Below, one piece after another: positions 1-64,000 of a DNA stretch of 64,000 nucleotides. The stretch comes from an uncultured Bacillales bacterium (GTDB lineage: Bacteria; Bacillota_I; Bacilli_A; RF39; UBA660). The notes under the pieces were generated by a model. That model did no database searches. It saw only the letters and a list, made by a program, of their open reading frames with translations, and had not been told where the DNA came from. Where the stretch lies: positions 5,708 through 69,707 of the forward strand of contig CATLHA010000003.1 of the NCBI GenBank assembly GCA_949948745.1, in the 5' to 3' direction. The translations under genes were made by a program, and so were the position numbers. Within the stretch, counting starts at the first letter, position 1. Each line of letters opens with the position of its first letter.

Positions 1-125
1 CAAAAGAAATATTTGTAGAAACAAGGGAATTTAATTTTGAGAAAGATGATTTACCTGTATCTAAAAAAGAATCTGAAGAATTAAATGTGTTAGAAGAAAT
101 TGAAGATTTATTCGACGATGAATAA
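1..125 (+). CDS. 3' end of an unidentified CDS (acidic C-terminus ...EEIEDLFDDE*), upstream part outside window
   Basis: Open frame from window edge to TAA at 123-125; no recognisable family. Confidence 0.3.
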   Translation, partial: KEIFVETREFNFEKDDLPVSKKESEELNVLEEIEDLFDDE

Positions 126-192
126 ATCTTTTTTCTTACCTTGAAAAGATTTTTTAAAAAAGTTATAATAAAGAAAAATAGAGGTGAGTTTT

Positions 193-2178
193 ATGTTGTT
201 TAAAGGACATGAATTATCAATTGACGAAAAAGGAGTAAATTCAATTCGAAGTTTAGGAATTGATATGATAGATGAAGCAAAAAGTGGTCATCCAGGAATT
301 GTCTTGGGTGCGGCACCTATTCTTTATACATTATATAAGAAGCATTTAAAAATAAATCCAAAGGATCCAAATTGGTTTGATAGGGATCGCTTTGTCTTGT
401 CTGCTGGGCATGGATCAGCACTACTATATGCCACTTTATTTTTGGCAGGTTATAATATAGATTTAACAGATTTAAAAAAATTTAGACAATATGGCTCTAT
501 CACTCCCGGACATCCAGAATATGGAGTAACTCCAGGAGTAGATATATCAACAGGACCCTTAGGACAAGGAATTGCATCTTCTGTTGGAATGGCTATCGGA
601 GAAGAATACTTAAGAAATTATTTTTCAAAACTAGGAAAGCCAATTGTAAATCACTATACTTATGTATTATGTGGAGATGGTGATATGATGGAGGGAGTTT
701 CTTATGAAGCACTATCTCTAGCAGGTACATTAAAATTAAATAAACTGATAGTAATTTATGATGCAAATAGAATATGTCTAGATGGAGAAGTTAATAAAAC
801 TATGACAGAAAATATTCCAGCCAGATTTAATGCAATGAACTGGAATGTGTTTATAGTACAAGATGGAGAAGATTTAGCTGCCATTGATAACGCTATTGAA
901 AAAGCAAAAACTTCGATTGAAAGACCTAATTTAATTATTGTAAATACAACCATCGGAAAATATTCTGAATTGCAAGGAACAAACAAAGTCCACGGAAGCC
1001 CACTTCGAAAAGAAGATATCTTGTCTATTAAAGAAAAAATGGGAGTAAGAACCATTCCCTTTACTGTAACAAATGACGTGGTTGAAGCATTTCAAACAAG
1101 TATCCACCAAAGAATTGATTCAGTTTATGCAAATTATAATAAATTAAAAGATACCTTTGATGAAAATTTAAGAAATTTAATTGAAAAACTAGAAAAAGGA
1201 TCCTTTCAATTAGATGATTTATCAATAGACTATGAAAAACCTCTGGAAAATGAGGAAGAGCTTCGAGAAACCGGAAATAAAATATTAAACGAACTTGAAA
1301 AAAACAATCCTTTTCTTATTGGAGGCAGTGCCGATTTAGCTTCTTCTACAAAGGTGCGTTTAAACAACGAAGAAAACTTCACAGATCGATGTCGCTTGGG
1401 TAGAAATATTTGCTTTGGTGTTAGAGAACATGCTATGGGAGCAATTTCTAATGGGTTAGCTCTAGTTGGACTTAGACCATTTGTATCCACATTTTTAGTA
1501 TTTTCGGATTATTTAAAGCCAGCCGTTCGAATGTCAGCATTAATGAATTTGCCAACCGTTTATATCTTTACTCATGATAGTTTTAAAATAGGAGAAGATG
1601 GTCCAACGCATCAGCCAGTAGAGCAATTAATCGGACTAAGAGCAATTCCAAATTTAGAAGTATTCCGTCCTGCAGATGCAAACGAGGTTATTGGTGTATA
1701 TAAATATGTGATGTCAAAAAATGAAGGCCCTAGTGTTATCGTTCTTGGTAGAAATAAAAGTAAAATACAAGATTCCACTAGTATTAAAGACATTCAAAAA
1801 GGAGGATATATCGTAAAAGAAGAAACAAAGAATCTAGGTGGTATTATTATATCGAATGGAGAAGAATTGCAAACTGCAATCAAAGTAGCAAATGTTTTAA
1901 ACGAAAAAGGATATGATATCAGAGTTGTTAGTATGCCATCCATTGAACTATTTAGAAGACAACCAGAAAAATATAAAGAAAAACTACTTCCAGAAGGAAT
2001 TAAGACATTTGTTATAGAAGCATCTTCTTCCTATTCATGGGATGAATTTGTATATAATAGAAACTATTTAATCACCATAGACCATTTTGGGAAAAGTGCC
2101 AAAAGAACCGATTTAGAAGCAAAACTTCATTTTGATGAAGAATCAATTATAAAACATATAGAAAATTTATTACAGTAA
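193..2178 (+). CDS. tkt: Transketolase
   Basis: ORF-track translation has TPP-binding signatures (GHPG, SAGHGSALLYA, CGDGDMMEG) and ~660 aa length; ATG at 193 is 5 nt after GAGGTGA RBS (track start 184 is GTG). Confidence 0.9.
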   Translation: MLFKGHELSIDEKGVNSIRSLGIDMIDEAKSGHPGIVLGAAPILYTLYKKHLKINPKDPNWFDRDRFVLSAGHGSALLYATLFLAGYNIDLTDLKKFRQYGSITPGHPEYGVTPGVDISTGPLGQGIASSVGMAIGEEYLRNYFSKLGKPIVNHYTYVLCGDGDMMEGVSYEALSLAGTLKLNKLIVIYDANRICLDGEVNKTMTENIPARFNAMNWNVFIVQDGEDLAAIDNAIEKAKTSIERPNLIIVNTTIGKYSELQGTNKVHGSPLRKEDILSIKEKMGVRTIPFTVTNDVVEAFQTSIHQRIDSVYANYNKLKDTFDENLRNLIEKLEKGSFQLDDLSIDYEKPLENEEELRETGNKILNELEKNNPFLIGGSADLASSTKVRLNNEENFTDRCRLGRNICFGVREHAMGAISNGLALVGLRPFVSTFLVFSDYLKPAVRMSALMNLPTVYIFTHDSFKIGEDGPTHQPVEQLIGLRAIPNLEVFRPADANEVIGVYKYVMSKNEGPSVIVLGRNKSKIQDSTSIKDIQKGGYIVKEETKNLGGIIISNGEELQTAIKVANVLNEKGYDIRVVSMPSIELFRRQPEKYKEKLLPEGIKTFVIEASSSYSWDEFVYNRNYLITIDHFGKSAKRTDLEAKLHFDEESIIKHIENLLQ

Positions 2179-2235
2179 TTAAGAAATGACAAATTTTTCA
2201 TTTCTTTTTTCTTATACTAATTTTGGTGAAGCAAA

Positions 2236-2661
2236 ATGAGAAGATTTTACATATTTCAAGTAAAAAATGAGTATCAAGAATTATACAAAAATCATTCAAA
2301 AAGTCTATATCACATATTTAAATATCTATATTTTTTAAACAGAAGAGATTCTGATTATGGAATAGAACTTTTCAATCAATTAGTACAAACAATAGATAAA
2401 ACGAAACTGAATCGCAAAATATTTATTAAATACCATAAAGAAAGAATATACTCCAAAATAAAAGATATTCATGTCATCAATGATTTATATAGAGATGAAA
2501 TTAGTACATTAAAGATTAAAAACAGTTATATTCTTCTAGAGTCTAACCATAATACCTCTACCTTTTTAAAAATTCTATCAGAGGGAGAAAATAATTATTT
2601 CCTATGTGATTTTAAAAATCAGGACTATTTTTGGTTATCTGATATAAAAACACTTGTCTAA
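2236..2661 (+). CDS. Hypothetical protein (141 aa)
   Basis: Intact ORF, no recognisable motif. Confidence 0.35.
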   Translation: MRRFYIFQVKNEYQELYKNHSKSLYHIFKYLYFLNRRDSDYGIELFNQLVQTIDKTKLNRKIFIKYHKERIYSKIKDIHVINDLYRDEISTLKIKNSYILLESNHNTSTFLKILSEGENNYFLCDFKNQDYFWLSDIKTLV

Positions 2662-2701
2662 AAAAGTATTTTCTAGTAAACTATCAGTAGGAGATGAGAT
2701 T

Positions 2702-2911
2702 ATGTTAATAGATATTTTACAAGTTTTATTAGGACTTATTGTAGGACTTGTTTTAGGATTTTTCCTAGCAAAACATTTTATGATGAAATATTTAAAGAAA
2801 AACCCACCAATTAATGAAGAAATGATTAAAGCATTAATGATGCAGATGGGAAGAAAACCAAACCAAAAACAGATTAATCAAATGATGAAATCAATGCAAA
2901 AATATATGTAA
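2702..2911 (+). CDS. yneF: UPF0154/YneF-family small membrane protein
   Basis: N-terminal TM helix followed by YLKKNPPINEEM...MMQMG.KP.QKQINQMM motif typical of YneF; ATG 2702 preceded by GGAGATGAG RBS (track ORF starts 2654). Confidence 0.75.
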   Translation: MLIDILQVLLGLIVGLVLGFFLAKHFMMKYLKKNPPINEEMIKALMMQMGRKPNQKQINQMMKSMQKYM

Positions 2912-2932
2912 TTTAAAAAACCATTTTAAAAG

Positions 2933-2958
2933 AAAAGAGGAAAACCTCTTTTTTCTTT
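2933..2958 (+). terminator. Rho-independent terminator after yneF
   Basis: AAGAGG-aaaa-CCTCTT hairpin followed by T-run. Confidence 0.5.
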
Positions 2959-2997
2959 TGTGTTTGTTTGTTATAATGTTAATTAGAATAAAGAGGT

Positions 2998-4380
2998 GTG
3001 TTTATGAAAATAACAAAAGAAATCAAAAAAGAAATCTTTAGGGAATATGATGTACGTGGAGTTTTTCCTAAAGATATTAATGAAGATGTTAGTTATACCT
3101 TTGGTCGTGCCTATGGAACTTATATAAAAAGAAAAAATCAAACAAAATGTATCGTTGGATATGATAACCGTTATTCGTCTAATGAACTACAAACGGCATT
3201 AATGAAAGGTATTGTTGATTCTGGAATTGATGTCATCAGTTTAGGATTAGTAACAACACCAATGTACTATTATGCTTGTCTTAAGTTAAATGCTCCTGCT
3301 GGAGTAATGGTAACTGCAAGTCATAATCCAAAAGATGATAATGGATTTAAGTTTTCATTTGATGAAGAAGGTAACTGCAAGGGGAAAGATATTCAGGACT
3401 TCTATCAGTTTATTATGGATGGAAACTTTGATGAAGGAGAAGGAATTGTTTCTTTCTATGATATCAAAGAAGAATATTATCAATATTTATTATCATCTAT
3501 TAATATTAATAAAGAGAGAAAACTAAAAATTGTTATCGATTGTGGTAATGGAACAACGTCTTTTTTTGCCCCAACTTTGTATAATCTAATCGGACAGAAT
3601 CTAGTAGTTCTATATGGAAAAAGTGATTCTAACTTTCCAAACCATCACCCAGATCCATGTATAGAAGAAAATTTAAAAGTATTAAAAGATGCTGTAGTAG
3701 AATTAAAAGCAGATATCGGAATTGCTTTTGATGGAGATGGAGATCGTGTAGGAATTGTAACTGAAAAAGGGAAACATATTCCAGCGGATCAAGTAATGAT
3801 TTTATTAGCTCGTGATATTTTACCTAAATATGAAAACAAAAGAGTATTGTATGATGTAAAATGCAGTAATGCATTAGTAGAAGAAATTGAAAAGTTAAAT
3901 GGAACCCCAATTATTAGTAGAACTGGAAATTCCTATACAAAAAAAGGAACAAAAGATAATGATTGCATTCTAGGAGGAGAATATTCAGGTCATATTTTCC
4001 TAAGAGATAAATTCTTAGGATTTGATTCAGGAATGTATGTTGGTCTTCGAGTAATAGAAGCACTTAGCAATACAGATAAAACAGTAAGTGAACTATTAGA
4101 TGGAATTTCCAAGTATTATGCAACGGAGGAAATAAAAGTTGCATCTTCTGATACAAAGAAAAAAGAAGTAATCGAAAAAATAAAAAAGCACTGCGAAGAA
4201 GAAGGATATCCAATTGTAGACATTGATGGGGTTAGAATTAATTTGGATGATGGTTGGGCACTTGTTAGATGTAGTAATACAGGGCCTAATATTACAGCGC
4301 GCTTTGAAGGAAAAACAGAAGAAATTAGAGATAAATTAAAAGATAAGTTCATGGAACTAATCAAACGATATAATGATTAA
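2998..4380 (+). CDS. Phosphomannomutase/phosphoglucomutase (alpha-D-phosphohexomutase family)
   Basis: FREYDVRG N-terminal motif, active-site serine loop TASHNP, Mg-binding DGDGDR, 460 aa. Confidence 0.8.
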   Translation: MFMKITKEIKKEIFREYDVRGVFPKDINEDVSYTFGRAYGTYIKRKNQTKCIVGYDNRYSSNELQTALMKGIVDSGIDVISLGLVTTPMYYYACLKLNAPAGVMVTASHNPKDDNGFKFSFDEEGNCKGKDIQDFYQFIMDGNFDEGEGIVSFYDIKEEYYQYLLSSININKERKLKIVIDCGNGTTSFFAPTLYNLIGQNLVVLYGKSDSNFPNHHPDPCIEENLKVLKDAVVELKADIGIAFDGDGDRVGIVTEKGKHIPADQVMILLARDILPKYENKRVLYDVKCSNALVEEIEKLNGTPIISRTGNSYTKKGTKDNDCILGGEYSGHIFLRDKFLGFDSGMYVGLRVIEALSNTDKTVSELLDGISKYYATEEIKVASSDTKKKEVIEKIKKHCEEEGYPIVDIDGVRINLDDGWALVRCSNTGPNITARFEGKTEEIRDKLKDKFMELIKRYND

Positions 4381-4382
4381 TG

Positions 4383-4410
4383 AAGAAGAAATTTTCTTCT
4401 TTTTTCTTTT
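4383..4410 (+). terminator. Rho-independent terminator
   Basis: GAAGAAGAA/TTCTTCTT hairpin + T-run directly after stop codon. Confidence 0.45.
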
Positions 4411-4473
4411 TTCTATATTTAAAAAATGTTGTATAATAAAAACAGGGATAAGGCATCAGAGGGGATGAAATAG

Positions 4474-5535
4474 ATGGGACTTTTAGAATTTGAAAATATA
4501 AATGAAGAACTAGAAAAAGAAATAGAAATTCTTTCACAAAACTATAAATTATACAAAAAAGAATATTTATTAAAAAATCCAAAGGTATTAATTCCGATGA
4601 TTTGTGGTATAGGATTAGATTTTTATTCTATGGAAAATAGTGAATACTTCTTATTAAAACTTCTAGTAGTAATTTCTTTATTAGGAATGTCTGTTAGAAA
4701 TAGTACAAAATCAAGATATCAATTGTATGAAACAGAAATTAAAGAAAAATGCTTAGAACTTCAAGATAAAATAAGACAAAACGAAAAATTTCAATCATTT
4801 TTTAAAGAATATCAAGCCTTTGTTTTAGACTATGTAGCTTTCTTAAATGATATGAACATTATAAACCCAACGGATGTAGCACTTTTTTACAAGCTTTGTT
4901 TAAAAGGAGGATATCTTTCATTTTATAAGAAGAATAGTTTTAAAGAAGAAGATACTAATGAAGTTTACTTACCATCAGAAATATTAGGATGTAAAGTAAC
5001 ATCAGATACTAGTATTTGTAGAAATAATGCTTCCTTTTTAACAGACGTAATGAATGCTAAAGATATTACATCTACTAATCTAATAGCAAAAGCAGGTTAT
5101 TTTAAAATAAGCATATTTCCATCGTTATTTGATAGAAAATATGAGCTTAGTTTTAATCATCAAATTGTAGGATATATTGAGAATAATGAATTAAGGGCTT
5201 ATGATCCGACCTGTGATCTTGGATTTAATTTATCGGAATTGAGTTTCTTTAAAGAACAAGTTGAAATAGGAGAGGAAATTCGTACTCAGTATCCTATACT
5301 AATATATAGTAAAACTACTTATTCTATAGAAGAAGAAAGAAGAGAACAATTAAAAGAATATAAAAAAGCTTGCATTACAAAAGAAGAATGGCAAGAAAGC
5401 AAAGAAAATATCAAAGAAAAATATGATGCTCTAGAAGATGATTTAGAAGACTTTTGGCTATCGCAACAAGAAAAAATGAAATTTCTGTCTACTGGATATC
5501 AAAAGTTAATCACTCCAATGAATCAAAAAAACTAG
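4474..5535 (+). CDS. Hypothetical protein (353 aa)
   Basis: Intact ORF with one predicted TM segment; no recognisable family. Confidence 0.35.
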   Translation: MGLLEFENINEELEKEIEILSQNYKLYKKEYLLKNPKVLIPMICGIGLDFYSMENSEYFLLKLLVVISLLGMSVRNSTKSRYQLYETEIKEKCLELQDKIRQNEKFQSFFKEYQAFVLDYVAFLNDMNIINPTDVALFYKLCLKGGYLSFYKKNSFKEEDTNEVYLPSEILGCKVTSDTSICRNNASFLTDVMNAKDITSTNLIAKAGYFKISIFPSLFDRKYELSFNHQIVGYIENNELRAYDPTCDLGFNLSELSFFKEQVEIGEEIRTQYPILIYSKTTYSIEEERREQLKEYKKACITKEEWQESKENIKEKYDALEDDLEDFWLSQQEKMKFLSTGYQKLITPMNQKN

Positions 5536-5597
5536 AGATAGATGATATAGAAAAGAGAAAAGAAAAATATTATAATAGATATACTTTAAGGAGAAAA

Positions 5598-6020
5598 TAT
5601 GGAAAAATTTAAATATAACAAACAAGTTTCCTAAAAATCGTATCAGATTAGCTTTTGCCGGAATGGGAATGGTATTTCTATTAACAGGATATGGTTTTAG
5701 TGGAAGTCAAAATATAGAAAATGATGTAGAAGAAAGAACAGAAAATAATGGAGAAGCAAATGATACTCCTTCAGAAAAACCAACAAAGATAAGAGGAAAA
5801 AAATCAAAGAAGGAATTTTAGTAATCGGGGATGAAAAATTTTTAATTGAATATACTAGTTATGTTGAATATGTAAAATCTGATAAAATAAGTATCTAACT
5901 AGTAGATGGGACTTGGCTAGATACGACTTCAGATAATTTTTATATGTATGAAAAAGATTCAGAAACAATCAATAAAATTAAAGAATTAATCATTAAAGAA
6001 GAACACATTATTAAATAAAA
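5598..6020 (+). pseudogene. Decayed gene fragments (short ORF pieces in shifting frames)
   Basis: RBS+ATG at 5598 opens an 11-codon frame. Other frames continue as KNRIRLAFAGMGMVFLL...GEANDTPSEKPTK* and ...LVDGTWLDTTSDNFYMYEKDSETINKIKELIIKEEHIIK*. No single intact frame. Confidence 0.25.
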
Positions 6021-6116
6021 TAAAGTAAAATGGAATTAGAATTATGTCAAATGATTGTCTAATTTCTTTTTTTTTATTGTACTTTTTGTTATAATTGGTT
6101 AGGAGATGAAAATTGT

Positions 6117-8024
6117 ATGGCAGTAAAATATGACGCAAGCTCGATTAAAATATTAGAAGGTTTAGAAGCAGTACGTAAACGTCCAGGAATGTATATTGGT
6201 TCAACAGACAAAAGAGGACTCCATCATTTAGTTTGGGAAATCGTAGATAATGCAATCGATGAAGCAATTAATGGGTACGGAGACTTGATTAAAATCATTT
6301 TGCATAAAGATGGAAGTGTTAGTGTTGAAGACCATGGAAGAGGTGTACCAACAGGGATGCATGCATCAGGTAGACCTGCGCCAGAAGTTATTTATACTGT
6401 TTTACATGCTGGAGGTAAATTCGAAGAATCTGGGTACAAGGTATCAGGAGGACTTCATGGAGTAGGTGGAAGTGTTGTTAACGCACTTTCTAAGTGGATG
6501 GAAGTAACGATTCGTCAAGACAAAAAAGAATATTTAATTCGTTTTGAAAATGGTGGAAAAGTAGCTATTCCTCTAAAACAAATTGGAACAAGTGGAAGAA
6601 CTGGAACGACAGTTCACTTCCTACCAGATGATGAAATATTTTCAACAACCAATTTCTCGTTTACAACCATCTGTGAAAGAATGCAGGAATCTGCCTTTTT
6701 AATTCAAGGACTTACCATTGAAATAGAAAATGAAGCTGATGGAAGACGTGAAAAATATTGTTATCAAAATGGTGTAGTAGAATTTGTAAAATATTTAAAC
6801 GAAGGAAAAACAAAACTACACGATGTTATTTCATTTGAAGGAATGAAAGACAAAATGGAAATATCTATTGCGATGCAATATACAGATACTTACAATGAAA
6901 ATATTGTATCCTTTGTAAATAATGTTAAAACAGTGGATGGAGGAACCCATGAAGTTGGATTTAAAACAGCTTTAACAAGAGCCTTTAATGACTATGCCAA
7001 AAATAATGGTTATATTAAAGGAAAAGAAAAAACCTTTGAAGGAAGCGACGTTAGAGAGGGATTAACTGCAATTATTAGTTTAAAAATACCTGAAGAGCTT
7101 CTTCAATTTGAAGGACAAACGAAAGGAAAATTAGGAACCCCTCAAGCAAGAACAGCAGTAGAAGCAATTGTTTATGAAAAATTACAATTTTATCTAGAAG
7201 AAAATAAAAAAACTGCAACAGATATTATTGAAAAATCATTAAAAAGTAAAATCGCTCGTGAGGCTGCAAGAAAAGCAAGAGAAGAAGCTAGAAAAGGAAA
7301 AACTAAGAATCCAAAAGAAAGAGCTTTATCTGGAAAATTAACTCCTGCTCAATCTAAAAATAAGGAACGCAATGAATTATTTCTAGTAGAAGGAGATTCC
7401 GCTGGTGGTTCCGCAAAACAAGGAAGAGATAGAAAATTTCAAGCAATTTTACCATTACGTGGAAAAGTTATTAATACAGAAAAAGCAAAAATGGAAGATA
7501 TTTTAAAGAATGAAGAAATCAATACCATGATTTACACGATTGGTGCTGGAGTAGGTCCAAACTTTGCGATTGAAGATGCAGAATACGCAAAAGTTATTAT
7601 TATGACCGATGCAGATGATGATGGAGCTCATATTCAATGTCTATTATTAACATTCTTTTATCGTTATATGAGACCATTAATTGAAAATGGAAGACTCTAT
7701 ATCGCTCTTCCACCACTATTTTTGATAAAAAACGGAAAAGAACATCTGTATGCATATACAGTAGAAGAAATGAAAGAAATCACAAAAGGAAAAAAATGTG
7801 ATGTGCAACGCTACAAAGGACTTGGTGAAATGAATTCTGATCAGTTAGCAGAGACAACTATGAATCCAGGAACAAGAAGCTTAATTCGAGTAACAATAGA
7901 AGATGCACTTTTGGCTGAAAAAAGAGTCAGTGTCTTAATGGGAGATAGTGTAGAACCAAGAAAAGCGTGGATTGAGGAAAATGTAGAATTCTCTTTAGAA
8001 GATGATTATACAATTACGAAGTAG
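6117..8024 (+). CDS. parE: Type IIA topoisomerase ATPase subunit, DNA topoisomerase IV subunit B (alternatively GyrB)
   Basis: GHKL ATPase motifs (EIVDNAIDE, GLHGVGGSVVNALS), TOPRIM EGDSAGG and PLRGKVIN motifs; followed by the A/C subunit gene. Confidence 0.75.
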   Translation: MAVKYDASSIKILEGLEAVRKRPGMYIGSTDKRGLHHLVWEIVDNAIDEAINGYGDLIKIILHKDGSVSVEDHGRGVPTGMHASGRPAPEVIYTVLHAGGKFEESGYKVSGGLHGVGGSVVNALSKWMEVTIRQDKKEYLIRFENGGKVAIPLKQIGTSGRTGTTVHFLPDDEIFSTTNFSFTTICERMQESAFLIQGLTIEIENEADGRREKYCYQNGVVEFVKYLNEGKTKLHDVISFEGMKDKMEISIAMQYTDTYNENIVSFVNNVKTVDGGTHEVGFKTALTRAFNDYAKNNGYIKGKEKTFEGSDVREGLTAIISLKIPEELLQFEGQTKGKLGTPQARTAVEAIVYEKLQFYLEENKKTATDIIEKSLKSKIAREAARKAREEARKGKTKNPKERALSGKLTPAQSKNKERNELFLVEGDSAGGSAKQGRDRKFQAILPLRGKVINTEKAKMEDILKNEEINTMIYTIGAGVGPNFAIEDAEYAKVIIMTDADDDGAHIQCLLLTFFYRYMRPLIENGRLYIALPPLFLIKNGKEHLYAYTVEEMKEITKGKKCDVQRYKGLGEMNSDQLAETTMNPGTRSLIRVTIEDALLAEKRVSVLMGDSVEPRKAWIEENVEFSLEDDYTITK

Positions 8025-8038
8025 AAAGAAGGAGTAGT

Positions 8039-8509
8039 ATGGCTAAAAAAGATGTGTTAGAAAAATATGTTAGAAAAAATAGCCTTCTTTTGTATAACAT
8101 CGCTGCAATAAGACCAAATTCAAGAAAAAATATATCTCTTGCAATAAGACAAGGGCGCCTAGATATTTTAGAAACTTATGTAACACAGGCACCTGAAAAA
8201 TATCAAACAGAAGCTAGATATACAAAAATCTCATGTCTTGATGAAATCATTTTAAAAGACTATCATAGATTTGAACATTTAAACAAAATTAGAAATGTCG
8301 TGAAATTCGATAAAATAGCAGATGAAATCGTTGGGGATCGCGAATATAAAAGAGCAATGCAACTCTATTATATGAAAGAATTATTAATGGTCTTAAAATT
8401 AAATCCAAAAGAGAATTGTTGGGTATATCTTTGGAAACAAAAAGAAAAGATTACAGAAAAAGTCATTCATCAAATCGATGAGTACTATATTAAAAAAATT
8501 ACGAGTTAG
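8039..8509 (+). CDS. Hypothetical protein (156 aa) inserted between parE and parC
   Basis: Intact ORF with RBS; no recognisable family. Confidence 0.35.
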   Translation: MAKKDVLEKYVRKNSLLLYNIAAIRPNSRKNISLAIRQGRLDILETYVTQAPEKYQTEARYTKISCLDEIILKDYHRFEHLNKIRNVVKFDKIADEIVGDREYKRAMQLYYMKELLMVLKLNPKENCWVYLWKQKEKITEKVIHQIDEYYIKKITS

Positions 8510-8520
8510 GATGTGGAAAC

Positions 8521-11091
8521 GTGAAAAAGGAAAAGACGCCAGAAATCGTAGAGAAAATATTTGATTATACCCTAGAGGAAATTATGGGGCAAAGATTTGG
8601 AAGATATTCCAAGTATATTATTCAAGATAGAGCTATTCCAGACGTTCGAGATGGTTTAAAACCAGTACAAAGAAGAATTTTATATGGGATGTATAGAGAT
8701 CATAATACATATGAAAAGCCATATCGTAAAAGTGCAAAAACCGTTGGAAATGTTATGGGTAATTACCATCCACATGGAGATTCCTCTATTTATGATGCTA
8801 TGATTCGTATGAGTCAATGGTGGAAACAAAGTACACCATATATTGATATGCATGGAAATAATGGTTCTATGGATGGAGACAGTCCAGCTGCAATGCGTTA
8901 TACAGAGGCTCGTCTTTCTAAAATCAGTAATGAATTGTTAAGAGATTTAGATAAAGACACTGTAACTTGGGCTCCTAACTTTGATGATACTGAGTTAGAG
9001 CCTACCGTTTTGCCAGCTAGATTTCCTAATCTTCTAGTTAATGGTGCATCTGGAATTTCAGCAGGATATGCTACCAATATTCCTCCACATAACTTAGGAG
9101 AAATTATTGATGCCACCATCAAAAGAATCGACAGTCCAAATTGTAGACTTGAAACCATTATGTCAATTGTAAAAGGTCCTGATTTCCCAACTGGGGGTAT
9201 TGTAGAAGGAATTAAAGAAATTGAAAAAGCCTATGAGACTGGACGAGGAAAAATTGTTATTAAAAGTAAGACTGAGTTTGAAGAGCAAAAAGGAAAATTG
9301 GCGCTTATTATTACCGAAATTCCATTCGAAGTAAACAAAGCTATGTTGGTTCGTAAAATTGACGAAATTAGAATTGATAAAAAGATTGATGGAATTGTAG
9401 AAGTGCGTGATGAATCTGATCGTGATGGATTACGTATCGCAATTGACTTAAAAAAAGATGCTAATAGAGAACTTATTTTAAATTACTTACTAAAAAATAC
9501 CGATTTGCAAATTAGTTATAGTTTCAACATGATTGCAATTGATCATAGAAGACCAAGACAATTAGGTGTTATAGATGTCTTAGATTCTTATATTCAACAC
9601 CAAAGAGAAGTAATTACTAAGAGAACTAAATTTGATTTAGAGCATGCCAAAGCAAGACTTCATATCGTAGAAGGATTGATTAAATGTCTTTCCATTTTAG
9701 ACGAAGTAATTAGAGTGATTCGTGCTAGTAAAAACAAAGCAGATGCAAGAGAAAATTTAGTAAAAGAATTTAGTTTTACTGAAGCTCAGGCAGAAGCAAT
9801 CATTACTTTACAACTATATCGTTTAACAAATACAGATGTAGTTCAACTAGAAGAAGAATTAGCAAATTTGAATAAAATTGTAGCAGGATTGGAAGCTATA
9901 TTAGCAGATGAAGAAAAATTAAAAGCTGTAATGAAAGATGAATTACGGAAGGTAAGAAATGAATATGCTACACCAAGAAAAACAGAAATAAAAGATGAAA
10001 TTACAGAAATTAAAATTGATACAACTGTCATGATTCCAAAAGAAGATGTAATTGTCGCAATTACAAAAGATGGTTATGTAAAAAGAACAAGTCTTCGTAG
10101 TTATCAAGCTTCAAGTAGTGATGATATTACATTAAAAGAAACAGACTATGTGATTGGATTATATGAACTTAATACATTAGATACTGTACTATTGTTTACT
10201 TCTCTTGGTAATTATTTATATGTTCCAGTACATATGATTCCAGATATGAAATGGAAGGATTTAGGAAAACATATCAGTAACCTAATTAAACTAGAAGAAA
10301 AAGAAGAAATTATATCGGTAGTTCCAGTGGTCGACTTTGAAAAGAAAACAGATATCACCATTGTTACTAGAAAAGGTATGATTAAAAGATCTGTTCTAAA
10401 AGAATTCCAAGTATCTAGATATTCTAAGCCAGTATCTTGTATGAAATTAAAAGATAACGATCAAGTAGTAAGTGTTTTCGAAACAAAATATAACGATATA
10501 TTCCTAGCAACTACAGATAGTTACGGGCTTTGGTTTTCCAAAGATGATGTGCCAGTAGTAGGATTAAAAGCAAGTGGAGTAAAAGCTATCACGTTAAAAT
10601 CAGACACTGTTACAAATGGTTCTTCCTTTGATAAGAACATTCATGAAAACTTACTAGTAATTACAGATAAGGGAACAGGAAAGCGCGTTAGAATATCAGA
10701 GTTTGAAAAGAGTAGTCGTGCACGACGTGGACTTCTTCTATTAAGAGAAGTAAAGAGTAATCCATATAAAATAGTCCGTGCATTTCCAATCAATAATAAA
10801 GATTTTATTGGATTAAAAACATCATCTATAAAACTTCTTAAAAATACAGAATTTCCAATTATGGATCGTTATTCTACAGGTTCAAGCATTTCTAAAGAAG
10901 AAATTAACGATTGTTTCATAATGAGTGAACTAACGAAAAAGGAACAATTATTAGAAGATGTACAAAAAGAAATTGAAGAAAATAAAAAAGAAAAAACAGA
11001 AGAAATTAAAGCAGAGGAACCAAAAAGAAAAATTTCAATTAAAGAAATAGATGATAGATTAATGACAATCGATGACTTTTTAGGAGATTAA
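8521..11091 (+). CDS. parC: DNA topoisomerase IV subunit A (alternatively GyrA)
   Basis: N-terminal type IIA topoisomerase A-subunit motifs ([19 protein letters not shown], active-site region [10 protein letters not shown]), 856 aa, GTG start after GGATGTGGAAAC. Confidence 0.75.
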
Positions 11092-11108
11092 AAAAATCTC
11101 CTTTTTAT
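11083..11108 (+). terminator. Rho-independent terminator after parC
   Basis: GGAGATT-aaaaaa-ATCTCC hairpin overlapping stop codon, followed by TTTTTAT. Confidence 0.6.
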
Positions 11109-11162
11109 GTGTTCAATAGAAATAATGAAAAAAGTAACGCATAAGATAAAGTAGGTGATATT

Positions 11163-11546
11163 ATGTCTAAAGAAACCTTCAAGCAATTTGTTAGAACCAA
11201 TCCAGTTTTAGCAACTTTCGTAAATAGAGGCGAAGTAACTTGGCAAAGATTTTATGAAATGTATGATTTATATGGGGAAAACCATTCCATATGGAATGAA
11301 TATTTGAATCAAAATACAAAATCTGTAGTAAAAGAAGTAAGAGAAGATGCAGTAAAAGGAGCAACTACACTCGCAGATACCTCAATTAAAGATATTTTTA
11401 ATATGGTAAAATCCATGGATTTAGATACAGTAAAAAAAGGAGTAGATGGTCTTCAAAAGGCAGTAGGACTTCTTCAAGAATTTACTGGTACAAAAAAACA
11501 AGAACAATACCAAGCAAGACCACTGTATAAGCATTTAGAGGATTAA
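11163..11546 (+). CDS. YlbD-like small protein (putative coat/forespore protein family)
   Basis: 127 aa; position immediately upstream of YlbE-like, YlbF-like and rsmD genes mirrors Bacillus ylbD-ylbE-ylbF-ylbH synteny; weak sequence recognition. Confidence 0.3.
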   Translation: MSKETFKQFVRTNPVLATFVNRGEVTWQRFYEMYDLYGENHSIWNEYLNQNTKSVVKEVREDAVKGATTLADTSIKDIFNMVKSMDLDTVKKGVDGLQKAVGLLQEFTGTKKQEQYQARPLYKHLED

Positions 11547-11767
11547 TGGATATAAAAACACAAATAGAAATCAGAAAAAATCCCCATATTTACCATTACT
11601 TAAGAGAAAATAGTAGCTGGTATAAAATGCTAAATAGATACCCAGAATCAATAAAAGATTTAAATCAAGAAGCAAAAGACTACTTTCATCTAAATCCCAG
11701 CGACAAAATTGATGAAATTAGCAGGAAAGTAGAAATGGTACGTACATTTATGGATATGTTAAATTAA
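11546..11767 (+). CDS. YlbE-like protein
   Basis: 73 aa, motif KNPHIYHYLRENSSWYKMLNRYPESIKDL resembles YlbE family; start overlaps upstream stop (TAATG). Confidence 0.4.
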   Translation: MDIKTQIEIRKNPHIYHYLRENSSWYKMLNRYPESIKDLNQEAKDYFHLNPSDKIDEISRKVEMVRTFMDMLN

Positions 11768-11855
11768 TCAAAGAAGCATTTCGTTTCTTTTTTTCTGGTT
11801 AATTAATAGAAAGAAATAGTATACTATTAATAGAATATAGGAGTATACGTAGGTT

Positions 11856-12239
11856 ATGAAGAATATAAAAATAATTTTCAGTATAAGTTTAATAGTTATT
11901 GGTATGTGTTTAATTTCTAGCGGAATTCTTTTAATATATAAAAACGAGGAAAAGAAATCTGAAAATCAAAAAATATCTCATATTAATAAAGAAAACGGTT
12001 CTTTTCATTGTACTAGAGAAACATTTGAAATGCAAAATTATAAGATTGATTACCAATATGATTTTTCTTTTACGGACGGAAAAGTTAATAGGGCTTCTAC
12101 TCTTTATATTTATACATTTAAGACAAAAGAAAGCTATGAATTGTTTCACATTAATTTCTCTGATATTGGTCTTGAAACAGAGGAAGATTTTGATAACAAA
12201 AGCTTGACAAAAAAAATATACAACTCATGCAATTTTTGA
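11856..12239 (+). CDS. Hypothetical membrane-anchored protein (127 aa); frame may continue after a T5 slip to ~12312
   Basis: N-terminal TM helix; +1 frame downstream of stop continues EEYAEDVNQYLSYMQETGYVCEEK*. Confidence 0.35.
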   Translation: MKNIKIIFSISLIVIGMCLISSGILLIYKNEEKKSENQKISHINKENGSFHCTRETFEMQNYKIDYQYDFSFTDGKVNRASTLYIYTFKTKESYELFHINFSDIGLETEEDFDNKSLTKKIYNSCNF

Positions 12240-12413
12240 AGAATATGCAGAGGATGTCAATCAATATTTATCTTATATGCAAGAAACTGGATATGTTTGT
12301 GAAGAAAAGTGATTTTCATAAAACCTCTATAATTCTATTTATAAATCAAAAAAAGACTATAATAAAATATAGCCTTTTTTCTTTATTTGTAAAATTAAAA
12401 AATTTATAGTAAA

Positions 12414-12737
12414 ATGAATACGAGGGATAAGCACATGAAAGAAGACATTATCAAAAAATTAGAGGAATTACAAAAACTAATAGAAAAGGATGACACCTAT
12501 AAACAAGCAAAAGCAATCCAAAAAAAACTGTTAGAAAATTCAGAATTAATAAATCAAATTGAAAGACTAAAAAAAGAAAACATTCATTCAAATAACTATT
12601 TACAAGAAAAAAAGAAATTATATGAAAATGAAGATTATAAAAAATATCAAGAATTAGAAAATAAATTATATATTATGACATTAGAAATTAATCAAATATT
12701 AAATAGATTAATAGAAAAGAGGTCATGTCAGAAATGA
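12414..12737 (+). CDS. YlbF/YmcA-family regulatory protein (coiled-coil)
   Basis: 107 aa, helical/coiled-coil, positioned directly upstream of rsmD as in Bacillus ylbF. Confidence 0.4.
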   Translation: MNTRDKHMKEDIIKKLEELQKLIEKDDTYKQAKAIQKKLLENSELINQIERLKKENIHSNNYLQEKKKLYENEDYKKYQELENKLYIMTLEINQILNRLIEKRSCQK

Positions 12738-13285
12738 AAATAATTAGTGGAATATACAAAGGAAGAAACATCATAGGATATGATATTGAGGGCACTAGAC
12801 CTACACAAGATCGAGTAAGAGAAAGTCTTTTTGGAATGATTCAGAATTATCTAATAGATAGTGAAGTACTAGATCTTTTCGCAGGAACAGGAAGTTTAGG
12901 TTTAGAATCATTAAGTAATGGTGCTATGTCTGCAACTTTTGTGGATATAAATCAAAAATGTACAAATAATATTAAGAAGATAATTAATTTATTTCAAGTA
13001 AAAGAAGAAACTTTAGTATTAAATTTAGACTATAAAAAGGCACTACAATACTTATATGAAAATAAAAAAAGCTTTGACCTAATTTTCTTAGACCCACCAT
13101 ATCGTTATCAAAATATTGAAGAATTATTAATAAAAATAAAAGAAATGAATTTGATAAAAGAAGATGGACTTGTAGTTTGTGAATATGAAAATGATGAATT
13201 AAAAGAAGAATATCCATCTTATAAAAAACTAAAAGAAAAAAAATACGGTTTTAAAACCATATCTATTTATAAATACAAGGGATGA
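12734..13285 (+). CDS. rsmD: 16S rRNA (guanine966-N2)-methyltransferase RsmD
   Basis: SAM-MTase motif DLFAGTGSLGLES and DPPY motif; ~180 aa; start MKIISG chosen over upstream ATG. Confidence 0.85.
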   Translation: MKIISGIYKGRNIIGYDIEGTRPTQDRVRESLFGMIQNYLIDSEVLDLFAGTGSLGLESLSNGAMSATFVDINQKCTNNIKKIINLFQVKEETLVLNLDYKKALQYLYENKKSFDLIFLDPPYRYQNIEELLIKIKEMNLIKEDGLVVCEYENDELKEEYPSYKKLKEKKYGFKTISIYKYKG

Positions 13286-13289
13286 TAAA

Positions 13290-13829
13290 ATGAAAATATA
13301 TCTAGTAAGACATGCACAAACAGAAGCCAATTACCAAGGGTTATTACAAGGAAGAACTAACACTCCATTAAGTGAAGCAGGAATTAGAGATGCACAAAAA
13401 CTAAAAGAAAAATTAAATGGAAAACCACTAGATATTTGTATCACTTCTCCCTTATCTAGAACCTGGCAAACCGCTATGATTATGGCAGGAGATAGAACAT
13501 ATATCTTAGAAGATGAAAGACTAATTGAAAGAAATCTTGGAAACTTTGAAGGAAAATCAAGAACATTATATGATGCCAAAAAATATTGGGATTATGAGTT
13601 GAATACAGGAGAAGAGGGCGTTGAAAAGATTCAAGACGTTATTGAAAGAGCAGAAAATTTTCTAAACGAACTAAAGGAAAAATATAGTGATAAAAGCATA
13701 CTAATTGTCTCTCATGGAGCAGTAGTTAGAGCGTTAGACCATTTAATCAATAATGTAAATTTTAAAGAAAAGAAAGACCTGACCAAAATGCCAATAGAAA
13801 ACAGTTTCTTTAAAGAATATGATATTTAA
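13290..13829 (+). CDS. Histidine phosphatase family protein (phosphoglycerate mutase-like)
   Basis: RHAQTEAN / catalytic His motif at N-terminus, SHG motif near C-terminus. Confidence 0.8.
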   Translation: MKIYLVRHAQTEANYQGLLQGRTNTPLSEAGIRDAQKLKEKLNGKPLDICITSPLSRTWQTAMIMAGDRTYILEDERLIERNLGNFEGKSRTLYDAKKYWDYELNTGEEGVEKIQDVIERAENFLNELKEKYSDKSILIVSHGAVVRALDHLINNVNFKEKKDLTKMPIENSFFKEYDI

Positions 13830-14056
13830 TATAAAAAAAGAGAACAAGTCTCTTTTTTTCTTTTTTATCTTCTTTATACTAAATATACTACGATACTAGC
13901 AATAAAGGAACCAATCATTATTAAACAAAATAAAATTGCAAAAAACCTAATTAATTTTTTATTCATTGTATCCACCTCAATACTAATTATAATAGAATAC
14001 TTAAAAAAAGTAAAATATTTTCATAAATAGAAAATAAAATACATAAAGTGAAGTAG

Positions 14057-14677
14057 GTGAAGAAAATGTTAAATCTAAAAAAAGACAAGCTATCAAAACA
14101 AAAATTACTATATTTGATATTAATAGGAATCATTTTATTGGGAATTGGAACAGGGCTTTTCTATGTATTTCTTCTAAAAAAAGAAATAAAAGCAGAATTA
14201 CTAACTGGAATTGATCAATTTTTTACAACAATTAAGACATCAAATTTAAATAAAACATCTACTTTAATCAATAGTTTATCTGCAAATGGCTTATCGTTAC
14301 TAATTTTATGGATTTTAGGCATTTCTATTATAGGAATTCCATTTATCATGATGTTTCTTTTTTATAAAAGTTTCGTTCTTAGTTTTTCTTTTATATCCAT
14401 TATTACAAAATATCATTTAAAAGGAATCTTTCTGGCCTTAACATATATTTTCCCATCTCAAGTATTAAATCTTATTATATGGCTTTTATTAAGCTTTTAT
14501 GGGGTAGGATTTTCTATTAAATTAATTAAAGTATTATTCTTAAAGAAAAGTATAAATCTAAGAGAATCATTTAAAAAATATACAAAAATATTAGGAATAT
14601 GTATTATAGTATTAATACTTTCTTCTGTACTTGAAACTTATGTGTCTCCATATCTTATGAATTTCTTTTTAAAATAA
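14057..14677 (+). CDS. SpoIIM-like integral membrane protein (DUF95 family)
   Basis: 206 aa with ~5 predicted TM helices; family call tentative. Confidence 0.35.
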   Translation: MKKMLNLKKDKLSKQKLLYLILIGIILLGIGTGLFYVFLLKKEIKAELLTGIDQFFTTIKTSNLNKTSTLINSLSANGLSLLILWILGISIIGIPFIMMFLFYKSFVLSFSFISIITKYHLKGIFLALTYIFPSQVLNLIIWLLLSFYGVGFSIKLIKVLFLKKSINLRESFKKYTKILGICIIVLILSSVLETYVSPYLMNFFLK

Positions 14678-14778
14678 TCATAAGTTTACATCCTAAAGAA
14701 ATTTATTGATAAAAATCATATATTAATTTTTCCCTTTATGTTACGATAATTATATAAATCATAAGGAGGATATAATTT

Positions 14779-15663
14779 ATGAATTTAAAAGAATTATTTG
14801 GATATGAGGGAAAGAATGTAGTAATTACTGGAGCTGCATCTGGAATGAGTAAATCAGCTGCTGAATTGTTATTGGAATTGGGAGCTAATGTTTATGCAAT
14901 CGATAAAAATGAAATTGATTTACCAGTAAAAGAAAAATTTCAAGTTGATTTAAGCAATAAAGAAGAAATTGATACATTAATTGAACAACTACCAGAGAAA
15001 ATCGATGCATTATTCTTATGTCATGGAATCGCAGCTTTTCCTGGAAGAGAACTATTAGTACAAAAAGTAAATTTTTATAGTCAAAAATACATGACAGAGA
15101 AGCTATTAGACCGTATTTCTGATCATGGATCAGTAACTTTCATTTCTTCTGTTGGAGGATTTGGATGGCAACAAGTATATAATCAATGTGTAGAACTAAT
15201 TAATTTGCCTACTTGGGAAAACGCTATGAAGTGGTATGAAGAACACTCCAAATTAATTGAAAGTGCTTATGTATTCGCAAAACAATGTTTAGAGTCATAT
15301 GTAACCTATAAATGTATGTCAAAAGAATTTATTGATCGTAGAATTAGATTAAATGCCATCAATCCAGGAGATACAACAACTGGATTAACAGAAGATTTTA
15401 ATAGATCAACAAGTCCAAACGGAGATATTAAAGAAGGAGAAGAAATGATTTCTAATATCTTCTTAAAGAGTTGGAATGGATATGCAGCAGAACCAAAAAA
15501 TATGGGATATCCATTAGTTGTCGTAGGAAGCGACATTTGTTCTTATATGTCAGGACAATTAATATATATTGACTTTGGATTAACTTCTACTTGGACAAGT
15601 GGAGCACTATTACAAGCTAATCAAAAATCAATAGAAGAAATTTCAAGAGAATCAAATGAATAA
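14779..15663 (+). CDS. Short-chain dehydrogenase/reductase (SDR) family oxidoreductase
   Basis: N-terminal Rossmann motif VVITGAASGMSKSAA; 294 aa. Confidence 0.65.
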   Translation: MNLKELFGYEGKNVVITGAASGMSKSAAELLLELGANVYAIDKNEIDLPVKEKFQVDLSNKEEIDTLIEQLPEKIDALFLCHGIAAFPGRELLVQKVNFYSQKYMTEKLLDRISDHGSVTFISSVGGFGWQQVYNQCVELINLPTWENAMKWYEEHSKLIESAYVFAKQCLESYVTYKCMSKEFIDRRIRLNAINPGDTTTGLTEDFNRSTSPNGDIKEGEEMISNIFLKSWNGYAAEPKNMGYPLVVVGSDICSYMSGQLIYIDFGLTSTWTSGALLQANQKSIEEISRESNE

Positions 15664-15771
15664 TAAAGATAGGAAATAGAATCAAAATTCTATTTCCTTT
15701 TTTTATTTTGTATCAAATTTATAAATAGACATTACTCTAGTAATTTGATACAATATTCTCGGTGAAAAGAA

Positions 15772-16878
15772 ATGAAAAAAGTAGTAATTGGAATGAGTGG
15801 CGGAGTTGATAGTAGTGTAGCTGCTATTCTATTAAAAGAGCAAGGTTATGAAGTTATCGGGTTATTTATGAGAAATTGGGATACCTCTATCAATGGAGAT
15901 ATCTTAGGAAACCCAAACCTAGATAACAATATTTGCCCTCAAGAACAAGATTATAACGATGCACTAGAAGTGTGCAAAAAAATAGGAATTCCTCTACATA
16001 GAATCGATTTTGTAAAGGAATACTGGGATAATGTGTTTGAATATTTCCTAGACGAATTAAAAAAAGGGAGAACACCAAATCCAGATATTATGTGTAATAA
16101 ATATATAAAATTTGATTATTTTATAAAAGAAGCAAAAAGATTGGGTGCAGATTATATCGCAACGGGTCACTATGCTAGAATTAAAGATGGTGAGTTATTA
16201 AGAGCGGTTGATACAAATAAAGATCAGACTTACTTTTTATCACAACTATCAAAAGAACAATTAGAAAATGTTCTATTTCCAATTGGTGAATTAACAAAGC
16301 CAGAGGTACGAGAAATAGCAGAAAAATATGATTTAATTACAGCAAAAAAGAAAGATTCTACAGGAATATGTTTTATTGGAGAACGTAATTTTAGAAATTT
16401 CTTAAAGAACTATTTACCAAATCTACCTGGAGATATCGTAAATATTGAAACAAATGAAGTTGTAGGAAAGCATATCGGTCTTATGTATTATACCATCGGG
16501 CAGAGAAGGGGATTAGATGTTGGTGGTACAAAAGATAGAATGTTCGTAGTAGGAAAAAATATGGAAAAGAATATTCTATATATCGCAATTGGAGATAAAA
16601 CAGATTACCTATTATCAGATAGTTGTATTGTAGACACAATTAATTTTAATACAGAAAATCGCCCAACAAAATGTACTGCAAAATTTAGATATCGTGCTGA
16701 AGATTACCCTGTAGAATTAGAGTATTTAGATAGTGGTGAAATCAGAGTAAAATATGATCATATCAAATCTGTAACACCTGGACAAGCCTGTGTTTTCTAT
16801 GATAAGGAAAAATGTATTGGTGGAGGTATTATCAAGACAGTGTGTAAAGCTGGAGAAAAAATTTGGTATATATTGTAA
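15772..16878 (+). CDS. mnmA: tRNA-specific 2-thiouridylase MnmA
   Basis: PP-loop SGGVDSSV at N-terminus, conserved ATGHYAR and CxxC regions, 368 aa. Confidence 0.9.
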   Translation: MKKVVIGMSGGVDSSVAAILLKEQGYEVIGLFMRNWDTSINGDILGNPNLDNNICPQEQDYNDALEVCKKIGIPLHRIDFVKEYWDNVFEYFLDELKKGRTPNPDIMCNKYIKFDYFIKEAKRLGADYIATGHYARIKDGELLRAVDTNKDQTYFLSQLSKEQLENVLFPIGELTKPEVREIAEKYDLITAKKKDSTGICFIGERNFRNFLKNYLPNLPGDIVNIETNEVVGKHIGLMYYTIGQRRGLDVGGTKDRMFVVGKNMEKNILYIAIGDKTDYLLSDSCIVDTINFNTENRPTKCTAKFRYRAEDYPVELEYLDSGEIRVKYDHIKSVTPGQACVFYDKEKCIGGGIIKTVCKAGEKIWYIL

Positions 16879-16946
16879 AAATTTGTAAACTTTACTACTT
16901 GATTTTTTATGTAAACATGATAGAATTAATTTAGGAGGTTTAACAT

Positions 16947-17714
16947 ATGAAAAATTTAAATGACTTGTTAGGAGAGTTAGGAATCTCTAAAGTAAGATTA
17001 GCCAAATATTTAGGAGTTTCAAGACAAATGCTATACAATTATTTAGCACAAGGAAACCTAAGTGAATGGCCAAAAGAAAAAGCAATGAAGGTATTATGTC
17101 TTCTAGGTGTGCAAAATTTAGAAGATATTGAAAATATAAAAGTGGATGGAGAATATATCATCCAAGTAGAAAATCGTTTAAATGACGGAGTAAAGGAAAG
17201 CTCAGGAAAAGAAATAATTGCAGATTTAAAAGGATTTAATAAAAAAGAACAAGAACTACTTAGTGATATTATCAATCTATTAAAAGAAAAATTATCTGAT
17301 GATAAAACAAAAGATACTTATAATAGTTATCGTTATTTATATCATTTTCTACAATCTATGGAAACCAATAAAGAGTTAAAATATATCTTAGCATATATGT
17401 CAAAGTCGATGGGATTTATCGATCATACAGAATATGTATTTAATGAGAATCAACAATTTATTTTTGAAAGTATTTTATTCTCAGCTATGACATTATATAC
17501 AAATGGTGGTGCATCTAGAAGTAAAATCGCAGATACACATAAACGTTTTGTACAAGAAATTGAACATAAGAAAGAAGAAAGATTATCTCGTACTCAAGAG
17601 TTAAATACAGCTAAAATTCAAGCTCTAAAAGAACTTGGATATACAGAAATTAATAGTGAAAATGCAAAAGAAGTACTAGATAAGATAGCTGAAATTCAAT
17701 CAAGAAAAGTGTAA
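16947..17714 (+). CDS. Helix-turn-helix (XRE-like) domain protein, C-terminal domain unknown
   Basis: N-terminal LGISKVRLAKYLGVSRQMLYNY HTH; remainder unrecognised. Confidence 0.45.
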   Translation: MKNLNDLLGELGISKVRLAKYLGVSRQMLYNYLAQGNLSEWPKEKAMKVLCLLGVQNLEDIENIKVDGEYIIQVENRLNDGVKESSGKEIIADLKGFNKKEQELLSDIINLLKEKLSDDKTKDTYNSYRYLYHFLQSMETNKELKYILAYMSKSMGFIDHTEYVFNENQQFIFESILFSAMTLYTNGGASRSKIADTHKRFVQEIEHKKEERLSRTQELNTAKIQALKELGYTEINSENAKEVLDKIAEIQSRKV

Positions 17715-17719
17715 AATGA

Positions 17720-17750
17720 AAACATGCTAACTACAAAGCATGTTTTTTTC
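17720..17750 (+). terminator. Bidirectional rho-independent terminator
   Basis: AAACATGCT-aactacaa-AGCATGTTT hairpin followed by TTTTTTT. Confidence 0.6.
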
Positions 17751-17768
17751 AATGAGATTAAAATATAT

Positions 17769-18629
17769 TTATTTTTTTATTTGTTTTGGTTTTTTCCAAT
17801 TATAACCACAATCTGTCATCATTGTATAGCCTGTTAGAAACTTCAAAAGCTTATCATCATCCCAATCTATATACTGTGACATTTTAGAAGACTCAAAAGT
17901 ATTTTCATAAGTAAAGTAAGGCACATCTACACACTTTTTAATAATCATCTTTAAAACTTCAATAGTGTGTTTTAAATGATAATAACTAATAAGCTCACTT
18001 ACTGTATGCTCATTATAATAACAAATACTTAAATTAACAGCCGCAATATCCCAAGCAGGACCCAAAATAGAAATATCACTAGCTGTTCCTTTTTGAGTGA
18101 TAAATCCTAAAGAATTAAAATACTCCCTAAATTGTATATTCCCACAATTATAAAAAACACAATTACGATAACCACTACGGTCTAGTTCCATTATATATTT
18201 CACATCAGGTGGTTCTAATTGTCTAGATGCCATAATTGCACCTAAACCGCCTAATTCTTCACCCACAGTAAAAAGTACATGTGGTTTCAATTCTTCTAAT
18301 ATTTTTAAAATTGCATAAACACCACATCGATCATCGCCACCAATAGCCTCCTTATGACCATAAATTTCTTCAAAGTACGAATCATATTCTAACGTTTTTG
18401 GTAGCTGATTAGTATAAGTGTCTAAGTGAGCAACCAATAAAATAGGTAAATCGCCCTGTGCATATACATAACCAATATCTTCTTTTACTTGCATTCCCTT
18501 TTTTTCTAAATTTTCAGAAATTATTCTTTTTAAATCTGATTGTTGTAATCTTATAATTTCAACTAATTGCCTTAAATTAGGATCTTTAATATTTTTTAAA
18601 ATATTTACCTCTACATCACACATTCTCAT
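17769..18629 (-). CDS. Putative metallopeptidase-like protein (M42/M28-like motifs)
   Basis: AHLDT and GGDDRCG motifs reminiscent of co-catalytic metallopeptidases; family not certain. Confidence 0.35.
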   Translation of the reverse strand: MRMCDVEVNILKNIKDPNLRQLVEIIRLQQSDLKRIISENLEKKGMQVKEDIGYVYAQGDLPILLVAHLDTYTNQLPKTLEYDSYFEEIYGHKEAIGGDDRCGVYAILKILEELKPHVLFTVGEELGGLGAIMASRQLEPPDVKYIMELDRSGYRNCVFYNCGNIQFREYFNSLGFITQKGTASDISILGPAWDIAAVNLSICYYNEHTVSELISYYHLKHTIEVLKMIIKKCVDVPYFTYENTFESSKMSQYIDWDDDKLLKFLTGYTMMTDCGYNWKKPKQIKK

Positions 18630-18791
18630 ATTCTAGAGTGCTCCTTTAAAATGCTTATATTATAATACAAAATGGACATTCTAGCAATAAAAATTGGAAA
18701 GCCAGTTAAATAAGTTGTTATTTGGTTAACTATATGTTAAACTTGCATTATGAAATTATGTAAATTCTATAATCTAGGTAAATGACTCAAT

Positions 18792-18886
18792 AATAAAAAA
18801 AGACTGCCAAAGCAGTCGCTCAAATAGAGTATTTAGGGTTAAACCTTTATTTTAACTCTCTATGTCATCTTAAATGGTATTAAGAC
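18792..18886 (-). ncRNA. tracrRNA: tracrRNA of the type II-A system (anti-repeat + nexus + terminator hairpin)
   Basis: Minus-strand transcript reads GUCUUAAUACCAUUUAAGAUGACAUAGAGAGUUAAAAU (complementary to the CRISPR repeat with a bulge). It is followed by AAGGUUUAACC nexus-like hairpin and GACUGC-UUUG-GCAGUC + U7 terminator. Confidence 0.65.
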
Positions 18887-18892
18887 AATTAC

Positions 18893-18922
18893 ATAATAGC
18901 ATGATATTAGGAGGTGTGTCAA
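18893..18922 (-). promoter_or_regulatory. Putative sigma-A promoter for tracrRNA (TTGACA-N18-TATTAT) embedded in the cas9 5' region
   Basis: Minus strand reads TTGACAcacctcctaatatcatgcTATTAT ending ~7 nt upstream of the anti-repeat. Confidence 0.45.
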
Positions 18923-21900
18923 TTGGAAAATAATAAAAAATATAATATCGGTCTAGACATAGGAACAACTTCCGTTGGATGGGCAGTAGTAGAATGTGAA
19001 AACCAAAAAATAATCAGAAAAGGAAATAAAGCTCTATGGGGAGTTCGATTATTTGAGGAAGCAAATACTGCAGCAGATAGAAGAAACAAACGAAGTACTA
19101 GAAGACGCTATGATAGAAGAAGAGAGAGAATAAGATTACTACAGGAAGAATTTAAAGAAGAAATTAATAAAATTGATTCTAATTTTTTTACAAAATTAAA
19201 AGAATCTTTTTATCATGAAGACGATAAAGAAAACAAAACTATTCCATTAACAAAAGAAGAGAAAGAGACAATCAAAGAATATAATAACAAATACAAAACG
19301 ATCTATCATTTAAGAAATAAGCTAATAAATTCTACAGAAAAAGAAGATATCAGATTAGTTTATCTAGCAATTCATCATATTATAAAATATCGAGGAAATT
19401 TTCTTTATAATAGTGATAACTTCAGTGTAGAAAATTTAAACTTAGAGACTCAAATAGAAACAATATTAAATTCAGCAATTAATTTTTGTCCATCTTTAGA
19501 ATGTCCGACAGACTATAAAGAATATATAAAAATTAATGATCTTTCTATAGCACTTTTGGATTCTTCTAAAAATGATCGAAAAGTAAAAGTTCAAAAAATA
19601 TTGGAATCAATTCTTCCTAAAATTTTTGTAAGTGAATTTATAAAACTAATAAATGGAAACAAATTCAATATTATAAAAATGATAGGATTAGAAAATATAG
19701 ATAAACTGGAAATTAGTTTTAATGGAACCGATTATGAAGAAAAATACAATGAACTTGAATCCATTCTTGGAGATTCCATTGAAGTACTTGATAGTATGAA
19801 ACAATTATATGATATGGTTTTTCTAAAAAGGTTATTTAAATCAAGTGAAAGCACAAATATTTCGGCCTTAATGGTTGAAAAATACGAATTACACAAAAAA
19901 GATTTAAAATTTTTAAAATCTATTTTAGATATTGATCGAAAAATTTATAATAAAATTTTTAAAAGTAGAAAAGAAATCTGTCCTTACGAAAATTACATAA
20001 AAAATAAAATAACTAATGAAGAATTCGTGAAGGAAATAAAAAAATATTTACCAAGTATTTTTGAAAAAAACATCAATCAAGAACTACTTACCTATTATGA
20101 AGCTAACATTCAAAAACGTATGGAGAATGGAGATTTTCTACCTCGAATTACTGATAAAGACAATGGAAAATACCCATATCAATTAAATAAAGAAGAATTA
20201 ATCAAAATTATTGAAAACCAAGGAAAATATTATCCATTCTTACTAGATAAAACAAAAGATGATACTTATAAACTTGTTAAATTATTAGAGTTTAGAATTC
20301 CATATTATGTTGGTCCATTGACAGAGGAAAGTCATAGTAAATTTGCTTGGATGATTCGAAAAAACTATAACGAAAAAATTACTCCTTATAATTTTGATGA
20401 CATAATCGATAAAGAAGCAACGGCAGAAAAATTTATAAAAAGAATGATTTCTCATTGTACTTATTTATTAGAAGAACCAGCAATGCCCAATAATTCTATT
20501 CTCTATTCAAAATATAAAGTAATGAATGAACTAAAGCAAATTAGAATCAACGGAAAAAAAATGTCATGCGATATGCAGAATAAAATTTTAAGAAATTTAT
20601 TTATGACTACAAGCGGGAATATCACAGATAAAAAATTTAAAGAATATTTATATGCTAATAAGGATTTTGATATGTATCAAGGTGACTTTAATATTACAGG
20701 ATATTCAGCAGATGGAAAATTTGCAAATACAATGCAATCCTATATAGATTTCTTCGGTGAAAATGGAATCTTTAGTAACACTAATTATACCTTAGAAGAG
20801 GCAGAACAAATTATTGAATGGATTACAATATTTGAAGATAAAGATATTTTAAAAACAAAAGTAGAAAGGGACTACCCATTACTTAATGATTCCCAAATTA
20901 AAAAAATTATTTCTAAAAAATATAGTGGTTGGGGAAGTTTATGTAAGAAATTATTAACAACTAAATACTATGTTGATAAGGAAAGTGGAGTTACAAAATC
21001 AATTATAGATTTAATGGAAGAGACAGAAAATAATTTCATGCAGATTATCAATGATGATACCTATAATTTTCAAAAGATGATTAAGGAAAATAATAAAATA
21101 GATGTAACTCAAAAATTAAATTATAGTGTAGTCGAATGCCTAGCAACTTCTCCCTCAACAAAGAGAGGTATCTATCAAGCCCTAAGGGTAGTCGATGAAA
21201 TCGTAAAATATATGAAAAAAGAGCCAGAGGCAATTATGGTAGAAATGGCTCGAGGTGATGATCAAAAGAAAAGAAAAGATGACCGTAAAAAATATTTAAT
21301 AAAACTATATGAAAAAGCCAAAGAAGAAATTGAGGATTACAATCAACTAATGCAACAACTAGGAAAATTTGAGAAAATTGATAGTCAAAAATTATTTCTT
21401 TATTTTATACAAGAAGGAAAAAGTTTATATTCTGGAAAACCACTGAATATTGAAGATTTAGCTACTTACGAAATTGATCATATTATTCCAAGAACTTTAA
21501 TTAAAGATGACTCAATTGATAATAAAGCTTTAGTATATAGAGAAGAAAATCAAACAAAGGCCGCTAACTATATTCTTCCCAGGGAATTCAGAAGCCAATT
21601 CAATAGAGCATGGTGGGAACATTTAAGGAAAATTGGGTTAATTTCATCTAAAAAGTTTCATAATCTAATTCGTTCTGAGTATAAAGAAGAAGAAATAGAA
21701 AACTTTATCAATCGTCAATTGGTAGAAACTAGACAAATAACCAAACATGTAGCAAATATTCTAAATAGCTATTACAAAAATACACAAGTTGTCTATTTAC
21801 ATGCTGATTTGTCACATAATTATCGAGAGAAATTCGAGTTATTTAAATTTAGAGATATAAATGATTATCATCATGCACATGATGCTTATTTGGCGGCAGT

Positions 21901-22957
21901 TTTAGGTGAATATAAAGAAAAGTATTTAAAATGTAAAGTTAATTTTGAGATGCTAAAAGAATTAAATAAAAGCTTAATTGAACAAAAAGATTATAAAAAG
22001 CTGAAATATGGATATGTAATTAATAGCTTAGATAGTTCTATGAATGATGTTATGAAAGAAGTTGTTTCTATTCACTTTGATGAAAAAACTGGAGAAGTAC
22101 TATTTGATGCAGAAGAGTTTAATAGAAGAGTAGAAGACACTTTATATCGAAATGATATTTTGATTAGTAGAAAACCAGAAATAAAAACAGGACAATTATA
22201 TAAGGAAACAATATATTCTCATAATGACGCAAAGATTAAGTCAGGAATTAAAATATCTAAAACGTTACCAGTAGAAAAATATGGTTTCTATACAAATATA
22301 GAATATTCTTATTTAGTATTGGTAAAAGTTAAAGAAAAAAACTATATGTTTGGTATTCCAATTATGTATGACAATAAAATTGATAAAGCAAAATATATTG
22401 AAGAAAAATTAAAAGTAAGCATTGATGATTATGAAATAATATGTGATAGGATTCCATTTTATACTAAAATTAATTATCATGGACATCTAGCTTATTTAAC
22501 AGGTAGTATTGAATTTTGGAATGCTTATCAGTTAAAGATATCAAAAAAATCTATGAAAAAATGGAAATACATGTTAAATTTTGCATTAAATGATAAGAAA
22601 ATCCCTGTTATTGATAACCAAGAAGTTTTAACTGAACAAGAAGTAAATAAACAAATGCTTGAATTTATTAAATACTTACTATCATTACATGAATTATTTC
22701 CTTTATATAATAATACTTTCAAGAAACTAGAAAAGATAGATATTGAAAATCTAGATATGGAAAAGAAAAAAATACTTATTAAAGAATTATTAAAAATGTT
22801 ATCAGCAAGCAGTATGAATGCTAATTTAAAAGAATTTGGACTTACTGATAGAGAAGGTAGAGTACATAAATCAAATATAGGAGAAGGTACGTTAATATAT
22901 AATTCAATTACTGGTATAAGAGAAAAAACAATTGTTATAGAAGGAAAAAGAAAATGA
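18923..22957 (+). CDS. cas9: Type II-A CRISPR endonuclease Cas9
   Basis: RuvC-I IGLDIGTTSVGWAVV, Arg-rich bridge helix, HNH EIDHIIPRTLIKDDSIDNKALV, RuvC-III DYHHAHDAYL; 1345-1347 aa. TTG 18923 (9 nt after AGGAGG) preferred over GTG 18914. Confidence 0.95.
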   Translation: MENNKKYNIGLDIGTTSVGWAVVECENQKIIRKGNKALWGVRLFEEANTAADRRNKRSTRRRYDRRRERIRLLQEEFKEEINKIDSNFFTKLKESFYHEDDKENKTIPLTKEEKETIKEYNNKYKTIYHLRNKLINSTEKEDIRLVYLAIHHIIKYRGNFLYNSDNFSVENLNLETQIETILNSAINFCPSLECPTDYKEYIKINDLSIALLDSSKNDRKVKVQKILESILPKIFVSEFIKLINGNKFNIIKMIGLENIDKLEISFNGTDYEEKYNELESILGDSIEVLDSMKQLYDMVFLKRLFKSSESTNISALMVEKYELHKKDLKFLKSILDIDRKIYNKIFKSRKEICPYENYIKNKITNEEFVKEIKKYLPSIFEKNINQELLTYYEANIQKRMENGDFLPRITDKDNGKYPYQLNKEELIKIIENQGKYYPFLLDKTKDDTYKLVKLLEFRIPYYVGPLTEESHSKFAWMIRKNYNEKITPYNFDDIIDKEATAEKFIKRMISHCTYLLEEPAMPNNSILYSKYKVMNELKQIRINGKKMSCDMQNKILRNLFMTTSGNITDKKFKEYLYANKDFDMYQGDFNITGYSADGKFANTMQSYIDFFGENGIFSNTNYTLEEAEQIIEWITIFEDKDILKTKVERDYPLLNDSQIKKIISKKYSGWGSLCKKLLTTKYYVDKESGVTKSIIDLMEETENNFMQIINDDTYNFQKMIKENNKIDVTQKLNYSVVECLATSPSTKRGIYQALRVVDEIVKYMKKEPEAIMVEMARGDDQKKRKDDRKKYLIKLYEKAKEEIEDYNQLMQQLGKFEKIDSQKLFLYFIQEGKSLYSGKPLNIEDLATYEIDHIIPRTLIKDDSIDNKALVYREENQTKAANYILPREFRSQFNRAWWEHLRKIGLISSKKFHNLIRSEYKEEEIENFINRQLVETRQITKHVANILNSYYKNTQVVYLHADLSHNYREKFELFKFRDINDYHHAHDAYLAAVLGEYKEKYLKCKVNFEMLKELNKSLIEQKDYKKLKYGYVINSLDSSMNDVMKEVVSIHFDEKTGEVLFDAEEFNRRVEDTLYRNDILISRKPEIKTGQLYKETIYSHNDAKIKSGIKISKTLPVEKYGFYTNIEYSYLVLVKVKEKNYMFGIPIMYDNKIDKAKYIEEKLKVSIDDYEIICDRIPFYTKINYHGHLAYLTGSIEFWNAYQLKISKKSMKKWKYMLNFALNDKKIPVIDNQEVLTEQEVNKQMLEFIKYLLSLHELFPLYNNTFKKLEKIDIENLDMEKKKILIKELLKMLSASSMNANLKEFGLTDREGRVHKSNIGEGTLIYNSITGIREKTIVIEGKRK

Positions 22958-23826
22958 GTTTTAGGACAGTTGTAGTTACAAAGCAATCTAAATTAAGCTA
23001 TAAGAATCGTTTTTTAGTAGTCAAGCAAGAAGGAGAAGAAAAATATATTCATTTATCAGAAATAGATACAATTATAGTAGATTCTATTTCAGTATCTATT
23101 TCTGCCTATTTATTAAAAGAATTATCAGATAATAAAATTAATATTATGTTCTGTGATGAAAAGCATAATCCATTTGGTGAATTATCTTCGTATTATTCTA
23201 GACATAACTCAAGTAAAAAAATAAAAATACAGATACAATGGAAGCAAAAAGAAAAAGATGAAATATGGAAAGAAATTGTAAAGAATAAGATTATGAATCA
23301 AGCTTTATTAATCAATAAAATATCATCAGAAAATTATGACTTGTTATTAAGTTATATTGATGAAGTTCTAATTGGTGATAAAAGCAATAGGGAAGGACAT
23401 GCTGCTAAGGTCTACTTTAATACGTTATTTGGAAAAAACTTTGTTAGAAATAATGACGATTCAATCAATGCTGCTTTAAATTATGGATATGCAATCCTTT
23501 TATCTACAATTAATAAGGAAGTAGTTGCAAATGGTTTTTTAACGCAGCTAGGAATTCATCACAAGAACGAATTTAATGAGTTTAATCTTACTTGTGATTT
23601 AATGGAGCCATTTCGAGTAGTCATAGATAATTTTGTTTATTATAATCAAAAACGAGAACTAAACACAGAATATAAATTAGATATTGTAAATATTCTTAAT
23701 GATACTTTTAAATATCAAAATAAATCATATATTCTAAAAGATATTATTAAGATGTATGTTAAAAATGTGTTGGATTCTGTAGGCAATGTTGAAAATTATA
23801 AAGGATTTATTTATTATGAGGGATAG
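22954..23826 (+). CDS. cas1: CRISPR-associated endonuclease Cas1 (type II)
   Basis: MSFRTVVV...IDTIIVDS N-terminus typical of II-A Cas1; start overlaps cas9 stop (ATGA). Confidence 0.9.
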   Translation: MSFRTVVVTKQSKLSYKNRFLVVKQEGEEKYIHLSEIDTIIVDSISVSISAYLLKELSDNKINIMFCDEKHNPFGELSSYYSRHNSSKKIKIQIQWKQKEKDEIWKEIVKNKIMNQALLINKISSENYDLLLSYIDEVLIGDKSNREGHAAKVYFNTLFGKNFVRNNDDSINAALNYGYAILLSTINKEVVANGFLTQLGIHHKNEFNEFNLTCDLMEPFRVVIDNFVYYNQKRELNTEYKLDIVNILNDTFKYQNKSYILKDIIKMYVKNVLDSVGNVENYKGFIYYEG

Positions 23827-24136
23827 AGTCATGAGAACAATGGTATTTTTTGATTTACCAAATATTTATGCTAAAGATAAAAGAAATTATATATTATTTA
23901 GAAAATTTCTGTTAAATGAAGGTTTTATTATGATGCAAGAATCTGTATACTCTAAAATGATACTTAATTCACAACAATCTAATTTATTGATTGATCGAAT
24001 TAGAAAAAAAGCACCAAAAAAAGGATTAATTCAAGTGTTGACCATTACCGAAAAACAATATTCGCAGATTGAATATGTTATTGGACAAAAGGATAGTAAA
24101 ATTATAGATAGTGAGGATAGATTAATAGTCTTATGA
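23816..24136 (+). CDS. cas2: CRISPR-associated endoribonuclease Cas2
   Basis: MRTMVFFDLP...KFLLNEGFIMMQESVYSKM closely resembles streptococcal II-A Cas2; exact start (23816 or 23831) uncertain. Confidence 0.85.
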   Translation: MRDRVMRTMVFFDLPNIYAKDKRNYILFRKFLLNEGFIMMQESVYSKMILNSQQSNLLIDRIRKKAPKKGLIQVLTITEKQYSQIEYVIGQKDSKIIDSEDRLIVL

Positions 24137-24819
24137 AAATGAGTATTAGATATATTGATAATGAAATTTTAATAGAGCAGGGGAGTGTTACAGTAGTAGA
24201 GATTGAAAACAAATCATACTTTTATAATGTGATTAGTGAATTATATTCATTTATGAATGGAGAAGTAGTAGATACTATTAAGTTTTTTGACAATTCATCA
24301 AAGGAAATAATGATGACTGGGAAAATTGAAATACTTTTAAACTTTTTTAACCTCCAGTTTGATTCTAAGAAATATATAAGTGAATTAACAAAGCGTATTT
24401 CTAATGAAGTTACAGAAGAGCAAAGAGATGAAATAATAAAAATTTTTAAGAGATTACAGTCAATTTATAAAAAAATGCTTAATAACATTGATTTACCTTT
24501 ATCAATAAATTCTGATATAAATATAGATTCTATTAGTAAAATACTGAAAATAGAAATTAAAACAAAAAATAGTTTATTAGAGAATCTTTTGACAATAATT
24601 GACTTAGAAAGGGAATTAAAACTCCACAAATTATTATATTTTGTTAATTTAAAGCAATATTTACACATAGATGAACTAAAAGAGTTATATAAATACGCAA
24701 TATATAATCAAATAAATATAGTTTTAATTGATTCACAAAGTTATGGAACAACCCTTGAATATGAAAGAAAATTAATTATAGATAACAATTTGGATGAATT
24801 TATGTTAGAATATAAGTGA
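24133..24819 (+). CDS. csn2: Csn2 (short form), type II-A signature protein
   Basis: 228 aa, position after cas2 and before leader/array; start overlaps cas2 stop (ATGA). Confidence 0.8.
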   Translation: MKMSIRYIDNEILIEQGSVTVVEIENKSYFYNVISELYSFMNGEVVDTIKFFDNSSKEIMMTGKIEILLNFFNLQFDSKKYISELTKRISNEVTEEQRDEIIKIFKRLQSIYKKMLNNIDLPLSINSDINIDSISKILKIEIKTKNSLLENLLTIIDLERELKLHKLLYFVNLKQYLHIDELKELYKYAIYNQINIVLIDSQSYGTTLEYERKLIIDNNLDEFMLEYK

Positions 24820-24889
24820 TGACAAATGATTTTCTATTTAAGATGCATAGTTTTCTCTAGAACTATGAATAGATTTAAATCAATTTGAG

Positions 24890-25875
24890 GTTTTAGATCT
24901 ATGTCATCTTAAATGGTATTAAAACACGACAATGATCCTCACATTTCTAAATTAGTTTTAGATCTATGTCATCTTAAATGGTATTAAAACATTTAATGAA
25001 TTCATCAAATCTGACTCTTCGTTTTAGATCTATGTCATCTTAAATGGTATTAAAACTTAATACACTAGTTTCTAAACATATAGGCAGTTTTAGATCTATG
25101 TCATCTTAAATGGTATTAAAACAAAGATCCTGCAGAAATTGATAAAACATATGTTTTAGATCTATGTCATCTTAAATGGTATTAAAACTAATTATTTAAA
25201 TGTTGATTATGTTTCTAAGTTTTAGATCTATGTCATCTTAAATGGTATTAAAACAGCATTTAAAGGTGAAATTTCATATGATAAGTTTTAGATCTATGTC
25301 ATCTTAAATGGTATTAAAACAGATAATAGAGGAATTATATAACTTGTTGAGTTTTAGATCTATGTCATCTTAAATGGTATTAAAACAAAAATAAATAATT
25401 AGTTTTAAACATATCTGTTTTAGATCTATGTCATCTTAAATGGTATTAAAACAAGTGCGGTTGCTAATCCTTCCATAATAGTGTTTTAGATCTATGTCAT
25501 CTTAAATGGTATTAAAACAGATATAAATGAAAACTCTATTGCTTTAACGTTTTAGATCTATGTCATCTTAAATGGTATTAAAACATACTCTATGATATCA
25601 GATTGACTTTCAATGTTTTAGATCTATGTCATCTTAAATGGTATTAAAACTACTGGTATTTTTTTAGAAGATTATCAAAAGTTTTAGATCTATGTCATAA
25701 TTGTATTAAAACATTTTGAAGAAGTTTATAAATTAACAATTTAAATGGTATTAAAACTGCAAAGTGGATATACATATTATGTGCTTTGTTTTAGATTTAT
25801 GTCATCTTAAATGGTATTAAAATAAAAGTAACAACAAAAGTACCTGAATTAAAGTTTTAAATCTATGTCAGCTAG
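24890..25875 (+). CRISPR. CRISPR1 array: 36-bp repeat GTTTTAGATCTATGTCATCTTAAATGGTATTAAAAC, 12 intact units with 30-nt spacers then decayed distal units
   Basis: Repeats start at 24890, 24955, 25021, 25087, 25153, 25219, 25285, 25351, 25417, 25483, 25549, 25615. Internally deleted repeat at 25681-25712, 17-nt half repeat at 25741-25757, mutated repeats at 25789-25824 and 25855-25871. 70-nt leader 24820-24889. Confidence 0.95.
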
Positions 25876-25953
25876 GAATGATAACAAAAAAAAGTTTATC
25901 ATTCTTTATTTTTGTGATAAACTTAAAGTAAGAATAGAATAGGGTGTGTTGTA

Positions 25954-28353
25954 ATGAATAATACATTAAATGATATAGAATTACTTTACACAGAATGTGT
26001 GAAAGATATTAAATCATTATTTGAAAGTGATAGATATATCAGTAAAAAAGATTATCAGAAGATTATTGATCAATATAAAGAGATATTTGATAACATTCAT
26101 CAATTTGACTATGACAATTCTAAAAAAGAATCACTAATAAAGCTTTCTAATGAAATAGATAACTATATATCCAAACACAATGAAAAATTTATTAACCAAA
26201 AGTTAGTAGAATATAAAGATTACTTTGATACTATATTTAAAGATATTGACCCAGAAATTGTACTCGATGAAGAGCAGAGAAAGGCAATTTTAATTGACGA
26301 AGATTACTCTCTAGTAATTGCAGGAGCAGGAAGTGGTAAAACAACTACAATGACTGCCAAAGTAAAATACCTGATAGAAAAATGTCATATTGCACCATCT
26401 GAAATTGCAATTCTTTCCTTTACAAAAAAAGCTGTAGAAGAATTAGATAATCGTATTAATAATGATTTTAAATTAAACATTAAGGTTAAAACATTCCATA
26501 AATTGGGATTAGAAATATTAAATGATAGGCTAAATTATTCAGTAAGAGCTATAGAGGAATCAGGAAAAAGAAAGATAATAAGCGAATATTTTAAACAAAG
26601 AATCTTTCCAAGTAGAGCTAAATTATCATTTGTAATGGATATCTTTAGCAAATACCTATTTTTAGACCCAGAATGTCTAAAATTTGGAACGTTTGACGAG
26701 TATTGGAGTTATTATACTAAAAAGAAATATATAGAAGAAAAAGACCGTTTAAATGAATATAATGATTTTGAAGTAAATAAACGTCTATCTATCAATAGAT
26801 CTATTCAAAATGAATTTTTAAGATCAAAACATGAAACAACAATTGCTAACTTTTTATATACGAATAATATTCAGTATAAATATGAACAAAAATATACAGA
26901 ATCAGAAAATAGAATTAATTATAATCCAGACTTTACAGTGTATACTCCAAATGGAAAAGTATATATAGAATTTTATGGATTATCCAAATACTTTCAATAT
27001 GGTCATTACTCTAAAGAAGAAATATTAGCGTATAACAATCTTGAAAGAAAAAAGAAAGAATTACATCAAAGATATGGTACAGATTTAATAGAACTATATC
27101 CTGATGATGATTTATCAACGACAAACTATTTAAAGACATTAAAAGAAGAATTAGAAAAAAGAAATATTTTTTGTAATCAAAGAAGCAATAAAGAAATTTT
27201 CTTAAAGTTAATGGAAACTAACAAAGACTCTCAAATCTATAAATTTATCGAATTAATCATTCAATTTATAAGTAAATTTAAAAGTAATAGTTACACAGAC
27301 GAAGATTTTATAACATTAGAAAAGAATACAGAACATACCATAGTAAAACAGCAATTAGGTATAATAAGAGAAATATACCATTATTACAATAATTATATAC
27401 ATAATCAATACCTAGTAGATTTTGAAGATATGATTAATTATGCTTATCGATATATGAGTGAAACTCCAATAAAAAACAGTGAATTAAATTATAAATATGT
27501 AATTGTAGACGAATATCAAGATATTTCTTATCAAAGATTTAATTTACTTCAAAAAATATCTGATGTATTTGATGCTAAAATTATTGGAGTAGGGGATGAT
27601 TGGCAAGCTATCTTTGGATTTAGTGGAGCAGATATTAAATTATTTACAGACTTTTGTGAATTAATGGGATATGGCGAAATCATAAAGATTACTAATACAT
27701 ATAGAAATAGTCAAGAACTAATCGATGTAGCAGGAGAATTTGTATTAAAAAATTCAAACCAATTTGAAAAACATTTGCAATCTCCAAAACATTTAAAAAA
27801 TCCAATTGAGATTATATATTATAATCATAAAGAAAAATTATCTATATCAGAAACTTTAGAAGCATTGTTAGAACAACTTTACAAAGAAAACTCTAAACAA
27901 TCTATCTTATTATTAGGAAGATATAATAATGATATAGAAAGAATACTAAAAAATTCTAAGTTCAAAGAAGGAATCAAATCTAATAATGAAATTAAATATA
28001 CACCACATAGAGATATGAATATAAAATTTCTAACAGTACATTCAGCCAAAGGTTTAGGCTTTGATCAAGTAATTTTAATCAATGCTCTAGATGGAACTTA
28101 TGGATTTCCAAGCAAAATAAAAGATGATGAAATTATAAGCATTTTAAGCAGTGATTTTGAAGAAAATATTGCATACGCTGAAGAGAGAAGATTGTTCTAT
28201 GTAGCAATTACAAGAACAAAAAATAAATTATTTATATTGGCTCCAAAGCATAAAATATCTACTTTTATTACTGAAATTAGAGAATATGATAATGTCATTG
28301 AAAAAGATATAAATATCAAACAAGCAAAAAAGAGCGAACTTGAAGTTATATAG
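25954..28353 (+). CDS. UvrD/Rep-family (SF1) DNA helicase with a ~200-aa insertion containing a nuclease-like segment
   Basis: Walker A AGAGSGKTTT at aa 124, DExQ VIVDEYQD at aa 515, C-terminal motifs TVHSAKGLGFD and RRLFYVAITR. Inserted segment has PDF...IEFYG resembling PD-(D/E)xK or Vsr-like cores. Confidence 0.75.
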   Translation: MNNTLNDIELLYTECVKDIKSLFESDRYISKKDYQKIIDQYKEIFDNIHQFDYDNSKKESLIKLSNEIDNYISKHNEKFINQKLVEYKDYFDTIFKDIDPEIVLDEEQRKAILIDEDYSLVIAGAGSGKTTTMTAKVKYLIEKCHIAPSEIAILSFTKKAVEELDNRINNDFKLNIKVKTFHKLGLEILNDRLNYSVRAIEESGKRKIISEYFKQRIFPSRAKLSFVMDIFSKYLFLDPECLKFGTFDEYWSYYTKKKYIEEKDRLNEYNDFEVNKRLSINRSIQNEFLRSKHETTIANFLYTNNIQYKYEQKYTESENRINYNPDFTVYTPNGKVYIEFYGLSKYFQYGHYSKEEILAYNNLERKKKELHQRYGTDLIELYPDDDLSTTNYLKTLKEELEKRNIFCNQRSNKEIFLKLMETNKDSQIYKFIELIIQFISKFKSNSYTDEDFITLEKNTEHTIVKQQLGIIREIYHYYNNYIHNQYLVDFEDMINYAYRYMSETPIKNSELNYKYVIVDEYQDISYQRFNLLQKISDVFDAKIIGVGDDWQAIFGFSGADIKLFTDFCELMGYGEIIKITNTYRNSQELIDVAGEFVLKNSNQFEKHLQSPKHLKNPIEIIYYNHKEKLSISETLEALLEQLYKENSKQSILLLGRYNNDIERILKNSKFKEGIKSNNEIKYTPHRDMNIKFLTVHSAKGLGFDQVILINALDGTYGFPSKIKDDEIISILSSDFEENIAYAEERRLFYVAITRTKNKLFILAPKHKISTFITEIREYDNVIEKDINIKQAKKSELEVI

Positions 28354-29215
28354 ATAAGAATAGAGTGGGGGGAAGTTCTTCTTCTCCCTACTATCTATAA
28401 CTTTAAATAATAAAAGGAGGAAAACGTTAATGTATTACTATATAGAGCTTATGTATGATAATTTTAGATGCTATCGTTCCTATGGAATAATCATTGCATC
28501 TAATAAAATCAAAGAAAAAGAATTGTATCATGTGAACAAATATAACAGTATTATTATGCCAATTACAAAAACAGTTTTAGAAGAAATAAGCTTAATGGAA
28601 AAAGATAAATTAGTGATGTTTTATCGCTATTTTTTATTTCGCATAATATATATTATGTTAACTTCTTTATATATAAATATCTTTCTAACTACTTTCTTAT
28701 TACTTTTTTATAGTCATTTCATTGCGATTTAAAGCTTTATAACGAAATAATATATCAACTATTTTAAAATCTTATAAATACTTTTTTGATAATGAATCAT
28801 ATTATATATAGCTAATAATTAATATAATAATTTTGATATTTAAAATTAAAATCTAATTTTAGACTTATATCATTTTTCATATTTAAAACCCATTTTCAAA
28901 TTGGAATCGAGTTTATGTTATATGAACAATTATATTAGTCAATGACAAATAGAATTTAGCGGCATCTTTCATAATTGGAATCGAGAATAACATTAGATGG
29001 ATAATTATCCATTCAAGGAAGATTCAAATATTAAAATTTAATTCGAGTGCACAATTACCCACCTTTATAAACTCTCGATTCCTCTCAATTCATTAATTCA
29101 TAAATGTTACTCCCTACTCCCTTAAATAAAAAAATTAAAGGATAGGGGAAGTGATTATTTTTATCTAGTATAAGAAAGATAATCAAGGAAAGACTAATAA
29201 ATAGGAGGTATAAGT

Positions 29216-29389
29216 ATGGGTAAGAAAAATGATCAAAAAATAAAATGTCATGTAGAGTCTTGTAAATATCAAGATTGTTGTGATCATTGTTGCACATTAA
29301 AAGAAATTGAAGTAAGTTGTACTTGTGGTTCAAATGATGCTACAGACAAAAAAGAAACAATTTGCAAAAGTTTTAAATGTTGTGAATAA
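29216..29389 (+). CDS. DUF1540-like cysteine-rich small protein (57 aa; absent from ORF track because <60 aa)
   Basis: AGGAGG 8 nt upstream of ATG; two repeats of the Cys pattern KCHVESCKYQDCCDHCCTLKEIEV / CTCGSNDATDKKETICKSFKCC. Confidence 0.55.
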   Translation: MGKKNDQKIKCHVESCKYQDCCDHCCTLKEIEVSCTCGSNDATDKKETICKSFKCCE

Positions 29390-29411
29390 GAAAAGAAGGG
29401 GAAATAAAGAA

Positions 29412-29879
29412 TTACTCCCCTTCTCTTTTTGTCTTTTTTTGTTTCATGAGCTCTTTCAATAATTTTTGACATCCATTATATATATCGTTATATGCCTTTT
29501 CAAAATTCCTTGTATACCAGGGATCATCAATATCATAGTTTGGAATCAATTTTCTAATCTTTTTCGAATCATCATTTCCAACAATATATAATAAATTTCT
29601 AATATTACTATCTTCCATTACAATAATATAATCATAAAAATCATAATCTTCTTTTCTAAAAACTTGTGCATCGTGTGAAAAATAAAGAATTCCCTTCTCT
29701 TCTAATTTCTTTTTGGCAAGTGGATAAATAGGATTACCAAGTTCTTCAGTACTTGTAGCTTTTGAATCAATAAAAAATTCTTCCTTGATTTCACTTTCAA
29801 AAACTAATTCCTTCATAATAGCTTCAGCCATAGGACTTCTACAAATATTTCCCAAACAAACAAAGATTATTTTAATCAT
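29412..29879 (-). CDS. Low-molecular-weight protein-tyrosine phosphatase
   Basis: P-loop signature CLGNICRSPMAEA at N-terminus; 155 aa. Confidence 0.85.
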   Translation of the reverse strand: MIKIIFVCLGNICRSPMAEAIMKELVFESEIKEEFFIDSKATSTEELGNPIYPLAKKKLEEKGILYFSHDAQVFRKEDYDFYDYIIVMEDSNIRNLLYIVGNDDSKKIRKLIPNYDIDDPWYTRNFEKAYNDIYNGCQKLLKELMKQKKTKREGE

Positions 29880-31046
29880 CTATTTTAACTTCTCCAAGAA
29901 ACTTTTTCCAATTAATAATTGAGTAGCTCCAAAATTTTCAGCGATTGTTGCTCCGATATCACCCATAGACTCTAAAATATCAAGTCTCTTTGGTTCTTTT
30001 AAATTTCTACCGAAGACAATAACTGGAACATTTTCCCTAGTATGTCCGTTTCCTGGAAACGTAGGATCACAACCATGATCGGCAGTAAGTATTAATAAAT
30101 CCTCAGTTTCTAATTTATTGATTAACATAGGAACTTGTACATCAAATTCTTCAATAGCTCTAGCATATCCCTCTAAATCACGTTTGTGTCCGTATTCCTG
30201 ATCAAAATCATTTAAATTACAAACACAAAGTCCTGTAAAATTTTTTCCCATTGTATCGCTCAACTTATTTAAAGCCTCCATACTATTTTTGGCTTTCATT
30301 TTTTTAGAAATTCCATCATCTTCAAAAATATCTGCAATCTTTCCAATAGAAATCGTGGCATAATCATTTTCCTGCAATAAGTTAAACACACTCTTTGTAG
30401 GAGGTTTAATCGCAAGTTCGTAACGTTCATTCGTAAATTTAAAATTACCTGGTTTTCCAGTAAATACACGAGCAATTACACGACCAACCTTTAATTCCTC
30501 TGTCATTGTAATTTCTCTGATTTTTTCTGCATATTCATATAATTTAGCAACTGGAATCACATCTTCATGTGCAGCAATATACAAATTAGAACCATTTGAA
30601 GTATAAAGAATCAAAAATCCATATTGCATATGTCTCTCACCAAGCTCATTAATAATATCAAGCCCTTGAGCATTTTTATTTCCAATAACACGTCTTTTTG
30701 TAAGTAGCTCAATTTTTTCTACCAATTCATTTGGAAATCCAGTTTCTACAAAAGATTTAAAAGGAACTAGGTTACGAACTCCTAACAATTCATAATGACC
30801 TGTTAAAGTATCTTTTCCAGGATTAGTAGGCCTAGCAATGGTATAATATGCCTCCACATTCTCGTTTTCCGCCATACTAAGAGTATCTAAAAAACCAAGT
30901 TTTTCTAAGTTTGGGATAAACAAATCATAGTTTTCTTTAATATGTCCTAAAGTATTGCTTCCAACATCCCCATAATTTTCAGCATCAATTGCTTCCCCTA
31001 CTCCTAAGGAATCTAAAACAACTAAAAATATTCTCTTAAATTTCAT
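29880..31046 (-). CDS. deoB: Phosphopentomutase
   Basis: MKFKRIFLVVLDSLGVGE...GHTRE motifs of DeoB; ORF-track entry extends further upstream but MKFKRIF start gives ~389 aa. Confidence 0.9.
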   Translation of the reverse strand: MKFKRIFLVVLDSLGVGEAIDAENYGDVGSNTLGHIKENYDLFIPNLEKLGFLDTLSMAENENVEAYYTIARPTNPGKDTLTGHYELLGVRNLVPFKSFVETGFPNELVEKIELLTKRRVIGNKNAQGLDIINELGERHMQYGFLILYTSNGSNLYIAAHEDVIPVAKLYEYAEKIREITMTEELKVGRVIARVFTGKPGNFKFTNERYELAIKPPTKSVFNLLQENDYATISIGKIADIFEDDGISKKMKAKNSMEALNKLSDTMGKNFTGLCVCNLNDFDQEYGHKRDLEGYARAIEEFDVQVPMLINKLETEDLLILTADHGCDPTFPGNGHTRENVPVIVFGRNLKEPKRLDILESMGDIGATIAENFGATQLLIGKSFLEKLK

Positions 31047-31047
31047 A

Positions 31048-31974
31048 TTATAATTCATCGTCCTTTCTAGGATGAAATTCTTCATAATCACTTCTAACTT
31101 TTTTATTAGAAATATGAGTATAGATACGTGTTGTAGAAATATCACTATGTCCAAGCATCTCTTGAATTACTCTTAAGTCCGCCCCATTTTCAAGCAAATG
31201 AGTCGCAAAACTATGACGTAATGTATGTGGAGAAACATCTGTATTAAGTCCCTTTTCCAAAAGCAATTTTTTAAGTATTTTAAAAAATCCTTGTCTAGTA
31301 ATAGGCTTTCCATGATTATTTAAAAACAATTCATGATACTTCTGTTTCTTTTCTAATTGACTTCTTATAGTTAAATAATTAGATAATGATTCAATAATAT
31401 AATCATTAATAGGCACAATTCTTTCTTTTCTACCTTTACCCATACATCGAACAGTACAATTAATCAAATCGACATCATTTAACGTTAAACTAAGCAATTC
31501 ACTAATTCTTAATCCTGTCCCATATATCAATTCTAACATAGCTTTATTCCTATAGTCAAATGGAGTAACAGTCTCAACATCTAGAAGTAAATCCACCTCA
31601 TCAACAGATAAAGTATTAGGAAGTTTTTTCATAAGTTTTGGTTGATCAATATTTTTGGAAACATCTTTTCTTAAATACCCAATTTTCATAAAATATTTAT
31701 GAAAATTTCGAATAACTGTAATAGAGTGAGAAATAGATTGAGGTTTTAATCCGTCATCACTTAATTTCTTTAAATAACGAACAATGTGATCATATTTAAT
31801 AACCATAATATCATTTACTTTTTGCTTACTCAAAAACAATCCATATTTCTTTAATTCATTAGAATAGGATTCTTTCGTATTATTAGTTAAATTTTGTTCT
31901 AATATTACATAATTTAAATATTCTCTCATTTGATCACATAATGGATTTAATATTATCAATTCTTTTTCTTTCAT
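31048..31974 (-). CDS. xerD: Tyrosine recombinase XerD
   Basis: C-terminal HTLRHSFATHLLENGADLRVIQEMLGHSDISTTRIYTH with catalytic Tyr; internal MKEKELII start chosen (~308 aa). Confidence 0.85.
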   Translation of the reverse strand: MKEKELIILNPLCDQMREYLNYVILEQNLTNNTKESYSNELKKYGLFLSKQKVNDIMVIKYDHIVRYLKKLSDDGLKPQSISHSITVIRNFHKYFMKIGYLRKDVSKNIDQPKLMKKLPNTLSVDEVDLLLDVETVTPFDYRNKAMLELIYGTGLRISELLSLTLNDVDLINCTVRCMGKGRKERIVPINDYIIESLSNYLTIRSQLEKKQKYHELFLNNHGKPITRQGFFKILKKLLLEKGLNTDVSPHTLRHSFATHLLENGADLRVIQEMLGHSDISTTRIYTHISNKKVRSDYEEFHPRKDDEL

Positions 31975-32066
31975 AGTATCACCAAGTCTATAGACAATTA
32001 TAACATATCTCTTTATTTCTTTCAAAAAAGAAAGATATTTGATAAAATATAGATGTGGTGATAACA

Positions 32067-33296
32067 ATGAATAAACCCTTAGCTTTAAAATTAACACCAA
32101 CTACAATTGATGAAGTAATTGGACAAAAGCACTTATTAGGAGAAGGAAAGATATTAAGAAATTTAGTAAATAATAAACGAATATTTTCTATGATTCTATA
32201 TGGAAAACCTGGGATTGGTAAAACAACAATCGCAACCGCTATAGTAAAAGATTTAGGTATTAGATATCGTTTTTTAAATGCTACTATGAATAATAAAAAA
32301 GATTTTGATACAGTAGTAGAAGAAGCAAAGTTATATGATGGAATTGTCCTAATCATGGATGAAATTCATCGATTAAATAAAGATAAACAAGATTTACTAC
32401 TACCCCAATTAGAAAGTGGATTAATTACTTTAATTGGAATGACTACCAGTAATCCATACCATAAGATTAATCCAGCAATTAGAAGTAGATGTCAAATATT
32501 TGAATTAAAGGATTTAGAAACAGAAGACATTATAGAAGGATTAAAGCAAGCAACAAAACATGAAGATTTAAAAGGAATTAAAATTAAGGAGGAAGCTTTA
32601 AAATATATAGCCTCTTTAGCTGGAAGTGATCTTCGTTTTGCTTATAATTTTCTAGAAATGGCATTCTACTCCTCTAATGATAAAAATATAACATTAGAAT
32701 TACTTAAAAGCATTAATAGTAAACCAGTTATCATATCAGATAAAGATGGTTCAGGACACTATGACTTACTAAGTGCCTTTCAAAAGTCCATTCGTGGTAG
32801 TGATGTAGATGCAGCCCTACACTATTTAGCTAGACTTATTGAAATTGGAGATTTAGATAGTATTTATCGAAGAATGAGTGTAATCGCATATGAAGATATT
32901 GGTGTTGCTAATCCTGATATTGGTCCTAGAGTCATGGCTGCTATTCATGCAAGTGAATTAGTTGGACTTCCAGAAGCAAGAATTCCACTTGGAGAAATTA
33001 TTGTGGAAATGACACTATCTCCAAAATCTAACACTGCTCATTTAGCACTTGATAAAGCATTAGAAGACGTACAAACTGGTAGATGTGATGATATCCCAGA
33101 AACAATAAAAATACATTCTACTACCTATAAATATCCACATGATTATCCAAATAATTTTGTTGTACAACAATACCTACCAAATAATTTAATAAATAGAACA
33201 TATTATATCCCAAAAGATACATCTCCAAATGAAAGAATGCTAAAACAAATTAAAGAAAAATTAGATCAAATCAAGAAGAATAATCATTCAGAATAA
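32067..33296 (+). CDS. rarA: Replication-associated recombination protein A (AAA+ ATPase RarA/MgsA)
   Basis: Walker A GKPGIGKTT, Walker B IMDEIHR, sensor motifs; ~410 aa. Confidence 0.9.
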   Translation: MNKPLALKLTPTTIDEVIGQKHLLGEGKILRNLVNNKRIFSMILYGKPGIGKTTIATAIVKDLGIRYRFLNATMNNKKDFDTVVEEAKLYDGIVLIMDEIHRLNKDKQDLLLPQLESGLITLIGMTTSNPYHKINPAIRSRCQIFELKDLETEDIIEGLKQATKHEDLKGIKIKEEALKYIASLAGSDLRFAYNFLEMAFYSSNDKNITLELLKSINSKPVIISDKDGSGHYDLLSAFQKSIRGSDVDAALHYLARLIEIGDLDSIYRRMSVIAYEDIGVANPDIGPRVMAAIHASELVGLPEARIPLGEIIVEMTLSPKSNTAHLALDKALEDVQTGRCDDIPETIKIHSTTYKYPHDYPNNFVVQQYLPNNLINRTYYIPKDTSPNERMLKQIKEKLDQIKKNNHSE

Positions 33297-33312
33297 AGGA
33301 GGAAAATAAAAA

Positions 33313-33810
33313 ATGACTGATGGAAAAAAGAGAGCTGTTTCACTTTGTATTTTAGAAACTGAAAAAGAATATTTATTAATCCGTCGTGGAAAAGAGAAAA
33401 ATCAAAAAGAAGATTGTGTTAATCAATATATACCAATTGGAGGAAAAGTAGAAGCCCTAGAAACCCCAGAAGATGCTGTTATTAGGGAGGTGAAGGAAGA
33501 AACTGGAATTTTGATAACAAACGCAAAATTAATGGGTGTTGTAACAGAAACATCCCCACTTCCTAAATATAATTGGGTTCTTTATATATTCACTTCTAAA
33601 ATCAAAAAACAAAATCCAATAGAATGTAGAGAAGGATATTTTGAATGGATAAAAAAAGAAAATGTCACTACTCTTCCAACGCCAGAAATAGACCAAAAAA
33701 TTTATGAGTATGTTAAAAATAATCAAAAATTCATCATACATACAATCTATGATGAAAATTTAATACTACAAAGTGCCTATGAATATATAGAAGAAAAAAA
33801 ATTAAAATAA
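33313..33810 (+). CDS. NUDIX hydrolase
   Basis: Nudix box GGKVEALETPEDAVIREVKEETGI. Confidence 0.8.
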   Translation: MTDGKKRAVSLCILETEKEYLLIRRGKEKNQKEDCVNQYIPIGGKVEALETPEDAVIREVKEETGILITNAKLMGVVTETSPLPKYNWVLYIFTSKIKKQNPIECREGYFEWIKKENVTTLPTPEIDQKIYEYVKNNQKFIIHTIYDENLILQSAYEYIEEKKLK

Positions 33811-33856
33811 ATTCAAAAAATAATTAAAATAATAATAAATGGATTTTGGATAAGCA

Positions 33857-33886
33857 AAAGAGAGCTAATTAGCTCTCTTTAATTTT
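33857..33886. terminator. Bidirectional terminator between NUDIX gene and dnaJ
   Basis: AAAGAGAGCTAATTAGCTCTCTTT perfect hairpin flanked by A/T runs. Confidence 0.6.
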
Positions 33887-33931
33887 GATACAAAACTAAA
33901 TTATTGATAAGAAAATATCTCTATCAAAATC

Positions 33932-35053
33932 CTATTTATCATTATCAGTTACAAACTGATTAAAACTTTTAATTTCACTATCGATTAAACCAGTATCACG
34001 TAAAGCTTCAATCAACTTTTTCTGCTCTTTAGAAATTTTCTTTGGAGTAACAACCTTTAAGACAATATACATATCTCCCTTACGATGAGTGGAATCATTT
34101 TGAATACCTTTTCCTTTAATACGATGCTTATCTCCAGACTCACTACCCTCTGGAATCGTTAAAACAACATTACCAAACAGTGTAGGAATCTCTTTTTTAG
34201 TACCGAGAATTGCTTCAGCAATAGTAATCGGAGTTTCTAAGTAAATATCATCTCCATCACGTACATAAAATTTATGATCACTCACTGTAAATTCAATATA
34301 TAAATCTCCATTAGGCCCACCATTTGTTCCAGCAGAACCCTTTCCTGATAGACGAAGACGATTTCCATTATCAACTCCAGCAGGAACCTTTACTTCTAGT
34401 GTCTTCTTTGTCTTTATACGCCCACTACCATTACAATGTTTGCACTTATTTTTATAAGTTTTACCAGTACCATTGCAATTTGTACAAGTAGACTTTGAAA
34501 GAAAACTCCCAAAAATAGTTCTTTGTTCACTAGTAATGGTACCACTTCCATGACATTTATCACAGGTAGACTCATCGAACCCACCTTTTCCATGACACTC
34601 TTCACATTTATCAATAATATCAATACTAATATCTCTCTTGGTTCCATAAACTGCTTCCTCAAATGATAATTTCATTCGAATTAGAGAATCATTTCCCTTA
34701 GTTGGACGGTTTGCTCTGGAACCCCCTCCAAAGCCACCCATTCCACCGAAAATGTTATCGAAAATATCTCCATAATCAAATCCAGAAAAATCGAATCCGC
34801 CAAACCCTGAAGCACCACCTGCTCCACCACCTTGGAAAGCTGCATGACCAAATTGATCATATTGTCTCCTTTTCTCTTCATCAGAAAGAACAGCATAAGC
34901 TTCTTGTACTTCTTTAAATTTTGATTCAGCATCTTCTTCTTTACTTACATCAGGATGATATTTCTTTGCCAATTTACGAAAAGCAGATTTAATTTCATCT
35001 TGAGATGCACTTTTTTCTACACCCAAGACTTCATAATAATCACGTTTTTCCAT
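33932..35053 (-). CDS. dnaJ: Molecular chaperone DnaJ
   Basis: J-domain YYEVLGV...HPD, Gly/Phe-rich region, four CxxCxGxG zinc-finger repeats. Confidence 0.9.
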
Positions 35054-35071
35054 TTTACCACCTTCCAATTT

Positions 35072-36865
35072 CTATAATAAATTTCTATACTCATCAATAA
35101 GTTCTTCAAACATATCTAGTGCTTTATCAATAACACTAGCATCTAACATATTAACGCCAGCTACTTGAAGTTCTTCTACTGGATCTAGAGAATCACCAGT
35201 TTTTAAGAAATTCAAATAATCTTCTACCGCATTTTCTTCTTTATTCCTAATTCTATTTACAATATAACATGCAGCAGATAATCCAGTTGCATATTGATAT
35301 AAATAAAAATTATAGTAAAAATGTGGAACTCTTTCCCATTCATAGCGAATTTCATCATTAACAATAATCTCATTTCCAAAATATTGTTTATTTAATTCAT
35401 AATATCTATTACAAAGCATCTCATTCGTTAAAACACCTGTATTCTCATAAGTAGAAAAAGCATAATCTTCAAATTCGCTAAACATCGTTTGACGATAAAT
35501 TGTCGATTTAAATAATTCCATCATTTCTGATAATATAGCACGTTTTTCTCTAACATCTTTAGAGTGTTCCAACATGTAATAATTAAGTAACATTTCATTA
35601 ACTGTAGATGCAACTTCCGCAACAAAAATTTTATAATCACTATAGTTATAAGAATTATTTTTAGTTGAATAGTATGTATGCATAGAATGTCCAAGTTCAT
35701 GAGCCAAAGTAGATACATCATGATAATTTCCTTGGAAATTTAATAATACATAAGGAAGTGTATCATAACTACCTGCAGAATAAGCTCCACCACGTTTTCC
35801 TTTGTTAGGATATACATCAATCCATCTTTCACTAAAGGCTCTCTTAATATTAGATACATAATCATCGCCAAACACTTGAACTACATCTAATACAATTTCT
35901 TTTGCTTCCTCATAAGTATATTTTTTATCTACACCAGGCTCTAAGTTAAGATAAGTATCATATAAAGAAAAATCCTCAAGATGAAGTACATCTTTCTTTA
36001 ACTTAATATATTTATACATGATATCCATTTTCTTATGAACAGTATCAATTAAATTATTATATACTTGAACTGGAACTCTATTTTGAAACAAACTAGCTTC
36101 CTTACTGTTTTTAAAACCACGTAAACGATTGATAGTACTTCTAGAAGCAATATATCCTTGAAAAGTCTCCGTTAATGTCTCTTTATATTTCTCATAAGAA
36201 TGATACATCATCATAAATGCATCTTTTCGAACTCTTCGATTATTACTTTTGTTATATACTAAGTAATTTTCATTTGTTAGCATAACTTCTTGATCATTTT
36301 CATCTAAGATAGTTCCAAATTGAAGTTCAGAATTACGAATTGTTTTAGCCACTTTAGATCCTGTCCCTAAAGCAACTTGTAAAGAAGAAAGAATTTTTTC
36401 CTCTCGTTCACTCAATGTATAAGGTTTATCCCTAAAAATTCTTTTCAATAATAGCTCATAAGGCTTAAGTTTTTCATTTTCCTTAATCATCTTTAAAATA
36501 GTATCAAATTCCACTTTTAACATCTCTGGTACAAAAAATGAAGTTTTCTCCAAGTAATCTGCTTGTAGTTGTTCAAACTTCCCATATAGTGTTTGACTCT
36601 CTGTGTTAGAAATATCCTCATCAAATCGTCTGACAGCATAAGTTCCTAATTTACAAATAAGTCTTTCTGTAACTTCACTTTTTTCTAAAAATTCAAGAAG
36701 TTTATCAGAGGAATCCAATAAATGTCCCTGAAAAGAATTTAATTCTTTTGTTAATTCTTTTACTCGTTCATAATCTTGATTATAATCCACCATAGTTGAG
36801 TAAATTTTTTCTAGGTCCCAGGTAAATTCTTTTTTCTGCTCACTACGTAATATTTCTTTTTTCAT
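35072..36865 (-). CDS. pepF: Oligoendopeptidase F (M3B family)
   Basis: HELGH zinc-binding motif in HELGHSMH; 597 aa. Confidence 0.8.
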   Translation of the reverse strand: MKKEILRSEQKKEFTWDLEKIYSTMVDYNQDYERVKELTKELNSFQGHLLDSSDKLLEFLEKSEVTERLICKLGTYAVRRFDEDISNTESQTLYGKFEQLQADYLEKTSFFVPEMLKVEFDTILKMIKENEKLKPYELLLKRIFRDKPYTLSEREEKILSSLQVALGTGSKVAKTIRNSELQFGTILDENDQEVMLTNENYLVYNKSNNRRVRKDAFMMMYHSYEKYKETLTETFQGYIASRSTINRLRGFKNSKEASLFQNRVPVQVYNNLIDTVHKKMDIMYKYIKLKKDVLHLEDFSLYDTYLNLEPGVDKKYTYEEAKEIVLDVVQVFGDDYVSNIKRAFSERWIDVYPNKGKRGGAYSAGSYDTLPYVLLNFQGNYHDVSTLAHELGHSMHTYYSTKNNSYNYSDYKIFVAEVASTVNEMLLNYYMLEHSKDVREKRAILSEMMELFKSTIYRQTMFSEFEDYAFSTYENTGVLTNEMLCNRYYELNKQYFGNEIIVNDEIRYEWERVPHFYYNFYLYQYATGLSAACYIVNRIRNKEENAVEDYLNFLKTGDSLDPVEELQVAGVNMLDASVIDKALDMFEELIDEYRNLL

Positions 36866-36930
36866 AGTTCTCCTTTATAACAAACAACTAAGTTCTAGGC
36901 TTTCTAGAACTTAGTTACTTATCTTATATT

Positions 36931-38751
<1,821 letters not shown>

Positions 38752-38774
38752 TTATCATTTCCTTTCAATCACTT

Positions 38775-39347
38775 TTATTTTTCATTATTTTCTTGTGGAG
38801 TATCCACTTTATTTACTTTAACTACAGCAGGTTTAATAACCCTCTCTTTGTATTTATATCCTTTCATCAGAACTTCTAGAACCATATCATCTGGTTTTTC
38901 AGGATCATTTCCAACAAGCATTGCTTCCATATAGTTCCCATCAAAAGGATATCCTAAAGCTTCAATTTCAACAACTCCATATTTTTTTAATATGTCATGG
39001 AATTGTTGATTAATCATGCGAATACCACTTTGAATTTTTTCTTCCTTTTCTGTCTCTGCTTTCACATTAGCAGCATGATCTAAGTTAGCCATAACATTAA
39101 GCAAATCCATAATCAAATCTTGATTTGCATATTTTAAGGTATTCGCAACTTCTTCATCTTTTCTTTTTCTATAGTTAATAGCATCTGCTTGTGTATACAT
39201 TAACTTATTTTGAAGTTCTAAAACACTCTGTTTTAATAAAGTAAGTTCCTCTTTTTCTTTATCGACAGTCTCATTTTCTAGATTAGGAGCATCTTCTGCT
39301 ACCTCTTTTACTACTTCTTCTTTTTTTTCTGTCTTATTCATGATCAT
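38775..39347 (-). CDS. grpE: Nucleotide exchange factor GrpE
   Basis: Position between hrcA and dnaK; coiled-coil N-term and GrpE C-terminal motif; 190 aa. Confidence 0.85.
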   Translation of the reverse strand: MIMNKTEKKEEVVKEVAEDAPNLENETVDKEKEELTLLKQSVLELQNKLMYTQADAINYRKRKDEEVANTLKYANQDLIMDLLNVMANLDHAANVKAETEKEEKIQSGIRMINQQFHDILKKYGVVEIEALGYPFDGNYMEAMLVGNDPEKPDDMVLEVLMKGYKYKERVIKPAVVKVNKVDTPQENNEK

Positions 39348-40335
39348 CTTCCTTATCTTCTATATTCTCCTTGATAAATTCAAGAAGTGCCACAACTCTT
39401 TCATAATCCATTCTCTTTGGCCCAACGATACCAATTGTACCTTCTTCTGATGGTGTACGATATTTGGTTTGAACAATAGTAACATCTTCATCCAGATTAT
39501 TTTCTTTACCAATGTATATTTTAATATCACTGTTATCAGAATCAATATTAGTTAATAGTTCTGTATCATCCAGTTTACCAAAGATATTTTTAATCTTTTC
39601 TACATTATTAAATTCTGGTTGTTTTAAGATATTATTTCTACCAACAACATTGATATTTTGGTTCGAAAAATCCTTAAACACTTGATAAAATGTATTATAA
39701 ACCATTTCATGTTCTTTTACATATCTTCCAATAATTGGTTTTACTTCAAACTCTAGTTTACTACTTACTTCATCAATTGGAGTACCTGCAATTAAGTCAT
39801 TGATTAAATTTACTGTTTTCTTTATTTCATCCAAAGAAACATTTTTAAAAGAAACTTTTCGATGTTCCACATGACCCTTATCAGTAATCACTATTGCAAT
39901 CATATTATTCGTATCTAATGGAACAACATTCATTTCTTTCAAATGATTCTCATGACTTGCTTTTCCAAGTACAATAGACGTATAGGAAGTAAGTTCAGAA
40001 ATAAGCTTCAAACTTTGATTTAGACAATCACTAAGTTCTAATTCGTTATTACGGAATATTATTTGAAGTTTCAACATATCTTCACCATTAATTTCCTTTG
40101 GATTCATTAAATGGTCAACATAATAACGATAACCTTTTTCACTAGGTATTCTTCCTGAAGAGATATGTGTTTTTTCTAAAAGATTTAATTCCTCAAGTGC
40201 AGCCATTTCACTTCGAACTGTAGCACTAGAACAGTTCAATTTCTTACAAAGCAAGTTTGATCCAACTGGTTTTGCAAGTTGAATGTAGTTTAAAACAATT
40301 AGTTTTAAGATTTCCTTTTGCCTTCCTGTAAGCAT
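39334..40335 (-). CDS. hrcA: Heat-inducible transcription repressor HrcA
   Basis: N-terminal MLTGRQKEILKLIV...PVGS winged-helix; ATG at 40335 preceded by AGGAGG; first gene of the dnaK operon. Confidence 0.9.
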   Translation of the reverse strand: MLTGRQKEILKLIVLNYIQLAKPVGSNLLCKKLNCSSATVRSEMAALEELNLLEKTHISSGRIPSEKGYRYYVDHLMNPKEINGEDMLKLQIIFRNNELELSDCLNQSLKLISELTSYTSIVLGKASHENHLKEMNVVPLDTNNMIAIVITDKGHVEHRKVSFKNVSLDEIKKTVNLINDLIAGTPIDEVSSKLEFEVKPIIGRYVKEHEMVYNTFYQVFKDFSNQNINVVGRNNILKQPEFNNVEKIKNIFGKLDDTELLTNIDSDNSDIKIYIGKENNLDEDVTIVQTKYRTPSEEGTIGIVGPKRMDYERVVALLEFIKENIEDKEDDHE

Positions 40336-40344
40336 AAACACCTC

Positions 40345-40371
40345 CTAGCACTATTTTTTCTCGAGTGCTAA
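40345..40371 (-). promoter_or_regulatory. CIRCE operator (HrcA binding site)
   Basis: cTAGCACT-N9-CGAGTGCTAA matches TTAGCACTC-N9-GAGTGCTAA consensus; lies just upstream of the hrcA RBS. Confidence 0.8.
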
Positions 40372-40390
40372 TATCATTATATTATTATGA

Positions 40391-40418
40391 TTAGCAATTG
40401 TCAATATATGAGTGCTAA
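40391..40418 (-). promoter_or_regulatory. Second, imperfect CIRCE-like element
   Basis: TTAGCAATT-N10-GAGTGCTAA, 20 nt upstream of the first CIRCE. Confidence 0.5.
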
Positions 40419-40458
40419 TTTTTTTTAAAATAAAAGGAAGTACACACTTCCAACATTT

Positions 40459-40902
40459 TTATTCGCATTCTGAACTAGCATAATCCTGGCATTTTAAACA
40501 AGCATGATACGTATAACCGTTTATCTTATCATTCTTTTCTTTTTTCACATAAGCATAGGATTCTTCTTCATCACAATATTTATTAGAATGTTTTGGATCT
40601 TTTACCCGATCCATATAGTCTTCTTCAACTAAAACCTTCAAAGGAACTTTTACAACTCCATCTACTTCCGTAGGAAACTTCTTATCTTTACAAAAAGTAG
40701 AAGTACGATCAGAGACACATTCCACCATAATTGTATTAATAGACTTAATCATGCTTTCTTCTGCGGTTTCATAAGCTCTAGACTTTGTATTTAAAATATA
40801 ACGATTATATGACGGAATTGCAATTGATATTAAAACAGCCAAAATTACAACAACTGCTAACATTTCTATTAAAGTAAAACCAGAATTACTATTCTTTCTC
40901 AT
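40459..40902 (-). CDS. Type IV pilin / pseudopilin-like protein (ComGC-like)
   Basis: Prepilin leader MRKNSNSGFTLIEMLAVVVIL with the class III signal-peptide cleavage motif G/FTLIE. Confidence 0.6.
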   Translation of the reverse strand: MRKNSNSGFTLIEMLAVVVILAVLISIAIPSYNRYILNTKSRAYETAEESMIKSINTIMVECVSDRTSTFCKDKKFPTEVDGVVKVPLKVLVEEDYMDRVKDPKHSNKYCDEEESYAYVKKEKNDKINGYTYHACLKCQDYASSECE

Positions 40903-41028
40903 ATACTTATCTCCTATTCTTTATCTTACATTATATAGTATATCACTAATTGATTACTTAGAAAAGTTTTATTTTCTATTTATGTATAAGAGAAAAGAAT
41001 CTAAAATTTTTTCAAAAAAAGAAGAAGA

Positions 41029-42024
41029 CTAATCTTCCTCCTCTTCTCCTTCTTTTAACATCGTAGTAATAAATATACCATATCCCTTGTCAGTATCATT
41101 CACAACCACATGAGTAACAGCTCCTATTAATTTATTATCCTGAATAATAGGACTACCACTCATTCCTGCAACAATACCACCAGTCTGTTCTAACAATCTT
41201 TTATCTGTAATCTGAAATAAAATATTTTTAGTAGGACTAGATGCATCAATTTCTAATATATTAATTTCAAACTCTTCAATGTTGTTTCCTGATAAAACAG
41301 TACGAATACTAGCCTTTCCACGTTTGACATCTTCTGGTTCGCAAACTTCGATAGCGTCTTTAGAGGAAATCTCACCAGTAAAGGTTCCAAAAATTCCACT
41401 TTCTTCATTTTTTACAATATCTCCATAAATATCATCAGTAGAGATATGTGCTTGCTTTTCCCCTGGAGTACCATCTCTACTAGGTCTAATGTCTGTAACT
41501 TCAGATTTAAAAATCTTACCATTTTTCAATTCTACTTTCTCATAAGAGTTCTTATCAGCTATTTCATGTCCCAAAGCTCCGTAATTTAAAGTATTTGGGT
41601 CAATATAAGAAAGTGTTCCAATTCCATTAATCTGATCTTTTACATAAATTCCTGTTTTATAAATTCCTGAATCATCTTTTTCTAATTTTAAACTAGTAGA
41701 TAAGCTTTTTCCATTTCTTAAAAACGAAATTGAAATTTCACTTTTTTCTTTATACTGATCTATTAAAGAAATCATTTGATCAATATCAGTAACATCTTCA
41801 TTTTCAATTTTTAAAATAGAATCTCCTACTTGAAAACCAGACTCTTCTGCAATATAACGATCATTAACCTTATAAAAGCCAACAATTGTCACATACTTTG
41901 TATTTAATCTTATACCGACATTCTCACCTCCAGGTATAACATAAGGAGAATATGCAAATACTAATGATGGAATCAAAGTTAAAAGAAAAATAAAACTAAT
42001 TTGTAGTGTTCTTTTTAAATTCAA
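41029..42024 (-). CDS. spoIVB: SpoIVB peptidase (S55 family, PDZ + serine protease)
   Basis: PDZ segment and catalytic-serine motif GGIVAGMSGSPII; TTG start at 42024 with AAGAGGTGA RBS gives signal-anchor N-terminus MNLKRTLQISFIFLL. Confidence 0.7.
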   Translation of the reverse strand: MNLKRTLQISFIFLLTLIPSLVFAYSPYVIPGGENVGIRLNTKYVTIVGFYKVNDRYIAEESGFQVGDSILKIENEDVTDIDQMISLIDQYKEKSEISISFLRNGKSLSTSLKLEKDDSGIYKTGIYVKDQINGIGTLSYIDPNTLNYGALGHEIADKNSYEKVELKNGKIFKSEVTDIRPSRDGTPGEKQAHISTDDIYGDIVKNEESGIFGTFTGEISSKDAIEVCEPEDVKRGKASIRTVLSGNNIEEFEINILEIDASSPTKNILFQITDKRLLEQTGGIVAGMSGSPIIQDNKLIGAVTHVVVNDTDKGYGIFITTMLKEGEEEED

Positions 42025-42305
42025 AAGTATCACCTCTTTTCTTTTTAAAAAATCTACTACACTAATAATATTGTCATTTTTAAAAACATTATAGCAAGAA
42101 AAAAATGCCAATTAAAATTGACACTTTATTTCTATAATAGACAATATTATTATAAACTTTTCCTCTATTCAACAAACTATTTTACTTAATATTTAGTAAA
42201 ATAATATCTTCTTTAGGAAGATAATCTTTTTCAATTACTTATTTAGTAGTTTCTTGATAAATACCTATTATCATCCATCAAATCAGTAAATACTATTTTT
42301 CCGTT

Positions 42306-43445
42306 TTAATCTTCTTTTATATCATAATTTATATTTAAAAACCAATCGAACGAGTATGTGTTTTTTTTTAATCTTTCAGATCCTGTTTTATTACTAATAA
42401 TAGAACCAATTAAATAAGAATTGGCATCTTGAACCAAACGAATGCCCTGATAACTTTTTAAAACAAATCTCGTAATTAAAAATGATAGGATAAGCGATAT
42501 AATAAAAACAATTCCAGTAATTAAATTGAGATGGATTCCTCCAAACAATGCAGTTGTAATAAAGAAAAAGAATCCCATTAAAATTAAAAATAATAAAAAT
42601 AGTTTTGGCTTTTCTACAGGAGGATTTCCAGATATTTTCTTCGTCTGTCCATTAATCACATAATAGTAAACTTTTCCATGATACTTGATATGAAATAACC
42701 AAACAGGAAGAAGTACATAATCCAAGTTAATAGTGGAAGGAATTATTTCCTTTTTTACAGTATTTACCTTTTTATATTTTAAACTTGTTTCCAGTTCTCG
42801 TACAATTGTTTTGGTAGCTCTTAAAATTGCATTTTTAGAAGCTTCCCCCTTCGCTAAATCATATTTTTCTGCTAAAAAACCTGATAAATAAGATTCATTA
42901 AAAGGAACCAGTTCTTTATAATCAAACGGCTCAATAGAGTTCATCAGAGCATCATCTAAATACTTAGACCCATCAACTGGAATATCGAAGAAGAGAAATT
43001 TTCCCTCCTTATCAAAACCATAAATATCTGTAGTAGTATGTTTGATATATCCATCCCACCAGGAAGTTATTTTTTTACCAGTACCAGAGATTTTCCCTTG
43101 AATACGAAAATCAGACAACCAGAAAGGAATATAAATTCCTTCAATCTCAGAAATATTTTTCTTTTGAAAAAATCCAAAAGGAGATAGTAAATGAAAACGT
43201 TTTACTGTCAAAAACAACTCAATTGCATCTTCCTTTGAAACTTTAAAAGGAATAATAGAAGATGGTGTAAATTCATTTGTAATTCTTTCCATTATAATTG
43301 CAGTACTTCCACAATAGACACAAGAAGTGGCTGAAGTATTAGAAGAAGTAATAATTTTAGCTCCACAATTTTTACAAGTATATCCATCATAATCACATTT
43401 TGTCTTTTGAAAAAGTTTGTTAAAATTTACCTCCGCCTCCACCAT
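42306..43445 (-). CDS. Zinc-ribbon-containing membrane protein (paralog of 44313..45359)
   Basis: CKNCGAKI...SCVYCGS zinc ribbon, conserved NEFTPSSIIPF...IYIPFWL...DDALMNSIEPFDYKELVPFNE...YVLLPVWL blocks shared with the other paralog, C-terminal TM helices; start uncertain. Confidence 0.45.
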   Translation of the reverse strand: MVEAEVNFNKLFQKTKCDYDGYTCKNCGAKIITSSNTSATSCVYCGSTAIIMERITNEFTPSSIIPFKVSKEDAIELFLTVKRFHLLSPFGFFQKKNISEIEGIYIPFWLSDFRIQGKISGTGKKITSWWDGYIKHTTTDIYGFDKEGKFLFFDIPVDGSKYLDDALMNSIEPFDYKELVPFNESYLSGFLAEKYDLAKGEASKNAILRATKTIVRELETSLKYKKVNTVKKEIIPSTINLDYVLLPVWLFHIKYHGKVYYYVINGQTKKISGNPPVEKPKLFLLFLILMGFFFFITTALFGGIHLNLITGIVFIISLILSFLITRFVLKSYQGIRLVQDANSYLIGSIISNKTGSERLKKNTYSFDWFLNINYDIKED

Positions 43446-44316
43446 GAGATGCACCAGAGCTGCCACTATGAGAACTTCCTCCTCCACCTCCATTAGAACT
43501 AGAAGAAATATAAGTTCTAGTAGTTCTAGTATTAATTAATGTATCCTGATTTTCATATAAATCTTTTTCTTCCCTATTTAAATAGTTTTGCGCATCTGTT
43601 GCCTTTTTAATTCGTTTATATTTTTTAGTCACAAAGAATATTGTTAAAAAGGAGACAACAACAGAGCCTAAGATAATAAAAGTAATTGGTAATGGTTTCT
43701 TACAAGTATAATTCCCCAAATCATCTACTATCGTACAAAGAGACATTTTATCAGAGATTCCTTTTTCAAAAGCCTGCTCTACCAAATCTAAAAATCTAGA
43801 AGCCCCATTTCCATAGTATCCATTAGAAAGTGAAGGCGTAATACGATCAATTGTATTATTTACTCTATCACTATCAAACAGCAACTGCCCTTCTCCTGAT
43901 GTAGAAATATAAACATCTCTAGACCCAATAGAAATTAATAATAGAATTCCATCCTTACCAAAATCATTATAGTCAAAGAAATCATCTGCATAAGCCATGG
44001 GTGATTTTCTACCCAAATTAGGAACTGTTACAATTACTATTTTATAATTTTCTTTTTTAGAAATCCTCTGAGCTGTTTCTTTTAATTTTTCTGTTTCCTC
44101 TAAAGTAAACAATTCTGCAAAATCATATACAAGTTCTTCTGAATTTACATAGGGTGTTTTTAAAGCAGCATCAATTTGTTTTTGACCCATCTCAAATCGT
44201 TTTGGAATTCCATATCGATTGGAAGAATTTCTTTCAAAGGTTTCAATCTCGCTTGCAAAAACACCACCACAAAATAATAGAATAAAGCATATACAAACAG
44301 TTAAAATCTTTTTCAT
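43420..44316 (-). CDS. TPM-domain protein (signal peptide, TPM/TLP18.3-like domain, C-terminal TM and Gly-rich tail)
   Basis: Signal peptide MKKILTVCICFILLFCGGVFA; YVNSEELVYDFAELFTLEETEKL...IVIVTV...GILLLIS pattern typical of TPM domain; tail GGGGGSSHSGSSGASHGGGGG. Confidence 0.55.
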   Translation of the reverse strand: MKKILTVCICFILLFCGGVFASEIETFERNSSNRYGIPKRFEMGQKQIDAALKTPYVNSEELVYDFAELFTLEETEKLKETAQRISKKENYKIVIVTVPNLGRKSPMAYADDFFDYNDFGKDGILLLISIGSRDVYISTSGEGQLLFDSDRVNNTIDRITPSLSNGYYGNGASRFLDLVEQAFEKGISDKMSLCTIVDDLGNYTCKKPLPITFIILGSVVVSFLTIFFVTKKYKRIKKATDAQNYLNREEKDLYENQDTLINTRTTRTYISSSSNGGGGGSSHSGSSGASHGGGGGKF

Positions 44317-45359
44317 AGTGAATATCCTCCTATCAAAATAAATAATAAGGATGTAATAAAAATAAGAAAAATAGTAAGGATAAAAAATGTGAAAACCACT
44401 TTAGATTTCTGCACTGGAATATCTCCAATCATTTTACCAGTTTGTCCATTCATGGCATATGGATAAATCTTATCTTTATACTTAATATTTAATAACCAAA
44501 CAGGAAGTAAAACATATTCTCCATGAAAAGAAGAAGGTGTAAAAGTCTTTTCATTAATTACTTTAGAAGAATAACGATTTAATGTTTGATTGATCTCAGA
44601 AAGAATTGTATTTTCAGCTCGATTAATCGCGACTGATTGTACTTCCTCTTTCGTTTGATCATATTTTTCTGCTAAGAATCCAGATAAATAAGCCTCATTA
44701 AAAGGAACCAATTCCTTATAATCAAATGGTTCAATAGAATTCATTAAGGCATCATCAAAGTGTTTAGACCCATCTACTGGAATATCATAAAAAGGAAAAA
44801 CTCCAGATCTGGTAAATGCATATTCATCCGTTTTTGTATAAATATAATTTCCAGAACTCCAACTAGATACAATGTTTCCAACACCAGTAACTTTCGAATC
44901 CACTTTATAATCATAAAGCCAAAAAGGAATGTAAATTCCCTGTATTTCAGAAATATTTTTCTTATTTGAAAATTCTTTTGGAATAAAAAATCTACGTAAT
45001 CCAGTCTGCTTAAAAGCATCCATCGCTTCTTCCTTTGTTTTTTTAAACGGAATAACCGAAGTCGGTGTAAACTCGTTAGATAAACGGCTTTCAATAATCG
45101 CACTACTTCTACAATAGATACAAGAAGTAGCAGTTACATTCTCAGACACTAAAATTTGGGCACCACAATTTTTACAATTATACCCCTGTGAGTTCATTTT
45201 TTTCTTTTGGGCTTTTTCCCTCTTTTTTTGTATTTTTTCTAAATCCTCAATCGTAAAATGACTCCCACAATAATCACAATCCCATCCACTCGATTTCGGT
45301 GAAAATTTTAAGGGAGCTCTACAACTCGGACATTTTTGGTCTAATGTATTTTCCTGCAT
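44313..45359 (-). CDS. Double zinc-ribbon membrane protein (paralog of 42306..43445)
   Basis: CPSCRAPLKF...CDYCGSHF and CKNCGAQI...SCIYCRS ribbons, same conserved blocks as paralog, C-terminal TM helices. Confidence 0.45.
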   Translation of the reverse strand: MQENTLDQKCPSCRAPLKFSPKSSGWDCDYCGSHFTIEDLEKIQKKREKAQKKKMNSQGYNCKNCGAQILVSENVTATSCIYCRSSAIIESRLSNEFTPTSVIPFKKTKEEAMDAFKQTGLRRFFIPKEFSNKKNISEIQGIYIPFWLYDYKVDSKVTGVGNIVSSWSSGNYIYTKTDEYAFTRSGVFPFYDIPVDGSKHFDDALMNSIEPFDYKELVPFNEAYLSGFLAEKYDQTKEEVQSVAINRAENTILSEINQTLNRYSSKVINEKTFTPSSFHGEYVLLPVWLLNIKYKDKIYPYAMNGQTGKMIGDIPVQKSKVVFTFFILTIFLIFITSLLFILIGGYSL

Positions 45360-45426
45360 ATTGTTTAACTCCTCTTCTACTCTATTTAAGTTTACAACAA
45401 AAATGATAAAAAAAGAAGAAATTTTC

Positions 45427-45654
45427 CTAATTTTCTTCTTCTATTTCAAATTTTTCAAGTCGGCCATCATCTGTTAATATTTTATTTATTTGTTCTTCAG
45501 CACTCTTTAATCTCTCATCACACTTTTTAGCAAGTTTCATAGCCAAAGTAAATTGATCTATCGCATCATCAAGTGGAACCTCCCCACTTTCTAATTTCTT
45601 TACAATTTCTTCTAATTCTTTTATATTTTCTTCAAAAGTTTTCTCTTTTGCCAT
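45427..45654 (-). CDS. xseB: Exodeoxyribonuclease VII small subunit
   Basis: 75 aa, FEENIKELEEIVKKLESGEVPLDDAI motif. Confidence 0.9.
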   Translation of the reverse strand: MAKEKTFEENIKELEEIVKKLESGEVPLDDAIDQFTLAMKLAKKCDERLKSAEEQINKILTDDGRLEKFEIEEEN

Positions 45655-45656
45655 AA

Positions 45657-46928
45657 TTAACTCCTCTTCTTTTTTGTATCGATTACTTCTGTAAAAATAA
45701 AACCATCCTTTAACTGAACCTCTAGTTTATCTTTTGGTTGAATCTCTTTGATACTAGAAATTACTTTCTCGTCTTTTCTAGTAATACTATACCCACGACC
45801 AATCGTAAGTAATGGATTTAACAGTTCTAACTTATTCAAATTTTTCTCAAATCGATATACTTCATAATTTAATATTTTTTCTATTTGATAAGAACTACTT
45901 TGATATATTTTATCTAGAATAACTCGTTCATCCTTAACAATCATCCTCATGGTAGACTGTAATTTTTCAAATAGTGTATCAAATTTTTGTTCCTTCATCT
46001 GATATAAGGAAATTGGATTTTCTAAAACATAACTTTTCATCAAAGAATCTACTTTTTTTCTTCGTATCATAAGTTCATTCTTCATAGATTTATGTAAACG
46101 TAAAGTAATTTGATTTAGAAGCTCTGAAATATCTCTCTTGCTTGGTACTGCCATTTCAGCAGCACCTGTTGGCGTAGGTGCTCTCAAATCAGCAACAAAA
46201 TCAGCAATAGTAAAATCTATTTCATGTCCAACAGCAGAAATGACTGGTATTTTAGAATTATAGATGGAACGAGCGACACCTTCATCATTAAAACACCACA
46301 TATCTTCAATACTTCCGCCACCTCGACCAACAATCAAAACATCTAAATCATATTCCTGAGCCCTATTTATCTGCCTAATAATATCAGGCGCAGCAGAAGC
46401 TCCTTGTACAAGGCTTGGAAAAAGAATTGTCTCAGTAAACGGCCATCTTCTCTTAATTGTAGATAAAATATCACGGATTGCCGCACCAGTAGATGCAGTC
46501 ACAATACCAATACGAGAAGGAATATTAGGGATTGGTCTTTTATGTTCCTTATCAAATAATCCTTCTAGAGCTAATTTCTTTTTTAATTGTTCAAATTGAA
46601 TATAAAGGTTTCCGATTCCATCTTCAATCATCTCATCAACATAAATTTGATATCCACCAGTAGCTTCATATACACTAATTCTACCAGTTACTAAAACTTT
46701 CATTCCATCCTCTGGTAAAAATTTCATTTTAGAAACCTGAGAGGAAAACATAACTGCATTTATTCTAGAGGTTTCATCCTTCAAAGTAAAATAATAATGT
46801 CCTCTTGTATGTGCCTTAAAATTTGAAATTTCTCCCTTTAAAAAAACCTGTCTTAGATTTTCATCATTATCAATTTTAAATTTTATATATCTCGTTAACT
46901 GAGAAACACTAATATATTTATCTTGCAT
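45657..46928 (-). CDS. xseA: Exodeoxyribonuclease VII large subunit
   Basis: OB-fold N-terminus (VSQLTRYIK...GEISNF) and catalytic domain; 423 aa; adjacent to xseB. Confidence 0.9.
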   Translation of the reverse strand: MQDKYISVSQLTRYIKFKIDNDENLRQVFLKGEISNFKAHTRGHYYFTLKDETSRINAVMFSSQVSKMKFLPEDGMKVLVTGRISVYEATGGYQIYVDEMIEDGIGNLYIQFEQLKKKLALEGLFDKEHKRPIPNIPSRIGIVTASTGAAIRDILSTIKRRWPFTETILFPSLVQGASAAPDIIRQINRAQEYDLDVLIVGRGGGSIEDMWCFNDEGVARSIYNSKIPVISAVGHEIDFTIADFVADLRAPTPTGAAEMAVPSKRDISELLNQITLRLHKSMKNELMIRRKKVDSLMKSYVLENPISLYQMKEQKFDTLFEKLQSTMRMIVKDERVILDKIYQSSSYQIEKILNYEVYRFEKNLNKLELLNPLLTIGRGYSITRKDEKVISSIKEIQPKDKLEVQLKDGFIFTEVIDTKKKRS

Positions 46929-46939
46929 AAGGTAATATC

Positions 46940-47341
46940 CTATTGTTCCTTTTCATGATAAATTTCATCTAAAACAGCATTAATCATTTTTGTTACTTTT
47001 TCATCACTATATTTTTTAGAAAGTTCTATCGCTTCATTAATAGCAACTACACTTGGAGTCTCAGTATATTCCAATTCATAAATTCCAATACAAATAATTG
47101 CTTGATCCACTTTATTTAAACGATCCATTGGCCAACTATCCAAATAACGATTTGCTTTTTCATAAATCGCTTTCTTATTTCCTAAAACACCATAAACAAC
47201 AGTATCTACAAACTCATTAGAAACTTCTAATTGTTCTTTAATTAAAGTATCTACACCAAATTCTATAGAAGATTCTTCTAATAAAAACACTTGATATAAT
47301 ACCTTCATCATTACTTCACGTAATTCACTTCTATTTTTCAT
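46940..47341 (-). CDS. nusB: Transcription antitermination factor NusB
   Basis: 133 aa; RSELREVMMKVLYQ N-terminus and NusB helical signature; conserved position upstream of xseA. Confidence 0.9.
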   Translation of the reverse strand: MKNRSELREVMMKVLYQVFLLEESSIEFGVDTLIKEQLEVSNEFVDTVVYGVLGNKKAIYEKANRYLDSWPMDRLNKVDQAIICIGIYELEYTETPSVVAINEAIELSKKYSDEKVTKMINAVLDEIYHEKEQ

Positions 47342-47408
47342 AATTCATTCACCTACTTGTATTTATTTTATCATGACAGAAATAAAAAGTCACTTTATTA
47401 ATGACTTT

Positions 47409-48218
47409 TTATTGGATTTGATTAAAAAAATATTGAAAGGCCTTACTAGCTTTTTGTTTTTGCCTTGCCTGTTGTTTTTCTGATAAAGGAATAAAGCCAT
47501 CATTATTATAAAAATCATCATACCAAGTCTGTAATTCTTCCTTAGGATAAAGGTCTTGTTCATTTAAACCACTCCTATAAACAGCATCTAAAGAAACTGA
47601 AAATTCTAAATAAGTGCTTAAGTCATTTGCTCTTTTTACCATATCTAAAAGCTTTGTCACATTGTAAAGAAAAGGAGAAACAAGACGAATAAAATCTTCA
47701 TAATAAATCATTCCATTTTCCTTCATATAAATATCATATTTTTCTAAATAACTTTCTAAACGATTCATAGAATCCATATCACATCCATTTGTTGGATTCA
47801 TAACCCTGAGATAGATTTTGGACATGGAACCAAAAATTTCAAAAAGAATAGAGCATTTTTTCTTTAAAATAGAAATATAATGTTTAAAATATTTCAAAGT
47901 ATATGAATCATACTTTTTACTAGAAAGGAAAAAAACATCCATTGTGTGTTCTGCTCTTTCAAAAACAGAAACATTTTCCTTTCTACTATATTCAAACATT
48001 CTTTGTTTTAACTCTGGATTTTCTGCTTCTATTCTAGAATTGATAAATTTTTCTATTTCTTCATCCATTAAAATAACACTAGACTCCATGCATATTCTTT
48101 TTAATTTTCTAAAAGAATATGGACCAATAGAAGAAGCTATAACTCTAGCGATTATCAAAGGTGAAATAAATCCCTCTTCATCACAAAAAGAATGATAATC
48201 ATCAATACGTATTTCCAT
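47409..48218 (-). CDS. Hypothetical protein (269 aa)
   Basis: Intact ORF; no recognisable family. Confidence 0.35.
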   Translation of the reverse strand: MEIRIDDYHSFCDEEGFISPLIIARVIASSIGPYSFRKLKRICMESSVILMDEEIEKFINSRIEAENPELKQRMFEYSRKENVSVFERAEHTMDVFFLSSKKYDSYTLKYFKHYISILKKKCSILFEIFGSMSKIYLRVMNPTNGCDMDSMNRLESYLEKYDIYMKENGMIYYEDFIRLVSPFLYNVTKLLDMVKRANDLSTYLEFSVSLDAVYRSGLNEQDLYPKEELQTWYDDFYNNDGFIPLSEKQQARQKQKASKAFQYFFNQIQ

Positions 48219-48375
48219 AAATTACTGTCCCCCTATCAAACTATATCACAAGTTAATAAAATAAGATTTAAAATAGTCATAAATTGATTATACTATATTC
48301 ATTATTCTATCACTTTTTCCTATTGAAATCAAATAAGTCTAAAAAAGAAAAATCATAGTTAACGATATCAATCTT

Positions 48376-49050
48376 TTATGTTTTTTTTATTTTTTCTTCA
48401 AAAATAGATAACTTTTTTCTTTTAGAAAGATTAGGTTCAATAATAACTGCAAGAGCATCATACTTTCCAAGATTAATATCAAAATAATTCTTCATTTCAC
48501 CTAAATTAGGATACAATTGTGTATAATAACAGTTTTCAATAATACCATTTTCCTGCATATTATAAAACGGTTCAAACATCCGTAAAATTTTTAAAGATTT
48601 AAAATCAAGATTTTCTAAAGATGTAAATAAATTATCTGAATATAAATGAAATAAGGACATAGCCATCGCAATATTCTGAGTTCTAAGAGAAATAAAATCA
48701 GAGGGAAAACTCCTATATGCATCTTTTATAACTTCCTTTGAAAGATTTAATTTTTGATATTTATAACTAATAACCATACCAGATAGATAAAGCATCGTAA
48801 TAGAATTTTCTTCAACTTCTAATTGATAATTCTGAAAAACACCAAATCCTGAAATTTTTCCATAGTCATCAAGCAATAGTTTTAAAATAGAATCCTTTTC
48901 TCCAAATAAATGTTCATAAACATCCTGATAATAAACTGGAAAGTTTGCTCCAACACATATATCATATGAAACACTTGCTACTTTTCCTTTATCCAAGCAA
49001 TCATCATAATTAACAATTCTCATGTTCATTCTCCTCATTATAGTACTCAA
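48376..49050 (-). CDS. Hypothetical protein (224 aa)
   Basis: Intact ORF overlapping the next gene start by ~40 nt. Confidence 0.35.
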   Translation of the reverse strand: MSTIMRRMNMRIVNYDDCLDKGKVASVSYDICVGANFPVYYQDVYEHLFGEKDSILKLLLDDYGKISGFGVFQNYQLEVEENSITMLYLSGMVISYKYQKLNLSKEVIKDAYRSFPSDFISLRTQNIAMAMSLFHLYSDNLFTSLENLDFKSLKILRMFEPFYNMQENGIIENCYYTQLYPNLGEMKNYFDINLGKYDALAVIIEPNLSKRKKLSIFEEKIKKT

Positions 49051-50062
49051 TAATATGAATATATAAATCTACTGTTTTTTCAAGAGAATCTAAACTTATA
49101 AATTCATTCTTTTGGTGAGAAGTATCAGGACCAGGACCTAATATAATAAAATTTTTATCAATAAAAGATCCTTCAGTTATATAGCATTTTGTTCTCTTTT
49201 TTGAAGATATTTTTTCTAAGAATTCTATATTATTTTCATTTAATTTAGGGCAAACATTATTTTTCACAATCAATTCATAGTTATAATCCTCTAACATTTT
49301 TTTAATATCAATAAGTATGGTATCAGCTTGATTCACATTTGCAATCCTAAAATCCATAGTAATCATACATTTACCAGGAACTGAATTTACCGTTTCTCCG
49401 CCTTGTATCATGCCAATATTCATAGTCGTATAGGGAATTTCAAAATTCATATTTCCCTGTTTTTTTAAATTTTCATCATAATATTTTCTAATTCTATTAA
49501 TAAAATCAACACATTCATAAATTGCACTTTTTCCATAATCCGGAGTAGATGAGTGACATTTTGTTCCATAAAAGAATAATTCAAGTTCTAAAACTCCTTT
49601 TGTTCCATACACAGGTACATTATTTGTAGGTTCTCCAACAATGATATTATTTGGAGTAATAAAATTCTTAATATCTTGAATTCCACCAAAACCAATTTCT
49701 TCATCATTTGTTAAATATAAAGCGATTTTATTCTTATTTAAATCGATTTTAGAAACTGCCGAAAGAATAGAAGCAACCCCACCCTTCATATCACAAGCGC
49801 CCAATCCAATTAAGTTCCCATCAATCTCTTGCATTTCAAACGGAGAACCATCCCAAGATTCATAATCAACCGTATCTGTATGTCCTAAAAACCCAACAGG
49901 AGGATTTTCATCATTATACGCAATTAAACATTTTTTAACTCTTTGAACTGTAAAATTATATTGTTTTAAATACTCTTCAACATAATTCATAAGTTTCTTA
50001 TTTTCCTCGTCTCGAATCGTATTATAACGAACCAAGTTCTTTAAAATATCTTTTGTTTCCAT
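49010..50062 (-). CDS. M20-family metallopeptidase / deacylase (ArgE/DapE-like)
   Basis: GHTDTVD metal-binding His/Asp, NDEEIG, GACDMKGG motifs. Confidence 0.75.
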   Translation of the reverse strand: METKDILKNLVRYNTIRDEENKKLMNYVEEYLKQYNFTVQRVKKCLIAYNDENPPVGFLGHTDTVDYESWDGSPFEMQEIDGNLIGLGACDMKGGVASILSAVSKIDLNKNKIALYLTNDEEIGFGGIQDIKNFITPNNIIVGEPTNNVPVYGTKGVLELELFFYGTKCHSSTPDYGKSAIYECVDFINRIRKYYDENLKKQGNMNFEIPYTTMNIGMIQGGETVNSVPGKCMITMDFRIANVNQADTILIDIKKMLEDYNYELIVKNNVCPKLNENNIEFLEKISSKKRTKCYITEGSFIDKNFIILGPGPDTSHQKNEFISLDSLEKTVDLYIHIIEYYNEENEHENC

Positions 50063-50123
50063 AACAATCATTCCTTCTTTCTATTTTTTAATCCTTTGCA
50101 TTAGCTTTACCAAGAATGATCCT

Positions 50124-50154
50124 AAAAACAAAAAATACAGGATATACCCTGTAT
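50124..50154 (-). terminator. Rho-independent terminator downstream of the ATP-grasp gene
   Basis: Minus strand ACAGGGTATATCCTGTAT hairpin followed by U-run (plus strand A-run 50124-50134). Confidence 0.55.
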
Positions 50155-50398
50155 TTGATAGTTATATTCTTATCGTCTCATACAGGTATAAGCAATGCAA
50201 AAACACACTTATACCTGAATCGATTTTAAATCAAATCTGTATAAGTGTTACCCATATGATGCCAACTATTTTGTTTTAACAATCTCATATAAATAACTCC
50301 CTTTCTTTATAATATTATCAGTCACAACTGATTGATTTACATAGTAACATAAAAGATAAATAAAAGTCAATAATAATTTAAAAACATGTTAAAAGTCT

Positions 50399-51325
50399 TT
50401 AATGACGAAACATCTCTTCTATAGCAGCACTATAAATTCTTTTTGCTTCTTCTTTTCCTTGCGGCATAATTTCCATATAATTTTTCATCATTATACCGCT
50501 ATTTAACTCAATCACATAAAACTCATGGTCTGTAGTTTCAATAATATCAATGCTACAAAAGCCAATATCTAAAGTATCTGTAATTTTCCTAAAAATAGAT
50601 AATAATTTTTCTTTTTTATTCACATCTTCTATCTGAAAAGGCATAGATCCTTTGGATAAATTAAATTGCCAATTATATTCAAATATCTCACCTTGTTTTA
50701 AAACCCTAGAATATTCTTCACCAAGAGATTTACCTTTAAAGTAATATGAATTAAAATCCACTAACAATTCTTTAATTGACTTTTTCCCATTTCCTACTAC
50801 AATAGGCCTCTTTTTTCCATAAAGTAATTGACATTCATTATTTAATACAATCAAACGATATTCTCTTTCAATATCATAAAAAGGACAAATACTGATAGAA
50901 AAATTTTTATGAAATAATCGTTCTAAATAAAAAGAAATATCTTCTTTCTTTTTAATATGATAAACTTCATTCCCACAAGTACTATCATTTGCTTTTAATA
51001 CAATTCCTTGAGGATATTCCTCAAAGATTTCTTCTACTTTAGAATAAGTATTAGACCCAACTGCATAATCATTCATATTACTTTTTGAAAACAAAATTTG
51101 ATGTTCAATAATTGGAACATTTTTCTTTTTTAAAACTTCAAAAGTTGCATATTTATCATCAATAATAGAACCAAATCCATGTGAATTTAAATCAAATTTG
51201 TAACCAGAAATAAACCTTGTTTTATTTCCTTTTTCAAGCATTAAAACCCAATCTTTCGATAAAATAGAAAAATTAATTCCTTGCTCCATACATATTTCTT
51301 TTATTATTTCATGAAAACTATTCAT
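50399..51325 (-). CDS. ATP-grasp-like protein (RimK/YheC-YheD-like), function unknown
   Basis: Length and pattern (FATFEVLKKKNVPIIEH ... Gly-rich loop ... EFYVIELNSG) suggest an ATP-grasp fold; weak. Confidence 0.4.
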   Translation of the reverse strand: MNSFHEIIKEICMEQGINFSILSKDWVLMLEKGNKTRFISGYKFDLNSHGFGSIIDDKYATFEVLKKKNVPIIEHQILFSKSNMNDYAVGSNTYSKVEEIFEEYPQGIVLKANDSTCGNEVYHIKKKEDISFYLERLFHKNFSISICPFYDIEREYRLIVLNNECQLLYGKKRPIVVGNGKKSIKELLVDFNSYYFKGKSLGEEYSRVLKQGEIFEYNWQFNLSKGSMPFQIEDVNKKEKLLSIFRKITDTLDIGFCSIDIIETTDHEFYVIELNSGIMMKNYMEIMPQGKEEAKRIYSAAIEEMFRH

Positions 51326-51700
51326 GCTTATCACATCCTAACAAGTTTATTTTAAACAATATACTTTTTTTATTTCTAATCTTTGTAATTAGTTGATCAA
51401 GTTCCAATTTGCTAACTTTACAAATTCTTACAAATATATCTTTCTCTACACAAACAATATCATGATATTCTCCGGGTAAACAAACATTAGAGGTAGTATC
51501 AACAGAATTTACGCAAAGTGTTCCTACAAGAAGTTTATATTGTTCAACAATTATTAATATGTTAATGTGATTTAATCTAACTGTACTATTTCTATCTAAT
51601 ACATAAGTATATTTATAGTCGACTCCTCGATAACATTTAATATTATTTTTATATTTAATTGATTATCATAGAAATCTTTAAATTTAATATATTCAACATA

Positions 51701-52132
51701 AACTTAGTAATATTTAAGATGACATAAATCTAAAACCACGTTCTTTTTTAGTACCCAATATTGCTAGTTTTAATACCATTTAAGATGACATAGATCTAAA
51801 ACTGAATATATAATCACTTATGATATAACAGAGTTTCAATACCATTTAAGATGACATAGATCTAAAACTCAGAAAAAATATAATTAGAATTAATATAAGT
51901 TTCAATACCATTTAAGATGACATAGATCTAAAACATCAAATTGGAATCGATGACAGGTATGTATGTTTCAATACCATTTAAGATGACATAGATCTAAAAC
52001 GTTGTAGTCTCCTGTTTCAAAGCTCCATCAGTTTCAATACCATTTAAGATGACATAGATCTAAAACCCTGTGTATTGTTCGTACACAAAATTTTCTGTTT
52101 CAATACCATTTAAGATGACATAGATCTAAAAC
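51701..52132 (-). CRISPR. CRISPR2: orphan array in inverted orientation, same 36-bp repeat with one SNP (...TATTGAAAC), 6 spacers
   Basis: Plus strand shows the reverse-complement repeat GTTTCAATACCATTTAAGATGACATAGATCTAAAAC at 51833, 51899, 51965, 52031, 52097. The 51767 repeat has the CRISPR1 allele, and a degenerate terminal unit lies at 51701-51736. Leader-homologous sequence sits at 52133-52206. Confidence 0.9.
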
Positions 52133-52231
52133 CTCAAATGTTATTTAAATCTAGTTTGATAGTTCATAGAGAAAACTATTATCTTAAATGGAAAATCATA
52201 TGTCACTAACTTTATTTTAGCACAAATTCGT

Positions 52232-52348
52232 CTAAATTTCATCAATGATTAACTTTTTTTTATAATTCAAAGTAGTTCCATAACATTGTGAATCAACTAA
52301 GACTATATTTACTTGATTATATATTGCATGTTTATATAGCTCTATTAA
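52232..52348 (-). pseudogene. csn2: csn2 3'-terminal remnant (last ~38 codons) adjacent to the CRISPR2 leader
   Basis: Minus-strand frame translates LIELYKHAIYNQVNIVLVDSQCYGTTLNYKKKLIIDEI*, against intact Csn2 C-terminus LKELYKYAIYNQINIVLIDSQSYGTTLEYERKLIIDNN; frame opens directly after a TGA. Confidence 0.7.
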
Positions 52349-52539
52349 TCAGGTAATATATCATAATTACTTGCTTGAATTTGTTCTTTAATAAAATCTA
52401 AGTTTTTCATAAAATATACCTCTTTTCTGAAAACTTGGGCATACTATATCATAAATTTAGAACCTTGTTCACGAAAACAATATATAGAGGACAACAGAAA
52501 ATATTTATTACTTTCTAACTTGATACTTGCTTCGTCAAT

Positions 52540-53756
52540 CTATAAATCAGATATCTTCTGTTTAATTTTCTCACCATGCAACGCTGTAACATCTTCGTGA
52601 TGTTGCTGTAAATAATTTTTTAATGCAAAAATAATTTCTTCTGCTGTTATATTTTCTAAATTAGCTTCTAATCGGTATTGAATTAGTTGCTCAATAAAAT
52701 CTCTAACATAATCAAAGTCTCCAAAATCCACTTGACAATAAAATTCACCATCATCAAAATGATAAAAAGTAATATTTCGACTATCTCGAAGGCAACCAAA
52801 TTCCCTTGATAATAAAAATGCATTTCCTGTCGAAATTAACTCACAAATTACTTCATCACATAAAGTTTTAGAATCTAGGTAATTAGAAAGAATAAGATCA
52901 CTACCAATAATTCTAACTTTAGTAGTAACATCTTCTTCCCAAGAATCCATTACTCCATGAACTACTCTTTTAGAAAAATATTGAAGAGTTCTAGAAGAAT
53001 ATTTTTCCCCTTCATAAACAGAGATTAGTTTACTAATAATATCACTAATAACTACAGAATCAAAAGAAGAATATTGGTGAAGTAATAATATGAACTCGGC
53101 TAATTTTTTCTTTAATAAATCAGTTTCCGTTTTATTTTCAGATAACTGTGTAGAATAAGAAGAAATAATCTTCTTCTTTGCTTCTTCTAATTCTCTACTC
53201 CTATTGTTTAAAATATCTTCTTTTTCTTCTAAAGAAGACTGAATTTTTTCTTGTTGTTTTGAAATCAAAGTAAATAAAGATTCTTGTTCTTCTCGAATTT
53301 CTTCATTTATCGAAGATACCATATCATCCTTCTTTTCTTCTGTTTTTTCTTCTTTCTCCTTTAAAATACCGACTGGTAATTGTAAATCACTCACACTACC
53401 ATCATAATGTAAAGTACCACAACAAATCTTTAATTCCCAAACTTTTTGTCTTTTTTCTTTTATCAAATAAATAGTAGACTCATAACATGGTGCACCACAC
53501 AATCCACTATAACCATTATGTTGGTGATTGTGCCAACGATTAATTTCAATCTCAACAAGATCTCCATCTATATTCATAAATTGTACTTTTCCATTTTCAT
53601 TATAAAATTTTTTTCTACTTCCCAACCAACATTTTCATATAAATGATGTTGTTCTTTATTATAGTAACAATTAGCCCCATTTTGATGTTCTAAAACAATC
53701 TTTTTTACTTTCTCATATAATAATGTCCCTGTTTCTTTTTCAATTTCTATCATAAT
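52540..53756 (-). CDS. Hypothetical protein, apparently split by a frameshift at an A7 run (53608-53614). A 45-codon N-terminal frame (53756 start) is followed by the 361-aa ORF
   Basis: ATG 53756 frame MIEIEKETGTLLYEKVKKIVLEHQNGANCYYNKEQHHLYENVGWEVEK... stops 15 codons after the A7 run. The ORF-track 361-aa frame begins within it, and one extra A would fuse both. Confidence 0.4.
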
Positions 53757-53842
53757 TTCAACTCCTTAATTGAATTATAATAAAAACTATAATATAAATA
53801 TAATATATATTTTTTATATTAAATATAAAGGGGACTTATATT

Positions 53843-54733
53843 ATGAATATTAATCTAGATCTTTACAAAATTTTCTATGTAGTTGCGAAAAACGGAAGTA
53901 TTTCTACGGCTGCTGAAGAATTTTATATCTCACAACCCGCAATTACATTTCAAATAAAAAAATTAGAAGAGCAACTAGGTGTTAGTTTATTTACAAGGAC
54001 AAAACATGGAATGGTTTTAACAGAAGAAGGAAAGGTTTTATTCGAATATGTAAAAATAGGAATTGAAAGCATTATCAATGGAGAAAACGCCCTATCCAAT
54101 CTAAAAAATTTAGATACTGGAACAATAAGAATTGGTGCATCTACTACTGTATGTCGACACGTTGTTATGCCATACTTAGAAAAGTTTCATGAGAAATATC
54201 CAAAAGTAGATATACAGATTGTAAATAATCTAACAGAGAATCTTTTAAAGGATTTACGAAATGGAAACCTAGATATCTTATTTTTAAATATGCCAATGAT
54301 AGAAAGTAAAGACTTAAAAACGATACCAATCTTAAGTGTTGAAGATATCTTTGTCGGAAACAAAAAATATCATGACTTAACAAATGGAAAAATAAATTTG
54401 AAAGATTTAAAGGATTATCCATTAATTTTTCAAAAACTACCATCAAATACTAGATCTTATTTAAATAATTACTTAAAAAATAATAATGTAACTCTGAGAC
54501 CTCAACTAGAAGTTGTAAGTTATAACTTAATTATGGATTTAGTAAAATCAGGATTTGGTATTGGATATGCTACAAAAGAATTTATAAAAACAGAATTAGA
54601 AAATAAATCATTATATGAAATAAAAGTAGCTCCAAAAGTACCCAAAAGATATATAGGAATGACTATTATTGATAAAAAGACACCAAACTATAGTGTAAAT
54701 AAATTAATAGAAATGATAAAAGAAAATGCTTAA
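53843..54733 (+). CDS. LysR-family transcriptional regulator
   Basis: N-terminal HTH (LYKIFYVVAKNGSISTAAEEFYISQPAITFQIKKLEEQLG) and LysR substrate-binding domain; 296 aa. Confidence 0.85.
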   Translation: MNINLDLYKIFYVVAKNGSISTAAEEFYISQPAITFQIKKLEEQLGVSLFTRTKHGMVLTEEGKVLFEYVKIGIESIINGENALSNLKNLDTGTIRIGASTTVCRHVVMPYLEKFHEKYPKVDIQIVNNLTENLLKDLRNGNLDILFLNMPMIESKDLKTIPILSVEDIFVGNKKYHDLTNGKINLKDLKDYPLIFQKLPSNTRSYLNNYLKNNNVTLRPQLEVVSYNLIMDLVKSGFGIGYATKEFIKTELENKSLYEIKVAPKVPKRYIGMTIIDKKTPNYSVNKLIEMIKENA

Positions 54734-54752
54734 CGAATTTTTAAGCATTTTT

Positions 54753-55460
54753 TCATTTAATATAACCTTTATACTTTAAATAAGCACATAACTCTGGACA
54801 AATATTATTTAAATCTATTTTAGTATTTTCTAAACAATAATTAAAAATATCCCTAAGATTAGAACTACTATTTTTTAAATAGCAAACTTTTATTTTATCA
54901 CTGTTAATCTTATGATCAGTGAAAGTATGCATATTCCACTTATCCATTATGGTGGTATCTAAATTCGAATATTTTTCAGAATAACCGCATATCTCTAAAT
55001 GTTTCTTTATATAACCTCGAGACTTTATTTCATCCTCATCATCGCAACTAAAATCTACATTCTCCTCTAATTCCAACTTTAAGAGAATTCCGTTATTTAG
55101 AATTTTATCAAGACTTCTAAATGCTCTTTTTTGATGCAGTTTACTTACTTTTAAAATTTTAAAATAACTATTACCTATCATATTAGGAAACCATTTATGT
55201 CTTAAGAAGAAAGCACCTAGTTTATAGATAAATGGAATTACAGGCACCTAATATAATGCATTAATCCAACAATCAAATAAGATCAATAGGTTATCCAAGC
55301 CCTCTACAAAAAATATTTTTCTAGTTTTTTCTATATTTTTAGCATGACTTCCAATATTTGGAATCAATCCTTTAGATTGAATTGATTCTAAATTTTTTCT
55401 ATCTGTAAAATGAAAATAATTAGAATTTAAACTTTCATCATTCAATATATACTTTCTCAT
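54753..55460 (-). pseudogene. Gene interrupted by an in-frame TAG (70-aa + 164-aa ORFs in the same frame). N-terminus resembles DarT/DUF4433-type toxins, tentative
   Basis: ORFs 55248..55460 and 54753..55247 are contiguous in one frame separated only by TAG at 55248-55250. N-terminal motif YFHFTDRKNLESIQSKGLIP. Confidence 0.4.
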
Positions 55461-55565
55461 TTATTTCATCCTATTCTAACTTCATTATATACAGTATATC
55501 AAATGACAAAACAAAAATAAATAAACAAAAGAAAAACTCTTGAAAATCAAGAGTCTAATATCGAA

Positions 55566-55650
55566 TGGTGCGGGTAACAGGAGTTGAACCTGCAAGCCTT
55601 GCGGCGCTAGATCCTAAGTCTAGTGCGTCTGCCAATTCCGCCATACCCGC
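55566..55650 (-). tRNA. tRNA-Leu (anticodon UAG)
   Basis: Minus-strand cloverleaf GCGGGTA...TACCCGCACCA, anticodon loop CUUAGGA, long variable arm, encoded CCA. Confidence 0.85.
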
Positions 55651-55656
55651 ATTTAG

Positions 55657-55733
55657 TGGTGGACCCTGATGGACTCGAACCATCGACCGTTCGGTTATGA
55701 GCCGAATGCTCTAACCAACTGAGCTAAGGGTCC
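55657..55733 (-). tRNA. tRNA-Met (anticodon CAU, elongator-type; could be lysidine-modified Ile2)
   Basis: Minus-strand GGACCCTTAGCTCAGTTGGTTAGAGC...anticodon loop CUCAUAA...GGTTCGAGTCC...AGGGTCCACCA, 77 nt with CCA, paired 1:72. Confidence 0.8.
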
Positions 55734-55803
55734 ATCGACTTTTTAATAGTAACATATTTTTTATATTGATGCAATAGATTTTTTTAATTTTATCATTTTT
55801 TAA

Positions 55804-56223
55804 TTACTTATTAAGCATATTTAATAGATTTACTTTAAAAATATCTTTTTTAGGATTACTTTTAGAAATCATAACGCCTTTATAAGCAGTAAGTTCAGCA
55901 CGATGTCCTTCTTCCAAAATATCATCTGGTGTTATATTAGTCAAAAGCACCACTTTCTTTTCTTCATATATAGTATAATGTAAACGAACCTTTCCATGAA
56001 CTTTTTGAAACAATTCATCCGTTGGCAACTCTAATTCATAGCTTTTTGTCTTCTCAATTTTATTTTCTGAAACTATTTTTCCAAGAAAGTTCCCATTTCT
56101 AAGTTCTGGATAATCCTTAAAAACCAGTTCCTTATATGCAAGCATATTATACTTACGTAAAGTACGTTCTTTTACTTTAAAATCATTTTCATTTTGATAT
56201 TCAAACACATAAGATTGATTCAT
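55804..56223 (-). CDS. Hypothetical protein (139 aa)
   Basis: Intact ORF; no recognisable family. Confidence 0.35.
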   Translation of the reverse strand: MNQSYVFEYQNENDFKVKERTLRKYNMLAYKELVFKDYPELRNGNFLGKIVSENKIEKTKSYELELPTDELFQKVHGKVRLHYTIYEEKKVVLLTNITPDDILEEGHRAELTAYKGVMISKSNPKKDIFKVNLLNMLNK

Positions 56224-56344
56224 AATTTCAACCCCCTATCTTAAAACCCCATTTTTAATACAACGTATGCATTATTCTACTACAAAATGAAAATAAACGC
56301 AAGCAAAATTTTGACTTTTTTCAACAAAAGCAAAAGAAAAAAGC

Positions 56345-58102
56345 CTATTTTTGGCCTTTTTCTGTAATATTAATACCCAATTCTTGTAATTGTTTATCAT
56401 CAACCAAGTTTGGACATTCACTCATTAAACAAGATGCGCTAGCAGTTTTAGGGAATGCAATGACATCTCGAATATTTTCAGTTCCAACAAGTAACATTGT
56501 TAATCGGTCAAGTCCTAAAGCAAGTCCTCCATGAGGTGGAGTTCCATAATTGAATGCTTCTAAGAAGAAACCAAATTTTTCTTTTGCTTGTTCCAAAGTA
56601 AATCCTAACGCTTCAAACATTTTAGCTTGAACATCTGCCTGATGGATACGAATACTTCCACCACCTGCTTCATATCCATTAATAACAATATCATAAGCCT
56701 TAGAATAACAATTTGCCTTATCATTCAACAACTTATCAATATCTTCATCTTTTGGTGCTGTAAATGGATGATGACATGCCATAAATCTTCCTTCTTCTTC
56801 ACTATATTCGAAGGATGGGAAATCTACAACCCACAATAATTTATAATCATTTTTATCAATCAAATCTAAATCACGAGCTAATTTGATACGAAGCTCTCCA
56901 AGAGCTGTTTTAGTAACATTATATTTATCCGCAACAATTAAAATTAAATCATTTTCTTCAATTTCTAACTGTTCTTTCATAGCATGAAGCTCTTCTTCTG
57001 TAACTACTTTACGAATACTTCCAGAAAATTCCCCTTCACTATATTTTAACCATGCAAGACCTGAAGCACGATAAGTTTTAACATATTCTGTAAGTTTATC
57101 AATTTCTTTTCTAGAATACTTATCAGCACAATTTTTACCAACAATACATCCTACTTCTCCATTTGCATTTAAAACATTTTGAAATACAGTAAACTCCGTA
57201 TTTTTAAAAATGTCATTCAAACTTTGAATCTTCATTCCAAAACGTAAATCTGGTTTATCGCTACCATAATCACGAATTGCGTCTACATATTTCATTCTTT
57301 GTAAAGGTAAAGATAATTCGATACCCTTCATTTCTTTAAATACTTTCGCAAGTAAACGTTCTGTAGTAGAAATAACATCATCTTCATCAACAAAGCTCAT
57401 TTCAACATCGACTTGAGTAAATTCAGGTTGGCGATCAGCTCTTAAGTCTTCATCCCTAAAACATTTTGCAATTTGATAATACTTTTCCATTCCACCAATC
57501 ATTAGTAACTGTTTAAAAATTTGAGGAGATTGAGGTAATGCATAAAATTTACCATGATTTACACGAGAAGGAACCAAATAATCTCTTGCTCCCTCTGGTG
57601 TAGACTTACATAAAACAGGTGTCTCTACTTCAACAAATTCTTCCTCATAGAAGAAATTTCGAATGACATTCATAAGTTTACTTCTTACCATTAAGTTACT
57701 TTTTAAAGTAGGACGTCTTAAATCTAAGTAACGATACTTTAATCTAGTATCTTCTAAAGCTGTAGTATCATCACTAATTTCAAATGGTAAATCACCAGCC
57801 ATACTTTCTAATACTAAATCAGTAACGATAACCTCAATTTCACCAGTAGGAATTTTACTATTTTTACTTTCCCTTTCCACAACTTCACCAGTAGCTTTAA
57901 TGACAGACTCTGTTTTTAAACTACTAGCAAGTTCATAAAATTTATTTTCAGGTCGAACAACTAATTGAATAATACCACTTCTATCTCTTAAATCAATAAA
58001 TACTAATCCACCAAGATTTCTTTTTTTAGAAACCCAACCACATAATTCAACTGTTTGTCCAACATTATTTATATTAAACTCTACATTATTACATTTTTTC
58101 AT
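56345..58102 (-). CDS. aspS: Aspartate--tRNA ligase
   Basis: Class II aaRS motifs (FRDEDLRADRQPEFTQVD, GGGSIRIH, GLDRL), N-terminal OB anticodon-binding domain; ~585 aa. Confidence 0.9.
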   Translation of the reverse strand: MKKCNNVEFNINNVGQTVELCGWVSKKRNLGGLVFIDLRDRSGIIQLVVRPENKFYELASSLKTESVIKATGEVVERESKNSKIPTGEIEVIVTDLVLESMAGDLPFEISDDTTALEDTRLKYRYLDLRRPTLKSNLMVRSKLMNVIRNFFYEEEFVEVETPVLCKSTPEGARDYLVPSRVNHGKFYALPQSPQIFKQLLMIGGMEKYYQIAKCFRDEDLRADRQPEFTQVDVEMSFVDEDDVISTTERLLAKVFKEMKGIELSLPLQRMKYVDAIRDYGSDKPDLRFGMKIQSLNDIFKNTEFTVFQNVLNANGEVGCIVGKNCADKYSRKEIDKLTEYVKTYRASGLAWLKYSEGEFSGSIRKVVTEEELHAMKEQLEIEENDLILIVADKYNVTKTALGELRIKLARDLDLIDKNDYKLLWVVDFPSFEYSEEEGRFMACHHPFTAPKDEDIDKLLNDKANCYSKAYDIVINGYEAGGGSIRIHQADVQAKMFEALGFTLEQAKEKFGFFLEAFNYGTPPHGGLALGLDRLTMLLVGTENIRDVIAFPKTASASCLMSECPNLVDDKQLQELGINITEKGQK

Positions 58103-58119
58103 AATCATAACTTCTTTCT

Positions 58120-59520
58120 TTATTCATTTTCTTCATGAGAATGGCAATCGCAATGATTACCACATCCACAGTTTCCTTCTCCATTACAATGACATTCATG
58201 ACCTTCTTCATGTTCATGACTACATCCACAATCGCAATCTGCATCATCTTCGCTCATCAAATGTTCATCAAGGTAATAAAGAATATAATCAATATCAACT
58301 AATTCCTCTTCTTTTGTCTTATTATTCTTAATTTTTACTTGATTATTTTCTAAATCAGTATCATTTAAAATAATTAAGAACCTACTATTTAGTCGATCTG
58401 CTTGTTTAAATTGTCCCTTTAACCCTCTATTTGTGTATTCTGTTTCTACTGAAAAACCATTCATACGAAGTTCTTGAACTAAAGTAGTTGCGTACTCTTT
58501 TTCTGTATCAGAAACATACATTACAAAAGCATCTAGACTATTGTTAATTGGTAATTCTACTTGTTCTTTTTCTAAAGCAAGCATAAGTCTTCCAAGTCCC
58601 ATCGCAAAACCGATTCCAGGAACTTCTGGACCACCTAATGCTGATACAAGGCCATTATAACGACCTCCACCACCTAAAACATTTTGACTTCCAAATCCTT
58701 CAATATCTGCTTCAATTTCAAATACTGTATGATCATAATAATCTAATCCACGTACAATCGATGGATTCACTTCAAAATCAATATCTAATAAATTTAAATA
58801 TTTTTGAACCATTTCAAAACGTTTCTTACTTTCTTCATTCAAGTAATCAGTCATGACTGGTGCATTTTTCATAATCTCAGTATCAGCATCTACTTTACAA
58901 TCTAAAACACGAAGAGGATTCTTTTGTAAACGAACCTTACAATCTTCACATAATGAATCCACATGTGGCATAAAGTGTTCTACTAAAGCCTTACGATAAT
59001 TATCTCTAGATTCCTTATCACCTAATGAATTAATATTTACCTTAATCCCTTTTAATCCTAAAATTCTATAAATATTAACAGCCAGTGAAATAACCTCAGC
59101 ATCGATCATTGGATCATCACTACCAAGTACTTCAACACCAAACTGGGTAAGTTCTCTATCTCTTCCGGATTGAGGACGTTCATAACGATACATTGTACCA
59201 TTATAATAAAGTTTAACTGGTTGTGTAGCATCTCCATACATTTTATTTTCGATAAAACTACGAACAACTCCAGCTGTTCCTTCTGGACGAAGAGTGATAC
59301 TACGATCCCCTTTATCTTTAAAATCGTACATTTCTTTACTTACAACATCCGTTTCTTCTCCAATTCCACGATGATATAACTCACTCGCTTCAAAGATAGG
59401 TGTACGAATAAAATCGTAGTTATATCTTTCACAAACAGCATCAATTACATTTGATACATATTTCCACTTCTTAGCTTCATCGCCATAAATGTCATGACAT
59501 CCTTTTTGTTTTGTTATCAT
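58120..59520 (-). CDS. hisS: Histidine--tRNA ligase with unusual Cys/His-rich C-terminal tail
   Basis: HisRS motifs (KWKYVSNVIDAVCERYNYDFIRTPIFE, RPEGTAGVVR, GGGRYNGL). Last ~45 aa CDCGCSHEHEEGHECHCNGEGNCGCGNHCDCHSHEENE; start MITKQKG. Confidence 0.9.
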   Translation of the reverse strand: MITKQKGCHDIYGDEAKKWKYVSNVIDAVCERYNYDFIRTPIFEASELYHRGIGEETDVVSKEMYDFKDKGDRSITLRPEGTAGVVRSFIENKMYGDATQPVKLYYNGTMYRYERPQSGRDRELTQFGVEVLGSDDPMIDAEVISLAVNIYRILGLKGIKVNINSLGDKESRDNYRKALVEHFMPHVDSLCEDCKVRLQKNPLRVLDCKVDADTEIMKNAPVMTDYLNEESKKRFEMVQKYLNLLDIDFEVNPSIVRGLDYYDHTVFEIEADIEGFGSQNVLGGGGRYNGLVSALGGPEVPGIGFAMGLGRLMLALEKEQVELPINNSLDAFVMYVSDTEKEYATTLVQELRMNGFSVETEYTNRGLKGQFKQADRLNSRFLIILNDTDLENNQVKIKNNKTKEEELVDIDYILYYLDEHLMSEDDADCDCGCSHEHEEGHECHCNGEGNCGCGNHCDCHSHEENE

Positions 59521-59524
59521 ATTT

Positions 59525-59790
59525 TCCTCTTCCTTTCTTTTTCTGCTAAAAAATAAAAAGGTAACACTACAAAGGACGAATTTTACTTCGTGGTGCCACC
59601 TTATTTTCATAATTTCTTATGCTTAAAATCTTTAACGCAGAATTACGTTTCTTTTAATAGAAAGTGTCTTCATTAACTCCTAATCGATATTTTCACCAAC
59701 CATATCTTCTCTAAAATTAGGAATATTAATTACTCTTCTTTCCAAGAATCTATTATTATTTTACAACATTTTTTTATAAAATTCAAGAAA
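59525..59790 (-). promoter_or_regulatory. T-box riboswitch leader of the hisS-aspS operon
   Basis: Minus strand contains T-box sequence AAUAAGGUGGCACCACGAAG whose 5' half can pair with downstream CUUUGUAGUGUUACC + U-run (terminator/antiterminator alternative). AGAGA-containing stem I region upstream. Confidence 0.55.
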
Positions 59791-59801
59791 ATAAAAATCT
59801 T

Positions 59802-60662
59802 TTAATTTGAATATGTCTTTACCTTAGCTTCTTTCTTTTGATTTCCATCCATATCATAAGTAACAACGGTTACAGTACCATCCTCATTAGTCACATATTC
59901 TTTATAACATTGTTCTCCATAACTATCAACAAATAAAGTCCTGTTATAAACTTTAATATAAATATCATCATCTACTGAAATTCCATAATATCCTTGATCA
60001 AATGGACCTTTTACAAGTAAAGTATAAACAGAAGATACTTGATTAGCAATAACTCCCTTTTCCAAATAATCAGACTCTAAAAATCTTTCTTGAATAACAG
60101 AACCAGAAGTATAGCCGTTCATTCCTGTCATTGTTCCTTCAATAAATTCATCATTTTGTCCATCAATTTGATTCACTCCATAATAACAAGTATCGTCTCC
60201 AATTAAAAATCCTGGCAAAGTACTATTATGTACTCCTCCATCCATTGTATCTTGCTTAATTCCATCCATTCTCTTTTGCTTCGCAACAATAGAAGTATCT
60301 GTATGAATATCATTAATATAAACCTCATACCCTTCAGGAAGACCTTCTGTATAAATTTTAGTATACAACTTTTTATCATCAGTAATCGTCCAATATTCTC
60401 CATTTTCTAGTTCCCCAGAATATTCAATTACTAGTTTAAAATCCTCTCCTGGCACATCTTTTACTACTTTAATTCCATTTTCTAAAAAGCTGTCTTCAGA
60501 GTCTTCATTAAAATCTACTATTTTAGAATCATCAATTACATTAGTTGAAAGTTCAGTTTCACCACATCCTACTAAAGAAGTAGAAATAAAACTAAAAGAA
60601 CTTACTATCAACAATTTTCTTAAAATTCCAACTTTTAAATTTTTTATTTTCATAAAATTCAT
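59802..60662 (-). CDS. Putative lipoprotein (286 aa)
   Basis: Signal peptide with lipobox LVGC. Confidence 0.5.
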   Translation of the reverse strand: MNFMKIKNLKVGILRKLLIVSSFSFISTSLVGCGETELSTNVIDDSKIVDFNEDSEDSFLENGIKVVKDVPGEDFKLVIEYSGELENGEYWTITDDKKLYTKIYTEGLPEGYEVYINDIHTDTSIVAKQKRMDGIKQDTMDGGVHNSTLPGFLIGDDTCYYGVNQIDGQNDEFIEGTMTGMNGYTSGSVIQERFLESDYLEKGVIANQVSSVYTLLVKGPFDQGYYGISVDDDIYIKVYNRTLFVDSYGEQCYKEYVTNEDGTVTVVTYDMDGNQKKEAKVKTYSN

Positions 60663-60767
60663 CCCTACAAAAAATATCGTCTCTATATTATATTAAAAAA
60701 CTAACTATGTCAATGATTTAATAGATTAACTACTTTTACCAGTTTCTCAAAAACTATTCCTCTATTA

Positions 60768-60914
60768 TTATTTTAAAACCTTATAATATCGATGTGGTGA
60801 TGTTTGAATAAACTCATCGTTTTTGTAATAGAGATTTCTAGTTGGTAATACTGGAAGTTCTTTAAACTGTCCTAAAATATCATGATTTCTAGGTACATAA
60901 TATATCTTTGTCAT
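60768..60914 (-). CDS. Small hypothetical protein (48 aa), translationally coupled to upstream 28-aa peptide (not in ORF track, <60 aa)
   Basis: MTKIYYVPRNHDILGQFKELPVLPTRNLYYKNDEFIQTSPHRYYKVLK*; ATG overlaps upstream TGA (ATGA). Confidence 0.3.
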   Translation of the reverse strand: MTKIYYVPRNHDILGQFKELPVLPTRNLYYKNDEFIQTSPHRYYKVLK

Positions 60915-60997
60915 TCATTGTAACCATTTTCACAAAGTAATAAAACAATTAATATAGTAGCAAGAAAACAAAATCCCATCAATAATAAAACGACCAT
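60911..60997 (-). CDS. Small hydrophobic peptide (28 aa, single TM)
   Basis: MVVLLLMGFCFLATILIVLLLCENGYNE*; stop overlaps start of the 48-aa ORF. Confidence 0.3.
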   Translation of the reverse strand: MVVLLLMGFCFLATILIVLLLCENGYNE

Positions 60998-61021
60998 ATA
61001 TAGTCGCCTTATTTCATTATT

Positions 61022-61501
61022 TTATTTAATATGTTTTGTATAAAAGTCTAATCGCCATTTCATTTCCTGAACTCTAATTTTCTTTTCTAAAGTTCTAGCA
61101 TGAGCAATGATGAGCCCAACAATTGGTGGAATAATAGCTAAAATCATCATTCCATTTGAACCAGAAGAACTGCTAGAAATACTAGATGCTTTCTCCTGGA
61201 AAGTTGAAACAGATAAAATCATCAAAGAAAACATAAGTCCAATAAAAAACCAATATACGTAAGTCATAGTAACAGAACGCTGAATTTTTAAAATATAAGA
61301 AATATATTTACTTTTTTCAAATTGAAGACCTGTGTCCACACCTTCTTTTATTACTATAGGAACACTTTTCTCTTCTACAATTTCTTTCTTTTTTACTTCT
61401 TCCTTAATTTCTTTTACTTCTTCTTGAACCATTTTATGTCCACATTTGGCACAAAACATGTTTTTTTCAGCATTTTTTGCACCACAATTTTCACAATACA
61501 T
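61022..61501 (-). CDS. Zinc-ribbon domain membrane protein
   Basis: N-terminal MYCENCGAK...CAKCGHK zinc ribbon followed by TM helices. Confidence 0.5.
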   Translation of the reverse strand: MYCENCGAKNAEKNMFCAKCGHKMVQEEVKEIKEEVKKKEIVEEKSVPIVIKEGVDTGLQFEKSKYISYILKIQRSVTMTYVYWFFIGLMFSLMILSVSTFQEKASSISSSSSGSNGMMILAIIPPIVGLIIAHARTLEKKIRVQEMKWRLDFYTKHIK

Positions 61502-61571
61502 AATCTCACTCCTATTTTAAAGAATAAAAGAAACTAATTAATAGTTTCCTTATTTCTATTTATAAATCTTC

Positions 61572-62318
61572 TTAGAATAAAATTTTAGGTATTAAATAGA
61601 ATACTAAGAATGCAGCTACAGCAATTGCAGCAGTATAACTATAACCCGTTTTTTCTTCATCTAAATCTGTAGTTTTAATAAATCCATGATAAAGTTGAAC
61701 CCAATATAAAATTGTCGCAACTCCTAGTACAATTCCCATAACTTTAGTAGAAATATACATACAAACAAGAGCTACTAAAGTAGTTACTGTAGTTAATGCT
61801 GATGCAGTACCAACCAAAGCAAAAGCTTGTTTAATATCCCCATTTCCTTTAAATACAGGTCCAGCTAATACATATAAAGTAAGTGCAGTTCCAGCAAAGC
61901 CTCCAAAGAATAATACAAAGATTTTAACTAAAACTTCCATTGGAATATCAGTAGAACCAAGACTACCCATTCCCATAAAATACATAAAACCACTATTAGA
62001 AGTAACCTCTTTTACTGCCATAAAAATGAAAAGTACATATACTAAGCAATTAATAGCGATTAAAATTAATCCTAATCCCATATTCTCTGCTTTTCCATAT
62101 TGTTTCATAGTTTGAATTGGATGAGTAAAGATTCCCTTTACAATATCCATCGCCTTATTTAAATAATCATTTGCTATACTAGAAGTAGGAGCACTCGCTA
62201 CTACTCGTTCTGTTTCTACGTTTTTAACTTCTTGTTTAACTTCTTGTTGGCAAGTACAAACCTCACCATCTTCTAATTTTTTACCACATTTTGTACAAAA
62301 TTTTGCCATGTTTTTCAC
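61572..62318 (-). CDS. Zinc-ribbon + Yip1-like multi-pass membrane protein
   Basis: FCTKCGKKLEDGEVCTC zinc ribbon, then ~5 TM helices. Confidence 0.5.
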   Translation of the reverse strand: MKNMAKFCTKCGKKLEDGEVCTCQQEVKQEVKNVETERVVASAPTSSIANDYLNKAMDIVKGIFTHPIQTMKQYGKAENMGLGLILIAINCLVYVLFIFMAVKEVTSNSGFMYFMGMGSLGSTDIPMEVLVKIFVLFFGGFAGTALTLYVLAGPVFKGNGDIKQAFALVGTASALTTVTTLVALVCMYISTKVMGIVLGVATILYWVQLYHGFIKTTDLDEEKTGYSYTAAIAVAAFLVFYLIPKILF

Positions 62319-62337
62319 TCCTTTTTCTTATTTTATT

Positions 62338-63594
62338 TTAATATGTTGAAAAATATGATACTAAATAATATCCATCTACCAATTTTAAGGCATTATCACT
62401 ATAAACATAATATAGTGTTGTATTAGATGAATTTTTTCCATTTTTTGTATCAATGGAATCATCATATTTTTTATAATTTACCGAATAATCATAATTTATT
62501 TTAAAACTAATACGAATTTGCCCTTCGTCAGTTAAAGATAAATTATTAATACTAATAGAAGTAACATTAAAAGCTGTTAATGTTTTATAATCATCATCGA
62601 CAATATCATCATATAAATCTTTGTAAATTTCTTCTAATTCTGTTAAATTAGCTCCAGTAAAATTATAAGATTCCTTTACTTGATCCCATGTTTTTTTCTC
62701 AATCAAGTTCTTATACAATGTATTAAAATCAGTTTTAATTTGTTCTTCTAAAGAGGAAACATTATCTTTAGAAAGATTTTTTAACGATAACTCTACAGTG
62801 TAATTATCATAATATGTAGAAGGTGTTACTTTCTGTTCAATATCAAAACCACTAATACTTGCCTTAATAGTAATAGATGATTGGAATATTTGAGGGATTT
62901 TATAAATATCCCAATTTTCTGATGAACTCTTAGTATCAAGATATTTCTTATCTAATGATACCTTATCAATCATAACTTTAGAGTTTTTTGGAACTTTAAT
63001 TTTATAATCTTTTACTACAACAGAATCAAAATCCTCACTAATTTCCCAAGTACTAAAAATACCATAAGCCTTTTTCTTTGCTTTTGTAAGATGAACAGTT
63101 TCAGTTGTTTCAGATTGAGCTCCTTTTAAAGCATATTTTACACTAACTCGAGCACTCAAATTACCATCACTGTAACTAACATCCCCTATTACATAATTTG
63201 TAATCTCACTAGAATTATCAGCAGATTTGATAATTTCTGCAAACTTCTTCTTGCTAGTAAATGTTTTATCCCCCTCTAAATTTAAATAACTATACAACTT
63301 GTCTGCATCTTTTGCCATCAATGCCTGTACATACTTTTCGGCAACTCCCTTAGGACCAAATTTCTCTCCTAGATAATTATATCCTAAGTAAAGTCCTATC
63401 ACTAAAACTGCACATACCAAAAGCAATATTTTCTTTTTCTTCGACATTGGTTGTCTATTCACTTGCTTTTGTACACTTGGCATAGAAGCATTTTCACTAG
63501 CTGATTCTTCTTGGATTTTTTCTACTTTTGCGCCACATTCACCACAAAAAGCTTCGTTTTTTCCAATTTTGGCTCCACACTCGCCACAATACAT
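62338..63594 (-). CDS. Zinc-ribbon, single-pass membrane protein with large extracellular domain
   Basis: MYCGECGAKIGKNEAFCGECGAKV, one TM (ILLLVCAVLVIGLYLGY), ~340-aa C-terminal domain. Confidence 0.5.
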   Translation of the reverse strand: MYCGECGAKIGKNEAFCGECGAKVEKIQEESASENASMPSVQKQVNRQPMSKKKKILLLVCAVLVIGLYLGYNYLGEKFGPKGVAEKYVQALMAKDADKLYSYLNLEGDKTFTSKKKFAEIIKSADNSSEITNYVIGDVSYSDGNLSARVSVKYALKGAQSETTETVHLTKAKKKAYGIFSTWEISEDFDSVVVKDYKIKVPKNSKVMIDKVSLDKKYLDTKSSSENWDIYKIPQIFQSSITIKASISGFDIEQKVTPSTYYDNYTVELSLKNLSKDNVSSLEEQIKTDFNTLYKNLIEKKTWDQVKESYNFTGANLTELEEIYKDLYDDIVDDDYKTLTAFNVTSISINNLSLTDEGQIRISFKINYDYSVNYKKYDDSIDTKNGKNSSNTTLYYVYSDNALKLVDGYYLVSYFSTY

Positions 63595-63668
63595 TTAACT
63601 TCACTCCTTTACTATTTAAGTATATGACAATTTTTGAAGGTTGACAAGAAAAAAAGACAAAATCTATT

Positions 63669-64000
63669 TTAAATTTGTCTTTCAATATTTACTATTTTTT
63701 TATTATCAACAAATGCTTCATGTAAGAATTCTTCTTCACTACCCACATACATTTCTTCGATTCTATCTACTCTACAACGTTCTGCAAGAAGAATGGCCTT
63801 CGCTTTTTCTACTGCTATATCAAGAACATCATTCACAATAACATAATTATATTTTGTTACTTCATTAATTTCTTGATAAGCGGTTTTAAATCGTCTTAAT
63901 ATTTTATCTTCTGTCTCTGTTTTTCTATTTTTTAATCGCTCTGCTAAGATTTTGGTAGAAGGTGGCATAATAAAGATGAATAAAGCTTCTGGAACTAATT
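63669..64000 (-). CDS. gmk: Guanylate kinase (C-terminal part; gene continues beyond window end)
   Basis: ORF-track fragment matches Gmk C-terminal region (LAERLKNRKTETEDKILRR...EEEFLHEAFVDN). The reading frame stays open to the window edge. Confidence 0.75.
   Translation of the reverse strand, partial: LVPEALFIFIMPPSTKILAERLKNRKTETEDKILRRFKTAYQEINEVTKYNYVIVNDVLDIAVEKAKAILLAERCRVDRIEEMYVGSEEEFLHEAFVDNKKIVNIERQI

What the first reader, a model, noticed from the sequence alone, without database searches (positions are those of the whole stretch)
18792..25875. Complete type II-A CRISPR-Cas locus with divergent tracrRNA
The locus runs tracrRNA(-), cas9, cas1, cas2, csn2, a 70-nt leader and a 16-unit array; cas9 motifs are in the feature entry. 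The tracrRNA lies divergently just upstream of cas9. Its anti-repeat pairs with the 5' 22-24 nt of the repeat, with a bulge (ACTCT versus GAT). It is followed by a nexus-like hairpin (GGUUUAACC) and a GACUGC/GCAGUC terminator hairpin plus U7. This is the S. pyogenes-like tracrRNA arrangement. The array supplies 15 spacers for protospacer/PAM searches.
Basis: partly seen in the sequence, partly recalled or inferred. Interest (0 to 1): 0.6.

Follow-up and report, generated by a model that had tools for sequence, protein, structure and literature searches.

The report
Ordinary, active type II-A CRISPR-Cas9 locus
This is a complete and apparently working CRISPR-Cas9 immune system of the familiar Streptococcus pyogenes type, in an uncultured gut bacterium of the class Bacilli; it is well built but ordinary, with a second, previously unnoted spacer array 26 kb away.

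Summary
The finding is confirmed. Window 18795-25889 holds tracrRNA (minus strand), cas9, cas1, cas2, csn2, a 70-nt leader and a 16-unit array. All four Cas proteins pass the curated NCBIfam/Pfam thresholds.

The tracrRNA is supported by:
- a near-consensus promoter and a terminator on the minus strand;
- a full-length but sub-threshold Rfam tracrRNA match;
- a -38 kcal/mol duplex with the repeat;
- compensatory changes in relatives.

- The anti-repeat pairs with 32 of the 36 repeat bases, not 22-24.
- A third small hairpin lies between the nexus and the terminator.
- cas9 starts at TTG 18923.
- Only 12 repeats are intact.

Additions:
- A second array with a csn2 remnant and its own leader lies at 52132-51701 on the minus strand.
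- Both arrays gain spacers at the leader end in sibling strains.
- One sibling spacer matches a phage tail gene 30/30, with a TGG flank.
- The leaders can form the known hairpin with the first repeat.
- The tracrRNA promoter overlaps the cas9 start codon, so the cas9 promoter is unresolved.

Hundreds of 58-62% identical Cas9 relatives exist in metagenomes. Verdict: a new member of a known kind, of low interest.

The parts
18795..18886 (-). tracrRNA, about 92 nt. Anti-repeat 18886-18849; nexus AGG-UUUAAC-CCU 18846-18835; hairpin 1 CUC-UAUUU-GAG 18829-18819; terminator stem 18817-18802 plus U7 18801-18795.
   Evidence: Rfam RF02348 34.7 bits, E=6e-4, full model length. Terminator scan. Cofold with the repeat -38.4 kcal/mol vs -10.1 +/- 2.5 for shuffles. 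20 distinct relatives keep the three-module tail with different stem sequences. The duplex is 99.3% paired with 3 compensatory pairs, reached by 0 of 500 shuffles.
18893..18922 (-). Predicted tracrRNA promoter: TTGACA (18922-18917), 18-nt spacer, TG-extended TATTAT (18898-18893). The predicted transcription start is near 18886. The promoter overlaps the cas9 ribosome-binding site (GGAGG 18910-18914) and start codon.
   Evidence: 11 of 12 consensus positions plus TG. The -35 and -10 elements are conserved in L001-L003. The cas9 start lies 35-43 nt from the tracrRNA 5' end in 22 of 24 distinct relatives.
18923..22957 (+). cas9, 1344 aa, TTG start. The RuvC-I D (IGLDIG), RuvC-II E (VEMAR), HNH (EIDHIIP) and RuvC-III (HHAHDAY) motifs are intact.
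   Evidence: Pfam REC, PI, RuvC, HNH and bridge helix. TIGR01865 838 bits. Full-length match to SpCas9 chains, E about 1e-147. The exact 1344-aa protein is in the public collection. Motifs read from the translation.
22954..23826 (+). cas1 (type II), 290 aa.
   Evidence: TIGR03639 314.6 bits; PF01867.
23831..24136 (+). cas2, 101 aa. Alternative start at 23816 gives 106 aa; the mechanical ORF begins at 23786.
   Evidence: TIGR01573 68 bits. Gene calls in L004 and L060.
24133..24819 (+). csn2, 228 aa, short canonical form.
   Evidence: TIGR01866 134.7 bits; PF09711. Weak matches to solved Csn2 structures.
24782..24889 (+). Predicted pre-crRNA promoter ATAACA-18-TGnTAGAAT (24782-24811) and the 70-nt leader (24820-24889). 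The leader holds an anti-repeat-like stretch CTATTTAAGATGCATAG (24834-24850) and ends in ATTTGAG next to repeat 1.
   Evidence: Promoter scan. The same extended -10 and the ATTTGAG end occur in five leaders. A leader:first-repeat hairpin is predicted in all five, z -2.7 to -4.9.
24890..25889 (+). CRISPR array 1. Repeat GTTTTAGATCTATGTCATCTTAAATGGTATTAAAAC. 12 perfect repeats (24890-25650), then 4 decayed units. 15 spacers of 29-30 nt, one truncated to 27 nt.
   Evidence: Strain variants share the trailer-end spacers and differ at the leader end.
51701..52132 (-). CRISPR array 2: 7 units and 6 spacers. The five leader-proximal repeats carry A32G; the sixth is identical to the array 1 repeat; the terminal unit is degenerate.
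   Evidence: Strain variants share the oldest spacer and differ at the leader end.
52133..52345 (-). Leader of array 2 (52202-52133, ends in ATTTGAG) preceded by a remnant of roughly 140 nt of the csn2 3' end, with stop codons and a frameshift.
   Evidence: Pairwise alignment with the csn2 3' end plus leader 1 (85% mean column identity over the whole 372-column alignment, which includes an unrelated 5' part).

Best explanation
This is a functional type II-A CRISPR-Cas9 adaptive immune system in an uncultured Bacilli genome (NCBI MAG GCA_949451585.1).

Shown by the sequence and comparisons: the parts, their conservation, spacer turnover between strains, and one phage target.

Inferred from the established S. 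pyogenes pathway:
1. The two arrays are transcribed from promoters at the csn2 3' end (array 1) and at the csn2 remnant (array 2).
2. The divergently transcribed tracrRNA of about 92 nt pairs with each repeat. The duplex has a 6-7 bp lower stem, a bulge, and a 25 bp upper stem.
3. RNase III and Cas9 process the duplex.
4. Cas9 loaded with crRNA and tracrRNA cuts matching phage DNA next to a 3' PAM. One protospacer suggests an NGG-compatible PAM (TGG).
5. Cas1, Cas2, Csn2 and Cas9 insert new spacers at the leader-repeat junction marked by ATTTGAG. They act in trans on the second array, which has no cas genes beside it.
6. A leader segment folds onto the first repeat, as described for II-A systems.
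For: Gene content and domains. Catalytic motifs are intact.

tracrRNA:
- Promoter and terminator.
- Rfam match.
- Duplex energy.
- Near-identity across loci whose Cas9 is only 59-61% identical, with conservation dropping sharply after the U-run.
- 20 distinct tails keep the nexus, hairpin 1 and terminator using many different stems. These include G-U pairs that would be A-C mismatches on the other strand.
- Three compensatory repeat:anti-repeat pairs, reached by 0 of 500 shuffles. Repeat variation falls at positions 7-8, which are the predicted bulge.

Activity:
- Array 1 and array 2 both differ between sibling strains at the leader end and share their trailer-end spacers.
- The five leader-proximal repeats of array 2 carry A32G while the older repeat does not. 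This fits copying from a mutated first repeat.
- The newest spacer of sibling strain L058 matches IMG/VR contig L059 30/30 inside a major-tail-protein gene, with the 3' flank TGGTATG.

Leader:
- All five leaders end in ATTTGAG and share an extended -10.
- The leader:first-repeat hairpin is predicted in all five.
- The leader element covaries with repeat position 19: G opposite C in the window, A opposite T in L001-L003.
- This hairpin is a known II-A feature (PMC12080349, citing Liao et al. 2022).
Against: - There are no expression data, so transcription starts, RNA ends and processing are all predicted.
- None of the 21 spacers in the window matched the phage or plasmid collections, the six spacer segments tried in IMG/VR (4 x 21-22 nt, 2 x 18 nt), or the window itself.
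- The PAM rests on a single protospacer from a sibling strain, whose Cas9 is assumed rather than shown to be the same.
- The Rfam score is below the gathering threshold.
- The C-terminal 364 aa of Cas9 gives no phmmer hit to any solved Cas9 on its own. PAM-reading residues therefore cannot be assigned with confidence.
- RNase III was not looked for.
- The cas9 promoter was not located.
Confidence: 0.93

Rival explanations
1. The repeat-like stretch upstream of cas9 is not a tracrRNA gene. Instead it is a stand-alone degenerate repeat read on the plus strand as part of the cas9 5' UTR. It would then act as a crRNA-like regulatory RNA, the kind of repeat-like element described near cas genes.
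For: On the plus strand, 18849-18886 looks like a repeat (repeat finder family D3). cas9 transcription probably has to cross this DNA, because the tracrRNA promoter overlaps the cas9 start. Plus-strand promoter-like sites lie upstream of it.
Against: The minus strand carries a near-consensus promoter at the right distance and the only terminator found. The Rfam tracrRNA match is on the minus strand. In relatives the tail hairpins keep pairing through G-U wobbles that work only in the minus-strand RNA. The system has no other tracrRNA candidate: a scan of the whole window for anti-repeat matches found only this site outside the arrays themselves. A plus-strand transcript could exist alongside the tracrRNA, but not in its place.
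Confidence: 0.03
2. The locus is a decaying relic. The genes look intact, but the system no longer acquires spacers or interferes with phage.
For: The trailer end of array 1 is decayed, with a 4-nt deletion, a half repeat and degenerate units. Array 2 has lost its cas genes and keeps only a csn2 fragment. No spacer in the window strain itself has a known target.
Against: All four ORFs are full length with intact catalytic motifs. There are 12 perfect repeats. Sibling strains with identical Csn2 carry different leader-end spacers in both arrays. A newest spacer matches a phage perfectly. Trailer-end decay is normal for II-A arrays (PMC12080349).
Confidence: 0.04

Closest known systems
Streptococcus pyogenes SF370 type II-A CRISPR-Cas9 (SpCas9, tracrRNA, short Csn2)
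   Same: - Gene order: tracrRNA(-), cas9, cas1, cas2, csn2, leader, array.
- 36-nt repeat beginning GTTTTAGA and 30-nt spacers.
- Duplex with a lower stem (GUUUUA:UAAAAU), a bulge and an upper stem, followed by GUUAAAAUAA-GG nexus.
- Leader ending in ATTTGAG.
- Cas9 aligns over its full length with SpCas9 chains (E about 1e-147).
- One protospacer flank (TGG) is compatible with NGG.
   Different: - The tracrRNA 5' end is only 37 nt from the cas9 start, and its promoter overlaps the cas9 ribosome-binding site and start codon.
- There is no repeat-like partner upstream that could make a tracr-L-type natural single guide. The S. pyogenes tracr-L/Pcas circuit is described in PMC11417352.
- The anti-repeat pairs with almost the whole repeat.
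- The PAM-interacting region is too divergent to match any solved Cas9 on its own.
- A second array without cas genes is present.
Cas9 loci of uncultured gut Bacilli ('Candidatus Coprovivens sp.', 'Clostridium sp. CAG:451', Bacilli MAGs L001-L003)
   Same: Cas9 is 58-62% identical over 99% of its length. The repeat is nearly identical, differing by one base in L001 and L002. The anti-repeat and nexus are identical. The same overlap of tracrRNA promoter and cas9 start occurs, and the leaders end in ATTTGAG.
   Different: This is a different species-level Cas9 cluster; the nearest other cluster is 81% identical. Hairpin 1 is shortened to 3 bp in the window. A second array was not seen in the stretches of those relatives that were fetched.
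Leader RNA:first-repeat hairpin of type II-A systems (Liao et al. 2022, as cited in PMC12080349)
   Same: Each of the five leaders examined carries an anti-repeat-like stretch. It is predicted to pair with the first repeat, and it covaries with repeat position 19.
   Different: This is predicted only. The effect on production of the extraneous crRNA or on spacer prioritisation was not tested here.

Membership tests
Type II-A CRISPR-Cas | cas9 signature gene with RuvC and HNH nuclease domains | tested here: met
   TIGR01865 838.5 bits against a cutoff of 100. Pfam REC, PI, RuvC, HNH and bridge helix. Catalytic motifs seen in the translation.
Type II-A CRISPR-Cas | csn2 downstream of cas1-cas2 (the gene that marks subtype II-A) | tested here: met
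   TIGR01866 134.7 bits against a cutoff of 35; PF09711. The gene order cas9-cas1-cas2-csn2 is on one strand.
Type II-A CRISPR-Cas | type II cas1 and cas2 adaptation genes | tested here: met
   TIGR03639 314.6 bits; TIGR01573 68.2 bits.
Type II-A CRISPR-Cas | tracrRNA with an anti-repeat complementary to the CRISPR repeat, followed by a nexus and a terminator hairpin | tested here: met
   Cofold -38.4 kcal/mol vs -10.1 +/- 2.5. Rfam RF02348 E=6e-4, below the gathering score. Terminator. Covariation in relatives.
Type II-A CRISPR-Cas | array of 36-nt repeats and about 30-nt spacers, read in the cas gene direction, with the leader at the csn2 side and the degenerate repeat at the far end | tested here: met
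   Spacer differences between strains at the leader end.
Type II-A CRISPR-Cas | the tracrRNA and crRNAs are actually expressed and processed by RNase III | not testable with these tools
   No transcriptome data are available. An RNase III gene was not searched for.
Type II-A CRISPR-Cas | spacers derive from mobile elements, with a PAM 3' of the protospacer | tested here: inconclusive
   One 30/30 protospacer in a phage major-tail-protein gene, flank TGG. It comes from a sibling strain's spacer. None of the window's own 21 spacers matched anything.
S. pyogenes-type tracrRNA arrangement | tracrRNA gene upstream of cas9 on the opposite strand | tested here: met
   Minus-strand promoter, RNA and terminator at 18922-18795; cas9 starts at 18923 on the plus strand.
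S. pyogenes-type tracrRNA arrangement | a second, longer tracrRNA form (tracr-L) that folds into a natural single guide and represses the cas promoter | tested here: not met
   The 200 nt upstream on the minus strand hold no repeat-like partner for the anti-repeat: best duplex -10.9 kcal/mol against shuffles at -14.1 +/- 2.4. The only other minus-strand promoter-like site would start 8 nt upstream of the main one.
II-A leader:first-repeat hairpin | a leader segment base-pairs with the first repeat | tested here: met
   Predicted in all five leaders, z -2.7 to -4.9 against leader shuffles. The leader element covaries with repeat position 19. This is prediction only.

The most novel reading that the evidence does not exclude
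In this clade the tracrRNA promoter shares DNA with the cas9 ribosome-binding site and start codon. cas9 therefore has to be transcribed either from a promoter embedded in the anti-repeat DNA or from upstream of the tracrRNA terminator.

In the second case the cas9 5' UTR would be a perfect antisense partner of the whole tracrRNA, about 90 bp. The levels of tracrRNA and cas9 mRNA would then be coupled through head-on transcriptional interference and RNase III cleavage of the duplex. That would be an autoregulatory circuit different from the tracr-L/Pcas repression of S. pyogenes.
Probability: 0.15. Interest if true: 0.45.

Novelty: new member of a known kind. Interest (0 to 1): 0.15.

Why it matters
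Scientifically it matters little. It adds one more canonical II-A system, already deposited in a public MAG, in a clade with hundreds of 58-62% identical Cas9 relatives.

Practical value:
- A defined Cas9, tracrRNA and repeat set from an uncultured AT-rich gut Bacilli lineage, whose PAM-interacting region is divergent. It could be tested as an ortholog.
- A host-phage link, from the spacer to IMG/VR contig IMGVR_UViG_3300045988_102513.
- A natural example of a csn2-remnant array that still acquires spacers in trans.

The conserved overlap of the tracrRNA promoter with the cas9 start is the only feature that might repay an experiment.

Tried and rejected
**Protospacer and PAM searches for the window's own spacers, all negative**
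- blastn of both arrays against 50,697 phage records found only chance hits, plus Listeria 'phage' records that themselves contain similar II-A arrays.
- All 21 spacers against plasmids: nothing better than 27/30 at E>=2.
- No second copy of any spacer in the window at up to 6 mismatches.
- Six spacer segments against IMG/VR. Four gave 0 hits. Two 18-mers gave 9 hits that extend to only 19-24 of 30 positions, which is chance.
- One spacer segment against the metagenome contigs: 0 hits.
- 31 spacers from sibling strains against phages: no match.

**Other dead ends**
- Assigning PAM-reading residues: the C-terminal 140 aa and 364 aa gave no usable match to solved Cas9s. A by-eye alignment to the SpCas9 C-terminus, recalled from memory, would keep R1333 and replace R1335. 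It is not reliable, and the TGG flank does not settle it.
- RNAalifold on a MAFFT alignment of tracrRNA tails recovered only the invariant nexus, because the alignment is not structure-aware. I replaced it with per-sequence folds.
- tracr-L-type natural single guide: rejected.
- A literature search for the repeat sequence found no paper.


Full report
**1. Observation**

Between 18914 and 24819 the plus strand carries four consecutive ORFs.
- The first has the Cas9 REC, PI, RuvC, HNH and bridge-helix domains. It scores 838 bits on NCBIfam TIGR01865.
- The next three match type II Cas1 (TIGR03639, 315 bits), Cas2 (TIGR01573) and the II-A marker Csn2 (TIGR01866, 135 bits against a cutoff of 35).
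- The translation shows the RuvC-I aspartate (IGLDIG), VEMAR, EIDHIIP and HHAHDAY motifs.
- Cas9 most likely begins at TTG 18923, 8 nt after GGAGG. That exact 1344-aa protein is in the public collection, whereas the version starting at GTG 18914 is not. Relatives start at the aligned ATG.
- cas2 is most likely 23831-24136, as in the gene calls.
- The stretch from the csn2 stop to the first repeat is exactly 70 nt.

The array has 12 perfect copies of GTTTTAGATCTATGTCATCTTAAATGGTATTAAAAC from 24890 to 25650, with spacers of 29-30 nt. Four decayed units follow:
- a repeat with a 4-nt deletion (25681-25712);
- an 18-nt 3' half-repeat (25740-25757);
- a copy with two substitutions (25788-25823);
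- a degenerate terminal copy from 25854.

**2. The tracrRNA**

The minus strand from 18886 to 18795 reads:
GUCUUAAUACCAUUUAAGAUGACAUAGAGAGUUAAAAUAAAGGUUUAACCCUAAAUACUCUAUUUGAGCGACUGCUUUGGCAGUCUUUUUUU

Evidence from the window:
- It co-folds with the repeat at -38.4 kcal/mol, against -10.1 +/- 2.5 for 500 shuffled anti-repeats.
- The pairing has 7 bp (repeat 1-7), a bulge (repeat A8 opposite GAG) and 25 bp (repeat 9-33). The mature crRNA would presumably retain only the first ~22, by analogy with S. pyogenes (from memory, not tested).
- A promoter scan finds TTGACA, an 18-nt spacer and TG-extended TATTAT on the minus strand (18922-18893, 11 of 12 positions). It places the start at about 18886.
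- The only terminator in the region is GACTGC-TTTG-GCAGTC plus T7 at 18817-18795, also on the minus strand.
- Rfam's tracrRNA model matches 18797-18885 on the minus strand end to end, at 34.7 bits and E=6e-4 in a 401-nt search. This is below the gathering score of 70.
- No other anti-repeat candidate exists in the window outside the arrays.

Evidence from relatives:
- Three GTDB species representatives, all uncultured Bacilli MAGs, have Cas9 only 59-61% identical. They nevertheless keep the promoter, anti-repeat and nexus almost unchanged. Conservation collapses right after the U-run.
- A metagenome scan with the nexus motif gave 29 true relatives.
- Their 20 distinct tails all keep an invariant nexus (AGG-N6-CCU), a small hairpin 1 and a terminator hairpin.
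  - Hairpin 1 stems: CUC/GAG, CUCA/UGAG, CUCAC/GUGAG, CUCGU/ACGAG, CACA/UGUG, CUUAC/GUGAG.
  - Terminator: at least eight different stems.
  - Several stems contain G-U pairs that would be A-C mismatches on the other strand.
- For nine repeat/tracrRNA combinations the duplex is 99.3% paired. It has three pairs changed on both sides, which 0 of 500 shuffles reach, and two wobble changes. The repeat varies at positions 7-8, exactly where the bulge is predicted.

**3. What else belongs to the system**

*A second array.* Array 2 lies on the minus strand at 52132-51701, with 7 units and 6 spacers.
- Upstream of it are a leader much like the first one and about 140 nt homologous to the csn2 3' end, with stop codons and a frameshift (the alignment as a whole has 85% mean column identity).
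- It is therefore either a partial duplication or the remnant of a second II-A locus.
- Its five leader-proximal repeats carry A32G and the older one does not.
- A32G still pairs with the tracrRNA as G-U.

*Both arrays are active in the population.*
- Sibling strains, with identical Csn2 or LysR neighbour proteins, share the trailer-end spacers.
- They carry different leader-end spacers in array 1 and in array 2.
- Array 2 has no cas genes beside it, so adaptation there must work in trans.

*A phage target.*
- The newest array 2 spacer of strain L058 matches IMG/VR contig IMGVR_UViG_3300045988_102513 at 30 of 30 positions.
- The match lies inside a gene that hits the PHROG major tail protein family. 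The neighbouring genes encode terminase, portal, major head and tape-measure proteins.
- The 3' flank is TGGTATG. This is compatible with an NGG PAM, but it is a single observation.

*Leaders.*
- All five leaders examined end in ATTTGAG and share an extended -10 (TGnTAnAAT) at the csn2 3' end.
- Each carries an anti-repeat-like stretch: CTATTTAAGATGCATAG at 24834-24850 in the window, ATACCATTTAAAAT in L001-L003.
- This stretch is predicted to fold onto the first repeat, with z of -2.7 to -4.9 against leader shuffles.
- It covaries with repeat position 19.
- This is the leader:first-repeat hairpin already described for II-A systems (PMC12080349 citing Liao et al. 2022).

**4. An unresolved point**

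The tracrRNA -35 hexamer abuts the cas9 start codon, and the cas9 ribosome-binding site lies inside the tracrRNA promoter spacer. In 22 of 24 distinct relatives the cas9 start is 35-43 nt from the tracrRNA 5' end. There is no room for a separate cas9 promoter between them.

Two candidates remain:
- a weak ATGTCA-16-GACAAT inside the anti-repeat DNA;
- sites upstream of the tracrRNA terminator. In the window this is TTGCAT-19-TATAAT at 18743-18773, and extended -10 sites sit at similar positions in many relatives.

The second option would make the cas9 5' UTR antisense to the entire tracrRNA. In AT-rich DNA such consensus matches are weak evidence, so only 5'-end mapping can decide.

A tracr-L-type long form, as in S. 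pyogenes (PMC11417352), is not supported. The 200 nt upstream on the minus strand have no repeat-like partner for the anti-repeat.

**5. Comparison with known systems and novelty**

- Cas9 aligns over its full length with SpCas9 and other solved II-A Cas9 chains (E 1e-147 to 1e-163).
- Its C-terminal third is too divergent to hit them on its own.
- More than 7000 homologs score E<=1e-50. The nearest other cluster is 81% identical.
- Most of the 120 best hits listed are 58-62% identical. They include proteins that NCBI names Cas9 from 'Candidatus Coprovivens sp.' and 'Clostridium sp. CAG:451'.
- The window is identical to contig CASTSA010000003.1 of GCA_949451585.1.
- No paper in the library contains the repeat sequence.

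All testable defining features of type II-A are met. The one S. pyogenes feature that was tested and not met is tracr-L. The locus is a new member of a known kind.

**6. Verdict**

The corrections concern the extent of pairing, the extra hairpin, the cas9 and cas2 starts, and the decayed array tail. The additions are the second active array, the leader hairpin, one phage target and the promoter overlap. Interest is low, at 0.15.

Noticed in passing
window 51701-52345 (minus strand): A second CRISPR array of 7 units, with its own leader and a remnant of about 140 nt of the csn2 3' end. It lies 26 kb from the cas genes and in the opposite orientation. Its repeats differ from array 1 at position 32 (A to G) in the five leader-proximal copies.
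   Followed up: yes
window 24890-25889 and 52132-51701: The two arrays are inverted relative to each other, with their trailer ends facing the 26-kb segment between them. Recombination between them could invert that segment and swap the distal parts of the arrays. The oldest intact repeat of array 2 is of the array 1 type, which could reflect such an exchange or simply the ancestral state.
   Followed up: no
window 25876-25920: An AT-rich hairpin (GAAUGAUAA...UUAUCAUUC) followed by UUUAUUUUU lies right after the terminal repeat. It may terminate the pre-crRNA. The terminator scan missed it because it has only 2 G-C pairs. The fold z-score is -2.5, and an alternative hairpin is possible.
   Followed up: partly
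window 52540-53753 and 54753-55460 (minus strand): Two genes are split in this strain but fused in sibling strains: 345+59 aa here against 404 aa in L051 and L058, and 164+70 aa here against 235 aa in L051-L055. These are probably frameshifts or assembly errors. Neither product has a family match.
   Followed up: no
window 59569-59749 (minus strand) and 56345-59610: A T-box leader (94.8 bits, just above the gathering score) lies upstream of the hisS and aspS genes. Two tRNA genes are at 55569-55733 on the minus strand.
   Followed up: no
L040, L046, L048 (metagenome relatives): These loci carry tracrRNA-like copies with a normal nexus and terminator but a different 5' flank and no cas9 start within 140 nt. 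In L046 a repeat-like sequence sits next to the copy. They may be rearranged or orphan tracrRNA genes.
   Followed up: no
phage collection records OR846895.1, OR848241.1, OR848714.1, OR847561.1: Records labelled 'Listeria phage' match the array periodically at 65-71% identity. This is the pattern expected if they contain a Listeria type II-A CRISPR array, that is host DNA, rather than protospacers.
   Followed up: no
L063 8063-8687: In one sibling strain a gene with a Rep_OBD domain (plasmid or phage replication initiator) lies just downstream of the UvrD-like helicase that follows array 1. It is absent at that place in the window strain.
   Followed up: no

Follow-up and report, generated by a model that had tools for sequence, protein, structure and literature searches.

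A type II-A CRISPR array inserted in a host gene and probably served in trans by the resident cas operon

Cas-less CRISPR arrays are common, and their origins are mostly guessed. In Enterococcus faecalis, the orphan CRISPR2 array (type II-A) functions through CRISPR1-cas factors supplied in trans (Price et al. 2016, PMC4894674; Hullahalli et al. 2015, PMC4580645). Type II-A arrays of Group 1 have the leader-repeat junction ATTTGAG/GTTT (Van Orden et al. 2017, PMC5382924; Wei et al. 2015, PMC4330368), and one repeat together with the last 10 leader nucleotides is reportedly enough for adaptation, even at a non-CRISPR locus (PMC5382924; PMC4330368). Here, we describe an array, also called CRISPR2, within a 64-kb stretch of DNA (the window, i.e., the whole stretch that was analysed). 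It is a known kind of element (cf. E. faecalis CRISPR2) and a well-documented one. A broken host gene, relatives with an empty site and a csn2 stub with a selection signature allow its insertion to be traced nearly to the single base pair. With a probability of roughly 0.7, we read CRISPR2 as an isolated II-A array whose module came from a diverged locus, was inserted in the gene we call geneX and is served in trans by the resident cas genes. The resident locus comprises the following features.

18914..24819, plus strand: cas operon cas9-cas1-cas2-csn2, the only one in the window
18914-22957, plus strand: cas9
22954-23826, plus strand: cas1
23786-24136, plus strand: cas2
24133-24819, plus strand: csn2
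24803-24811, plus strand: extended -10 element TGTTAGAAT of CRISPR1, within the csn2 end and just upstream of the leader
24820..25889, plus strand: CRISPR1 leader (24820-24889) and array, 12 perfect repeats followed by an irregular degenerate trailer
18795..18895, minus strand: putative tracrRNA, ends approximate; its anti-repeat is the reverse complement of 18851-18886
18825-18796, minus strand: terminator of the tracrRNA, a hairpin plus T-run

The cas9 locus is found in every conspecific assembly that covers its site. A search of Rfam at gathering score yields neither a tracrRNA nor a CRISPR family. The putative tracrRNA is predicted to form a duplex of 25 bp with both repeat variants found in CRISPR2 (-36.2 and -36.3 kcal/mol), i.e., the duplex is unaffected by the A31G exchange described below. 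We considered a second tracrRNA near CRISPR2 and rejected it, as no anti-repeat copy with at most 8 mismatches exists besides 18851-18886. We infer that the resident operon serves CRISPR2 in trans.

The CRISPR2 locus itself is located 26 kb from the cas9 locus, across the replication terminus. Its parts are given in the order in which the minus strand reads them.

52349..52471, minus strand: 5' end of geneX with promoter-like TGAACA-17-TATAGT (52471-52443), RBS, ATG at 52410 and 21 codons MKNLDFIKEQIQASNYDILPD
52207..52348, minus strand: csn2 3' stub, 142 nt, Csn2 residues 182 to end
52242-52237, minus strand: -35-like ATGAAA of a putative pre-crRNA promoter, inside the csn2 stub
52222-52214, minus strand: extended -10 element TGCTAAAAT, inside the csn2 stub and overlapping the old csn2 stop codon
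52133..52206, minus strand: CRISPR2 leader, 74 nt, ending in ATTTGAG and abutting repeat 1
52206-52178, minus strand: promoter-like GTGACA-17-GATAAT, inside the leader
52139-52133, minus strand: leader-end motif ATTTGAG of type II-A (motif definition from PMC5382924)
51701..52132, minus strand: CRISPR2 array, 7 repeats and 6 spacers of 30 nt each
52097-52132, minus strand: leader-proximal repeat
within 51833-52132, minus strand: the five A31G repeats
51767-51802, minus strand: canonical repeat, identical to the CRISPR1 repeat
51701-51736, minus strand: degenerate terminal repeat
51627..51700, minus strand: 74-nt filler between the terminal repeat and the resumed geneX homology, in place of geneX codons 22-40
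51347..51626, minus strand: geneX 3' part, a pseudogene covering codons about 41-140

The inverted orientation, the 7 repeats and the distance of 26 kb from CRISPR1 had been described in an earlier note on this DNA, and the minus-strand repeats at 51701-52132 bear this out. Five of the 7 repeats read GTTTTAGATCTATGTCATCTTAAATGGTATTGAAAC, which differs from the CRISPR1 repeat by A31G. That is, five CRISPR2 repeats match the CRISPR1 repeat at 35/36 positions and one at 36/36. The terminal repeat shares the exchange C10T with the second-to-last CRISPR1 repeat (25788-25823). No spacer is common to both arrays. Using look-ups of the flanking LysR protein and of Csn2, we located the same CRISPR2 locus with its flanks in at least 7 independent assemblies (NCBI, JGI, ENA, Logan); an assembly artefact is therefore rejected. 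No cas genes were found within 10 kb of CRISPR2 in 6 conspecific strains, and the window outside 18.6-25.9 kb holds no cas-like fragment except the csn2 stub.

The homology between both loci runs past the repeats into 215 nt of unique leader and csn2 3' end. With repeats excluded, the reverse complement of 52133-52347 aligns to 24677-24889 with 83% identity over 219 columns (E=4.8e-53), a match that is unique within the window (runner-up E=0.001). The similarity of leader and Csn2 put forward in the earlier note is thus significant in pairwise alignment, and its estimate of about 85% for the leader agrees with our value of 85.7% (60/70 positions identical plus 5 gap columns). The description of the leader as functional-looking also holds. 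It keeps the conserved motif CATTTAAGAT, its promoter-like element is present, and the junction reads ...AACATTTGAG/GTTTTAG, i.e., ATTTGAG adjoins repeat 1 without a gap.

Among 8 examined loci, 7 have an extended -10 element of the form TGnTAnAAT lying across the csn2 stop codon, both cas-less arrays included, while the eighth (L036) has the near-match TTGTATAAT in its place. This is an observation of the present analysis; we found no description of it in the literature cited here. The conserved element may be the reason why the stub was retained.

Within the csn2 part of the flank, 113 of 142 nt are identical to resident csn2 (79.6%). Directly after a TGA, the minus strand opens a 38-codon reading frame (52348-52235; LIELYKHAIYNQVNIVLVDSQCYGTTLNYKKKLIIDEI followed by a stop) that is identical to Csn2 residues 182-219 at 28/38 positions; tblastn against Csn2 yields 78% over 36 aa (E=2e-13). 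The earlier note had taken this frame for the last 38 codons of Csn2. Its position after the TGA and its homology stand, but the codons are not strictly the last ones, given that a 1-nt deletion shifts the frame and leaves the tail LDEFVLK plus stop (52235-52212) in another frame. The stub stops one codon past Leu, while resident Csn2 goes on as LEYK before its stop; the family-typical ending LK plus stop is present in the stub and lost in resident csn2 and in L021, a locus of another species.

We also sought the donor csn2 with the 38-aa stub among 1.84 billion cluster representatives, which yielded no donor-like gene. The best match reaches 83% (P0243), a protein that is overall only 49% identical to resident Csn2. 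Best stub matches show 80-83% amino acid identity over about 40 residues, and several foreign Csn2 proteins resemble the stub protein about as much as the resident one does, or more. Such matches were rejected as donor markers, because the Csn2 C-terminus is conserved family-wide and too conserved to be diagnostic.

The CRISPR2 module sits inside geneX, a 140-aa gene whose first 21 codons and 3' part flank the insert. At the stub side the junction is sharp, ...CCTGA(52349)/T(52348)TAATAGAG, i.e., the stub abuts codon 21 directly. At the other side, the filler 51627-51700 was compared with geneX codons 22-54, the repeat, the trailers of CRISPR1 and L022 and all fetched loci, and it resembles none of them significantly. 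The geneX 3' part lacks a start codon, has lost 33 nt by deletion and carries two 1-nt indels, one of them a +1; it still matches intact geneX (P0242) with 50% amino acid identity (E=2e-25). In related species, geneX is intact, and array and cas genes are absent. Locus L034 shows the order p361-homologue, intact geneX and ATP-grasp gene, L033 has intact geneX and then the ATP-grasp gene, and in L031 the geneX 3' end is directly followed by the ATP-grasp gene. The comparison with related genomes that the earlier note had proposed thus returned empty, geneX-intact sites and no relative with a full cas operon at the CRISPR2 site. A scan of genome contigs with the ATP-grasp protein yielded only distant species (at most 58% identity) without synteny or arrays. 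P0125 was rejected as a site homologue, since it has 66% ATP-grasp identity but is not syntenic.

The earlier note had explained CRISPR2 by segmental duplication of a unit made up of csn2 3' end, leader and repeats. Under this model, the unit would have been copied from resident CRISPR1 and pasted in inverted orientation 26 kb away, with neutral decay thereafter. A single event would suffice, the homology spans exactly these three parts, the insertion site is empty in relatives, C10T occurs in both arrays, the oldest intact repeat of CRISPR2 is the same as that of CRISPR1, and the Pseudomonas aeruginosa I-F array CR3 has been read likewise (PMC13142298). The substitutions in the stub speak against it. 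Based on 44 codons with 25 differences and synonymous sites near saturation, stub and resident csn2 differ by 13 synonymous and 12 non-synonymous changes, which gives a dN/dS of 0.14. Pairs of functional orthologues show 0.12-0.15, while about 0.57 is expected if the stub had been a pseudogene from the moment of copying; the latter is rejected (binomial p=0.013). By codon position the differences distribute as 12/2/11 (chi-square p=0.026), i.e., second positions are almost unchanged. The low dN/dS therefore suggests a csn2 source that was diverged and functional until shortly before truncation. Furthermore, the stub's dS of 0.89 (rough 95% range 0.4-2.4) lies above that of host genes versus the nearest empty-site relative L033 (0.22-0.46), with the lower bound of about 0.4 overlapping. 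CRISPR1 is also closer to L021 (84.5% identity) than to CRISPR2 (81.6%), the stop position of the stub is ancestral, and the two arrays have zero spacers in common. A four-taxon parsimony analysis (5, 7 and 3 informative sites) is ambiguous on the position of CRISPR2. As for the identical repeat, the CRISPR repeat is identical across species whose Csn2 proteins are only 41-55% identical, and repeat identity is therefore uninformative on recency. We thus consider a simple copy of resident CRISPR1 unlikely, whereas an array imported from a diverged II-A locus, or left from a lost second locus, most likely fits the sequence comparisons.

In the latter case, a complete second II-A locus (tracrRNA, cas9, cas1, cas2, csn2, leader and array) would have entered geneX and been functional for a time, before a deletion with its ends at geneX codon 22 and at csn2 codon about 181 took the cas genes. 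This would account for the purifying-selection signature of the stub and for the missing geneX codons 22-40, with the 74-nt filler then representing the flank of the trailer in the inserted DNA. Where cas genes are redundant, their loss is expected, and a cas operon has been lost in the clade (L040 vs L039). We nevertheless judge it rather improbable. Two events are required, cas genes are found at the site in 0/7 conspecific assemblies and 0/3 loci of related species, and no further cas fragment lies where the stub abuts geneX codon 21. Decay is similarly light in the stub (one frameshift) and in geneX (two 1-nt indels and one deletion; dN/dS 0.29 for its fragments), which fits simultaneous inactivation. 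In addition, the independent cas-less array L037 also has a short csn2 stub (about 30 nt), which is unlikely under random end-points in a 6-kb operon.

The strains differ in their CRISPR2 arrays. We distinguish four alleles with 2, 6 or 9 spacers, and the differences lie at the leader end. All conspecific alleles that were read through to the trailer end have the trailer spacer TAGCAATATTGGGTACTAAAAAAGAACGTG. On its leader side, L003 carries 8 spacers and L007 one spacer that are absent from all other alleles. A31G is present in the five newest repeats, while the oldest intact repeat is of CRISPR1 type, and the repeat units were therefore added in situ. The proposal of the earlier note that CRISPR2 can acquire spacers in trans gains support from these polarised strain differences and from the propagated A31G variant. 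Judged from such alleles, CRISPR2 is apparently still gaining spacers and is not an orphan remnant. Some of the spacer differences between strains could also reflect deletion or recombination instead of acquisition.

Were CRISPR2 a dead fossil, neither transcribed nor extended, all strain differences would have to stem from spacer loss and recombination. The L006 allele with its 2 spacers could indeed derive by deletion from the 6-spacer allele, and turnover is apparently slower than in CRISPR1, as strains that agree in their CRISPR2 array differ in CRISPR1. The private spacers of L003 and L007 and the restriction of A31G to newer units make this very improbable. Moreover, leader-end motif, promoter motif and tracrRNA complementarity are all intact, and strains with different arrays do not differ in stub and leader (100% identity).

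Two secure, imperfect matches hint at what CRISPR2 targets. Spacer s34 (4 mismatches) and spacer s35 (3 mismatches) both match a Rep_OBD/Zot element of L011, L014 and L015, an inovirus-like element that is integrated at dif in sister strains. The 3' flanks of the protospacers are CGG and TGG, i.e., NGG. Exact scans of IMG/VR for three CRISPR2 spacers, each limited to its 20 PAM-proximal nt, found 0 matches, and the comparison of all 15 CRISPR2 spacers with INPHARED phages yielded nothing beyond a chance 22-nt match. Metagenome scans resulted in 6 loci for the repeat pattern and in 0 matches for the CRISPR2-specific leader pattern.

Taken as an isolated array in geneX with cas functions supplied in trans, CRISPR2 would have arisen and would work as follows. 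A module of the last ~142 nt of csn2, the 74-nt leader and repeats would have entered geneX by illegitimate recombination and replaced about 57 nt of it. Its truncation may have preceded its arrival from a related lineage, or a complete second locus may have arrived and lost its cas genes afterwards. New spacers would be inserted next to the leader by Cas1, Cas2, Csn2 and Cas9, for which the intact ATTTGAG/repeat junction would serve as recognition site. The extended -10 over the old csn2 stop would initiate transcription, possibly along with the captured geneX promoter, which could drive read-through into the array. The tracrRNA would then pair with the CRISPR2 repeats, leading to processing by RNase III and Cas9 and, putatively, to interference.

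Among the II-A loci of this clade, neither the ATTTGAG junction nor the 36-nt repeat varies, even though Cas proteins have diverged to 40-60% identity, and the putative array promoter lies in the last codons of csn2. A tentative extension is that the csn2-stub/leader/array module is a self-sufficient, horizontally exchangeable cassette of immune memory, possibly captured repeatedly by illegitimate recombination and run at once by resident cas genes. CRISPR2 and L037, the latter from another species, would be two independent captures. In any case, CRISPR2 provides a test case for how immune memory spreads apart from cas genes (intragenomic copying, import or cas loss) as well as for the minimal autonomous II-A unit, with the csn2 3'-end promoter, the 74-nt leader and one repeat as candidate. 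For annotation, arrays of this kind are better called isolated and active than orphan remnants.

With regard to the Group 1 II-A junction, CRISPR1 and CRISPR2 leaders alike end in ATTTGAG straight before GTTTTAG; the junction studies covered cas-linked arrays only (PMC5382924, PMC4330368), whereas CRISPR2 is cas-less. The P. aeruginosa I-F array CR3 (bioRxiv 2026, PMC13142298) is likewise isolated, with a leader resembling the cas-adjacent one, active acquisition and almost no spacers in common with the cas-adjacent array, and both duplication and horizontal transfer are discussed for its origin, as here. However, CR3 is of type I-F with a leader that differs by 3 bp, compared to 14% plus indels for the II-A array CRISPR2. 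CR3 is associated with mobile elements, while none is seen next to CRISPR2, and it has no cas-gene stub for a selection test, which CRISPR2 provides. As in E. faecalis, CRISPR2 is a II-A array that lacks cas genes and occupies a fixed position in the chromosome, with repeats matching those of a cas-linked CRISPR1, strain-variable spacers, common terminal spacers, an inferred (here tentative) NGG PAM and a dependence, here presumed, on cas9 encoded elsewhere. In contrast to E. faecalis, the organism is an uncultured low-GC Bacillota MAG known from sequence alone, and the cas locus is found 26 kb off in every conspecific assembly covering its site. Finally, insertion site, empty site and csn2 stub are all visible here, such that the origin of the array can be reconstructed.

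Within the window, we identified one type II-A locus (cas genes assigned with NCBIfam) as well as a second array, CRISPR2, which has no cas genes of its own. Apart from the resident locus and a csn2 3' remnant beside the CRISPR2 leader (the stub), no other cas fragment was found within the window. The respective features are as follows.

18914-22957: cas9 of the resident operon, followed by cas1 and cas2
24133-24819: csn2, last gene of the resident cas operon
24890-25889: CRISPR1, 12 perfect 36-nt repeats plus degenerate trailer, preceded by a 70-nt leader
51701-52132, minus strand: CRISPR2, seven repeats

We compared the flanks of both arrays with repeats excluded. The reverse complement of 52133-52347 aligns to 24677-24889 with 83% identity over 219 columns (E=5e-53), and nowhere else in the window is there a second match close to this flank homology. 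Identical are 60/70 positions of the leader and 113/142 of the csn2 part. The stub reads as a TGA followed by 38 codons, of which 28 are identical to Csn2 residues 182-219, while a 1-nt deletion puts the final seven codons (LDEFVLK*) in a different frame. That is, the earlier note described CRISPR2 accurately except for this frameshift, such that its "last 38 codons of Csn2" are not strictly the last ones. Measured against the CRISPR1 repeat, A31G is the single deviation of the five leader-nearest repeats; no difference is seen in the sixth (51767-51802), and the seventh is degenerate. Since the same structure is found in at least seven independent assemblies, we consider it real; both arrays and the gene spacing are identical in GCA_949451585.1 contig CASTSA010000003.1. 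The CRISPR1 trailer is irregular as well (25651-25889): one repeat has lost internal sequence (25681-25712), an 18-nt repeat tail stands on its own, another repeat shows C10T and C36T (25788-25823), and the last one is degenerate (25854-25889). This trailer is kept in every strain with a fully assembled CRISPR1, and its C10T change recurs in the terminal repeat of CRISPR2.

Next, we compared the arrays among conspecific assemblies (loci L001-L010). Their flanks are identical, and stub and leader of L003 match those of the window at every position (100%). The same six CRISPR2 spacers are present in the window, L001, L002, L004 and L005; L006 carries no spacers but the two oldest of these, L007 shows a different leader-proximal spacer again, and L003 holds nine spacers with the trailer spacer alone in common with the window allele. 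This trailer spacer (TAGCAATATTGGGTACTAAAAAAGAACGTG) is found in every CRISPR2 allele whose sequence reaches the end of the trailer. Across strains, CRISPR1 differs in the same polarised manner, and no spacer is common to CRISPR1 and CRISPR2. New units copy the leader-proximal repeat and A31G occurs only in the newer units, which were therefore added at the CRISPR2 locus. This shows that the A31G units were added after CRISPR2 had separated from any A31 source. Within the L003 allele (7727-7894), the three oldest intact repeats are T9C with A31 and the six newer ones T9 with G31; one-step copying of the first repeat cannot yield this pattern, which suggests leader-end recombination between arrays or strains.

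The CRISPR2 leader ends with ATTTGAG directly abutting the first repeat; this Group 1 II-A motif plus a single repeat is reported to be sufficient for adaptation (PMC5382924). The single tracrRNA candidate (minus strand, about 18895-18795, with terminator hairpin) is predicted to pair over 25 bp with either repeat variant (-36.2 and -36.3 kcal/mol), where A31G changes an A:U pair to G:U and nothing more. Spacer acquisition in trans, which the earlier note considered possible for CRISPR2, is thus strongly supported by the leader-end differences among strains, A31G, the ATTTGAG junction and the tracrRNA pairing, and we infer that the array is also expressed and used for interference.

For two CRISPR2 spacers, we found matches in a Rep_OBD/Zot-encoding element of L011, L014 and L015, namely s35 with 3 mismatches (3' flank TGG) and s34 with 4 (CGG). 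At a genomic GC content of 27%, chance would rarely yield NGG flanks for both (rough estimate 3e-4). Spacer s41 of L003 matches this site as well, in a diverged version of the element, and CRISPR1 spacer s30 shows a weaker match with CGG flank. The element of ~5.1 kb (L011 14798-19882) corresponds to window position ~28666 and is, given its gene content, inovirus-like. Some conspecific strains carry it inserted precisely at dif, between dif and a partial copy thereof (IMEX-like); it is absent from the window strain, which carries the two spacers against it. A near-consensus dif (TTTCGCATAATATATATTATGTTAACT) is located at 28639-28666 (context 28000-29500). The sign of the GC skew flips near 28-29 kb and the switch of gene orientation coincides with dif; this region is the terminus of replication. 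From dif, the end of CRISPR1 is 2.7 kb to the left and CRISPR2 23 kb to the right, such that the arrays are on opposite replichores, each co-oriented with replication.

We also inspected the csn2 ends of II-A loci and arrays of the same clade. In 7/8 loci examined, the csn2 stop codon and an extended -10 motif (TGnTAnAAT) overlap regardless of the C-terminal residues (CRISPR1 TGTTAGAAT, 24803-24811; CRISPR2 TGCTAAAAT, 52222-52214; L021, L022, L035, L037, L039), and the eighth, L036, shows the near-match TTGTATAAT. The motifs of CRISPR1 and CRISPR2 differ at two degenerate positions only, where keeping all seven specified bases in CRISPR2 has a chance probability of ~0.2 and is not significant alone. 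The pre-crRNA promoter is thus likely to lie within the last csn2 codons, in which case a transcriptionally autonomous array would necessarily carry a csn2 stub.

Arrays at further loci were inspected as well. L037 (1120-1384, compared with the reverse strand of L035, 1095-1362) is a second cas-less array from another species, located downstream of an unrelated long ORF. Of csn2 it keeps just the 3'-terminal ~30 nt, from the -35 position onwards, followed by a leader 85-90% identical and identical repeats; L037 and the cas-linked L035 stem from the same sample with similar coverage, and the Csn2 of that species is 46% identical. For the conspecific pair L040/L039 of another clade species (4238-4537 vs. 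1922-9171 in array orientation; stored strand ~7072-7371 and 4636-11885), L040 shows a precise deletion of cas9-cas1-cas2-csn2 plus leader. Its junction is a hybrid of tracrRNA anti-repeat and CRISPR repeat (...TTAAAAC, not ...TTAAGAC), while flanks, trailer spacer and terminal repeat are identical. Judged from this junction, the cas loss is an anti-repeat x repeat recombination, i.e., a different route to a cas-less array. L038 (reverse strand, 1175-1492) has the same perfect repeat, directly abuts an ORF without leader and stops at a truncated repeat that continues into unrelated sequence; this may be either an assembly chimera or a further displaced piece of an array.

To locate the insertion site, we studied both sides of the CRISPR2 module. 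Directly 5' of the stub, there is a 21-codon ORF with RBS and promoter-like site (52471-52349, minus strand), and downstream of the array a protein fragment with broken frame (51626-51347). A profile from both pieces retrieved two 140-aa proteins (P0241, P0242), whose N-terminus matches the 21 codons with 81% and whose residues 41-140 match the downstream fragment with 50% (E=2e-25). CRISPR2 therefore sits within a small gene (geneX), which may be cupin-like given a weak, sub-threshold Pfam match. In the related species' locus L034, an intact geneX lies between a p361-homologue and an ATP-grasp gene; L033 and L031 are consistent with this order, and neither array nor cas gene is found in these three loci. 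The left junction is sharp (geneX ...CCTGA(52349), then T(52348)TAATAGAG of csn2), while to the right 74 nt (51627-51700) with no significant similarity to geneX, the repeat, the CRISPR1 trailer or any locus compared stand in place of geneX codons 22-40. The hypothetical gene adjoining CRISPR2 (52540-53753) encodes 345 + 59 aa in most strains and a single 404-aa ORF in L003. The frame of a 235-aa gene beside LysR (54753-55460) is polymorphic among strains, too: the window, L001, L002, L004 and L009 have it split into 164 + 70 aa, and L003, L005-L008 and L010 have it intact. Ordinary features nearby are tRNA-Leu and tRNA-Met (55566-55733) and a T-box leader (Rfam RF00230, 59569-59749) upstream of the hisS/aspS pair.

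Finally, we evaluated the origin of the module, which the earlier note had taken for a partial duplicate of CRISPR1. Over 44 codons, we counted 13 synonymous and 12 non-synonymous changes between stub and resident csn2 (dS 0.89, dN 0.12), and the dN/dS of 0.14 resembles that of functional orthologue pairs (CRISPR1-L021 0.15, CRISPR1-L022 0.12, L021-L022 0.14). The differences are distributed 12/2/11 over codon positions (chi-square p=0.026). A stub non-coding since leaving CRISPR1 should show a dN/dS of ~0.57 (binomial p=0.013 against), and full neutrality fits even less (p=0.0002), where the test builds on 25 differences only and synonymous sites are near saturation. Host genes show a dS of 0.22-0.46 to the nearest empty-site relative L033 (ATP-grasp vs. 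L034: 0.61), such that the csn2 divergence, with its higher dS, looks older than the insertion, even if the lower bound of that dS overlaps the host value. Furthermore, CRISPR1 is closer to L021 from another species (84.5%; Csn2 70% identical) than to CRISPR2 (81.6%), and the stub ends in LK* as do L022, the proteins P0004 and P0005 and much of the family, while resident csn2 and L021 have the derived read-through LEYK*/LEYR* in common. We conclude that the stub was probably part of a functional, diverged csn2 until shortly before its truncation, which makes a duplication of CRISPR1 unlikely. The identical repeat does not speak for recent copying, since it is also found in the L036 and L039 species despite Csn2 being only 41-55% identical; for the same reason, the resident machinery would be able to use a foreign array immediately. 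Parsimony-informative sites are split 5/7/3, and our search for a donor csn2 of the stub found none.

We prefer a module that would have been imported already truncated from a related lineage in one illegitimate-recombination event. This is because no genome examined has cas genes at the site, stub and geneX fragments are similarly lightly decayed, and L037 provides a second short stub. Insertion of a complete second locus with later deletion of its cas genes is possible but less preferred; it agrees with the loss of geneX codons and with the 74-nt filler, while the site without cas genes in every genome examined speaks against it.

CRISPR2 belongs to a known kind, with unusually complete forensic evidence; the csn2 stub bearing the promoter is possibly a general point. 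Functionally, and with expression and interference presumed, it matches E. faecalis CRISPR2, a cas-less II-A array with CRISPR1-type repeats that provides defence only when the CRISPR1 cas9 is supplied (PMC4894674, PMC4580645). Evolutionarily, it resembles the isolated I-F array CR3 of P. aeruginosa, whose leader nearly matches that of the cas-adjacent array with duplication and horizontal transfer both under discussion as its origin (PMC13142298). In the terms of that study, CRISPR2 is "isolated" and not "orphan".
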